Source: Octopus bimaculoides (taxonomy: Eukaryota). From it: 61,360 nt of DNA. Location of the stretch: positions 54,959,290 through 55,020,649 of the forward strand of contig NC_068991.1 in assembly GCF_001194135.2 (NCBI RefSeq), given 5' to 3'. Each line of letters begins with the position of its first letter. Within the stretch, counting starts at the first letter, position 1. This document shows, one piece after another, positions 1 to 61,360 of the stretch. Below the pieces are notes generated by a model, which ran no database searches, was not told the origin of the DNA, and worked only from the letters and a program-made list of their open reading frames with translations. The translations under genes and the position numbers were made by a program.

Positions 1-55
1 TATACATATATACATATACATATATACATACATACATATATATATACATATATAC

Positions 56-96
<41 letters not shown>

Positions 97-97
97 C

Positions 98-131
<34 letters not shown>

Positions 132-345
132 ACATATATATATATACATATATATATATACATATATATATATACATATATATATATACATATACATATA
201 TACATATATATACATATATATATATACATATATATATATACATATATATATATACATATATATACATACATATATATATACATACATATATATATACATA
301 CATACATATATATATACATATATACATACATACATATATACATCA
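1..345. repeat. Compound (TA)n/(TACA)n microsatellite
   Basis: Directly visible. Confidence 0.98.
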
Positions 346-818
346 CATGATGGTTGTAAATGAGCACCATTGTCAAACAAGCAATGCTGTTTGTTTCCTG
401 TCTAACATGAAAACATGTCCGGCCAAGGCAGAACTATTACCTTTCTTAGAAACAGGCAAGAATTGGAAACAGGAAGGGCATCCAGTCATAGAAAATCTAC
501 TTCAACATACTTTAGTCAACCCATGCAAGTATAGAAAAGAGGATGTCAAAAAAGTGGTGATGATATATGTAACCATACAAATTTCTGCATAGATGCTGTC
601 TACCATACTCTCCCTCACAAGTTATTGGTCAACTTGGGGTTATAGTAGAAGAGAAGATACTTACTCAAGGTGTATCATGCAGTGAGACTGAACCTAAAAC
701 CACATGACTGCAAAGTGAGCTCCTAAATACGCCGTCATGTCTGTAACTTTGTTTATAGTCTATGATATGAAGTTTTGATATAAGAAAAAAAAAATTGAAA
801 AATGATATTGCCACTTAC

Positions 819-1020
819 ATTGATTTTGAGAATTTTGGCAGGTAGAAGAAAGTACTTCATTATAGCAGCCTGGAATGTAATTAGAGGCTTCTGACCTCTG
901 TTGAGGAAGCATTTTCATGAAAGTTTCTATAAATGGACATCGCAACATTAATTCAAATTGTGGACTGAACTGTGAAAGACAAGCTAACAAATTGTTCACA
1001 GACATGGAACGTAACTGGAT
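819..1020 (-). CDS. Exon of the PH-like-domain gene (IQLRSMSVNNLLACLSQFSPQF...SQNQ)
   Basis: tttttctttctag|ATC...CAAT|gtaagt; 202 nt, phase 0>1; overlaps ORF 760-1005. Confidence 0.8.
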
Positions 1021-4000
1021 CTAGAAAGAAAAATAAACAAAATAGGCATGTATTTGTAGACTAGCAGAAATACCCGGCGTTGCCCGGGTTAGGGATTCAC
1101 ACAGACAGNNNNNNNNNNNNNNNNNNNNNNNNNNNNNNNNNNNNNNNNNNNNNNNNNNNNNNNNNNNNNNNNNNNNNNNNNNNNNNNNNNNNNNNNNNNN
1201 NNNNNNNNCTACTATGTGCAGGTTCACATTGCGTACAGATTTGCACAACCGATAATGTAATGTATTGAGTGCTTAATGTTTACACCATATATCTATTTTT
1301 TCTTTTATATTTTCAATCATTAGACTTCAGCCATGCTGGTGCAACACCTTGAAATTTTAGTTAAATGAATCGATCCCAGTACTTTTTTGCTGTATTTTTT
1401 ACATTGCAATTATTTTCTTTTTTTGCCAGGTAGCAATTTATTGAAGACTGGTTTTACTTTACTTGCAAACATCAGCTCTTCTGGTGACATACCTGCTGGT
1501 GACATACCTGCTGGTGTATTTGGATTCAGTGTCACACATTATACTCTTATGAATTGTTGTTGTTGTTGTTGGCACTCCGTCACTTACGACGTCGAGGGTT
1601 CCAGTTGATCCGATCAATGGAACAGCCAGCTCGTGAAATTAACATGCAAGTGGCTGAGCACTCCACAAACACGTGTACCCTTAACGTAGTTCTTGGGGAT
1701 ATTCAGCGTGACACAGTGTGACAAGGCTGGCCCTTTGAATTACAGGCACAACAGAAACAGGAAGTAAGAGTGAGAGAAAGCTGTGATGAAAGAGTACAGC
1801 AGGTTTCGCCACCGTCCCCTGCCGGAGCCTCGTGGAACTTTAGGTGTTTTCGCTCAATAAACACTCACAACGTCTGGTCTGGGAAATGAAACCGCGATCC
1901 TATGACCGCGAGTCCGCTGCCCTAACCACTGGGCCATTGTGCCTCCACCCACATATATGTACACTATTGTGAAATAAGATATTCATGGCACGAATACCTC
2001 TGATTATAGGTCAACTTGATGTGAACCAACTTAGGACTAAACAACAACAACCTTTTAATTATATACAATCAAAAACAAAAATAATTATTTCACTCACATA
2101 ATGGAAAGGTATCCGATACAATTCCCCACAAGTGAGGTCTGTTGTATGACAACGGTCATATTGAACATTTTGGACAGAACTATTTTGGTTCTTCTTACAA
2201 AAGCGGGTACCCACATACATATGAGGAGGAACTTTTACTTGGAGACGGAATTTATCTTCTTGGCCCCATATTGCCACAATGGTGTGGAAATCAACTTCAA
2301 TGATTGCTAGGTGTTTTGTATAACTGCCAGAGGAATCAGCTGTTTCTCCCACTTGGAACTCGTACACCAATTTCCTTAAACAAAACAATTGTTAAAATAA
2401 CAGAATGTCCTGAAAGTAATCTAATCAATATAAAATAAATGTTTAACCTTTTAGAATTCAGATTACTGTCAAATGCAATGCTTATTTATTCACATTATTT
2501 TGAATTAATCATGCATTACCATATTGTTTCAAGATTTCAATAATGTGATTGTTTATTTTTAGAATGAAGTGTGACACACCAGATCTGGTTAGTTTGAACA
2601 TAAAACAGGTTGAATATTTGGGCCAGATATGGCCAGTTTAAATGCTAAAGGATTAATGAAATAATCCATTAATAAAATTCAGAACAAGATTAGCAATGAA
2701 TTTAGCATGCGAATAGGTGTCCAACAAGGATCAGTTTTCAGACTCCTATTTATAAAATTTTTTCAGACTATATCAGAAGAGCTAAGGCCACTTCATTCAC
2801 AGGAACCTCTCTATACACTTGATCTGCTTTTCATTTCTGAATCTGTTGAAGAATTAGAGAAGAAATTCTAAATGTAGACGCAAAGCCTAGAATCAACAGA
2901 TTCTTACAGCAAACCAGTGGCATAGCTAGAAAGTATGTTGCCCAGAGTAGATATTGAGTTTGCTGCCCCAGCCCCACACACAATTACATGCTTCCTATAC
3001 AGGCCTATACAGAATGACTGCAGACTTCCCCACCCCAACTTCCTAGCTATGCTACTGCAGTAAACCGAGCAATAACAAAAGTTTTAGTTGACAGGAAAGA
3101 AGACAAAACTATCGCCACCTGCAAAGTGGCTCTACACACTATGCAGAAAAGGAATAGGTAGGAATTCCATGTAGTGTAGCCAATGTAAGCAATTGTTTCC
3201 AGTGGGGGGGGGGGGGAGATCAGACAAACTGATAGAGAAGAAAAACTTTGTAAGGTAGCCAGGGTACAGAAGATATTTACAAGTCAAGAAGCTTTAGTTC
3301 GTTCTCTATGATCTTCCATAAACTAAATGACTCAATTAAGAATGGCATTTTTGTAGGTTGAAATAAAAAAGTAATGCGATATATCTAACAGCACAATGCC
3401 ATGTCTGTGTGAAGACCCAATATTTTCAGTCAGTTGCAGAGTATTTTAAACATTCAAGTAATGCACTTATGACCTTTCAGTTTTATATAAATTCACCAAG
3501 CTCAGACATTATCAAGGTTAAGAAGATCTGAAATAACATTTCCCCTATAAAAATAAAATATTAAATGTACATTATCTATGTTGCCTTATATTTAGTTTAG
3601 TCTGGATGTATACAACCCTAGTTTTTTTTTACTTTAAACATAGCTGCAGTTCAGAACTTATTTACAATGTGTCACATATAAGATAAAGAGAAGCAGAAAA
3701 TAGAGAGAAAAACTGAATAAGATAACAGTGTAGGGGGTGGAGGAAAGGAGAAATGTGGATGGTTATGTAAGATGGTGAGAAAAGGAAGGTGGAAGAGAAT
3801 GAAATGGGGGGTGGGAGGAAAAAATGTAAAAGATTTCACAAGAGTAAAATATAACGAATATAAAAACTTACTTTTTACTAAAAATTACTTTCAATTTGGC
3901 TATTCTTTTGAAATTACCATCTTTGCAAAAATACTAAAGAAATATTGAATCAAAAAAGTAAAATTAATAAATTTAATAAAGTAACAAATTCAATCTACAA

Positions 4001-6341
4001 AATTCCAAAATTTTAATATTCAACTAATTAGTTCTGTAAAATTATAACAACAAAATCATTAAATCGTCAAATTAAAATGTCATTATATTTAAAGAAAAAG
4101 CATGAATATGATATGTTTTTAAAAGATGTGAATGAATTAGCAGTGGTTCTACTGATCACAATAATTCAACATAAAAATTTTTACAGTGACACCAAATAGA
4201 CAGATATTGGGATTTTAAAACCCTGAAATTAAAGTAGTAAAGTGTATGTAAATAAACGGTTTATAAGTAATGGCCAAGTCATATAAGACCTAAAAATAAG
4301 ATGGTGTTTGGTAGTGAGCATAGTGAGGAATTTAGTGAACAAGTAGGCATTCAAGAATACTAACCAGCCATCTTCTGTTTGTTCCTTTCCAAGATGAATT
4401 GAACAAGAGTTTCAGTGAAAGAGCCATCATAATTTGTGGTAATGATTTAATTCATATTGTACAATCTATAGTTGTGTGAATCTAGTACAAATAGGATAAA
4501 ATCTAAAAGCTTTGCAAAGTAACTTGATTAAAGACTAAGGAACAATTTAGTAACTTGTTTCAGTCACTGGACTACAGCCATGCCAGAGCACTACCTTGAA
4601 GGGCTTTAGCTGAACAAGTCAAGCCCCAGTACTTATGATTTTTGAAGTCTGGTACTTATTGGTCTCTTTTTTCTGAATTACTAACTTCATGGGACAATCA
4701 AGAAACCAACACTAGTTGTCAAGTAGTGGGTTGTGGTGACAAACAAACAACACACACACACACTTGTATATATATTTATATGACAGGCTTCTTTCAGTTT
4801 CTGTCTACTAAATGTACTCATAAGGCTTTAGTTGGCACAGGGCTGTGGTAGAAGACACTTGTCAAACGTGCTGTGCAGTGTGACCAAACCTGAAACTATG
4901 TGGTTACAAAGCAAACTTCTTAACTACACAGCGAAAGCTACACCTATGTCGATTAACACTAAACAATGTCAGAATTAAGAACATGCAGTCTGATAGATGA
5001 GATAATGAAGGAAATGGAAAGTGGTGTGTTGCAGACACAGCCACTTGATGCCAACATGGAGAACCATTAGAGTAGTATGTTGGTGATATGTCTTACTCCA
5101 TCGGTTACAATGACAAGGGTCTCAGCTGATCCGATCAATGGAACAGCCTGCTTTTGAAGTTAACGTGCATGGGCTGAGCACTCCACAGACATGTGTACCC
5201 TTATAACGTAGTTCTCAGGGAGATTCCACATGACACAGAGTGTGACAAGGCTGGCCTTTTGAAATACAGGTACTACTCATTTTTGCCAGCTGAGTAGACT
5301 GAAGCAACATGAAATAAAGTAATGCTGGGAATTGATCTTGTGTTTGTGAGCTGAATACTCTAACCACTAAGCCACATGCCTTCACTTGGTGATATGTAAT
5401 AAATACGATATCAAATAGATCAATTCTTGAAGTTAAATAATATCACTCTATGGATATTACTGGCTCAAATCCTAGGATGCATGAGACCAGTTACCAAGTT
5501 TTCATGGTGTATAAGTAACCAAGATCACATTCCCCACTAAATGGAATGCCAATTCATTTGCAGAGTTACTCATTTACAGCTGAGTGGATTTGAGCAATGT
5601 GAAATAAAGTGTTTTGCTCAAAAATACAATGCACCACCTGGTTGAGGAACTGAAACCACAATCTTGTGATTGTGAGTGCAACACCCGTAACTATTAGACC
5701 ACATCTTCACATATCACACTATGGGTGTCTTTATTTCACAGGAATATAAATTCTATTGGAATAAAATTTATGATTTACAATTTACCTTAAAGTTTCTGAT
5801 TTGTAAAAAGCTGAAATCAAAATGCTTTGGTCGAGGGATTTTCTTTTCACAAACATGTTTGGATTTCATAAACTTTTGATAATCTGATGTGGGTTGGTAG
5901 ATTTTTACAGAAACATCTTAAGAAAGAAATTAGAAGGAATGTAATAAATGAATTAATTTAAAACAGAGTAAAAATATAAATACATTACTCCTTTAAAAAT
6001 GCTATAATTTCTTTAGAATAAAGCATCACCAATTCTTGTTTATGCTTTCTTTTGTCATACAGCAATAGAAAAGCCTGGGACTGTCTAGGAAAACAGAATA
6101 ACCTTTCCAATTAGACTATGCTGTTACTTAACATTCAGCAAATGCATAAAATTTAAATTAATTCCAAGCACGATTTTTACTTCATCATTGTTCTAATGTC
6201 CACTTTTCCATACTTGCATGGGTCAGACAGAATTTTCTAAGATTTTCTCCATTCAGTTCTCACAGATGACTGGAAACAAATGACACCATGACACTTGCTT
6301 ACAACCATCATGCAATGACAGGACAAAGACACATGCATGTG

Positions 6342-6379
<38 letters not shown>

Positions 6380-7059
6380 GGGCTTCTTTCATTATTCATC
6401 TACCAAATCCACCCACAAGGCTTTGAGCAGCCCCAGGCCTACAATAGAAGACACATGCCCATGGTACCATGCATTAAAACTGAATCCAAAATTATGAGGT
6501 TGGGAAATGAACTACTCAATCTCACAGCCACATCTGCACCTATTTTTACTTGTATTTCATATATGGATATGTAAAAGGCACCTGGTACACTCTGTGGCAT
6601 GGTTGGTGTTAGGAAGGGCATCCAGCAGTAAAAGCCAGGCCAAAACAGACTGGAGCCTGGTGCAGCTCTCTGGCTTACCAGTTCCGGTCAAATCGCCTAA
6701 CCCATGTCAGCACGTAAAATGGACACTAAATGATGACGATACAACTAAATCACATTCAGCTTGATTGTTATGATTTACTTTAACCTTTGCATGTGCACAG
6801 ATATGACTTTACGTGCCATGCAACCATTGTCATAAGACTTTATAAAATACAAAACAGATCAAGAAATGAAACGATAGTGAGACATCAGCACGTCACTGGA
6901 TTTAAGTAACAAAAGCTTATACAACATGTTTACTACTCACTTGGTCACCATAGTAGGGACCAGTGACAAGCAGTGCAAGATGAGTGCTAGTATTATGACT
7001 GCAAGTTTTATGTCGGAGAATCTTTCTTTAGAAGACCTGTATGTATGTGTGTGTGTGTG

Positions 7060-7135
<76 letters not shown>

Positions 7136-7154
7136 CACGCACACACACGCACAC

Positions 7155-7185
<31 letters not shown>

Positions 7186-8431
7186 GTGTCTATACTTACT
7201 TGAAAGAGAACCAAAATCTTCAAAATTCTGCATAGGAAACAGTCTCTCAGGGTTATCCTTGGGATTTGAAAATTCATAATCAAATGGTGATGTCTCTGGG
7301 AGTGTTGGGTCTACTGAATTTATTCCTGAAGATAACACATTTCTGTTGTTCATTTCATCGAAATTTTTAGAATTTATTTTGAATAAATTTTCTTCACAAA
7401 ATTCTGACTGATTATTTATAATAAATGGAACTGGAAATGATTCTTGAGCATTCGATTGGTTGCAATTTGAAGCTGATTTCAAACCAGTCATCATTCTTCC
7501 ATCAGAAAAGGCTTCTTTATTTACTGTATTTTCTTGAATTGTCTCACAAGTTTCTAATAACTCTCGAACTGTCCAACTTCGTAAATCTTTCTCACTACAA
7601 AGAAATTTGGCATTTCGTGCTTTGATTGAAACTGGAACCCTTTCAGGAATTTTTTCCAGAGTGTTTTTCTTATAGATATTTCTTGCTGAATATGGCAAGT
7701 ATCTGCTGGGCTTAAAAACCACTCCATCATGAAAAGATCTACTCAGATTCTCAGAAGAATTGGTAAGACTAACTGTATGCATTAAAGGAGGTATAGTAAG
7801 AACACCTTTAGAATTAATGGCTGCAGGAGTTTTATTTGATGGTAATGGTACCATTTTATCATAAAGACATTTATGAAGACATTTATTCAAATTCTGATAT
7901 TGAACATTTCCAGAATGTAAGCTTTCTTTGCCGATAATGTCACTTTTTTCATTAGTCCTTTTATTTGATGTATTAAACAAAGACACATCATTAAAATAGT
8001 TCACATTAATATCTAATGAGCCAATATTATCATCATTTACTGGATTAGAACCATAACAACCATTTACATTTAGAGAACTTTCGGCATTATATGAACTTGA
8101 TGATGGTATATCTACATCAGATTTCATAGAGAATAATTTTGGTGAACAAGAAGACACATTCTTTGATGGCAGATCTTCAAAATTCAAATGACATCCTTCT
8201 GCTTGACAATCAGACTTAGAATAATTTACCTCCACCTCACAATCTTCTGCAGGACACAAGCCTAACATTTGTTGAACAGGAGAAAAGTTGTAATGCTCAA
8301 TATTAGGAACATTATGCATTTCTGCTGTTGGGTACCTTAACTCTAAGGTAGATGACAGCCATTCAGTGATGTTTTCCATAGAAGTTATATGAATTATCCA
8401 AGTAATTGTGTATTTTGTACTCTGGGTAAAC
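819..8431 (-). CDS. Multi-exon uncharacterised gene, 3'-incomplete at the window edge: long Asn/Ser-rich N-terminus plus putative TRF2/HOY1-type PH-like domain
   Basis: Exons 7200-8431 (ends phase 1), 5786-5916 (1>0), 3872-3933 (0>2), 2098-2374 (2>0) and 819-1020 (0>1) all have AG/GT boundaries and chain without a stop codon. The start is uncertain: ATG at 8379, or a tentative 8-nt coding first exon at 12815-12822. Confidence 0.85.
1060..1108 (+). mobile_element. Possible non-autonomous Helitron/Helentron 5' end, running into a gap
   Basis: ACTAGCAGAAATACCCGGCGTTGCCCGGG start followed by ACAGACAG resembles recalled invertebrate Helentron-type starts. Confidence 0.4.
1554..1948 (-). mobile_element. 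tRNA-derived SINE (octopus OR-type) with (CAA)n tail
   Basis: Minus strand begins GTGGAGGCACAATGGCCCAGTGGTTAGGGCAGCGGACTCGCGG (A-box, tRNA-like head). A degenerate second copy lies at about 5090-5390. Confidence 0.8.
2098..2374 (-). CDS. Exon of the PH-like-domain gene (KLVYEFQVGE...ELYRIPFHY)
   Basis: ttttgtttaag|G...TAT|gtgagt; 277 nt, phase 2>0; overlaps ORF 2059-2388. Confidence 0.85.
2690..3190 (+). mobile_element. Degenerate RTE-LINE RT fragment interrupted by a hAT MITE
   Basis: Matches the GV.QGS...LL / ELEKKF...LES region of the RTE copy at 37-38 kb; resumes after 3065. Confidence 0.65.
2915..3057. mobile_element. hAT-like MITE (143 bp)
   Basis: TIRs CAGTGGCATAGCTAG / CTAGCTATGCTACTG; 8-bp TSD CAGCAAAC / CAGTAAAC. 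Confidence 0.75.
3872..3933 (-). CDS. Exon of the PH-like-domain gene (YFCKDGNFKRIAKLKVIFSK)
   Basis: atttctttag|TAT...AAAA|gtaagt; 62 nt, phase 0>2. Confidence 0.8.
5786..5916 (-). CDS. Exon of the PH-like-domain gene (VSVKIYQPTSDYQKFMKSKHVCEKKIPRPKHFDFSFLQIRNFK)
   Basis: tttcttaag|AT...AAG|gtaaat; 131 nt, phase 1>0, matches both neighbouring exons. Confidence 0.8.
7020..7186. repeat. (GT)n followed by a long (AC)n/(ACACACACGC) microsatellite
   Basis: Directly visible; intronic, beside the 7199 donor. Confidence 0.95.
7200..8431 (-). CDS. Large exon of the PH-like-domain gene (low-complexity N-terminal region)
   Basis: Open frame MENITEWLSS...EDFGSLS. Donor TCAA|GTAAGT at 7199; acceptor gctatag|G at 8432. 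An alternative in-frame acceptor would start the exon at 8421. Confidence 0.8.
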
Positions 8432-10899
8432 CTATAGCAAATAACATTTTACAAAAAAATTCTATTGAACACTCCAATTTATGAGTACAATAATGATAAT
8501 TATATTATTCAGAAAATGATAATTTCTTGTAAATAATTAGTTCAAACTCAATTTATTCAGAATTTTCAAGATTAACATCTGCTTGTGATACTGATTGTTT
8601 ATATCAAGTATATAAGCATTCCAAGCAAACAACAACCAGAATTATATCATTTAATACAGCTGCATGTACATATATAGCTATTATCACATTTACATTTTTT
8701 TTACACATATACACATGTACACACAGTTTACATATAGATATACCCACATGCATATACACACATACATCATTATATACTTACACAAATTATAATGGGGTCT
8801 CTTGTAAGCTGTAGATTTGGAGAAGAAATTTCAGACAAAAGCAAAACCTGAAATTAAAATGTCTTAAAGTAAACTTAGCAAAGATTAAGGTTTTAATAAG
8901 TAGAAAAGAAGAGAGGATCCTGCAACTTTTGGGGAATTGGTAGTGTATGATATATAGAAAAGAAGTGAGTAGAAATTCCAAACTGTGTGTTCAAGTGTCC
9001 AAGGTAAATTTTGAATACACAAAAGATATGGTGGGATTTCAGGTCGGTTAACAAAGGGGGTTGACTTCACATCTTCACATGCAGCAGATGAGGCAAACAC
9101 TAAAAAAAAAGAAAAAAACATAGAGAAAAGAAATACTCTGAAGTACCAGGATGGCTCCCTGAAAGCAGTTAATATCTTTTGTTACCTAAGTGAGCTAATG
9201 AATAGTGATGGTAGGTGTTTTGAGAGCTGGAATGAGAGGATTGGACACTGATGATTTGGAATGGCTGACTGGATACTGAGCTTGTTTTGGTGGCAGCAAT
9301 TTTTGGTACAGGACGCAAACACAAACACACATGTGTGTATTGAAATACACATAGAAAGAGTGAGAGAGCCAAATCAATCTATCAATTGAACACAATTGAC
9401 AAGCACATTCCCTCTCCTCAGACACATAAAGGGAATTATTCTCACAGACATAAACAGAGAGGAGAGGGATAGAGGATAAGAGATGTATTAAATCATTAAA
9501 ATGTCTGATGTCAAGTCAGCGACTGCAAATATGCAGCACTAAAACAGCTGTGCCAAAATGTCACATATCCTCTGAAAATGGAGTAACTAAAGAAGGGATT
9601 GGGTGGAAAATGTTCAGGGAACTATTACATCTGGCAATAAAGGGCTTATCCCACAGATTGATTAATGTTTGTGTGTAAAATACAATGTTGTAGGGCAAAT
9701 AGATGTGAACTTTTAAGGTAGAAGACTTGTAAAAACTAGAAGGAAATAATGTTAGTGTGATTGAACAATGAAGAACAAATAAACTGAACAAAACACTTGG
9801 TAAAAGAGGAAATTTAATGTGGTATGCAGGAGCAGACACTGCACTGCATATGAAGGATGGCAGCTATATAAGGATGTACTAAATGCTCAAAGTGAATGGA
9901 GCCTGTGGAAATGGAATGAAATGGTAAAGATCAATTTCAAGTTGTTGCATCTCACAAAGGGGATGATTAGGGCCCATGTTGATTGGTGACGCCTATGTTG
10001 AAAACCTGATAAACAATAAAAGCAGGGTGAAACATACATTAAAAGGAAGGTGGAGTAGTGATGGATGTTGGGATATCTCATCAACATCTGGGCCTTTCAC
10101 CCATTTGTAGCTGCTAAGTCACCATTTGCTGCCTCTCTTGCCATATTCAATATCTTCTCATCTCTCATTACTCCCATAGTTACTTCTACTCCACCACCTG
10201 TGGAATCAAAGAAAACATCAAATTTTTATACTCATCCCTATCTCTCAACCACAATTCATATCTCACTACTCCACTTCATTTCTGAATTATAATGCTAGGG
10301 TAAGGAAAGATTGCAGTAGATCGTGTATTCAATACACACCTTTCTCCTATCCCTATAAACTGTAGACACTCCCTTTCCCTCAAGTTACTCCTTCACTAAC
10401 ATCCATCACTCACTCAACAGCTAATATTACCTTTCTCCATAGTAAATTTCTTCCCCCTGTTTACTCTTTATTGACATACATCAATCTCTCTTTCTCCATC
10501 AAATCTGTAGCCCACCTCAGTGTCTCTTTCCCATCACATCTGAGTAACACAGGTTTACATCAGATACGAAATAATTCATTATATCCCACTCTCATTCTCT
10601 CTCTCTCTCTCCAACCAACAAACACATAGCTGCTATTAATATCATCCCACTCCCCTTCCCTCAGACTACCCCTTCAATGACATCACTCACTCTCCCAACT
10701 TTACTCTTCTATACTGTTAACCAGCACTTCTCATCAAGTCACCTATTATTGACATCTATCAAACTTTTACCATTGACCATTTCTACAACTATCATTGCTC
10801 TCTCTCTCTCTCTCTCTCATTACCCTGCAATTACTGTTGCTCATTACACCCTATGAAAACTGTCTCTGCTGTTACTGTCCCACTTCAGCACTTCTAGTA

Positions 10900-11340
10900 C
10901 TACCCCTACTAGTATCCTTCGGCGTAGTCAACCTTTACTCAAACATCCCCCACACAATAGGAATAGAAGCAATCACTTTCTGGCTAAACAACTACTCCTT
11001 TGAACTTCCAACTCGCATAAATAAAGAACTAGTAATAGGAAGACTAAGATTTATCTTACAAAACAATTACTTTATATTTAATAATGACTACTACAGACAA
11101 AGATCGGGAACAGCCATGGGTACATGTACTGCACCTTCTTTTGCTAACCTAGTAATGGGCTACCTCGAAATAATACTTTACCAGAAAACACTTGAAAAAT
11201 ATGGAAACTCTTTCTCCACCTATATCCAGAACAACTGGAAAAGATATCTCGACGACTGCTTCATCCTCTGGGATAAAAGCATAGAAAAACTTGAGGAATT
11301 TAAAATACTACTAAATGGAATTAATGAAAACATCCACAAT
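10900..11340 (+). mobile_element. Penelope-like element reverse-transcriptase fragment
   Basis: LVSFGVVNLYSNIPH, YYRQRSGTAMGTCTAPSFANLVMG and WKRYLDDCFILW are PLE RT motifs; flanks are non-coding (CT-rich). Confidence 0.85.
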
Positions 11341-14300
11341 CACCTGATCACTCTCTCCCTTACTACACTCTTGCTGCTTTCTCTTTCCTTTTTCCCATCC
11401 TCATACATTTTCTGCAGTTATCTTCTGCCCTGCCCTTTCAATTAATCATGTTGCCCTGAATAGAGATAAAAAACAGTGGTGCATACCATGCAACATCACT
11501 AGTGTTGGTGCCACGATTAACACTCTATAAAGTGGTTGGTGCCTGAACAGAGGCAGCATAGGGTTGAGTGGAGCATTTACTCCTGTTTAGTCAAAAAAAA
11601 AAAAAAAAAGAGGACAACTTCTCAATTATTTATGCCATGGGACTCTGCATTTGGTACACTGTAAAATGGTTGTTGGTAGGAAAGCATCCAACCATAGGAA
11701 TTGTGCCAACATAAAACATATGAATGAGACACAGTCCCCTGGGCCTTGTCTTGACTTAGCTGCCCTACACATGCCATTATGGAAAGTAGAAGCAAAATAA
11801 ACATACATATGCATGTGCACATAGACACACATCTTGTGACTCTGGAATTAGCAGGCAGAAATTGTATGAAAACTTGTTGTGTGTGTGTGTGTGTGTGTGC
11901 ATGCACATGTGCATACGTGTATAGATATATATATACTTGTGTGTAAAATTTTTGGATTTTTTTGCTTCACATTGAGCAAAAGATGGGGATGTTTACTGAC
12001 TTGCTAGCCCTGCACTTTTGAAGACGTATTAAATAAAAAGTCCCTTGCTTAAAAACCAGCTAAGGATTAGCAACAGGAAAGGTGTCCAGATGTGAAGAAA
12101 AATATGTATCAATTGATATGTATTTTTCCAACCTATGCTTGTCTTGGAAAAAAAAACAAAAAAAAAAAAAACAAAGGAATAAAACAGACATTAAACAAAT
12201 GAACAATGTGTGTATTATGGTAATAACCTATGCTTGAAATATAGTTTCTATTGCTAGTGAAAACCAAAACTATTATCAAAGTAGTATTTTTGATAATATA
12301 CTTTATGAACAGGTGCTCAGTGATGTAAGGAGAGTGTGTGTCACTTTTTGGTTTGTCCTCCACCCCAACCCTATACAGCAAACCCAAAATGTTGCCCCTA
12401 TATAAGTGTCACCTGGGGAGGGCTGCCACTCAACCTATGCTACTGAAGGTACCTTACATCTCTATATTATTCATAACTTTATACATGGCAATGTATAAGA
12501 CAACGGCGTTTATGTTTACCTAATTTACATAAAATTTGCTGTTATTTATAAATTCCAATGTAGTTATACATATTCTTAAACCATTATAGGTTATTTTTGT
12601 TTGATTGTCATTTTTCAATTTCTTCAATTTTTGTTCCAATTGATTTCATATTTAGTGTATTGGTGTAGTTTTGTATGGTAGTCATTTACATGAAATACAT
12701 TTTCGTCATAAATCGAAAAAGAGTTAGTAGCTTTTAGTCAATCAAAAGCCGCAGGCATATAGAATACCTGTTTTCATTGTAACAAGCCAAGCTGTTACCA
12801 AGCTGCTTACTCACGTAGTCATTTTTCGCTTATTAAATGCTTAAAATTCATGAGGTGAGCTAAAAATAATAGCTAATAGGCCTTAAATTACGCACCAATT
12901 TATTATTGGGGGGGGGGGGGATGCATCGTATGAATTTTCATGTGTAGAATACAAATTCGCAAAAGTTTTCTGAAAATACCCAAAAATAAAAGAAAGTTTT
13001 GAGGGTTATATAGCGTGCGTAACGCAGAATTCCGTCAATATTTCATTTGTTTACAGTTAACAACACGTACAATCACACAACATGACAACTTCCAAATCCT
13101 ATTTTCCGACAATAAAAATTATCAAACCGTTTTTAACAATTTTCATAGAAAAATTTAAACAGCTTGTACACGTTTTTATTAAAGCTTTGCTATACTTGGA
13201 TAATTTATATCTAATTTACTGATATTAATGATTAATAGGCGGAGGTAAAGAAAACGTACACCACCCATTTTCGGCCTAACAAAAATCCTAACCCTAACCC
13301 CCGTGTGCGTATTCTTTACTTTCGCCTAAATAATTAAGATTATTTACAATTTCAAGAAATTAATTTCTTTCGTAAACGAAGCCCCTCAGATTTTATGGAC
13401 AAGAGTTATTGGGAAGTTGTGATATTCATAAATATTCGATAAGATACAGCCTAGAATTGAAACTAGGCCGCACATTTTCCCACTGCTATGCTGGGCCAAA
13501 AAAAGAATTTCTCAAAATAAAAGCAATGCTGTATTATTTTGCCCCTTCTACTATTTTGAGCCTAAACATTCTTAAAAGCATTAAAACAAAGATTACATTA
13601 TGTTCATTTATTAAACTAAAATATTGTTCATTGCATTTTTGGTAACGTGTCTTTCGTTTAAAATATAATTATAAAACACAAGATAAATTAGATTATTCTT
13701 AAGTAGTTAGTTCTATAATACGTCGGATTATTAATATTATTGGCCATTTAGGAAATTATAACAGGACGGAATTTATACATTTTTGATGTTACTAAAACTT
13801 TTGATATTAACTAGCAAGAAACATGGCTTGCAACCATTTAGCTTTTAAAAGGAATAAATATTTACATACCGTTAAATCACGCTTACTGTCATATTCAAAT
13901 AAGAAGTAAAACCTGTTGAGTTTTGTTTTTACCTTGGTAAACACAAAATTTTAGAATATCAATGAATAATTGTAATTTTACCAAAGTTTTCTTGTTGGTA
14001 GATATCCTAGAATTCTATGAATATGAATATGTGAAGACTGTTCGCATATATCTCATATTTCAATTAATTAGTCGGTGAAACTTTCTTTTTATTTAATATA
14101 TCCACACCAAGAAGGTACAATACTGAAAGTTAACTAAAGTATCTGAGTTCAAAACTCAGTAGAGTTAAAATAGATATATTTTTTTATTTGTGATTCATAA
14201 TAAAATACCATTCTTCAATGTTTCGGTGTTTCCATGCTTTTTATTTTTTTTTAAATTGTAGAACTAATGGAATTGGTTTACTTTGTAGACTTTCAAAACG

Positions 14301-15666
14301 ATTTTCAGTGTATTTGCATTGAAAACTATTCATTCAGTCAAACGAAAGATCGTGATTCAGCACGTTTCTCCATCATCTAAAATCATTCTTTGTATGACCT
14401 AAATTTGCAATTCGAAACTCTTTCTACAATTTTAAATTTCTTTCTTGTCGATACAATAATGATGACATCAATAACCGAGGTTGTCATTTTAATGTTGATG
14501 CATTATTGTGTGCAACAAAAATGGTACATTTTCCACTTCCAGTAATCCGCTACGCCAACTTTAGGGTGCCTTGACATGAATATATTTCACATTTCTTCAA
14601 TACGAACTTTCGCAGGTAGAATCGAATATTTTTCTCGGTTTANNNNNNNNNNNNNNNNNNNNNNNNNNNNNNNNNNNNNNNNNNNNNNNNNNNNNNNNNN
14701 NNNNNNNNNNNNNNNNNNNNNNNNNNNNNNNNNNNNNNNNNNNNNNNNNNNNNNNNNNNNNNNNNNNNNNNNNNNNNNNNNNNNNNNNNNNNNNNNNNNN
14801 NNNNNNNNNNNNNNNNNNNNNNNNNNNNNNNNNNNNNNNNNNNNNNNNNNNNNNNNNNNNNNNNNNNNNNNNNNNNNNNNNNNNNNNNNNNNNNNNNNNN
14901 NNNNNNNNNNNNNNNNNNNNNNNNNNNNNNNNNNNNNNNNNNNNNNNNNNNNNNNNNNNNNNNNNNNNNNNNNNNNNNNNNNNNNNNNNNNNNNNNNNNN
15001 NNNNNNNNNNNNNNNNNNNNNNNNNNNNNNNNNNNNNNNNNNNNNNNNNNNNNNNNNNNNNNNNNNNNNNNNNNNNNNNNNNNNNNNNNNNNNNNNNNNN
15101 NNNNNNNNNNNNNNNNNNNNNNNNNNNNNNNNNNNNNNNNNNNNNNNNNNNNNNNNNNNNNNNNNNNNNNNNNNNNNNNNNNNNNNNNNNNNNNNNNNNN
15201 NNNNNNNNNNNNNNNNNNNNNNNNNNNNNNNNNNNNNNNNNNNNNNNNNNNNNNNNNNNNNNNNNNATATATATATATATATATATATATACTACTTTGG
15301 TTGAGTGAATATCTTGCTACTCTTGAGTTTTACTTGTAGGTTTACAAAACTTCGAGTAGCAAGCAACTGACCCGACCAAAATAAAATATATTATTAATCT
15401 GTACTATGGTACTGACTATTCTTAACACTTAACACTAAACGTATACATATTGTCTGATATACAGCAATGTTTATGTGTAGCCGAAAATTGTTGGCGAAAG
15501 TTACCTTTTCCACAATTAGAAATCTATTTGGTCTGAACCTTGACACCTTTCTGGCCTCATCGGTGTATAATTTGGAATGGAGGCTGTTTTGCTATGTGGT
15601 TTTAAGAATGTTTCTAGAATTATTACGGACAATTTCAGAACTACGGAACACCTAAGATACCGTCTC

Positions 15667-16244
15667 GGATCTTTTTTAAAACGGGGGCCACATTTTTCAT
15701 TAACGAAACACTTTGAAACTTGGAACACTGGTAGAATGTGTCATATAAAACATCTTTTTCTCTTAGTCTTCTTAAAAAAAAAAGAAATCCATAAATTATT
15801 CCATGTTAAAGTTGTCGTATTTCTGTAATTTCAACCAATCACTGACGTCCATTCAGCCGATATACATTAAGCGTCGACTACATAAACAAACGATTCTGAA
15901 ACAATTAACCCTAACCCTAACCCTAACCCTAACCCTAGGGTTAGGGTTAGAGTTAGGGTTAGGGTTAGGGTTAAAGCAAATTTAAAATGAAAAAAGCAAA
16001 TAAAACGAAGAATCGTTTGTTTATGTAGTCGGCACTTAATGTATATCGGCTGAATGGACGTCAGTCATTGGTTGAAATTATCGAAATAAGACAATTTTTT
16101 ACATGAAATAAATTCGAATACAAAAATATTTTCCTTTTCTATAACACAAAATAGATAAGTATACGAAGTTTGAAAGTCTTTCGGTACCAAAAACACTACG
16201 TAAAACATTAATGAAAAATGTGGCCCCCGTTTTAAAAAAGATCC
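15667..16244. mobile_element. Fold-back MITE with telomeric core, Merlin-like (or MULE-like)
   Basis: TIRs GGATCTTTTTTAAAACGGGGGCCACATTTTTCATTAA / reverse complement; perfect 8-bp TSD ACCGTCTC (15659-66, 16245-52); centre (CCCTAA)n-(TTAGGG)n. Confidence 0.85.
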
Positions 16245-19200
16245 ACCGTCTCAGTTGACGATTCTAAATGGGCCGACAAAATGTCAAAAATTAAGATAGC
16301 GATTTTTCAAACTCTTGCTGTGCTCATGTTGAAGGAGAGAAAACACAGGCAAGATATAACTATTATTCAAACATAAACCGCAGAATAGTGAGTTTATAAA
16401 TACGAATGCCTGGTATATTCACATTGTTTATTGTCCAATAAAGAACTTGTTTTCAATACATCAGCTTTCAAAGATCAGAAACAGCAATGTCAAATATTTT
16501 TGACATTGCATTATAAACACGGAACCATGAACTTAGTGGATTTGTTAACTTTATTTCTTGTGCTGGTCATACACTGAATGTAGTGGAAGTAAAAGCGGCA
16601 GAGTGTAACTCACATATCTGACTTTGTTAAATTATTTTGTTCCTTTTCCTCGGTTCCCACAAATCATAGGAATGTTCTGATGTCATACTTGGGATAGCTT
16701 TTAAATATTTTTTCCCTAAATGCTTACCTTTAAAAAATGCTTCTTTTTCCTTTGCAATTTTTTTGTAGGGTAGTAGACTAAATCCACCGTCCGTTTTAAG
16801 ATGACGTGGTTCTTGGGTGCCTAAAGTGGACCCCACTTTGTTGCAGCATTCTAACCTTGTCTCCGTTCTGCGAATACCTCCCACCCGCTTTGGCGGCCCT
16901 GTGAAGGATTATGCACGCTATTTTCTCTTCTCACAGAAAAAAAAAAAAAAAAGCCTTGTTTCAGCCACTGGAATGCAACTAGGCTGGGGCACCACCTTGA
17001 AGAGTTTTAATTGAATAAATCGATCCTAATATTTAAACGTTTTAAGTCTGGTCCTTATTCTATTGATCTCTTTTGCCAAACCGCTGGATTATGGGGACCT
17101 AAATTACTGGCACTAGTTGTCAAGCAGAGGTGAGGAACACACACACACATATAGAGACATACGACGGGTTTTCAGTCTCCGTTTGCCAAATTCACTCAAA
17201 GGCATTGTTGGTCCAGGTCTATAGTAAAAGGCATTTGCCCAAGGTGCGGCGCAGTGAGACTGAACCCAAAACCATGCGGTTTCAATGCGAGCCTCATAAT
17301 CCGAAGTTGACCAATAATTTTTGTCTTGATCTCCAACGCTTCACGAAGTCAAAAAAAGCAACTGGCACGGGAGTCTCACTCTCTCTTTCACATAAATTCA
17401 TTCTGACTTGTATATGCTCGTGGGGCTCATGATCAGAGGCTGGTGGTGGTGATCGCAGGTTAGCTGTTGAATACTGAGACGCTAGCAACACTTTAAGCAA
17501 GTTGAAATGTTCTTAATTTAATTTCCGTGTAAAGTTAACTCTGTTGCGTGGGATCTTGATAGAAAAATCCCCTCAGCTGCTTTCGATAAAGGGCTACTAG
17601 TTACCATTAGTAGAACTATTTGTAATACATGTTAGATATCACTGTGAATAGATACTACAAAATAGGTATTTGTAATTATTTTAATTGTTAATAAGGATTA
17701 ATACACATATTTAATTGCTACTGTTGTTGTTCTTGTTTAGCTCTGATCAAGCTAACTTATGAAAGGAATTCCAGCCACGACCATCCCATCTATTTTCAGA
17801 TTCATTATTCAATATGTCGGTTATCTATTTTTTTTTTTAGACGCTAAGGTGTAATTTGAAGTTAATGTGGCTGCTACTTCTAGCAATCGTGCGACAACGC
17901 AGTCTCACTTTTGAATCGTTTTCTAAGGGAGGACAGTGCATAGTGCAGAATCGTCACAGCGTCAGACAAAATTTCTTACGGTATTTCTTCCACCCCTTTA
18001 CATTCTGAGTTCAAATCTTAGCGAAGTCAAAATTACTGACCTTGTACCTAAATCAGAAATCATTTTATTTATTTGTTGCTGTTAGCGGTGGTGGTTCGCT
18101 CAAGTTGTCCTGACCGAAGAGACCTATGTTCAAACACCTTCCAGTTGTAACCATGCAGGTCTTAAATTTAGACACTGTATCTGGGACTATTTGTTAACTA
18201 GTGAAAATGAAAATAAATTGACCATAAGTGACGACATTAACACCCCATAATTTCATAAAAAGACCTTGTGAAATACTTAGAACTCCCAAACTATGTTGCG
18301 TCCGCATGCATCTACTTGCATAGTACGTTTTAATGATATGTCAAGTATTACAGAAATAACAGCCGAGATACACCATTTCAACGTACTATACCTAGCAACG
18401 AACACTACCACTTCGAAGGTAATTCTCAGTGGTGGTGTTCGTAATGAGAAGGTGGTTTGCATGTGGACGACGCATGATAGCCATCACAATTACGTGGGAA
18501 CAATGCACAGGAAGGACCGAGGAGATGTGGTGGCGTCGTTCCTGTCCATTCATTATAGATAGACTGTCTGCGTGAAATAATTGGATATCATTGTCGCCAC
18601 TTCCGATGAATGTACTTCCACTTTTTTTTAACCCCCTAAACTGCATTTTCACCGGATAATGATTAACCCATTATCCAATATTTTCACAAAAGAAAAAAAG
18701 AAAAAGGGTAGGGCATGAGTTGTGTGAACCGAAATGATACGAGAGAAAAGGTCACAAAAAGTCACAGGAAAAACTGTCGCTTTTTATTTAAATACCATAA
18801 GGACAAGCTTTCAAGTTTAGCACAAAACTTTTACTATTGTCAAATAAGATAATGTAACCGGATATAATAGAATCAAACACGTGTAAGCGATTTAAACTTA
18901 CATGTAAATCTCAACTATAAGAACATTTTGCTTCTGTTTTTCTTTTTAATTCTCTTTACTGTCTTTAAGTGTGAAGCTTTGATTTATATTCATCATTTAT
19001 TTATTTTCTACATTCGTTCTCCATGTGATTCATATACGTATGTGTCTCTGTGTGTAATGTTTTAATATCTGCTTAAAATATTTAAATGTTATATTTAGAC
19101 TTGGCAAGCTATTAAACTATGTATAACTTGGACATTTGTTAAAACATTACACAAGAAGGCCATGCTGATAAATTATTTTAAGGTCTTTACGGACTGCAAG

Positions 19201-20585
19201 ATACCAAGCTTAACTTAGTTCTAAATCTGGTATTAATAAATGACTAATATATTCCTCGTTACAAATTACCAATTATAATTGTTCATCTACAGTTTATTTC
19301 CCATGAGTGATTTTCTAGTGCTTTTTTTGTAATGCTGTTAAGAAGCTTGCTACCCAACCATGTCGCCCTGTAGTAGAACCGGTGTTTTCTGTAGTAGCAG
19401 GTGTTTTCTGTAGTAGAACCGGTGTAAAGAGTTGCGTGTACTGTAAAAATTTCAATCGGTCCCACCAAAGCTTTCTGAGTGGATTTGGTAGGCGAAGTCC
19501 ATCGTCCGTGCGTGTGTGTGAGAGTCGTCTAAGAGACCATAAGTCGGAGAAAAGATGCACTCGTGTGTCTTTCAGTAGAGTGGGTACATTATCCGAAATA
19601 TATAGTATTAAATATTCATCACGGCTGCTCTTACCAATTGGTTTCACGTAAAGAATACAATGGAGTATTAGGTAACAAACTGATTATATAACTTTATGCT
19701 CATCAGAGTTAGCCAATATGGAAGAGAATATATTCTTTACGCAAAACCGATTGATAAGATCAGCCGTGATGGATATTTAATACTACACATTTATATATAT
19801 CTATATATATATATATATATATGTATATAAATTTAAATAATAAGGGTGAAAAATTGAATATTAATTTGATTAATACCAATTTAAAAGCAGTGGCCTAGCA
19901 AATTGAAAAATTTGAAGATTCAGAAAAATTATATTACATACATATAAGAGGGATGACCACTATGTGGACATCCCTTTTGCTAGAAGAAGACCATCTACGG
20001 TCTGATTACTAAGAAGAGATTGTTTTCAAGAAAATTCAGCAAACACCAGAACGTAAACGAGCAAGTCAAATGAAAAGATACAAAATATAAAGAATTTAAT
20101 TTAAATATAAAGANNNNNNNNNNNNNNNNNNNNNNNNNNNNNNNNNNNNNNNNNNNNNNNNNNNNNNNNNNNNNNNNNNNNNNNNNNNNNNNNNNNNNNN
20201 NNNNNNNNNNNNNNNNNNNNNNNNNNNNNNNNNNNNNNNNNNNNNNNNNNNNNNNNNNNNNNNNNNNNNNNNNNNNNNNNNNNNNNNNNNNNNNNNNNNN
20301 NNNNNNNNNNNNNNNNNNNNNNNNNNNNNNNNNNNNNNNNNNNNNNNNNNNNNNNNNNNNNNNNNNNNNNNNNNNNNNNNNNNNNNNNNNNNNNNNNNNN
20401 NNNNNNNNNNNNNNNNNNNNNNNNNNNNNNNNNNNNNNNNNNNNNNNNNNNNNNNNNNNNNNNNNNNNNNNNNNNNNNNNNNNNNNNNNNNNNNNNNNNN
20501 NNNNNNNNNNNNNNNNNNNNNNNNNNNNNNNNNNNNNNNNNNNNNNNNNNNNNNNNNNNNNNNNNNNNNNNNNNNNNNNNNNNNN

Positions 20586-22235
20586 ATGGGTTGGACGATT
20601 TCACTGAGGACTGGCAAACCAGATGGCTACACCAGGCTCCAATCTGATCTGGCAGAGTTTCTACAGCTGGATGCCCTTCCTAACGCCAACCACTCCAAGA
20701 GTGTAGTGGGTGCTTTTATGTGCCACCGGTACAAGGGCCAGTCAGGCGGTACTGGCAACGGCCACGCTCAAATGGTGTTTTTTACATGCCACCTGCACAG
20801 GAGCCAGTTCAGCAGCACTGGCAATGACCTCGCTTGAATGTTTTTTCACGTGCCACCGGCATAACTGCCACTAAGGCGATGCTGGTAATGATCACACTCA
20901 AATGGTGCTTTTTACGTGCCATCAACACAGAAGCCAGACAGCTGCTCTGGCAATGATCACGCTTTGATGGTGTGTTAGCGCTCCACTGGCACAGGTGCCA
21001 GTCATTGAATTTGGTTCGATTTCGATTTCGATTTCACTTGCCTCAACAGGTCTTCTCAAGCAGAGTTTAGTGTCCAATGAAAGAAAGGTATGCATAAGTG
21101 GGCTGACTACACCCCTGGCAAAGGCCACGTGTTATGGTCTCACTTGGCTTGCCGAGTCTTCTCACACACAGCATATTTCCAAAGGTCTCGGTCACTAGTC
21201 ATTGCCTTGGTGAGACCTAATGTTCGAAGGTTGTGCTTCACCACCTCATCCCAGATCTTCCTAGGTCTACCTCTTCCACAGGTTCCCTCAATCGCTAGGG
21301 TGTGGCACTTTTTCACACAGCTATCCTCATCCATTCTCGCCACATGACCATACCAGTGCAATTGTCTCTCTTGCACACCACAACTGATGCTTCTTAGGTT
21401 CAACTTTTCTCTCAATGTACTTACACTGTTGAGTATGCACACTGACATTACACATCCATCGGAGNNNNNNNNNNNNNNNNNNNNNNNNNNNNNNNNNNNN
21501 NNNNNNNNNNNNNNNNNNNNNNNNNNNNNNNNNNNNNNNNNNNNNNNNNNNNNNNNNNNNNNNNNNNNNNNNNNNNNNNNNNNNNNNNNNNNNNNNNNNN
21601 NNNNNNNNNNNNNNNNNNNNNNNNNNNNNNNNNNNNNNNNNNNNNNNNNNNNNNNNNNNNNNNNNNNNNNNNNNNNNNNNNNNNNNNNNNNNNNNNNNNN
21701 NNNNNNNNNNNNNNNNNNNGCTTACGCATGTCCTCAGCAGTCACGGCCCATGTTTCACTGCCATGTAGCATGGCTGTTCGTACACATGCGTCATACAGTC
21801 TGCTTTTTACTCTGAGCGAGAGGCCTTTTGTCACCAGCAGAGGTAAGAGCTCTCTGAACTTTGCCCAGGCTATTCTTATTCTAGCAGCTACACTTTCAGC
21901 ACACCCTCTCCCGCTACTGACTTGGTCACCTAGGTAACGGAAGCTATCAACTACTTCTAGTTTTTCTCCCTGGAATGTGGCAGAAGTTGTTCTCTGCACA
22001 TTTTCAGTGTTTATTGCTCCTGAGCATCTGCCATATACAAAAACTGTCTTCCTAGTTAACCTGCCTTTGATATGGCTGCACCTCTTATGTGTCCATAGCT
22101 TACACTGGGTACATCTTATAGAGTTTCTACTTACACCTTTTCTACAGATCGAGCAGGGCCATCTACCAGAAGTGGTTTGTGGTTTGTCTGCCTTCCTACT
22201 TATTAGGACTTAGGTTTTAGCTAGGTTGACTCCAA
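20586..22235 (-). mobile_element. 5'-truncated RTE-clade LINE (3' part of the ORF plus 3'UTR), internal gap
   Basis: FRYLGDQVS...RIRIAWAKFRELLPLL and GRGRPRKIWDEVV; same family as 36240-39554. Confidence 0.92.
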
Positions 22236-22668
22236 GAATGAATGCTATTGTTGCTTTTACCCTGACGAAGAGTAAATACCCAAATTTCAGGCCATGTGCT
22301 TACAGTAGAAAGGATTATTATTATTATTATTATTATTAGTAGTAGTAGTAGTAGAAAAGCAATGGGCTGGCAGAATCGTTAGGGTATCAGGCTGAATGTT
22401 TAGTGGCATTTCTTCTGACTCCTGTTCTGAATTCAAATTCTCCTATGGTTAACTTTACCTTTCATCCTTTCAGGGTTGATAAAATAGAGTACCAGTCAAG
22501 TACTTTTCCAAAAATTAATGAATGAAACAAAATAATAAAAAGCAGTTAATTTGTAATATTTCTCATTATTTGAATATATAAATGCAAAAATTGGTGCTTG
22601 TTTTGGAATAAACAATATTTTCCAGGATTTCTCTGTTATTTTATTCTCATTCTTTTTAGGTCTAAATC

Positions 22669-22791
22669 ATGGCTTTTTCACAGAGTTCTCAAAGAAGTGC
22701 TGATGAGCCAATAGGGAATAAGTCTATCAAACACTTGGGTGGAATTAGCAAAGCTCTTGCGAAAAAACTTGCAGAAAAAGGATATATAAAG
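22669..22791 (+). CDS. BANF1-like: BAF-like coding exon 1
   Basis: tctttttag|gtctaaatcATG...AAG|gttttc; 123 nt, phase 0. Confidence 0.9.
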
Positions 22792-24510
22792 GTTTTCTCT
22801 GTTTTATGTTATTTATTTTATTTTTGGTAAAGGTCATTTTCTTCACTTTATCTTTTAGCTTTGTTTTTTTTTTTTCATTCATATTTACTTGCTGGTAGTA
22901 TGTGGTGAGTGGGGAGTAAATTCTAAATTTTGCATGAATATATTTCATTGCACTCATCATCATCACCAGCAACAGCATTGTTATCGTCAAAATACTGGTC
23001 TAGTTTAAACAGGTTAACACATATTTATGTCTCATAATTTGTATGATCAAACTTTCTGAGTACAATTCAATGACTGCAGTAAGAAAAAAAAAGCCGAATT
23101 CTCTCAACCTTTTTGTTACCAACTGTGCTTGAAGTTGCCCCTGGTTCTCAGATACAAACTTCCTGTTCTAAAGTGGTCTCAAAATTTCTTGTTAAAATTT
23201 TGTGTTAATTCATGTCCCAAAAATCAGTTTCATGATGATGACAAATTAATTTACTAAATTCTTTGTTATTTCGAAATTAATTGAAATAAAGAAAAGGTGT
23301 TTCAACAGAAATACAGTAACAAAAGGGTTATGTGAAACAAATAACAATTAAGATTAGAATTAATTGGAATTCATAGGTGATAGAGAAGGCCTTGATGTGT
23401 TCTGTAGTTTAGGTTATCAACTATGAACTGCGTACTAAAATTTGGTGCTTCCATATGTTGTTAGTTCAAATATCATATATATTATTAATCTCTACTATGG
23501 TACTGAGTGTTTTTTTTGCCAACACTTAACACATACATATTGTCTGATTTACAGCAATTTTAATGTGTAGCTGAAAATTGTTGGTGAAAATCTCCCTTTC
23601 TAAAATTAGATGCTTCCTTGGTCTAAACCTAAATGCCTCTGTCCTCATTGGCATGTAATTTGCAAAGCTGGTGCCATGTATAAAACTCCCATGCTGTTGC
23701 CACATATAAAGCACTGCTGTTGGTGTCATGTAAAAAGCACCAGTACACTCTGTAAAGTGGTTGGTGTTAGGAAGAGCATCCAGCCAAAGAAACCATGTCA
23801 AGAGAGACAATTGGAGCTTGGTGTGGCTCTCTAGCTTGCCAGCTCCTGTTAAACTGTCCAACCTATGCCAGTATGGGATGTTAAATGATTATGATAAATC
23901 ATTGAGTATGATATTTATTGCTCACTAGTCTGATCTTGTATAGGAATAAGGAAAATATTTAGTGTGGCAATGCAACAAACTCACACTTGATTATCAAAAT
24001 TAGTCTCAATCAGAATTGCTATGTAAACTGGTGATATTTCAGAGAAATTTAAGGCAGTGAGCTGGCAGAATCGTTTGTGTACAGGACAAAATGCTTAGCA
24101 GCTTTTCATCTGTCTTAACACTCTGAGTTCAAATTCTGCTGAGGTTGACTTTGCCTTTCATCCTTTCAGGGTTGATAAATTAAGTATCAGTTGACTTACC
24201 TCCTTACCTTGCCTTTGTGCCTAAATTTGAAACTGATATTTCAAAGAAATTTAAATATGCTGCAACAGAATCAGTTAGTTTTCCTTTTTTTTTTTTTTTT
24301 CTTGTTAATAAAATTTGTTCTAAATTATAAAACTTTCTAATTTAGTATTTCTTTTCTCCTCAGGCCTATAAGGTTTTGGGTCAATTTCTAGTTCTAAACA
24401 AAGATGAGAACTTGTTTAAAGATTGGCTCACAAAAGCTATTCATGCCAGTCCAGAGCAGAGTGAACAATGCTACAATTGGCTGAAGATCCACTGTGATAA
24501 TTGTCTATGA
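22669..24510 (+). CDS. BANF1-like: Barrier-to-autointegration factor-like protein, 89 aa, two coding exons (22669-22791, 24364-24510)
   Basis: Spliced product MAFSQSSQRSADEPIGNKSIKHLGGISKALAKKLAEKGYIK|AYKVLGQFLVLNKDENLFKDWLTKAIHASPEQSEQCYNWLKIHCDNCL*. It aligns without gaps to BAF (EP.G.K, AY.VLGQFLVL.KDE.LF..WL), about 42/89 identical to human BAF as recalled. Upstream acceptor at 22658-59; AATAAA at 24585. Confidence 0.93.
24364..24510 (+). CDS. BANF1-like: BAF-like coding exon 2
   Basis: cttttctcctcag|GCC...CTA TGA; 147 nt. Confidence 0.93.
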   Translation, partial: AYKVLGQFLVLNKDENLFKDWLTKAIHASPEQSEQCYNWLKIHCDNCL

Positions 24511-24584
24511 TTGTTTTCACAGATTTTTTTTAAATGATAATAGATTTTTAAGAAATACATTCTACTGTCTGATAAACATATTTG

Positions 24585-24590
24585 AATAAA
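24585..24590 (+). terminator. Probable BAF-like polyadenylation signal AATAAA
   Basis: First AATAAA, about 75 nt after the TGA. Confidence 0.55.
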
Positions 24591-25010
24591 TTCTATTTAT
24601 GATTAAACTGTTTGGTTTCTTTGTGTAATTTTAGAAATCTATCCATTTAGCATTTAAACTAGCCATATCCAGCCTCTCACACCTACCCAATAATGTCATT
24701 ATAACAATTAACAATCACCTCATTGAAATCTTGAAGGTACAAGGTAATGCATGAATAAATAAGCATTCATTGGATAGAGTAATCAGAACACTAAGGAGTT
24801 AGTGAAGCTGGTCAGAAATCTTAGGAGTGACCTTGGATACCAAGTATTAACAGAAGAAATAGCAGATGAAGTTTTTGTTCGTGTTAGCAGAGAAGGTGAG
24901 GATGATGAAGACAATGGACCATTACCCAAAAAGGCCATACTCTTTGGTCAAATCACATATTGTCTTGTCACCAAAAACAGATGTTCAGCAATATTATAGA
25001 CATCTTAGAG

Positions 25011-25268
25011 CAGGCCTGGCCAGCCAACTCGAATTACATTGTGGGCCACTTTAATCACAGAAAGTTGTTTGAGGGTTGCTTGCATACTGACAGAATTGAA
25101 AGCATTTTGCTTTCACATGCTATTATTACAATAATGAATGATCGTTAATTCAACATGAAATATTATTGTTGCAAAAACAGTATCTTTAATTTTTGATAAA
25201 ATTTTTAAAATGTTTGTTTAAAGAAAGCCATTTCAAGAAAGTATCAAGCGGGCCGCAGGCCAGCCCTG
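25011..25268. mobile_element. hAT-like MITE (258 bp)
   Basis: TIRs CAGGCCTGGCC / GGCCAGCCCTG; perfect 8-bp TSD TCTTAGAG. Confidence 0.8.
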
Positions 25269-25704
25269 TCTTAGAGCATTAACCTTTTAACATTTAGATT
25301 ACTGTCTAATGTAATGCTTTTTTATTTCACATTGTTTTTAATTAATCATGCAATATTTTGTAGCTAACAGTTCTATAATGTGGTTGTTTATTTTTAGAAT
25401 GACACTAGTCTACCTGTTTTATGTTGAAACCAGCTACTTTCAGCCTATTACACCTACCTTTTAATGTCATTCTAAAAATATACAACAGCATCATCATCGG
25501 GGAGCCAGGCCATATAAGTGTAATTAATTAATTGGGTAGTATAGGAAAGTATTGTTTTGACTAATAGTGTCGCCATCAACTGCAACAAAAAACAAAGTAT
25601 GTGTACAGTAAGAGGGTTAGAGAGAGATTAAACATTGGATTAACTCTTGAAAGTAATGAGAGCCATGGAAAGTTAATATTGGTGTGCTTGGATAAGATCT
25701 TTAA

Positions 25705-25920
25705 CCCTTTAGGATTTAAACTGGTCATATCAGGCCCAAATATTCTACAAGTTTTCAGTTCAAACTGACCAAATTCACCCACTCACGCCTCCTTTGCAAT
25801 GTCACTGTAAAAATATACTATCACATCATTGAAATCTAGAATCAGTGAGATAATGTCTGTTTAATTCAAACCAGTTTGAATAAGCATTATGTTTGATAGA
25901 ATAATCTGAATGCTAAAGGG
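25705..25920. mobile_element. piggyBac-like MITE (216 bp)
   Basis: TTAA|CCCTTTAG...CTAAAGGG|TTAA; degenerate relatives at about 2444-2655, 24640-24800, 25285-25490 and 28978-29180. Confidence 0.8.
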
Positions 25921-26478
25921 TTAAATAGAATTAAAAAAGCTAAATTATTAGTATCAACTGAGGCATTTACAGTTTTCTTATGAATTCCAGTTTGAAAGTC
26001 AGTCATATTTAACCAAAATTAAATAAACTTTTCACTCAATACATGTCACTGGACAGACAGGTAATTATTACTCTATTTGCTGTTTACAAACTGGAAACAA
26101 GTACTTAATTCAATTTTCTGATAAGCTGATTAACATTAAGAACAGAGAGCAGTAATTCTCAACCTTTTTAATATCTGGGCCAGATCCAAAACCTGGATGT
26201 TTTTTAGGGGGCCACCCCAATAAAAAGTAAAATGCAAGTCAATTGAAGAAAAAATTATATTTATAGAAGACTGATGGGGATTGCATGCAACCTTGAGAGC
26301 TGCAGTTGAAAACAGCTGGTATAGAGCTTTAAAGCACTTCTTCCCACATCTACAGGAACTAACTAATTATTTAGCAACTGTGGTTTAAAATATTTTAAAG
26401 AGTTCTGTATCAATAATTAATGGCTATATTGTTTAACAGGCAAAAATACAACATACACAGAAATATTGTTTTGAATAT

Positions 26479-26484
26479 TTTATT
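26479..26484 (-). terminator. Probable eIF4A3 polyadenylation signal AATAAA
   Basis: Minus-strand AATAAA about 150 nt after the stop codon. Confidence 0.6.
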
Positions 26485-26630
26485 GAGATTTAGAGAGAAA
26501 TGTTTTTACAATGAAGTGAATAGAAATTAACATTAAAAATACAAAGCATGTTGGAAAAAAAACTTCTTGTGTTCATAATGAAGAAAAGATGTATGAAATG
26601 TCCAGTTACTGAAGTAATGCTGGAAATTGA

Positions 26631-26647
26631 TCAGATAAGATCAGCCA
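26631..26647 (-). CDS. EIF4A3: eIF4A3 last coding exon (VADLI*)
   Basis: tctctttttatag|TG GCT GAT CTT ATC TGA. Confidence 0.95.
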
Positions 26648-29600
26648 CTATAAAAGAGAGAAAGAGAAACCATTTTAATATTTGTTTATGACAATTATTC
26701 ACAAATACATCTAACAAATTATATTAGTTTGAAACTCACATCAATACTTAAACTTACCTTTTTAGATATGGGTTACGAGTTACCTACCATTGTATGTGTT
26801 AACAAATAAGCATGGAAGGTGGACATTAATCAATATATAAACATATTTATTATTCTCATGTTAAATAGATTTTTCTAAAATATAAATAATACAACATAGT
26901 AATCTAGAACAATCCAACAGCAACGATATGTCAGCCTCCCAAATGACAAAGTCTCAACTGATACTGCAATCACGAGTGCAACACCCTAACCACTAGGCCA
27001 CATGCACCTTCACTAAGACAAAGAGCTGATAGTTAAATCAACACTGAAATTGTTGTTTATAAGTTCTACCAAATACTCACCAAAGCTTTCAATATCAGAC
27101 TAGATTAAAATAGGAAGAAAAAACAAAAATCTTACCATTCATTGGCATTTCATCTATCTGAGTAGAATAGTACTGTTCTATATCTCGCAAGATACGGATA
27201 TCATCATTTTTCACAAAATTGATGGCAACACCTTTTCGCCCAAATCTACCAGAACGTCCAATCCTAGAAATGCACAGTAAATTAACAGTAGAAATTAATT
27301 CAGACCAACTTACAAGGAATGTGTGTTATATGGATGTACACATAAAAGCCAAGCTATCATAGACAAATAAGTGCTAACGTGATGATAGTGATTATCAATT
27401 TGTTGGACTTATGAACTCGACGGGTGATACATGTTACTAAAAAAGTAAAGAAAAATTCAGTAGTTGGCTATATGAAACTAATGGAATATAAATAGTGAAG
27501 TCCCTCATTGTCAACACCAGGGGACCCTAATCAACAGAACACTAGTTCTCATCAATGTTTTATCTATTTAAATACTGTTATGAAAAATTCAATACAGAAC
27601 AAGTTGTAGGTAGGACAACCCTTAACAGACTGACACATATGAGTTATAGAAATGAGGAATACATAATCTAGTATATATATAAATCACAGTATGTGTATGT
27701 ATATTGACTAACACATACACTTCCACAATTCTCAACTGATTTTCAAACTTTACATGCACATTACTTATGTGTCAAGGTTGGTCATACACTATACATTTTG
27801 CCTAGAGCTCCTGAGTAAACTGGACAAACTGGGAAAAATGGTGGTTTACATGGGTTCTTCTCTAATTCGTTGTATGTACATAGTTTATTTTGTATGTAGG
27901 GTCACCCATACTTTTTAAATCTATATGGTGGTATATTGGCATTAGGGGATATTTTTTAGTGGTTTTCACATTTTTTCATTTATTATTTATATGTAATTGT
28001 GTATTATTACTTTCTATATTTTTTTTATATGTGTATATTGTTTGAGGGTTTTGGTTAGAGAATAGAAAAGTGAAAGGATTTTCTCTATTTAGACCGTTTT
28101 CCATACTTTTAAAATCAATATGGGCGTATATTTGCATTACGCAATATATTTAGTTGTTTCCACATTTTTTTGATTTATTATCTATTTATATGTTAAACTG
28201 TCCATAAGACGGGTGTGTTTGCTAGTAGATATATAAAAGCCACAAAGGAAAACATCCTCTTAAGATGTCTCTATCAAGACATTGACTAGATTCAAACACA
28301 AAAGACCAAACTAATTTCCCAGCAAAAGAAAGGAACTGAAATATTTATTATTGTAAAAGATGGTCAACCAGCAGGCATGACATTTGAGGGGTGGGAACTA
28401 CAAAAGGCAGAATCTGGACTATTAATGGGAAGAGTACAGTTCCAAAATCTTTATTATAACTTTATTATTCATTATGGTAACAGTTTGATTTTAGCTGTTT
28501 TTTTTATATATCAGGTGAATATTCTAATCAGGTGACTGGAGACAGAAATTGAGATACATTTTTGAGGAGCAGCCAACAATATAGAAACATTCCTTCTGTG
28601 TTTTTGATGAATGTGTTGAAAGAACAGAAGGAATATGTTTACATTTTTATGATTTTCTCACAGCTAAGGCTTTCTAATATTTACATTTATTTCAGCCCTT
28701 CAAGAGAGGGAGAGAGAGTGTTTGTGTGTATGTGTGTGCATGCATGTATTTTTGCCTCCAGTGTTAAAGAGTACTGTCACCAAAATAGTTTCAATGTCCA
28801 GTCAAGCATGCCAAATAATCAGCAGCCAAACAACTGCACCTAATCACTTCATTCCACATACAGTGCATAGAAATATGCACATATATCTGCTATCAGTATG
28901 CACACATGTACATATTGATAGACTATTAACTATTGTTGTCAAAAGTTTTTTGAGTAGCTAGTTATAGAAATGTATTAATCCCTTAGCACTTAAACTGGCC
29001 ATATCAGACCCAAACATTCTACCAGTTTCATGTTCAAATGACCAGATCAAGCCTCTCACAACTGCTCTTCAATGTCATTCCAAAAATAAACAAATGCATC
29101 ATCAAAATCTTGAAGCTACAAGATAATGCATGATTAATTCAAAACAATGTGAATAAATAAGCATTACAGTTGATAGAGTTACCTGTGTATATACAATTCA
29201 CGATTGTTTGGTAAATCATAGTTTATTACGAGTGATACCTGTTGGACATCAATACCTCGGGCCCACACATCTGTTGTTATGAGAACACGACTAAAAAAAA
29301 AATAAAAAAAAAGTTAAAAACTCATTGCCAAAAAAAAAAAAAAATCAACAAACTATTTTCCAATGAATACAAAAACACAAGCAACTCTTAAATTCTTGTA
29401 ATAGTTTCCCTGTATATATCTCCCATTCTTGTCAGAAACTAGATTTCGATGATAGACTGTAACTAATTCTTTTATCTTCTTTTACTTGTTTTGGTCATTT
29501 AGCTGCAGCCAAGCTGGGGCACCACCTTAAAGAATTTTTAGTCAAATGAATTGATCCCAGTCTGGCACTCATTTCATCAGCCTCTCTCACTGAAAAGCCA

Positions 29601-29983
29601 AGTTATGGTGATGTAAACACACCAACACCAGTTGTCAAGTGGTGGTAGCAGACAGACACAGACACACATTATATATATATATCATCATCATCGATTAACG
29701 TCCGCTTTCCATGCTAGCATGGGTTGGACGATCTGACTGAGGACTGGCGAACCAGATGGCCGCACCAGGCTCCAATCTAATCTGGCAGAGTTTCTACATC
29801 TGGATGCCCTTCCTAACGCCAACCACTCCGAGAGTGTAGTGGGTGCTTTTATATGTACGTACATACACACATACAAACATATGTATATTTATATATATAT
29901 AAGTATATATNNNNNNNNNNNNNNNNNNNNNNNNNNNNNNNNNNNNNNNNNNNNNNNNNNNNNNNNNNNNNNNNNNNNNNNNN

Positions 29984-30021
<38 letters not shown>

Positions 30022-33000
30022 AGGCTTCTTTCAGTTTCCATCTACCAAATCAGCTCACAAGGCATTGGCTGGCCAAAGGCTATAGTAGAAGATACTTGCC
30101 AAAGGTGTCACACAGTGGCACATAGCCACATCTGCACCTATTCAGTGTGAAAATGATAGAAAAACATGACTATTGCATAATTTTGGATGAAATCTGCAGA
30201 TATGATATGAGTGTTAGTGTACATTGTACTGACTTAAAACAATTTCATTCACTGTGTACTAACAAAAGTACAGGATTGGCTATGTGGGTATAGAGTTTGC
30301 TTAGTAGCTATATGGTCTCAAGTTCCATCTCAATGCACCTTGGGCAAGTGCCTTCCTCTGCAGTCTAAGAAATATTTTTTTTCTTGATCGTAGCAGATCA
30401 GAAAACATTTCCAATCAAAGACTTACCTAGCTCCTGAACGAAATTCCTTCATAATGTCGTCTCTGTCTTTTTGCTGCATGTCACCGTGCATTGAGGAAAC
30501 TGTGAAATTGGCTTCTCTCATTTTCTCAGTTAACCAGTCAACCTGAAAATTAATCCAAATATAATAAATTGAGCTAAATCAGAAAACGGTACTTAAAATT
30601 CTTAACTTCAACCTTAATGAAATCATCTTTGTTCCACAGGTTATTTTTCGTTTAGAGTTTCATCAAGTTGTTGCTTTTGGTCAAAACTTTAATAATAAAG
30701 AAACTAAATGATAATAGATTTCAGTAGGTAACTATTGAACTTGCTTTAATTTGGGACCCAAACAACTATCTTAACCTTATCATACTGAGTTCCCAGCATA
30801 GCAGGAATAGCTTAAATGTAATCTCTACTAGATTCCTATTAAAGTAGTAATGAACAACATACATAGAAAAAAGATAAAATACTTAAAATAGACAACCAAT
30901 TACATTGCAGCTTTGTAGTCAAGTGTGTTTACAACTCATTCTTAATGACGTCCCCCATAGCTGTTGTTTATTTTAGTTTGCAATAAAAAGTTTTAAAAAT
31001 GCAATTATTTCATGATGAAACAAGCATGTAATGAAACCCAGAAACAAGGCCTTTACTGTTGAGTAAATTATTGAAGATATTTATCCTTTGGACAAAAAGT
31101 TTACTTATATGCAGGCAATGAGAGTGATTCAAACAATCAAACTGATGACAGAGATGAGGAAAGTAATGATTCAGGTGAAAAAATATGGTTGTTGAGAGAT
31201 AAGCCTATTATTGTTATACTCCTGAATTTTTTTGAGAATCTGTCCATTTGTTTGACTGCAATCGTTACTCTTGAGCAGTGCATGCAATTATCAAATTTTT
31301 TACTCAGGTGCCCAGTGTATGCAATTATTAAATTTTTTTCTCAGGTGAAGTTAGATACAAGGGTCTAAGAGGGGTAATATAATTTTTCTACAAGCCTCAT
31401 AAGGCCAGTTACCCAGTTTCCATGAGGTCTAAATAACCGAGATCACAACATTCTCTCTGAACAGAACACCAGTCTGTTGCAAGGTTCAAGGTTAGTTGAG
31501 AGGAGGGGCAATTGGGTTCCAAACAACCCTATTGTGCTATGTTTGCAGTATAGCTGGAGTAGCATAAAGATAGCCTAATTAGATTTAATTACATCAACCC
31601 CAATATTTGGTACTTTATTTTATCAACCCTCAAGGGATGAAAGTTGGCTTCCATAGAATTTGAACTCAGACTGTAAAGGGCTAAGCATTTCATTGAACAT
31701 GGTAATTAATCTGCCAGCTCATTGCTTTATCTTAATATATGTTACTACATATACAAAGTTGCAGTTATGTTATGAAAGATCCCCCAATTTCTGTTTTTAT
31801 TTTGAAAATTAACTGAACCATAATGGTTAGAATATTCTTGTTGGAGTAGACTCACAAAAGGGTTAAAAGAAAAAAAATGTTGGAATTATCTTTTATTTGG
31901 TTCAATCATTAAACTGCAGCCATGTTTGATTCCAATCCTTTTTTTTAAGCCTGGTATTTATTCTATCAGTCTCTTTTGCCAAGCAACTAAGTTATGAGGA
32001 CAGACACACACGCATACAAGGGGGTGCTGAAAAGTTCCTGGCTTTGGGTAAATGAAAATACAGGAGGATCAGTTAATTATGATTTTACTCAAAATATTCC
32101 CCTCACAGATTCACACACTTATTGCAGTGGTTCTTCAGTTTTTCTAAGTTTGGTAAAAGAACTCTGAAGGCTGGGCCTCCAACCAGATCTTTCACAATAC
32201 CCTTAAAGCCAGGAACTTTTCAGCACCCCTTTAATTATATACATACATATATATATATATACACACACACATTTACCAAATCCACTCACAAGGCTTTGAT
32301 CAACCTGAGGCTATACTAGAGGACACTTGCCCAAGGTGCCACACAATGGTACAGAACCCTGAACCATGTAGTTGGGAGGCAAACATCGTCCCACACAGCC
32401 ACACCTAATAGATAATAAAACAAAATATTTTCATTAAAATATTTGTAACAATATTAAACTTAATATTACTGACATGATAAAGATTTCAATTTTGAAATGT
32501 TATTTTGTTGATATATTGAATTCAGTTTTGTTTATATATGGTTGTATGTGGGATCAGGGATGGCTGTGTGGTTAAGGAGTTTGCAACTGTGTGGTTTCAA
32601 GTTCAGTCCCATTGCACAGTAACTTGGTGTCTTCTAGAGCCCAGAGGCAACCAAAGCCTTGTGAATTTGACAGATAGAAATTGTGTGGAAGACTCTTGTA
32701 TATACGTGTGTGTACTTGTGTTTGTGACCCCACCACTTGACAACCAGTGTTGGTCTTTTTTACATTCCTGCAACTTAGTAGTTTGGCAAAAGAGACAATA
32801 AGATAAGTACTGGGCTAGATTTGTTCGACTAATCCCTTCAAGGCAGTGTCCCAGAATGGCCAGAGTCCAATGACTGAAACAAGTAAAAGAATTTTGAATA
32901 TTATAAACTACATTTATCATCCATTTTCCATGCTGGATGGTTTGAAGAGAGCTAGTAAGCAGGAGGGCTGCACCAGGTTCCAATCTGATTTGGCTTGGTT

Positions 33001-36000
33001 TCTACAGCTGGATGCCCTTCCTAACACCACCACTTTACAGAGTGTTCTGGATGTGTTTTACATAGCACCAGCGTGAGAGCTTCTTGCGTAGTACCAGCAT
33101 GGGTGCTATTATATGGTGCCAAAAATTTACAACTATTCAGTGAGGAAGTAGTAACAATTCAATATAAATACAGTATTAAGTAATTTACCTTTCTTTTAGT
33201 GTTGCAGAATATAACAGCTTGGGTTATAGTTAGAGTATCATAAAGATCACAAAGAGTGTCAAATTTCCATTCTTCCCTTTCAACAGCTACAAAAAACTGT
33301 TTGATTCCTTCCAAAGTTAACTCATCACTGCAAGAAAGAAGTGAAACTTAAAGACAACATTCAACAAATCAAACCATCCTTTTCTTCAGATGTCATAGGT
33401 TTATACATTCAAGTCTGATCTTTCTGTTTAATCATACATTAAAGACTAAAACTAATTTTAAACATTCTAAATCTACAAATTGGTTTCCATAAATTCTCAG
33501 GGTGCAGGCATGGCTGCATGTTTAAGGAGCTTGTTTCCCAACTACATGGTTTCAGGTTCAGTCCCACTGTGTGGCACTGTACTTTCTACTGTAGCCCTGG
33601 GCCTACCAAAGTCTTGTGAGTAGATTTGGTAGACAGAAACTCAAACAAGTGCATCATATATGTGCATGTGTGTGTGTGCTGATGTCTCTTTGTTTTGACA
33701 CTGTGCAATATTTGCAAATGAATGTCACCCACATACAGAAGTGTACTTCATTTCCGATCTTCCACGAAAACATGTCAGGCCATGGGGAAATATTACCTTA
33801 CTTGGAAACTGGCAAGGGTTGACAAGAGGAAGGGCATCTGGTCATAGAAAATCCACCTCAATTCCGTGTAACCCATGGAAAAGCAGATGTTAAAATGATG
33901 ATTTCTTGTAACATAGTTAAATAATTTAAAATTACAGGTGCAGGTGTGGCTGAGTGGAAAGAAGTTTGCTTTCCAATCACATGGTTTAGGGTTCAGCCTG
34001 TGTGTGTGTGTGTTTAAATACACATAGATGATGGATTTCTTTCCGTTTCTCTTTATCAAATTCATGCACAAGATTTTGGCTGGCCTGGGATTATAGTAGA
34101 AGACACTTGCCCAAGGTGCTGTGCAGTGGGACTGAACTCAAGGACAAGATGGTTGGGAAGTCTACTTCTTGACCACACAGCCAAACCTGTGTTTATTTAG
34201 TGTATGCAGAAGTGAGTTACAAGCAATAATTCTCCACTGAAGGATAGTGTCATATAGCTAGACATGGTAGTTCTTGTCTCCTAGACTTCAAACTGGGATG
34301 TTATGCATTTATTAAAATGGATTCAGTAATCTTTCAACTATTTGTGTTTTGGAGTAAAAATTAGCATTTTATGAAACAAACATTGTATTCAAGGTTTAGC
34401 TACTCCTGATCAAGTAGACCAAACATTGAAAAAACAATCCAGTGATGGCTATCTTGCAGACGGCTACACTGTTCAATGAGTTGTTACATTTTTAGGAGGT
34501 GGTATTATGGAGATTTGGTTGTTACTTGTTTCAAGGAAGTTTCATTTAATCTATATCATCACCATCTTTTAATGTCCCTTTTTCCTTGCTGGCATGGGTT
34601 GGACGGTTTGATAGGCACTGATGAACCAAAGGGCTGCACTGAGCTCCAATGTCTGCTTTGGCAGGGTTTCTATAGCTGGTTGCTTCTCCTAATGCCAACC
34701 ACATTACAAAGTGTATTAGGCCAGTACGGTAGTGATGTGGCTGGATGAGGACAGTTGCGTAAAGAAGTACTGATTGCTAAACATGGATGGAATTTGTGGA
34801 TGAAGTAGTGAAGACTGACCTCAAAATGTTGAGCAGTATGGAAAAAACAGATGAAGAAATAATGATGATATTTAATGACTTTTCAAAATGCTTTTTAATT
34901 ACAAATGAGAAAGAAATTTCCCAGAGTGTTACTTGATCTCATGAAATTTGGTTGGTACTGCTTTCTGTGTTACAACAGAACCACACCACTGAATCAAGAT
35001 GTGAGAGTGAAATTGATTATTTCTTGAAGAACACTGATAGAATCTATGTTGGCCTTACCGTTTGACTAAAATGCGGACAGGATCAGTCATAAATTTGCCA
35101 GTCATTTCAAGGATTTCATGAGGCAAAGTGGCAGAAATAAGTAACACTTGAGTTGCTGGAGGAAGATATCGATAAACATCATAAATTTGTTCTTTAAAAC
35201 CTTTATTCAACATTTCATCAGATTCATCAAGGACCAGCATTTTAATGGACCTTGTCCGCAGGTTTCTCCTTCGGATCATATCTGGAGGAAAAAAAACAAC
35301 AAAAAAAGAAAAATGAAAGAAATATGGTAATACATTAAAAATGCATGACCAAATATTTATATTTTCAAATAAATTCAATTCTACATGTCTTTACATGAAA
35401 ATCAGTATTTTATAATATAAACTGTAGGTCCTAAGTTTTTATAGAATTCTATTCCTCTTGAATATACAACAAATAATTCTAAAATTGGTCCTAGAAATCC
35501 AGATAAAATTATATTTAAAGAAATATGCTACTTACCAAAAACTCTGCCAGGAGTCCCTGATACAACATGTTGCCCATAATCAAGTTTACGAATATCATCA
35601 CCAATATTTGTTCCACCAATACAAGCATGGCACTGCACATTCATGTAATCTCCAAGAGCCAAAATAACCTGAAAAAAAAAAAAAAATCGATTAATTTCTT
35701 TATTTTGTTTTAAGTTTGAAAGGGGGAAATTCTTGGATTTTCAGGAAAAGTTAGTTTATCAGGGATAATTCCTTTGGGTGCTGAAAAGTAACAGGATATG
35801 TTACATGCATAAAAACAGTGTCATCATCATCAACAAGGACAAATAAGATGGAAAGGAAAAGGGCAATTTACAGAAGTCTCAAACTGATGGATCAATTAAA
35901 AGAAGTTGAAAGTCATTAAAAAAATTAGTGCAGGACAAGATGAGCTTGAACATATATACACAGATAAATATATTTCTTGTCTATATATCTAGATGCATGC

Positions 36001-39000
36001 CTGCTACTAGTGAATTTAGAGCTCCATGTAGAGCAGTGGTTGTGAACCATTTTTTACCTATGGAACCTCTTTGATTCCTGTTTTACACGGCTGAATCTTC
36101 CAACCTATTCAATGCTTAAAAATTCCTACTACATTTTGAAAATTAAATATTATTAGGAATTGTATTAAAAATTGTTAAAGTATTTTGTGTATTGTAAAAG
36201 TTTAACCAATTTATTGCAGATAAATTTTAGCTTCAGCCAGGGTTCTAACAGGCAAGGCACATAGGTTTAAAATCTTTTGGCAAGGTAACACAGATGGAGT
36301 AGGAAGGGGGTAGGCATACACCTTGTGGAGAAATGGGTGGATAAGGTCATAGAGACTGTCAGGGTATGCGATAGAGTGCTTAAGCTCAGGCTAGTGTTGC
36401 AGAACAGTATAGCAACAATTATCTCTGCCTACGCCCCACAAGTGGGCCTACCAAATGATCAGAAGGACAATTTTTATGATACTCTTCTACAGGCTACCTC
36501 AAAGACAAGTGGCAATAACCTCATCTTTGCGGCTGGAGATTTTAATGGGCATGTTGGACGACAATCTGGTATCTTCGCTGGTGTACACAGGGGCCATGGT
36601 ATTAGTTCCTGAAAAAATGAGGGAACTAGGCCACTGGAGTTCTGTCATGCATGTAACCTTTTAATCTGCAACACTAACTTCAAGAAGCCAGACAGCCACC
36701 TGATAACCTATCAATCAGGTGACTCCGCTAGCCAGATTGATTTCACCCTCACCAGACAGCGGGACACAGGGTTGCTCTTAAATACAAAGATTCTCCCAGG
36801 TGAGGAATGTATGTCCCAGCATAGACTAGTCATCAGTGACTTTTGACTCAAGGCCAGAAGGATGCCAAGAAGCAAACCAATCCAGAAAAGGATTTGGAAG
36901 CTAAAGAACCCTTCACATGATCAGAGATTTAGGGACATCCTCATCAAGAAATTTGATGAAAGGGAGGAGGAGCTACAGACCTCGGACATAGAAGGTAGCT
37001 AGAAATTCCTACGGAACTGCTTACTGAGTGCCACAGACCAAGTCTGTGGATGGTGCAATGTCCCTTCCAGACCTAGAGTAACGTGATGGTGGAATAATAC
37101 GGTAGACAAAGCCATTAGAACAAAGAAACAGGCTTGGAAATCCTGGAAGGGTGGGGATAGCAGGGAACTGTACCAGATAGCCAAAAGGGAAGCTGGGCGA
37201 CAGGTATACATAACCAAGGGTGAAGCAGAAGAGAAGAAGTTTGCCAATGTCCAGCGACGTGAGGACCAAAGAACTGAATTATTTCGGATTGCAAGACAGT
37301 GTGTGAGAGAAAATTGTTATGTCACAGGAGAGAAAGGTGTTCACATGGATGATGGTGCACTTGCTTTTGACGATTCGGAAAAGAAAGAGGCTTGGAGAAG
37401 CCATTATGAAAGACTGCTGAACGTGGAGAATGAATGGGAGGGGGAGAGTCTGCCAAATGTTGATCCAGTAGAAGGACCAGCTATCCAAATAGACAGCAGC
37501 CTGGTAGATAAAGCAATTAAGGGTATGAAGCCAGGAAAAGCCCCCGGCCCATCAGGAAACACTGCTAAGATGCTTAAAACATCTGGTAGTGTGGGCTATG
37601 GCCTAGTCACCCGTATTGTAAACCAGGTAGTTCATGATGGAGTCAAATCCAATAACTGGCGTAGCAGCACCATAGTCAACTGCTACAAGGGTAAAGATGA
37701 TTCTTTAGATAGAAATAACTACAGGGATATCAAACTGCTGGATCATGTGATGAAGGTCATGGAGAGGGTCATAGCCCAACTAATTAGGGAGAGAGTCTGC
37801 TTAGATGAGATGCAATTCGGTTGTGTACCAGGTAGAAGCACCACTGATGCTATATTCCTGGTACGGCAACTACAGGAGAATTACATAGCCAAAGATAATC
37901 CCCTATATCTGGCTTTTGTGGACTTGAAGAAAGCCTCTGATAGGGTCACCCGACCCCTTATCTGGTGGGTGATGCGGAAACTGGGGATTGACGAATGGCT
38001 AATAAGGGCTGTACAGGCCCTATATAAAAATGCCATTAGTAAGGTTAGGGTTGACAATGAATATAGTGAAGAATTCCGGGTAGAAGTAGGAGTCCACCAA
38101 AGATCAGCCATCAGCCCCGGCTTATTCATCATAGTCCTCCAGGCAATAACAGAGGAATTCAAGACAGGTTGCCCCTGGGAGCTCCTCTATTCTGATGACC
38201 TGGCTCTCATAGCAGAATCACTACCAGAACTAGAGAAGAAATTCCAGGTGTGGAAGCAAGGTTTAGAGTCGAAGGGCCTTAGAGTCAATGTCGCAAAGAC
38301 CAAAGTTCTAGTAAGTAGGAAGGTGAACACATACACACCCCTTCAGGTAGGTGGCCCTGCTCAATCTATAGAAAAAGTGTAGGTAGAAACTTCATAAGAT
38401 GTACCCAGTGTAAGCTATGGACGCATAAGAGGTGCAGCAACATCAAAGGAAGATTAACCAGGAAGATAGCTTTCGTGTGCAGCAGATGCACTGGGGCAAT
38501 AAACACCACAGATGCTCAGAAAATAGATTCCATCACATGCCAGGGGAAGAAACTAGAAGTAGTTGATAGTTTCCACTACCTAGGGGACCAAGTCAGTAGT
38601 GAGGGTGGATGCTCGGAGGGCGTTACCACTAGAATAAGAATTGCCTGAGCAAAGTTCAGACAACTTCTACCCCTACTGGTGACAAAGGGCCTCTCACTCA
38701 GAGTGAAAGGTAGATTGTATGATACATGTGTACGAACTGCCATTCATCATGGCAGTGAAACATGGGCCGTGACTGCTGAAGACATGTGTAGGCTCAAAAG
38801 AAATGAAGCTAGCATTATCGGTTGGATGAGCAATGTCAGTGTGCACACATGACAGAATGTAAGCACCCTGAGAGAAATGTTGGACAAAAGAAACATTGGA
38901 TGTGGCCTGCAAGAGAGACATTTGTATTGGTATGGTCATGTACTATACAGATGGATGAGGAGAGATGTGTGAAGAAGTGCCACTCCTAAACAGTGGAAAG

Positions 39001-42000
39001 AATCTGGGGTAGAAGGAGACCCAGGAAGACATGGGATGAGGTAGTGAAGCATGACCTTCGAACGTTGGGCCTCACAGAGGATATGACGAAAGATAGGGAC
39101 TTCTGAAGATATGCTGTGGCTGAGAAGACCTGGCAAATAAAGTGAGATCACAGCTGTAACCTACATCAGTATCGCATAACCCACCAACTTAAAAGTACCC
39201 TTGCATCATAGGGCGACATGTCATGCATAAGGAGACCTATTAGTCAAGTACATCAACATCAAATGAAATCATATTACAATCAAATGGAAATTGTAGTTGT
39301 GGTCCCTGCGCTGGTGGCACGTAAAAAGCACCATCCGATCATGGTTGATGCCAGCCCCCTCTGGCCCCTGTGCTGGTGGCACATAAAAAGCACCCACTAC
39401 ACTCTTGGAGTGGTTGGCATTAGGAAGAGCATCCAGCTGTAGAAACATTGCCAGATCAGATTTAGGTCTGGTGCAGCCGCCTGACTTTCCAGACCCCAGT
39501 CAAACCATTCAACCCATGCCAGCATGGAAAACGGACATCAAACAATGATGATGAAAGTCTTATATGGACTCCCAAGAGTCACTGTTGTAGAGCATAATCA
39601 TCCAGGTTACTTCCTGTAAAGAAGTCTGGTAACTTCTGTACATAGTAGTATTACTAGTCATGATGTATGAAACAAATATATGGAAAAAGGATAAACACAA
39701 GATGCAAATAATACCACTTGTTCTCTACACAAGTTTCACCATTGTGGCTATTTGTAACCCCTGCAGTAGCTGTTTATAATGTAATTGTATGCAGACCATC
39801 AATGATTCTGCAAGGAGGCATCTTATTTACATTATGTAAGATCTCCATATGTTTGTACATGATGGATGTCAATTCATTTGACAAATTACCTTTTTTTTTT
39901 TTTTTTTGGACTAATTTACTTGAACCTTACCTTCTGAATCTGAACAGCCAATTCTCTAGTTGGAGATAGAACCAAAGCTTGTGTTTCACGGGTCTGTGTA
40001 TCAAGACATTGTAGAATGGACAGAGCAAAAGTAGCTGTTTTTCCAGTGCCAGACTGAGCTCTGTAATAAAGAGGATAAAATGTGAAATACAAATTTAACA
40101 CAAAGAAATAAATATTAGCATTAACTATTTATTTTTCACTTGTTTTAGTCACTAGAACGTGACCACTCTGGGACACCACCATCAAGAGTTTAACTGAATA
40201 AACTGACTGCGGTACTTATTGTTTTTTTGCAAGTCTAGTACTTAGTCAGTCTATTTTGTTAAACCACTAAGTTACGGTGAAGTAAACAAACCAATACAGG
40301 TTGTCTAGCAGTGTATGTGGGTGGGGAACAAATATAGACACAAAGACTCACACACACATCTTTGTGAAACATTCTGATAAGTTATTTCAATTCCATCACG
40401 ACCATAGCCTATACTTTTACAATACTAACCTGCAAAGGTTTGCTGTGCAAGTACCCACTGTTACAATTTAAATTTTAGCTATTTTGGAAATAAAGAGGCA
40501 AAGCAACAACTTATAATTTAATATTATTGTTTGTGACAGTGTCCTTGTGTTCAAATATTTTGCTTTAAATAATCTTAACTATAAAATAAAATTAAAAAAT
40601 CACATCGGATTTTAATAGTCTACAAAATAATATTCATAGCACAATATAATTTTTATTGGTGAAATTTGACCAATATTTTACAAAGAAAAATGAAATTTAC
40701 ATGTACAGGAGTATCTGCCTGGTAAAAATTCAGACATTGCTCTCCACACATTGTATGTCTTGCAAACAACTCGCACATGCAAGTGCTACCAGTTGAGAAC
40801 TCCGAATACTGGAAGCCAGCAAGTGTATGGGGTCATCAGGAGAGAATGCGCGCCTTTTCAGGGCCTACCTCTCGACGGCATCAATGTGCACTGGACCCCC
40901 CTTCACTGATATGAGGCCCTGCTTGCTAGATCAACTGATTATTACAAACAAAGCTTAATATTTCTTTAGCCATCGCTCATCGTCTCTTTTTAACCAAATC
41001 CAGTGGCTAGCCTTCTCCACTCATGGTGATATTTACCTTACGATGAGTTAGGCCTAACGATAACAGCAGTCGTCTCACACTGTGTCCTACAAACCCTCTA
41101 CATCCAACTTCAATTGGAAAATGCTCCGCTTTCCAGCCTGCGTCTTCACATTTCTCGAGGGAATAAAGAACATTCTCACTATGATGATTCCATGCTAATT
41201 TGGGGTTCTAGAAGACTTATGTAGCTCAATTTAGTGCAGAAATAGGTTTACTTAGTAATTAGCTCATCTATTTCTTGAAATTCTGGCTCAAACTTGATAT
41301 TTGAAGCCTTAGATTTATGTTCTGTTTCAGCTCTTGCTGCATAGGAATATGTCAGTTTCTCAAAAAGCGTTAGTGAGAGTTAAACCTATATGAGCAGCTG
41401 TGGTAGTCCCCTTTTTATTGACTTTGTGTTTTTCTGCTATCTCACTGCCAATTTGGCAATGGCCATATTTAATTCATGAGAAATTTTTCTTTCTTACGGT
41501 ATAAAATTCTTGAAAACGTTCTTTTCTAAATAAAAATTAGTGATAACATTTTCACTTTCATATATCATAACAATTATTTGACTTACCCCCATCAATTTTT
41601 GTATCAAGATAAAGTAAAAATAGTCCTCTTCATGACTACCATTTTCAACACAAATTGAGTTATAGTGCTCCAGCGCATTGAACTAGAACAACGGCTACCA
41701 TTCAGAAATCAAAAACAGGATGAACTTTGTGAATGGGTGGAAATACGAGGGTGATTGAGGGAAACAGATCAAAAGTATGAGAAGAAAGTTTACATCCAGA
41801 ACTTTCAACTGATATATAATTGTCCACAGAAAAAAGTGTATTTTGACATGAAAATGACCAAGTGGGTTTTTGTGTGGTCAAACTGTTCTGGTCTCCCTTG
41901 TACAGAGCTCTAGAGTGATACCTAATATAGAGCAAAATTTCCCAATGTCCTGCTCATATGGCTACTTCACCAATACAGTTAACAGTTAATTTACCACAGT

Positions 42001-42343
42001 TGCTTTACTACATAATAATTACATAACCATCTCCTCTCCTCTCATCATCATTATTTAACATCTATCTTCCATGCTGGCATGGGTTGGATGGTTTGACAGG
42101 GGCTGGCAAGTTGAAGAGCTGTACCAGGCTCCAGTTGTCTGTTTTGGCAAGGTTTCTATGGCTCAATGCCCTTCCTAATGCCAACCACTTTACAGAGTGT
42201 ACTGGATGCCTTTTATGTTGCACCAGCACTAACATTTTTAAGAGGTACCAATTTATATAACATTACTTACTGAGCGATAACATCTCTGCCATTAATAATT
42301 GGTTTTATAGCTCTCTGTTGAATAGCAGATGGTTTCTCAAAAC
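26631..42343 (-). CDS. EIF4A3: Eukaryotic initiation factor 4A-III (exon junction complex DEAD-box helicase DDX48); first coding exon not found in the visible sequence
   Basis: Nine phase-consistent exons (1067 nt): 42271-42343, 39931-40060, 35536-35668, 35059-35281, 33189-33327, 30427-30542, 29183-29290, 27136-27263, 26631-26647. Motifs [52 protein letters not shown] and the eIF4A3-specific end [20 protein letters not shown]. Confidence 0.98.
27136..27263 (-). CDS. EIF4A3: eIF4A3 exon ([11 protein letters not shown]...IDEMPMN)
   Basis: tttctag|G...G|gtaaga; 128 nt. Confidence 0.97.
29183..29290 (-). CDS. EIF4A3: eIF4A3 exon ([12 protein letters not shown]...RELYIHR)
   Basis: polyT-ag|T...AG|gtaact; 108 nt. 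Confidence 0.97.
29683..29850 (-). mobile_element. RTE 3'-tail element (5'-truncated LINE or SINE tail) with (ATG)n end
   Basis: Same sequence as the RTE 3'UTR at 39400-39554; further copies at about 6560-6740, 23700-23895, 32920-33060, 34560-34700 and 42045-42230. Confidence 0.8.
30427..30542 (-). CDS. EIF4A3: eIF4A3 exon ([13 protein letters not shown]...EFRSGA)
   Basis: ttttcag|GTT...AG|gtaagt; 116 nt. Confidence 0.97.
31890..32406 (-). mobile_element. Octopus tRNA-derived SINE with internal microsatellite, carrying a nested mariner MITE
   Basis: Head GTGGCTGTGTGG...GCACCTTGGGCAAGTG on the minus strand. Confidence 0.8.
32017..32232. mobile_element. mariner-type MITE
   Basis: TA|CAAGGGGGTGCTGAAAAGTTCCTGGCTT ... 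AAGCCAGGAACTTTTCAGCACCCCT. Confidence 0.8.
32555..32890 (+). mobile_element. Octopus SINE, same family as 31890-32406, opposite orientation
   Basis: TGGCTGTGTGGTTAAG head through the GAAACAAGTAAAAGA tail. Confidence 0.8.
33189..33327 (-). CDS. EIF4A3: eIF4A3 exon ([12 protein letters not shown]...FCNTKRK)
   Basis: cttgcag|T...AAG|gtaaat; 139 nt. Confidence 0.97.
35059..35281 (-). CDS. EIF4A3: eIF4A3 exon ([10 protein letters not shown]...DESD...RILVKR)
   Basis: cctccag|AT...CG|gtaagg; 223 nt. Confidence 0.97.
35536..35668 (-). CDS. EIF4A3: eIF4A3 exon ([16 protein letters not shown]...GTPGRVF)
   Basis: polyT-cag|GTT...G|gtaagt; 133 nt. Confidence 0.97.
36240..39554 (+). mobile_element. Near-full-length degenerate RTE-clade LINE (APE endonuclease, RT, Cys-rich region, 3'UTR), antisense in an eIF4A3 intron
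   Basis: IISAYAPQ / AGDFNGHVG / SQIDF endonuclease motifs; RT ORF 37303-38382 ([32 protein letters not shown]); several stops and frameshifts; (ATG)n tail. Confidence 0.96.
39931..40060 (-). CDS. EIF4A3: eIF4A3 exon (AQSGTGKT...ELAVQIQK)
   Basis: ttattacag|A...AAG|gtaagg; 130 nt. Confidence 0.97.
40700..41190 (-). mobile_element. 3' fragment of a Hero/NeSL-group non-LTR retrotransposon (restriction-like endonuclease end plus 3'UTR)
   Basis: Minus-strand translation [36 protein letters not shown]...[14 protein letters not shown] matches the recalled Hero C-terminal P.EVGCRGF / EKAS.W.W.KR motifs. Confidence 0.75.
42271..42343 (-). CDS. EIF4A3: eIF4A3 exon ([25 protein letters not shown])
   Basis: tttacag|GT...CA|gtaagt; 73 nt. 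Confidence 0.97.
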
Positions 42344-45300
42344 CTGTAAATACAGAATAGAGACAATTCTTATTTTTCCTTCTTACATTTTGTAATTATT
42401 CTGAGAAAACAATGATTCAATAAATAACAACTATATTTTGCTCTTGTATTTGGTTTGCAAGATTCTTGATGTGAACAGATGTGTTGAAACTTATTTGGTT
42501 GTATCTCAAGAGGGCCAATAATAAGCACAAGCAATGGTTCTGTTTCACTTTTTTATTATTATTTATTAGTCAATTAATTAGCCATTTAACCATTTAACTA
42601 CTTGACTGTTTGATTAATGGTTCAGTCAATCAATCAGTTAGGTTTATCACAGTCCTTTCATCACCATTTGCAACCTCATCAATGACATACCCTCTCTACT
42701 CCAGGTCTATTTGTTTGTCTATCATCCAAGCTTGCAGAGTCAATATTTATATGAATGTAAGTGAGAACGTATGTGAGAGAAGGAGAGAGAATGTAAGCAT
42801 ATGCATCATGTGAGTACATGTTCGTGCGTTCGTATGTGTGCAGATGTCAGCTTGATTGACATAGTGGATTCTGTGAGCGTGCAATGTATTTGTGCACGGT
42901 GTGGAATATGAGCAAGTTATTTCTTTAACCTGGGTTCAGTCATTAGACTGTAGCCATGAAGAATTTTAGTCAAATGAATCAACTTCAGTACTTTCTTTTC
43001 TTTTAAATCTAGTACTTCTTTCTATCAGTTGCTTTTGCTGAACCAATAAGTTACAGGGATGTAAACACATCAACACCTGTGTGTTACTACTTTTGTCTCT
43101 TGGAATGGACTGTGTCAGTGCATGTACAGATAAGTCCAATGGCTTAATTTTGGGGATGATATGTATCAAATTACAATTTAATGACCCTCCAATTTTCAGT
43201 CTAATAACTAAAAGAAATAAGAAATATAATATTTCAGTATTAATGAACACATTGCTCACATAAGCAAAGCATATAATCCTGCTCATGCACAAAACATACC
43301 AATGTACATTTATAGACACACCATTGTATGAACCAACAGAATAAGTACCAGGCTTAAAAAAGTACTAGGGCTGATTCATTTCACTACAATTCTTCAATGC
43401 AATGTCCTAGCATGGTTGCAGTCTAATAACTGAAATAAATAAAAAATAAAAGACACCAATTCATGTTTATTAACCTAATACTAACACCAATGTATATATA
43501 TATATACTGACTTAATAAGACAGTAGTTTTTTCTTCTCTTCCTTCTGGATGTGGTGTAGAGAAAGTCTGACATGTCTGCTACAGTATATGATTTAAGTGG
43601 ATATCCAACCACTTAGATATCAAGGTACATATGGTATGCACTTACATATAGCATGCACATGGTGGTATGCATCAGTGACACACAGGCAAACAAATATATG
43701 TGTATTCATAAATGATCTTATATATATATATCTTGTATTTTTTTATTAGTATCATTTTTTTTATGATGGGCTCTATTTTTTCTCTGCTCTTCACCTCCCT
43801 TGTACACTCTAACTATAATCCCTTACTTCACAAGGTTTACAAAAGGAGGATATGTTATCTTTTTATCATATCTATGTCTGTTATAAGTATATTTATCTTA
43901 ATGTTATAGGATATAGTTGAAATTCCTATGGACTACATACTCAGAAGGCAGGGTTTTGTATAATACAAATGAAGGAACTTATCATCATCAGTGGCAGACT
44001 GCCAGGTTGCCAGCTTGCCCAATGGCAAGTAGACCCCTGTGCCATTAGAATCCATATATTAGGGCCTGTGTTAGTATCTAAGGGGCCCATCCCCTAAAGT
44101 TTGTGAATTTTTAATTCAATCCTGGAAGAATGCATTAACTATTTTTAGCCTGGCTGTGTTTGTAGACAGTTGAAAAGAATACTGAAAAAAAAAAAAAAAA
44201 TTAATGATAGCATTGTAGTTGTGGATGGGTTCCCTTAGTCTCCTGGTAACCAATATTTTTAGATCCAGTCTACCACTGATCATCATCATCTTAATGTCCA
44301 TGTTCCATGCTGGTATGAGCTGGATGAGTTGACGGGATCCACTGGATCCCAGAACAGCATTGTGCTCCAATGTCTCATCAACATCCATGTTCTATGCTGG
44401 CATGGACTGGATGGTTTGACAGGATGTGATGAGTCCAAGAACTGTATCATACTCCAAAGTGTTCTGGTATGGATTTTATGACTGGATATGTCTGGTCTGT
44501 TATGCTACTGTTTTCGTTGATGCTGCTGCTGTTATTACTTTCATCATCTACATAAGGATTATTGCTAATGTCAGTTAATACCCTTTTTCTCTTGTTTTAT
44601 CTCAAACACTGCAGTGCCAGGGATAACAGGTATTCTATTGAAACTTGAAATGTAGTAGATTAGTTTTGCCCTTTCATTTTCATTTCTGCCAATCATAAAA
44701 TAACCATGTAAATATGGGCACAGGCATTCCTGCATGGTTAAGAAGCCCATTTTGCAACCATGTGGTTTTGGGTGGGTCGTTCAATTGCTTGTGAACAAAT
44801 TAGGCAGACAGAAACTGTGTGAAAGCCTGTTGTGTATATATGTATGTATGTGTGCATGTGTCTTTCTTCCTGTGTTTGTCCCTCCACACTGGTTGACAAT
44901 CTGTTGGTTTGTTTACATCCCCATAACTTAGTGCTTCAGTATATACATATATACATAATACATATAATATATAAACCTACTATAATGGATAATACTAAGT
45001 GTACTTTTTCTTTTGTGATGTAATCTTTGAACTAACAATGTTTGCAGCTTTAAACCATCTTTTATATCAATAATATACCTATGCTGGTGTAATAACAGAT
45101 TGTTTATAAAGCTTGAAACATGTGTACTGTGATATCCTTTGTGTTCTGTTGGTTAGGTAGTTAATCGTGCGAGTGTTAATCTCAAGATTTACGAAAAGAT
45201 TATCCAAAAAACTCAGTTTGTGTATGTAGTATGAAAATGAAAGCATTAAAGTGAAACTATATGTCATTACACTATCGAAATGTGATTGTTTCAGTTTTGA

Positions 45301-45679
45301 TACTGAAATAGNNNNNNNNNNNNNNNNNNNNNNNNNNNNNNNNNNNNNNNNNNNNNNNNNNNNNNNNNNNNNNNNNNNNNNNNNNNNNNNNNNNNNNNNN
45401 NNNNNNNNNNNGTCTGGCTTCACCTCTGTTTGCCTCACCTCTCTCCACCACAACACACAGCCCATAACACCACAAACCCATTGAAGAATACAACAGTCAA
45501 TATTTCCAGTGGGATAGCGCTGCATTATTAATATTGTATGTAAAAAATTATAATTCATATTAAGACATACTCCGACATAAACCTAAGTTTTTCATACAAT
45601 CAATTTTTAATCATTATGAGTAAAAACGATTTGCAATTTTAACTGTTGAACATTTCGTTCAATGTCGTCATGTATCGTA

Positions 45680-46330
45680 CATCTGACATTACAACGGGAT
45701 TCGTCCCGATTAAGCGCGAGTTTTTCAGTTGCCTTGCCAATCTTGTTCCACCAGCTCATGATATTGTCCATCCATTGCATTCTTTGCCCATCTCTTGGTC
45801 TACTACCCTCTTCCTTGCATGATAATGTTTTCCAGAACTCTGCTTCTCCGAATATGGCTATATAGATGAACTTTTGGTTTTTCACCATTTTCAGGAGTTA
45901 TCTTTCACCTACTTGTAACACCAATCCGTTTGTCTGATGGACCGCGTAAGAGACTTATAACGTTCTCCCACACACCCACAATTCAAATGCATTAATTATA
46001 TTCTCTTTAAATTTGTTCAGAGTCCATGCTTCAGAACAATAAATATAGTTTGGCCAAATGAACGCTCACAGTTGCCTTAACTTAGTTGGGACTCTTTTGT
46101 TGCTCCAGATGTTATTAAGCTTTTCCACGGACGTTCTTGCTATGGCTAGCCATGTCCTAATTTCTTTCTTACATGTGGTTTCATCAGAAATTTGTACAAT
46201 TCAACCTGTTCGAGCCTCTCACTACTCAGTTTCAAGGCATTTTCTCTTTCCCCACTACTATGAGTTTTGTTTTATTATGGTTGAGATAAAGACCATGCGT
46301 ATTTGATGTCTTCCTTCTCGACAATATCAT
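45680..46330 (-). mobile_element. Old RTE/BovB-like LINE 3' fragment
   Basis: ARTSVEKLNNIWSNK..., YCSEAWT and KEEGSRPRDGQRMQWMDNI. Confidence 0.7.
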
Positions 46331-46958
46331 TTCTTATTGTTCATCTAATGTGCTGAAGCAAAACTGCGTGTACTAAGGCGATTGAAAGCCAGCGGATGTC
46401 AGCGTAGTTGGATCAGTCTTTAAACTTAGTCTTATCAACGATTAGAATAACATGATACACGTGCCATGATGACTTTATTGTTATTGGCAAAAGAACGTGC
46501 TTCATTCAAGGCGTAAATTTTGGAGGTGGGAAGGGAAAGCTATGCTTGCTATGAAAGCAGAGGACAACGTAGCTCTAAGCCAACTTCTGATAATGGAAAA
46601 CAAGGAGCATTTTTAGACTTACAAGAAGGAAATAATTCAGAAGGCAACTGCCGCGAGAAGAGGTGTGATATATTCGAAAAGTTGGAGTGATGTATTCAAA
46701 CGACGGCATAACCTACACTGAGTATCCGTATTTCTGGTGAAGTCGCTGGTGCAGACAGCTAAGAAACTAATCAATTTTCCCAAGTTCTTAAAAGTATTAT
46801 AGAGCTTGGTAACAACGATTTCCAACTTGTATTCAAATTAAACAAAACATTTTTTTTCTGGGGAAAAGTCCCATCTTTCATTTTTATCTCCCAAGAAGCG
46901 AAGATACCTCCGAGTTCAAGGCCAGAAAAGACCTTTTACGATACAGCAAACCTATGTG

Positions 46959-48613
46959 TGCTGTATTAGGGTTGATTTGAGGCTAAATAACAACAAAATT
47001 TTTACTGAGACAGACCAACGACGGAGTCTGTGTGGTTGCATGACCTGCTAGAAAAAGTAGCCAAACTTTTTTATATACAGAATAGAAAAACCTCTGACAC
47101 GTTCAACCAGTATCCGAAGTTTCAAACTGTTTAGTTAAAAAAGATTAATTAAAAAATCTCTGACTTAGATTGACAAGATCCGTGAAACTATTTTCGTACA
47201 ACAATAGCCATAATATGTACCGAGTTCCGATAATATTTTCTATTTATTTCATACGAAAACTGAATAAATTGCGCTAGTCAAGGGAATCCCAATATTTGGA
47301 ATATGGATACTTGCTATCTTTTATTCTTTCAACTTTTCTTTAAATTCAGCTGCTTCATCATTCAATGAAGAATATTGTTTTAATCACAGGATAGCTTTGA
47401 TTGTAATGGATCTGTGAGAAAAGGCGTTCTAGCCATGACCATTTTGTCTTATTTTTTCTAGAAGTAATGAATTCCTAAGCGAACATTATAAAATAATATA
47501 AACTTGCATTTTGGATCTTTGGGGTTTGACGGGCAACATTTTTTTTGTAGTGTTTTTGGTACCGAAACACTTTCAAACTTCGAATATTTGTATATTTTGT
47601 GGTATAGAACAGATAAAAAATTTTGTATTCGAAGTTATTTTATGTAAAAAATTGTCGTATTTCGGTAATTTCAACCAATCACTGACGTCTATTGAGGTGA
47701 AAACAATTAATGCCGTAACGGTGTCATGGGATCTTTTCCCTTGAATAAAATTAGTCCCGTTGTTTGTCAATAACAACTACCCGTGTTACTCTTATTTATG
47801 ACATCGTTCGTGCGTTTGTACTGGTTTTAGCTTTAGGGTTAGGGTTCGGGTTTTAGAGTTAGGGTTAGTTTTAGGATTACGGTTAGGGTTATGATTATTT
47901 TTGCTATAACATTAACTCTAACCCTAACCCCAACCCTAACCCTAAAACCCGAACCCTAACCCTAAACTCTTACTAGGGAATAATGATATAATTAAACAGG
48001 GAATAACACACTTGACACCGAACAGCAGTAACTGTATTCAGCTGAATAGACGTCAGTGATTGGTTGAAATTACAGAAATACGACAACTTTAACATGAAAT
48101 AACTTGCGATGTACAATTTTTTGTTAAGAAGGTTAAGAGAAGTTGTTTTATATGACACATTCTACCAGTGTCCTAAGTTTGAAAGTGTTTCGTTAAGAAA
48201 ACAAATGTTGCCCGTCAAACCCCAAAGATCCTGCATATTTTTTTCTTGAAGACGGAAATATCATTTTTCTTTTTGTCAGGAAGGTTTGGTTGCTCTTTCT
48301 AGCAACTCGAGCGACCAGGTAAAGGCTCTCTTGTTGCCTCGCCTCGTTCCTTTCGTCACTTGTTTAGTCCCGAATTGGATCTGACTGAACAGATATGATC
48401 AAAGACGTCCCAACTGTATGCCATTCCGTCTTTCTTCCCAGATATAATAGACTCTACGTGTGTATCACAGGATAGAGGTTTTTCTATTCTGTATATAAAA
48501 AAAGTTTGGCTACTTTTTCTAGCAGGTCATGCAACCACATGCAGGCTCCGTCGTTGGTCTGTCTCAGTAATAATTTTGTTGTTATTTAGCCTCAAATCAA
48601 CCCTGATACAGCA
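46959..48613. repeat. About 135-bp near-identical inverted repeat pair (46959-47095 / 48474-48613)
   Basis: Manual comparison shows only a few mismatches or indels. Confidence 0.85.
47513..48231. mobile_element. Fold-back MITE with telomeric core, Merlin-like
   Basis: TIRs GGATCTTTGGGGTTTGACGGGCAACATT / reverse complement; 8-bp TSD TGCATTTT / TGCATATT; centre (TTAGGG)n...(CCCTAA)n. Confidence 0.85.
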
Positions 48614-49420
48614 AACCCATGTTGCTATAAAAACATCTCTGGTTATTAAAGAAGGGTTTTGTTAGGGGAGTGGACCCGGAAGTTGTTCGCAAACAGCAGC
48701 AGTAATTTTCTTCAGCTGAATACACGCCATTGATTGGTTAAAATTACCCAAATACGACAATTTTAACACGAAATAACTTCTAAAATACAAAATTTTGTCA
48801 AAAACGTTAAGATTAAACCCTGTNNNNNNNNNNNNNNNNNNNNNNNNNNNNNNNNNNNNNNNNNNNNNNNNNNNNNNNNNNNNNNNNNNNNNNNNNNNNN
48901 NNNNNNNNNNNNNNNNNNNNNNNNNNNNNNNNNNNNNNNNNNNNNNNNNNNNNNNNNNNNNNNNNNNNNNNNNNNNNNNNNNNNNNNNNNNNNNNNNNNN
49001 NNNNNNNNNNNNNNNNNNNNNNNNNNNNNNNNNNNNNNNNNNNNNNNNNNNNNNNNNNNNNNNNNNNNNNNNNNNNNNNNNNNNNNNNNNNNNNNNNNNN
49101 NNNNNNNNNNNNNNNNNNNNNNNNNNNNNNNNNNNNNNNNNNNNNNNNNNNNNNNNNNNNNNNNNNNNNNNNNNNNNNNNNNNNNNNNNNNNNNNNNNNN
49201 NNNNNNNNNNNNNNNNNNNNNNNNNNNNNNNNNNNNNNNNNNNNNNNNNNNNNNNNNNNNNNNNNNNNNNNNNNNNNNNNNNNNNNNNNNNNNNNNNNNN
49301 NNNNNNNNNNNNNNNNNNNNNNNNNNNNNNNNNNNNNNNNNNNNNNNNNNNNNNNNNNNNNNNNNNNNNNNNNNNNNNNNNNNNNNNNNNNNNNNNNNNN
49401 NNNNNNNNNNNNNNNNNNNN

Positions 49421-50393
49421 TACTACGATAACACAAATAGCCAGTAATGAGACGATAGAAAAGACAACCGTATAAGATGAATAACAGAAATATTTATTGT
49501 GGCATTAAAGATGTATGTCTGTGTGTGAGTGTGTATGCGACATATAAGAACATAATCAAAGACAGGCCGTCGTACAAAGAAAAGTATGTATGTGAGTGAT
49601 ACATGTATGTGTATGTGAGATATTACAGCAGATAGAAAGAGTCAGTAACACGTGAGCATTTATACCAGTTCTTGAGTACACAATAGTATGAGTCTGTATG
49701 TGAATGAAGTGAGGCGTATGTTTGGCAGATCTTATCACTAGTTGTGCTTTGGCTTCGATGCCGGGGCCGGAATCTTGAAGACAGACGTTTATCGCAGGCT
49801 GTAACTCTTGTCTGTTTATTATCGTGGTGAAGCTAAGTCACCTAACAGAATCGAAGAGAGAGATGTGGTTTGGTTTGGTGTACATAGAAAGTCGTGTAGA
49901 CGCTGGTGGAGATTGATGCTGGTTAGTAGTAATCGTAGAATCGTGTTGGTCATGACGATGATGCTGGTTAGTAGTCGTAGACTCGTGTTGCTGTTGTGGC
50001 GGCGTTGTTGGTGGTCATCGTTGGACGAAGCTGTTGATGTGTCGCTGGCAGCCGCTGCTGCTGCTGTCGTGTGGTACACGGAACAGATCTCAAAGAGAAA
50101 CTGAACCGAGACAAATTTGCTGGGTATGAGTTGCTCTATTTAAAGCGTTAAGGGGGCTCCAAGACGGTAGCAGAAAAACACTATCACGTGACCTTATTAG
50201 GGGCCGTGATTGGTCAGTTTGCGTTCTGGCGGGAACGGTTCGAAGAAGTTGCCGCTTCAAATAATAATCAGTCACGTGATGACAAGGAGATGGGTTCTCC
50301 GCTACGCCCGCGCTTGTTTATATTTAAATGAGAAGATTGTATGTAATGGCGATAGTAGTTTTGTCTCTAATGGCGATAGGTAGTTTCACTACA
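49421..50393 (-). mobile_element. Putative LTR or promoter-bearing retroelement terminal region
   Basis: Minus strand starts TGTAGTG and carries 2x GTCACGTGAT, CCAAT, TTTAAATAG and a downstream AATAAA (49493-98); it ends at a gap. Confidence 0.4.
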
Positions 50394-50514
50394 ACTCACA
50401 TGATAGGTATGTTAACCAATCACTACAGATTAGCATGATGAGCCTATATAAACCAACTTAATGCTCCCTTCCAAGGCGGCGAGCTAGCACGCCGGGCGAA
50501 ATGCTTTGTGGTAT

Positions 50515-51030
50515 AACGTCTCCGTGAGTTTGGATTTATCAGTAATTATTTGGGTGCGTTTGTATAGTAAGTGCAAGTTTCTATTGACTGTTTTTGTGTT
50601 ATTTCCTGTTATAATTAGTGTTCCTGTTATGATTATTTGTGTGATAGTCTTCGTTCGAAAACTATCGTGTGTTTTCCCCTGTGGGGGAAACACTAATTGC
50701 TGGCAAGATGCCGAATAGTGTAACTTCGTCTGGCGAAGAGTCGTCAACCGATGCAAAAAAGATTGAAAGTTTATTGTTTGGAGATGTTTCGGATTCTTCT
50801 GAAGGGGAATTTCCCAAACCATCGAATTGTACTGTTACAAAGAGGAATATTGATGTGAAAAGCCTTCAAACAGAAGAAAATAAACCAAAAAGAAGTTTTG
50901 CGTCGGCGGCTGGAGGTGGAACACGCCAGCTGTCGACGAATAAAAAGGACTTACTAATGTACAAAGACATGATTACAATTCAAGACGGCGTTGTCAAGGT
51001 TCAACCTCCAGAAGTCTATTTATTGTCAGA
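50515..51030 (+). mobile_element. Possible 5'UTR and ORF1 N-terminus of an L1/Tx1-type LINE
   Basis: ATG at 50708, MPNSVTSSGEESS...KPKRSFASAAGG; ends at an A-run. Confidence 0.35.
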
Positions 51031-51140
51031 AAAAAAAAAAAAATTTACGGAAAGCGACGATCTTCTTCAGAAACATAAACAAATACACGTGCCTTAAATA
51101 TGACAATTATGGTACTCATACTGTAATTTAGCCATTTATT

Positions 51141-51999
51141 TTAATATTGGATAGGACGGTCTTTGGCAGTAATTATAGCTTGAATTCTACAAGGTATGGA
51201 CTCATACAAAGTTTGAATTGCTTCCGAAGTAATTTTTGTCCATTCTTCAGCTAAAACAGTCTCCAGTTCTTGTAGTGATGATGCTGGAAGATATCGACTC
51301 CTTACTTGTTCTTCTAAAATGCACCATAAATGTTCAGTAATGTTGAGATCTGGGGACTGTGGTGGCCAGATAAGATGTTCAACTTCACTAGAATGCTCTT
51401 CGTGCCATTCAGTAACAACTTTAGCTGTGTGAATTGGTGCATTATCATCCTGAAAGATTGCATTTCCCTCCGGAAACAGTTCCGCAACCATAGGATGAAT
51501 TTGATCAGATAAAATGCTTAAATAGTCTTGACTATTAATTCTGCCATGAAGGGAAACCATAGGGCCGGCGGATTTTCAAGATATAGTCCCCCAGATCATC
51601 ACAGATCCCCCTCTATGTTTAACAGTTGAAAGAAGGCAGTCTGGGTCAAATGCTTCTTTTGGCTGTCTCCACACTTATACTCGGCCGGTGGTTGGAAATA
51701 AAGTCAATGATGACTCGTCCGAGAAAATAAAATTCTTCCACTGCTCTAGGGACCAATTCTAAACGCTTTGCAGCTCCACTCCAAACGCTTTGCAACGTTT
51801 GTTTTTGAAAGTAGTGGTTTTCTGATTGTAGCCCTCCCGTGAAATCTGGCTTTGTGCAGCTCCCGGCGAACAGTTTTTGTGGAAACTGGGTTCTCAAGGT
51901 GGTCATTAAGTTCTGCAGTAATTTTGGGAGCTGTACTTTTGTGATCTTTTCCAACAATTCGCGTAAGTCCCAATCTGAAAGTTTTGGTTTTCTTCCGGA
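51141..51999 (-). mobile_element. Tc1-like transposase pseudogene fragment, continuing into a gap
   Basis: FQDDNAPIHTA, WPPQSPDLNITEHLW and RKPLLSKTN; frameshifted. Confidence 0.92.
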
Positions 52000-53387
52000 N
52001 NNNNNNNNNNNNNNNNNNNNNNNNNNNNNNNNNNNNNNNNNNNNNNNNNNNNNNNNNNNNNNNNNNNNNNNNNNNNNNNNNNNNNNNNNNNNNNNNNNNN
52101 NNNNNNNNNNNNNNNNNNNNNNNNNNNNNNNNNNNNNNNNNNNNNNNNNNNNNNNNNNNNNNNNNNNNNNNNNNNNNNNNNNNNNNNNNNNNNNNNNNNN
52201 NNNNNNNNNNNNNNNNNNNNNNNNNNNNNNNNNNNNNNNNNNNNNNNNNNNNNNNNNNNNNNNNNNNNNNNNNNNNNNNNNNNNNNNNNNNNNNNNNNNN
52301 NNNNNNNNNNNNNNNNNNNNNNNNNNNNNNNNNNNNNNNNNNNNNNNNNNNNNNNNNNNNNNNNNNNNNNNNNNNNNNNNNNNNNNNNNNNNNNNNNNNN
52401 NNNNNNNNNNNNNNNNNNNNNNNNNNNNNNNNNNNNNNNNNNNNNNGCTGGAGTTATTTTAATTTTTCCAGAAAAATGTCGAAAATGTTATAGAGATTTA
52501 AAATCTGATCATTTTAGAAACGAGGTATGATAGCTGTCATTTTGTGCGTGACAGCACGTTGTCAACTGTAAACAAATCAAATTCTGCTCTACGCACGCCA
52601 TATAAACCCTCATAACTTTTTAATTTTTTGGTATTTTCAAAAAAATTTTGTGAATATGTATTTTACACATAGGAATTCATGCGATTGTCAAAAAAAAAAA
52701 AAAAATTTTTGGTGCATGATTTAAGGTCTATTTGGCTGCTATTTTTAGCACATCTGACAACCACCTCAATGAGTGGAAAATATTTGTCAACACGTGCTTT
52801 CTCGCACACAAAAAATGTTCTCATGTTCCGCTTGTTACTATGGAAACAGGTATGAATGTGTCTGTGGCTTACGATTGACTAAAATACCCAAAATTTTCAA
52901 ACTTTAATTGCTAATAACTCTTTATTTATTGATTTTCACATAAGTCATTAGCCTATAAAGGTATATCGTTATACTGAATATGAAATCAATTCGAACAGAA
53001 ATGATGCTGGAAACTAAAATGACTACATCCAAAATTTGTACTAAGGTCGATTTGTATAGCTAACCCCTTTCAAGGTGGTGCTCCAGCATGACCGCTGTTC
53101 AGTGACTGAAGCAAATAAAATGTTCTGATTTGAGGGAACCCAGTATTATTTATAGAACCATGTTAGGCGCTCATAGTGTCACATCACAAGGGAGGCCACT
53201 GTGTTATGTAAATCAACTGCTTATCTTCACTTTCAGCTATAAAACGTAGGTTATGATTTCAATAAAGAGCGCAAATAAATATTTATTGCATGGCAGTCCT
53301 TAAGTTTATGAAACTAAACTTACACAAAACGCACGTTCTGAAAATACATTTACCGAAACACTGTTTTTCGTAAATCATTTTGCGAAT

Positions 53388-53875
53388 CTCTGGTTTAAGC
53401 ACCTAATATAACCCTTCATAACATTTTATATTTTTTGGAATTTTCAGAAAATTTTTTGCGTATTTATGTTCCATACACGCGAATTCATACGCTTTTAATT
53501 TTTTACCTCCCCCATAAATCCCAAAAGTTCCACTTTTTCGAATTTTTTTTTCTTTTAGAGTTTAAAATACGGACAGCCCGAATTTTCTGCCAAAATTCCA
53601 GCAATGGACCACTCTTGGGTCATTTATCATTCCATTAAATGTGCTTATAAGGAGAAAAATATTGAAAAACATCAATACATGTCAGAGTAGCAAAGAATCG
53701 AGGAAGGTATCAGGTGGTCATGAGGTGTGCTAAAAACAACAGCTAAATATCACGCACAAAATCTTTTGTCTTTTTTTTTCTAAAAAAAATACGAATTCGC
53801 AAAAAGTTTTCTGAAAATTTCAAAAAAGTTTTTTTGAAAAACCATGAGGGGTTATCTGGGGTGCTTAAACCAGAG
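53388..53875. mobile_element. Unclassified TIR element (MITE)
   Basis: CTCTGGTTTAAGCACC / GGTGCTTAAACCAGAG with extended imperfect arms; related arms at about 12880-13070 and 52550-52720. Confidence 0.55.
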
Positions 53876-54590
53876 TTACGTCAATCATTTTATTCTATGA
53901 TCTTCCAATAACACGAATAATATTTGTAAGTCAAATATGAAAATGAAAAATAAAATAAAAATGTCTTTACTAAGTCGAATACATTTCAAGTGATATTTAC
54001 TTCACTAGGGAATAAATAATAATAATTAGTTTTTATTAAAAAGTTGGTGATGCAAACTGGAAGATTGCACGCTCGGCAAATGTTTAGCAGCGTTTTGTCT
54101 GTTTGTATGTTCTGAGTTCAAATTCCGCCAAGGTCAACTTTACCTGTCATCCCTTTCGGAGGTCAATAAGATAAGTACCAGTTGAGTACTGGAATCGATG
54201 TAATCGACTATTCACTTCCCCCAATATTTGAGGCTTTTTGCCTATAGTAGAAAGGGTAACCTTTTAGTATACGGTGCTGGGGAAAAAAAAAATTAATTAA
54301 AGGGGAAATAATTAGGTTCTCATACCTAAATAATGGTATGTACACTCACGAAGTGATTTTGTATCAGGAGAACTTATTAGATCCGACAAATAACGATATC
54401 CAATCGCAAAATATGCAGGTAAAAAGAAAATTACGATGTTGAGCCAAATTAAAGAAATAATAACTGTAATCATTATTTTCAAATTATTCTCAATTATAAT
54501 TTAAGACTTACAATATTAATGTTAGACATAACATAGTAACCTCCCTTCTTCTGCGAAATCCTTACAGTGCTCCTCGACAGCACAAACACT

Positions 54591-54797
54591 TACTCTTTTA
54601 CTTGTTTCAGTCTTTTGACTGTGGCCATGCTGGAGCACCGCCTTTAGTCGAGCAAATCGACCCCAGGACTTATTCTTTGGAAGCCTAGTACTTATTCTAT
54701 CGATCTCTTTTGCCGAACCGCTAAGTTACGGGGACATAAACACACCAGCATCGGTTGTCAAGCGATGTTGGGGGGACAAACACAGACATACAAACAA

Positions 54798-54840
<43 letters not shown>

Positions 54841-55016
54841 CATATATACGACAGGCTTCTTTCAGTTTCCNNNNNNNNNNNNNNNNNNNNNNNNNNNNNN
54901 NNNNNNNNNNNNNNNNNNNNNNNNNNNNNNNNNNNNNNNNNNNNNNNNNGTGGGACTGAACCCGGGACCATGTGGCTGGTAAGCAAGCTACTTACCACAC
55001 AGCCACTCCTACGCCT
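54591..55016 (-). mobile_element. Young octopus tRNA-derived SINE with internal (CA)/(TA) microsatellite
   Basis: Intact head AGGCGTAGGAGTGGCTGTGTGGTAAGTAGCTTGC and tail; CpGs retained; internal gap. Confidence 0.88.
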
Positions 55017-55839
55017 ATGTTAATTTTTTTAGTATTCTTTTCCTCAAGGCAAGGACATCAACATATTTTCATATGAAAATGGATACTCCTGTTGTCATTT
55101 AGTAAAACATGTCACGGTCATGACTAAAGGAAAACTCTACTTTTTGGTTATCTCACCCTCATTAAAAAATTGGGTTATCTCCCCACGTTTTATGAAAAAT
55201 ATCGGTACTTTTGGTTATCTCCCCCACCTAAAAAAATTGTTTAACCCTCAATAAAACAAAAAACAAAAACATGAAAAAAAATCAATAAACATGAAAACTG
55301 AAAAAAATTAATAAACAGGAAAGCTGAAAAAAATGAATCAACTTATTGACTCTAATAACATTTTTATAAGAAATCATACCATGCCGATTGAGGAGGTCAA
55401 ACGTCAACAATGCGTTGAAGTATTGAATCGAAAGGATCTAACACTTTTAATCCAATCTCTTGTTCTTCTAGCACATTAACCGTCCACCTAGTGGTCTCCT
55501 TTATATATGCATATACAATAATCCTTTGAGATCTCATATAATTTTTCTGAGTCTCCTGATTCTTTCAATGTACTAGTTCCACGGTAACCCTAACCCCGAG
55601 AAAGTTAAGTAGGGGGTGCAATATTGAATTTTGCACCCCCAAAAAATTTTAGGGTGTTTAAAGTGCACCCCTGTTCCCGGGTCCTTGAGTACAAGACAAT
55701 ACAAAGAATGTGTGTGAGTGTGTATTGTGAGGTTTTGCGTGTAAATAGGTTTAACGTCATAAAAAAAATTAACAATGTATAATCCTCAATAGAGAGGAAA
55801 CGTTCAAGGGCTTCTCATGGAAAACCTCCATAAAATCAC

Positions 55840-56200
55840 GGGTGCCCTGACTTCTCCCCAAGAACGTCGACACAATTTCCCTCCACTAATCCTCTATAGA
55901 ATGCTAAAGTGGACTTTCCATCTATCGCAGTGTCCGACTGGCCGAGGTCTGAGAGCGCTTTAAGACATTCCACTTTCCAAATGCTTTCTCTCGGTCTCTA
56001 ATCAACCCAGGACTGCAGATCAATTAACGAGACGAGTCGGGGAAATATATGTCTAGCGAACGGTGATCACACCTGTTCACCATCAGGGATGCACTGGAGA
56101 TGTCGTAGCCTTAGTGAATGTCTGCCTATCAGTAACCACGACATGCCCAGGTAACCACCCAGCGGGTATTGACAGCAGATTGACCACCTGAACATCAGAA
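55840..56200 (-). mobile_element. Probable L1/Tx1-clade ORF2 fragment
   Basis: Minus-strand translation FPRLVSLIDLQSW...WKVECLKAL...GKSTLAFYRGLVEG, with stops. Confidence 0.45.
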
Positions 56201-56583
56201 TGCGTCCCTTTCACAAGAAGCGGAATAATTCTTTTTGCAAAAGGCACAAGGCCTGAAATTTTGGTGGGTGGGGTCTAGTTAGTTATATCGCGTCCAGTGC
56301 TCAACTGGTACTTATTTGATCAACCTCGAAAGGATGAAAGGCAAAGTCGACCTCCGTGGAATTTGAACTCAGAACATAAGGTTGGATGAAATACCGGTAA
56401 CATTTTTTTCTTTTCTTTTCTTTCTTGATGTTTAGTCATAAGTCGACGGTGATGAAGCAAGTCGACGATCAAAGATATTTCAGCTATGATCATTCCCGTG
56501 TTATTTTGGTCATGCTGTACTCCACATTACACTTGTCCAATGGACCATATTTTTAATCCTTTGCATGTCATGGGTATTATATA

Positions 56584-58069
56584 CATGGAGGGGTTGAACA
56601 AAATAACGGAAACACCTGGCATCATAGTATCATAATTTTGAAATATCNNNNNNNNNNNNNNNNNNNNNNNNNNNNNNNNNNNNNNNNNNNNNNNNNNNNN
56701 NNNNNNNNNNNNNNNNNNNNNNNNNNNNNNNNNNNNNNNNNNNNNNNNNNNNNNNNNNNNNNNNNNNNNNNNNNNNNNNNNNNNNNNNNNNNNNNNNNNN
56801 NNNNNNNNNNNNNNNNNNNNNNNNNNNNNNNNNNNNNNNNNNNNNNNNNNNNNNNNNNNNNNNNNNNNNNNNNNNNNNNNNNNNNNNNNNNNNNNNNNNN
56901 NNNNNNNNNNTAGTGTTGCTCAATATGTTTTCCTAAAATTGCTGTTTCTTTTTAGATATCATAAAAAAAAGGTAATAAAAATTCATTAAAATGACAGATC
57001 TATCGGACTTTCAAAGAGGTCAAATTGTTGGTGCTCATGTGGCAGGCGCTAGCGTAACGAAAATATCCAAAATGTTTGGTGCATCTTGAAGTACTCTCTC
57101 GAAAGTAATGACAGCCTTTGAGAAAGAGGGAAAAACCTCCTCGTCGAAACAAAATTCCGGAAGAAAACCAAAACTTTCAGATAGAGAGTGTCAGACTCGT
57201 ACGCGAATTATTAGACAGGATCACAAAAGTACAGCTCCCAAAATGACTGCAGAACTTAATGACCACCTTGAGAACCCAGTTTCCACAAAAACTGTTCACC
57301 GGTAGCTGCACAAAGCCAGATTTCACGAGAGGGCTACAATCAGAAAACCACTACTTTCAAAAACAAACGTTGCAAAGCATTTACAGTGGAGTAAAAACCT
57401 ACAGAATTGGTCCCTTGAGCGGTGGAAGAATATTATTTTCTCGGACGAGTCATCCTTTACCTTATTTCCGACCACCGGCTGAGTATACGTGTGGAAACAG
57501 CCAAAAGAAGCATTTGACCCAGACTGCCTTCTTTCAACTGTTAAACATGGAGGAGGATCTGTGGGGCAGGGCTATATCTTGAAAATCCGCCAGCCCAATG
57601 GTTTCCTTTCATGGCAGAATTAATAGTTAAGACTACTTAAGCATTTTATCTGACCAAATTCATCCTATGGTTGCGGAACTGTTTCCGGAGGGAAAGGTAA
57701 TCATTCAGGATAATAATGCACCAATTCACACAGCTAAAGTTGTTACTGAAAGGCACGAGGAACATTCTAGTGAAGTTGAACATCTAATCTGGCCACCACA
57801 TTCCCCAGATCTCAATATTCTTGAACATTTATGGTGCGTTTTAGTCAAACAAGTAAGGAGTCGATATCCTCCACCATCATCACTACAAGAATTGGAGACT
57901 GTTTTAGCTGAAGAATGGACAAAAATTCCTTTGGAAACAATTCAAACTTTGTATGAGTCCATACCTCGTAGAATTCAAGCTGTAATTACTGCCAAAGGCA
58001 GTCCTACAGCATATTAAAATAGATTTGTTTGAAATTTTAAGATGTTTCCATTATTTTGTCCAACCCCTG
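56584..58069 (+). mobile_element. Tc1-like (DD34E) transposon, near full length, inactive
   Basis: TIRs ..GGGTTGAACAAAATAACGGAAACA / TGTTTCCATTATTTTGTCCAACCCCTG|TA; MTDLSDFQRGQIVG, FSDESSF, QDNNAPIH and WPPHSPDLNILE; in-frame stops and a frameshift. Confidence 0.95.
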
Positions 58070-59069
58070 TATATGCTACACATTCCTAATTTTTCCAACC
58101 ACCAGAGTAACTTAACACTTCTGAAAGGAAAGCTTACTTAGAATATATGAAACGAAGGCCGGCTTAAGTCTGAAAACAAGTATGGACGTTTAGGGGTCAA
58201 TTTTTAAAAAAATACATTGGACAAGTAAAGAGTTGGGACAGCAGTGTGTAGATTGAGCAAAATTTGGCTGTTATTTCTAGTGAGACAGATAATCACGTTG
58301 GGGTTCACTTAGGTTGGATTTTTAAAAATATCTTTAATATTCTGTTTCTTCTTGAGTTCAAATTCCGCCAAGGTCGACTCTGCCTTTCATCCTTTCGGGG
58401 CTGATAGATTAAGTACCAGTTGCGTACTGGAGTAGATCTAATTGACTGGTCCCCTCCCCCAAAATTTCGAGCCTTGTGCCTAGAGTAGAAAGGAATATTC
58501 TGTTTGATCTGAGTACAATTGTAAAAAATTGGGTTCTGGATTAACCTCAATAAGATTATAGAAGAGAGAAACGAAAATGTTAGGTATTGAACATCCATTC
58601 AAGTAATAGTTGGCTATCGGGAGATACTTACTATTTTTCTATTTCACAAATAGCCAAACACTTGTAGAATGTGCAGTACAAGACCAGTAAATTGTTAAAC
58701 TAATTATTTACATCATAGATCTACACTTGTTCAAAGATGATTGGTGATAATTTTGACTTGAAATCCTCATTTTGTAATATTCGATAATGCTGTTGGCGAT
58801 CCTAGACTATTCATATCACAAATTGTTAAACTGCAACTGGTATCAGTTTGTTTGGCAGCTATGGAAGTTGGATTAATTCAGGCGCCATAATGCTCTCAGC
58901 TTGTACGTCATTGATATTTTGTGCTGCAATTAAAAAAGAAATTTTTTAGCTGTTATTGTTGAATAATTTTTGTGCTGTCGTTTAAGTGTGTGCGTGTGCG
59001 TAATATATGGATATATAATATATAGATATGTATGTGTTGATATGAGTGTGTGTGTGTGTCTTTGGCATA

Positions 59070-59440
59070 ACTACGGATATGTGCCCCTCCACCCGATTTC
59101 GTTTCTTAACTTTCTGAAAAACTGATTTTTTAAATAAAATTTTCAAAAATTACTTTTCAGATGATTTAGATTACGACTATATCAGAATCTGATGTGAACA
59201 AAAATTAATGGGAACGGGGTGAGATCGGATAATTTACACACACCATTCAACATATGAGAAAACATTCTTGTATGTGAATTATCCGACCCCATCGTCCCTT
59301 ACTCAATTATTTTTCACACTCAGATTCTGACATAATCGTAATCTGCATCATCCGAAATATGTTTCTCGGAAATTTTGTTAAAAATATCCGTTTTTCAGAA
59401 AAATATTAGGAAACAAATGGAAGAGTATAAATATGTACCC
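59070..59440. mobile_element. Fold-back (palindromic) MITE
   Basis: Arms such as GATTACGACTATATCAGAATCTGA / TCAGATTCTGACATAATCGTAATC and CGGATAATTTACAC / GTGAATTATCCG; a related arm at about 60030-60090. Confidence 0.7.
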
Positions 59441-59770
59441 TTTTGCAGCCTGTCCAGTAAATTGTGTTGAATAGAGTTAAGGCACATACTGAGATTGAAA
59501 AGATCCAATTTAAGTAAATTATTTAGACATTAGGGAAAAAGTCCCTTAAATCAACCAAACTGCTTTGTTTTATTGAATTATGATTAGTTAAATAAAACAG
59601 TAATATCTAGAAAGGCTTGTCAGTTCGCTTCATGATCTGGAAAAGGTGTTGCCTCGGAATATGGCGAGGGAGATGCGCTGGAACCGCCACTATTATCCGA
59701 AACTCCTCTCCATCCCTTCCAAAAAAACTGTTCACAACAAATTCTGGTATAACCCTAATCTACGCCATTT

Positions 59771-59986
59771 GGTAAATTTTCAGATTAACACCCGCACGAT
59801 TTTCACTAGGGTGTTACGGTTAGGGTTTTAGGGTCAGGGTTAGGGTTTTAAGGTTAGGGTTTTAGGGTTAGGGTTAGGGAATTCCGTCCCTAACCCTAAC
59901 CGTAATCCTAACCCTAACTCTAAAACCGTAACCCTGACCCTAAAACCCTAGTGAAAATCGTGCGGGTGTTAATCTGAAAATTTACC
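59771..59986. mobile_element. Merlin-like MITE (216 bp) with telomeric core
   Basis: TIRs GGTAAATTTTCAGATTAACACCCGCACGATTTTCACTAGGG / reverse complement; perfect 8-bp TSD CGCCATTT. Confidence 0.9.
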
Positions 59987-60459
59987 CGCCATTTAAAATA
60001 TACTTCTGGAAGATTTCATTAAAAAAAATACGCATTTTCCAGAAAATTAGAAAGAAACGAAACCAGTGGGGAACAGATATGACCCTCCCCTATTTGTGTT
60101 TCAGTTTTGATGTTGAATTTGTTGTCACCCAACGATTTTGTTAGAAAGCGGGTGAATGTAACAAGACTGGTTTGAGTGAGCGGCCTACTCTAAGCATGCA
60201 CTTGCAGATTAAAGGAGGACGACGACACTAACCCAGTGGTCAGGGAGACCGTGGTTTTGTGGGGCCTCCAGCAGCAGTCCTAGGAAGCCTCCACCTTTTA
60301 GATAAATTTATTGTTAGTTTCTTTTATACTTTTTACACGCTTTTTATGTAACCTCACATTGTATTGTCCTATACCGTCCCTAATGTTTTTTTAATGAGCC
60401 CTTAGTGGTTAATAAAAGAGCATCATCATCACTAACAGTAGCAGTAGTAGTAGTTGTTG

Positions 60460-60700
60460 TTTTAAGTCGACGAGCTGACAGTATCATTATGGCGCCACAC
60501 AAAATGCTTGGCAACATTTCGTCCGTCGTTACGCTTAGAGTTCAAATTCTGCCGAGCTCGACTTTATCTTTCTTCCTGTCGGGGTTGATAAATTTAGTAC
60601 CAGTCGAGCACTGGAGCCGATATAATCAACGAGTTTTCTCCCCTAAATTTCAGGCCTTGCTTATTGTAGTAGACAGGATTATTATTATTATTATTATTAT
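60460..60700 (+). mobile_element. SINE with Nin/Deu-like central domain and (ATT)n tail
   Basis: GAGTTCAAATTCTGCCGAG...CTTTCTTCCTGTCGGGGTTGATAAATTTAGTACCAG; copies at about 22350-22510, 24055-24240, 54060-54260, 56215-56400 (-) and 58325-58500. Confidence 0.75.
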
Positions 60701-61086
60701 TTGTTTTGCTCACGGTGGGGCCTGTAAGCTGCTCCGCGATCTGTTAGAAATCGAAATCCCTCTTCTTTCACACCCATCTTACAGATCAACAACAAAGATT
60801 CTAAACAGACTGATACATTCACACCTTCCTATCTCAGTTAACAACACAAAAATTAATAATAATGAAAACAATAAAAAAAAAAGTTCAATGAGGCCAGAAT
60901 ATATGAACAACAATAACGGCATCATAAAAAATATTAACTGCGCCCCAAAATATCTTGTTTATGACAAGCTGCATACCAGCTTGTTTGACATCTAATTATA
61001 TCCTCTTAAAATCTAGTTTTCTTTAGCATTTACATAAATGGTTGTATATATAAATTTATACTAAATTTCTTTCTTTGTCTAATATA

Positions 61087-61298
61087 CAGGGTGTCCACAA
61101 GGTCTGGGTACACAGAGTAGATAAAATCATAGCATAGACAATCAAATATAAGAAATAATAATTTCTTCAAGTATGTGTTAATCCCCATGTGGGTACATGG
61201 AGTAGATAAAATCATAACATAAACAATTAAATATAAGAAATAATAATTTCTTAAAGTATGTGTTAATCCCCATGTACCCAGACTTTGTTGACACCCTG
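61087..61298. mobile_element. Tc1/mariner-superfamily MITE with an internal ~85-bp tandem duplication
   Basis: TA|CAGGGTGTCCACAAGGTCTGGGTACA ... TGTACCCAGACTTTGTTGACACCCTG|TA. Confidence 0.85.
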
Positions 61299-61360
61299 TA
61301 TTATTAACATAAACTAGAAATTTGCTTATTTTTCCCAGAGGACAAAAAAAAAAAAAAAAA

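What the first reader, a model, noticed from the sequence alone, without database searches (positions are those of the whole stretch)
819..5916. Animal gene carrying a fungal/plant-type TRF2/HOY1 PH-like domain, invisible in the ORF track
Seen: four small exons splice in phase into ...KHFDFSFLQIRNFK|YFCKDGNFKRIAKLKVIFSKK|KLVYEF...LAIIEVDFHTIVAI...KFRLQVKVPPHMY...TTDLTCGELYRIPFHY|IQLRSMSVNNLLACLSQFSPQF. Recalled knowledge: the plant/fungal TRF2/HOY1 PH-like domain runs NFPAS.LKIG.W...AKCYFAK.KLVWEV...KIEIQWSDI.AL...L.l.R.P.FF...DFT.GQA...H.LQ...L.Q.D.RL. The blocks match in order. Inference: this is a metazoan member of a family I know only from fungal homeobox/telomere-related proteins (Yarrowia HOY1, Ustilago Trf2) and uncharacterised plant proteins. 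Here it follows a ~400-aa Asn/Ser-rich region with no recognisable homeodomain. Its function and distribution in animals may be undescribed.
Basis: partly seen in the sequence, partly recalled or inferred. Interest (0 to 1): 0.78.

Follow-up and report, generated by a model that had tools for sequence, protein, structure and literature searches.

The report
Octopus gene with TRF2/HOY1 PH-like domain
The gene belongs to an uncharacterised protein family found from corals to amphioxus, so it is a solid but modest find.

Summary
On the minus strand a coding exon (8379-7200) and four small exons (5916-5786, 3933-3872, 2374-2098, 1020-819) splice in phase with canonical GT/AG sites. Octopus vulgaris, O. 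sinensis and Argonauta gene models read straight through every junction. All three junctions inside the domain sit at the same position and phase as introns in amphioxus. The N gap (1109-1208) is intronic and hides no exon. One 35-aa terminal exon lies off the window.

The window protein alone scores below Pfam's cut-off for PF24818 (18 bits against 24). However, 14 of 27 relatives hit that model and nothing else recurs. Two relatives, and the family consensus (27.4 bits), pass the cut-off. AlphaFold2 gives a confident PH-like fold (pLDDT 92).

The family spans cnidarians, molluscs, annelids, brachiopods, chelicerates, hemichordates and amphioxus, and every named member is called uncharacterised or named only for its CXC domain. 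Most members carry a C-terminal LIN54/MSL2-like CXC zinc module, which cephalopods lack.

Function is inferred, not shown: a partner-binding module of a nuclear regulator. It is a new member of a known kind, of moderate interest.

The parts
7200..8379 (-). First coding exon. It runs from ATG (MENITEWL...) to the donor (...FEDFGSLS + 1 nt | gtaagt) and encodes 393 aa that are Ser/Asn-rich with no Pfam domain.
   Evidence: The same start is used in Argonauta. The ORF is open from the same ATG in O. sinensis. The listed ORF 6937-8379 reads on past the donor into a (CA)n microsatellite.
7534..7638 (-). Conserved short motif VPVSIKARNAKFLCSEKDLRSWTVRELLETCETIQ (protein residues 248-282).
   Evidence: Nearly invariant in cephalopods and recognisable in the bivalve Potamilus. 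Weaker 'KTVRELL'-type matches lie upstream of the PH-like domain in gastropods and chelicerates (E-values marginal).
5786..5916 (-). Exon A (131 nt): linker plus the first strands of the PH-like domain (...PRPKHFDFSFLQIRNFK).
   Evidence: The 3' junction is shared with amphioxus (...VIQVGTWK|).
3872..3933 (-). Exon B (62 nt): YFCKDGNFKRIAKLKVIFSK plus a split Lys codon.
   Evidence: The split-codon junction before KLVYEF has the same position and phase in amphioxus.
2098..2374 (-). Exon C (277 nt): core of the PH-like domain (KLVYEF...IPFHY).
1109..1208 (.). Assembly gap inside the C/D intron. It is not coding.
   Evidence: All orthologous proteins are continuous across the C/D junction.
819..1020 (-). 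Exon D (202 nt): last strand and C-terminal helices of the PH-like domain (IQLRSMSVNNLLACLSQFSPQFELML...) plus a tail. It ends with 1 nt of a Tyr codon that is completed in a last exon outside the window.
   Evidence: pLDDT 96-98 across the C/D junction; O. bimaculoides A0A0L8HW83 continues with YVEFSEHMSEC...FDDV; in O. sinensis the last exon lies about 1.75 kb downstream.

Best explanation
This is the Octopus bimaculoides orthologue of an uncharacterised metazoan gene. It has five coding exons in the window and one short terminal exon beyond it, giving about 652 aa.

The protein has three parts. The first is a 393-aa Ser/Asn-rich N-terminal region with no recognisable domain (not tested for disorder). 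It carries one short conserved motif (VSIKARNAKFLC...TVRELLE). The last is a roughly 155-residue PH-like domain (about residues 424-577) of the TRF2/HOY1 type (Pfam PF24818).

Shown here:
- the gene model;
- the family assignment at profile level;
- the confident PH-like predicted fold;
- the wide distribution in animals;
- the ancestral pairing with a C-terminal LIN54/MSL2-like CXC zinc module, which cephalopods lack.

Inferred, not shown: the PH-like domain acts as a protein or peptide docking module of a nuclear, chromatin-associated regulator. In most animals the protein would be tethered to DNA by its CXC module, as the fungal members are by a homeodomain or Myb domain. In cephalopods the DNA-binding part has been lost, so the protein would work as an adaptor through partners bound by the PH-like domain and the N-terminal motif.
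For: Gene model:
- Canonical splice sites and matching phases.
- Orthologue proteins cross every junction.
- O. sinensis locus is colinear with identical splice sites.
- Three intron positions are shared with amphioxus.
- dN/dS against O. sinensis is 0.27 for the PH part and 0.58 for the N-terminal part, on small counts.

Domain:
- PF24818 hits.
- AF2 model with pLDDT 92.3 and pTM 0.87.
- Foldseek neighbours are RDR2 (prob 1.00) and PTB/EVH1 domains.

Architecture of relatives:
- A Cys-rich module follows the PH-like domain in most non-cephalopod members.
- Its first part matches the LIN54 CXC domain (E 7e-5) and the MSL2 CXC domain (E 0.033). Pfam MSL2-CXC and TCR give weak hits.

Function by analogy:
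- Fungal HOY1/Pho2/Grf10-type homeodomain proteins share a conserved 'interaction region'. In S. cerevisiae Pho2, point mutations there inhibit interaction with its three coregulators (PMC6200990, which cites Bhoite et al. for this).
- An AF2 model of that region from real Pho2-family proteins is also a PH-like sandwich with a C-terminal helix.
- Its best PDB neighbours are the same as for the octopus domain: RDR2 entries with prob 0.84-0.99, then PTB/PH domains.
Against: - The window protein by itself is below Pfam's curated cut-off (18.2 against 24 bits).
- No bona fide plant, HOY1 or UmTrf2 sequence could be fetched, so no direct profile-profile test against them was possible.
- Budding-yeast Pho2 proteins do not hit PF24818 even at E <= 1.
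- hhalign of the animal profile against the Pho2 interaction region gives only a 59-column alignment in the right register, with E 0.02 and probability 2.4%. The functional analogy to Pho2 therefore rests on fold and a shared PDB neighbour, not on significant sequence similarity.
- All Foldseek E-values are weak (>= 0.012).
- Nuclear localisation, partners and DNA binding are untested.
- No expression data for O. bimaculoides were available.
Confidence: 0.6

Rival explanations
1. The domain is a PH-like fold with no specific kinship to the TRF2/HOY1 family. On this reading the Pfam matches reflect generic beta-sandwich sequence patterns.
For: The window sequence and many relatives score below the curated cut-off. 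hhalign to the yeast Pho2 region is not significant. Foldseek E-values are weak.
Against: PF24818 is the only model hit by more than one of 27 relatives: 14 hit it, best E 2e-7, and every other model has a single member. In the seven hits whose coordinates were listed, six cover nearly the whole profile in one register and one (P0002) covers positions 4-87. Two members and the family consensus exceed the cut-off.
Confidence: 0.08
2. The family assignment is right, but the domain binds a phosphoinositide, a nucleic acid or another small ligand through its conserved basic strand (K-x-K-x-x-F-S-K-R/K), rather than a protein partner.
For: The basic 'KLKVIFSKRK' segment is among the best conserved stretches of the animal alignment. 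A similar 'LISKKNFEINYFF' is conserved in the Pho2 family. Classical PH domains use basic residues of the first strands to bind lipids (established knowledge). The closest solved neighbour sits inside an RNA polymerase.
Against: No test of this was made here. The partner domains in relatives (CXC, homeodomain, Myb) point to the nucleus. The Pho2 region is described genetically as a protein-interaction region (PMC6200990).
Confidence: 0.2
3. The domain is a relic or relative of the PH-like domain associated with cellular RNA-dependent RNA polymerases (PF25358/PF25359), rather than of the TRF2/HOY1 type.
For: The top PDB neighbour is Arabidopsis RDR2. One member each, and the consensus, hit PH_fung_RdRP or PH_met_RdRP weakly (E 0.04-0.06).
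Against: These hits are four orders of magnitude weaker than those to PF24818 and lie below their cut-offs. No RdRP catalytic domain was found in any family member scanned. The RDR2 match more likely shows that the two PH-like families are related to each other.
Confidence: 0.05
4. The locus is a decaying pseudogene or a transposon-derived ORF, not a functional host gene.
For: The locus is surrounded by SINE, reverse-transcriptase and transposase fragments. The public O. bimaculoides protein for this locus found here (A0A0L8HW83) holds only a 97-aa fragment.
Against: All exons in the window (the last exon lies outside it) are intact. The splice sites are identical in O. sinensis. dN/dS is below 1. 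Orthologues exist across cephalopods, and intron positions are conserved to amphioxus.
Confidence: 0.03

Closest known systems
Pfam PF24818, TRF2/HOY1 PH-like domain (named after Ustilago maydis Trf2 and Yarrowia lipolytica HOY1)
   Same: Colinear match over nearly the whole 119-position profile. The animal family consensus and two members pass the curated cut-off. The predicted fold is PH-like.
   Different: The octopus sequence alone is sub-threshold. The protein has no homeodomain or Myb domain. In other animals the partner domain is a CXC zinc module, and in cephalopods there is none.
'Interaction region' of fungal homeodomain factors Pho2/Grf10/HOY1/Phx1 (PMC6200990)
   Same: The block order is the same by eye (VGSW..., ISKKNFEINYFF, ILFRIFFP, L.L.KPPKF, DFSEG.QV, PH.L.GL..SL.F). 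The AF2 fold is a sandwich with a C-terminal helix. The best PDB neighbour is the same, RDR2.
   Different: No significant sequence link was obtained here (hhalign E 0.02, probability 2.4%; no PF24818 hit in Saccharomycete Pho2). Yeast proteins carry a helical insert and Asn/Asp-rich loops.
Internal PH-like domain of plant RNA-dependent RNA polymerase RDR2 (PDB 7eu1, 7roz, 7rqs, 7w84); Pfam PH_fung_RdRP and PH_met_RdRP
   Same: It is the closest solved structure (Foldseek prob 1.00, TM 0.44 over 180 columns, 18% identity). Weak sequence hits also occur.
   Different: There is no polymerase domain. Sequence hits are below threshold. The match shows kinship of fold, not of function.
LIN54/tesmin and MSL2 CXC DNA-binding domains
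   Same: The C-terminal module of most non-cephalopod family members has the nine-Cys CXC pattern and matches LIN54 (E 7e-5) and MSL2.
   Different: It is absent from the octopus gene, from the window, and from all cephalopod orthologues seen. The second half of the module (PCC...YSWC...PRNHC..C..C...HC..C..CYF) matches nothing known.

Membership tests
Pfam PF24818 PH_TRF2_HOY1 | The protein's own score against the profile reaches the curated cut-off (24 bits) | tested here: inconclusive
   17.6-18.2 bits, E 0.0024-0.0037. It is the only hit and covers profile positions 2-115 of 119. Significant as an E-value but below the curated cut-off.
Pfam PF24818 PH_TRF2_HOY1 | Clear homologues of the protein, and the profile consensus of its family, reach the cut-off in the same register | tested here: met
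   Amphioxus P0005 scores 24.1 bits and Mactra P0006 24.3 bits. These are homologous to the window at E 5.6e-26 and 1.9e-23. The consensus of A1 scores 27.4 bits, E 3.3e-6, positions 2-116 of 119. 14 of 27 members hit, best E 2e-7.
Pfam PF24818 PH_TRF2_HOY1 | PH-like fold (beta-sandwich closed by a C-terminal helix) | tested here: met
   AF2 model with pLDDT 92.3 and pTM 0.87: strands followed by helix 146-156. PTB and EVH1 domains and the RDR2 domain are among the top Foldseek matches. This is a prediction, not a solved structure.
Pfam PF24818 PH_TRF2_HOY1 | Direct profile-profile or structural match to bona fide fungal (HOY1, UmTrf2) and plant members | not testable with these tools
   No such sequences could be retrieved. 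The word-indexed searches timed out or returned only close relatives, and no AlphaFold DB library was available.
Pfam PF24818 PH_TRF2_HOY1 | Typical context (not defining): a sequence-specific DNA-binding domain in the same protein | tested here: not met
   No Pfam domain was found in the N-terminal exon. No CXC module is present in the window or in cephalopod orthologues. The context is met in most other animal members through their CXC module.
Uncharacterised metazoan 'PH-like + CXC' family (Potamilus KAK3611469, Branchiostoma XP_035665134, Lingula XP_013392320 and others) | Significant similarity of the PH-like domain, with shared intron positions | tested here: met
   35 clusters with E <= 1e-3 and 12 with E <= 1e-10. 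Three introns have the same position and phase in octopus and amphioxus.
Uncharacterised metazoan 'PH-like + CXC' family | C-terminal Cys-rich module of about 160 aa after the PH-like domain | tested here: not met
   The octopus, Argonauta and decapodiform proteins end 35 aa or less after the alignable region, without the module. tblastn of the module against the window finds nothing. This reads as a lineage-specific loss.
Classical phosphoinositide-binding PH domains | Lipid-binding basic motif in strands 1-2 and membrane targeting | not tested
   Only a conserved basic strand was noted. No Pfam PH, PTB or EVH1 model was hit.
RdRP-associated PH-like domains (PF25358, PF25359) | Score above the cut-off and an adjacent RdRP catalytic domain | tested here: not met
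   E 0.043-0.057 and 13.9 bits against a cut-off of 27. No RdRP domain was found in any family member scanned.

The most novel reading that the evidence does not exclude
The TRF2/HOY1 PH-like domain may be an ancient eukaryotic partner-recruiting module that is repeatedly attached to different DNA-binding domains: a homeodomain in Pho2/HOY1, Myb in basidiomycete Trf2, and CXC in animals. It would also be related to the PH-like domain of cellular RdRPs. On this reading the animal branch is an undescribed CXC transcription or chromatin factor that persists from cnidarians to amphioxus. It was not seen in vertebrates, insects or nematodes in the one search made. Cephalopods would have converted it into a DNA-binding-free adaptor.
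Probability: 0.3. Interest if true: 0.5.

Novelty: new member of a known kind. Interest (0 to 1): 0.35.

Why it matters
This result gives a correct full gene model for a locus whose public O. bimaculoides protein found here is a 97-aa fragment.

It shows that a domain family named after fungal proteins has a widespread, unstudied animal branch with its own architecture (PH-like plus CXC).

It offers a first functional handle. The Pho2-type 'interaction region', the only experimentally probed candidate relative, is predicted to have the same fold. Its genetics point to partner binding.

It also records a lineage-specific loss of the DNA-binding module in cephalopods.

None of this overturns current knowledge. 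The value lies in annotation and in domain evolution.

Tried and rejected
- Two single-sequence searches of the word-indexed protein database timed out. The profile search with A1 returned only one fragment. The family was instead recovered with the exhaustive HMMER search.
- The first literature search was swamped by 'Ph-like leukaemia' papers.
- The 'HOY1' hits in a Sin3 preprint were yeast strain names HOY13 and HOY14.
- The UmTrf2 paper does not discuss the domain, and its in-vitro assays used an N-terminally truncated protein.
- The Grf10 paper's supplements hold no sequences.
- To reach fungal members I used a Pho2 sequence recalled from memory, purely as bait. It hit only Homeodomain in Pfam. 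It retrieved real Pho2-family proteins, and all later tests used those database sequences. They neither hit PF24818 nor align significantly to the animal profile, and HOY1 itself was not reached.
- No PDB entry is a sequence homologue.
- Rfam found nothing in window 1-10000.
- The pseudogene, transposon, RdRP-relic and chance-hit readings were considered and judged unlikely, as set out under the rival explanations.
Full report
**1. What is in the sequence**

Read on the minus strand, the region holds five coding exons.

| Exon | Coordinates | Content |
|---|---|---|
| First | 8379-7200 | ATG to '...FEDFGSLS' plus 1 nt, then gtaagt |
| A | 5916-5786 | linker and first strands of the domain |
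| B | 3933-3872 | YFCKDGNFKRIAKLKVIFSK plus split Lys codon |
| C | 2374-2098 | core of the domain |
| D | 1020-819 | last strand, C-terminal helices, tail |

- Every acceptor is AG and every donor is GT.
- The phases fit at each junction: 1+2 nt, phase 0, a split Lys codon AA|G, and phase 0.
- The spliced product is 617 codons plus 1 nt, with no stop.
- The listed ORF 6937-8379 is 480 aa only because it reads past the donor into a (CA)n microsatellite.
- The first exon encodes 393 aa with 12.7% Ser and 11.7% Asn and has no Pfam hit.

**2. The gap**

- The run of N at 1109-1208 lies in the C/D intron, 88 nt upstream of the exon D acceptor.
- Exon C ends in phase 0 and exon D starts in phase 0.
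- Aligned window sequence on either side of the gap (window 1209, and window 1060, which lies 48 nt below the gap) maps to positions 18298 and 18304 of the O. sinensis locus, 5 bp apart.
- Every orthologous protein reads '...PFHY|IQLRS...' without interruption.
- The AlphaFold model places the last beta-strand right across this junction with pLDDT 96-98.

No exon is hidden in the gap.

**3. Independent support for the gene model**

An exhaustive HMMER search of 1.84 billion representative proteins found 35 relatives. The closest are these.

| Protein | Species or source | Identity to the 223-aa tail |
|---|---|---|
| CAI9729932 | Octopus vulgaris | 95%, one matched stretch covering query 1-223 |
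| XP_036362901 | O. sinensis | same 90% cluster as the above |
| GAB1609691 | Argonauta hians | 76%; starts MENFIEWL, as at window ATG 8379 |
| Transcript-derived proteins | probably decapodiform cephalopods (unnamed Logan assemblies; my inference) | 58% |

- The cluster of the O. vulgaris protein also holds O. bimaculoides A0A0L8HW83 (97 aa). It is identical to exon D from its Met and continues with 'YVEFSEHMSECSQNMDSSKSSCKMCSTMVKSFDDV'.
- The window is therefore from O. bimaculoides or a near-identical genome.
- That last exon is not in the window. In O. sinensis it lies about 1.75 kb downstream of exon D, which in the window would fall before position 1.
- The O. sinensis locus is colinear, with identical exon lengths and splice dinucleotides.
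- Its reading frame is open from the same ATG, so the RefSeq model that starts at an internal Met is probably short.
- dN/dS between the two octopuses is 0.27 over the PH part and 0.58 over the N-terminal part. Counts are small: 7 synonymous and 8 non-synonymous changes in the PH part.
- In the amphioxus homologue, introns lie after '...VIQVGTWK', in the codon before 'KLVYEF', and after '...VPYHK'. These match the octopus junctions 5786/3933, 3872/2374 and 2098/1020 in position and phase. Amphioxus has one extra intron.

Conservation of intron positions across the protostome-deuterostome split is strong evidence that the junctions are real and the gene is old.

**4. What the domain is**

- The spliced tail hits one Pfam model only, PF24818 'TRF2/HOY1 PH-like domain'. 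The score is 17.6-18.2 bits (E 0.0024-0.0037), below the curated 24 bits, but it covers profile positions 2-115 of 119.
- Scanning 27 aligned relatives one by one, 14 hit PF24818 (best E 2e-7). Every other model is hit by one member at most.
- The amphioxus and Mactra members reach 24.1 and 24.3 bits.
- The HMM consensus of the animal alignment scores 27.4 bits, E 3.3e-6, positions 2-116.
- AlphaFold2 on that alignment gives pLDDT 92.3 and pTM 0.87, a stack of strands closed by a C-terminal helix.
- No PDB chain is a sequence homologue.
- By structure, the best match among 350,542 chains is the internal domain of Arabidopsis RDR2 (7eu1_M: prob 1.00, E 0.012, 180 columns, 18% identity). It is followed by FRS2/SNT PTB and Homer EVH1 domains.
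- Weak hits to the Pfam 'RdRP-associated PH-like' models (E 0.04-0.06) agree with this.

My reading is that the domain is a member of the TRF2/HOY1 PH-like family, which is itself related to the RdRP-associated PH-like domains. Membership is shown at family level and by transitivity. The octopus sequence alone is sub-threshold. I could not fetch bona fide HOY1, UmTrf2 or plant sequences for a direct profile-profile test.

**5. The animal family**

- Named members come from the following groups:
  - corals: Porites, Oculina;
  - bivalves: Potamilus, Mactra, Mya;
  - gastropods: Babylonia, Nucella, Batillaria;
  - an annelid (Owenia) and a brachiopod (Lingula);
  - chelicerates: horseshoe crab, sea spider, tick, mite, spiders;
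  - a hemichordate (Saccoglossus) and amphioxus.
- All are labelled uncharacterised, hypothetical, or 'CXC domain-containing'.
- No vertebrate, insect or nematode appeared among the named hits. This was one phmmer pass, so the absence is not proven.
- Most non-cephalopod members continue, after the PH-like domain, into a Cys-rich module of about 160 aa.
- The first part of that module has nine invariant Cys followed by NPLN, and matches the LIN54 CXC domain (E 7e-5) and MSL2 CXC (E 0.033). There are weak Pfam MSL2-CXC and TCR hits.
- The second part (PCC...YSWC...PRNHC..C..C...HC..C..CYF) matches nothing known.
- Cephalopod proteins stop without this module, and tblastn finds no trace of it in the window.
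- A second short motif in the N-terminal region (VSIKARNAKFLC...TVRELLE, window 7638-7534) is nearly invariant in cephalopods and present in Potamilus. It is echoed as 'KTVRELL' upstream of the PH-like domain in gastropods and chelicerates, with marginal statistics.

**6. How it may work**

Nothing here measures function. Three points are established:
- the fold belongs to a superfold mostly used for docking peptides, proteins or phospholipids;
- wherever a partner domain is present it is a DNA-binding type: CXC in animals (shown here), homeodomain or Myb in the name-giving fungal proteins (by the Pfam name and the literature);
- fungal HOY1/Pho2/Grf10-type homeodomain factors share a conserved 'interaction region', and in Pho2 point mutations there inhibit interaction with its three coregulators (PMC6200990).

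I tested whether that region is the same domain.
- Real Pho2-family proteins were retrieved with a recalled Pho2 sequence used only as bait.
- They do not hit PF24818.
- They align to the animal profile only partially: 59 columns in the right register, E 0.02, probability 2.4%.
- Their AlphaFold model (pLDDT 78.9, pTM 0.78) is again a strand sandwich closed by a C-terminal helix.
- Its best PDB neighbours are again RDR2 structures (7roz, 7rqs, 7eu0, 7w84, 7eu1; prob 0.84-0.99), followed by PTB and PH domains.

Two independent models converging on the same unusual neighbour supports kinship but does not prove it.

On this basis I commit to the following. The protein is a nuclear regulator whose PH-like domain recruits partner proteins. 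It was ancestrally tethered to DNA by CXC, and in cephalopods it is reduced to an adaptor. I put about 0.85 on identity and family, and about 0.4 on the mechanism. The main rival is ligand binding (lipid or nucleic acid) through the conserved basic strand 'K.K..FSKRK'.

**7. Novelty and verdict**

- The gene is already predicted as 'uncharacterized' in O. sinensis and O. vulgaris.
- Pfam's own cut-off is passed by some animal members, so automatic annotation probably already lists animals.
- No paper in the held library mentions PF24818 or IPR057939. The UmTrf2 in-vitro assays used an N-terminally truncated protein.

The finding is right. It improves an annotation and points to an unstudied, widespread animal family. 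It remains a new member of a known domain family, not a new kind of system. Interest is 0.35.

Noticed in passing
window 7040-7190 (minus strand, just after the exon 1 donor): A long (CA/GT)n microsatellite starts a few bases after the donor. It keeps the frame open, so the mechanical ORF (6937-8379, 480 aa) overstates the exon by about 87 codons.
   Followed up: yes
window 1580-1950 and 5105-5276: Two copies of a repeat I judge SINE-like by eye lie in two different introns of the gene, in the same orientation (82.7% identical over 173 bp). No tRNA or Rfam match was found in window 1-10000 at gathering thresholds.
   Followed up: partly
window 10795-11445 (+), 37303-38382 (+), 51141-51560 (-), 57667-58017 (+): Transposon debris: reverse-transcriptase ORFs (RVT_1, E 6e-4 and 1e-22) and two DDE_3 transposase fragments (E 7e-13 and 4e-12). 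This fits the GC-richer block at 36-40 kb.
   Followed up: partly
window 819-1020 plus the off-window exon; L001 9473-10652: Public gene models are incomplete. O. bimaculoides A0A0L8HW83 covers only exon D from an internal Met plus the last exon (97 aa). O. sinensis XP_036362901 starts at an internal Met although the ORF is open from the conserved MENITEWL start.
   Followed up: yes
relatives P0005, P0006, P0007, P0010, P0011, P0023 and others (alignment A2): The second half of the C-terminal Cys-rich module (PCC...CP.C...YSWC...PRNHC..C..C.D.R..HC..C..CYF), with invariant and near-invariant Cys and His, has no Pfam or PDB match. It may be an undescribed zinc-binding module.
   Followed up: partly
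fungal proteins P0052-P0065 (alignments A3, A4): The Pho2-family 'interaction region' is predicted to be a PH-like sandwich with an inserted helical pair. It shares RDR2 as its best PDB neighbour with the octopus domain. Yet Pfam PF24818 does not detect these Saccharomycete proteins.
   Followed up: partly
window 1021-2097 versus L001 15828-18343: The C/D intron is 1077 bp in the window (including 100 N) but 2516 bp in O. sinensis. The difference lies in repeat-rich sequence between window 1957 and 1388.
   Followed up: no
window 1-340: The window starts in a long (TA/TG)n microsatellite, and alignment to O. sinensis stops there.
   Followed up: no
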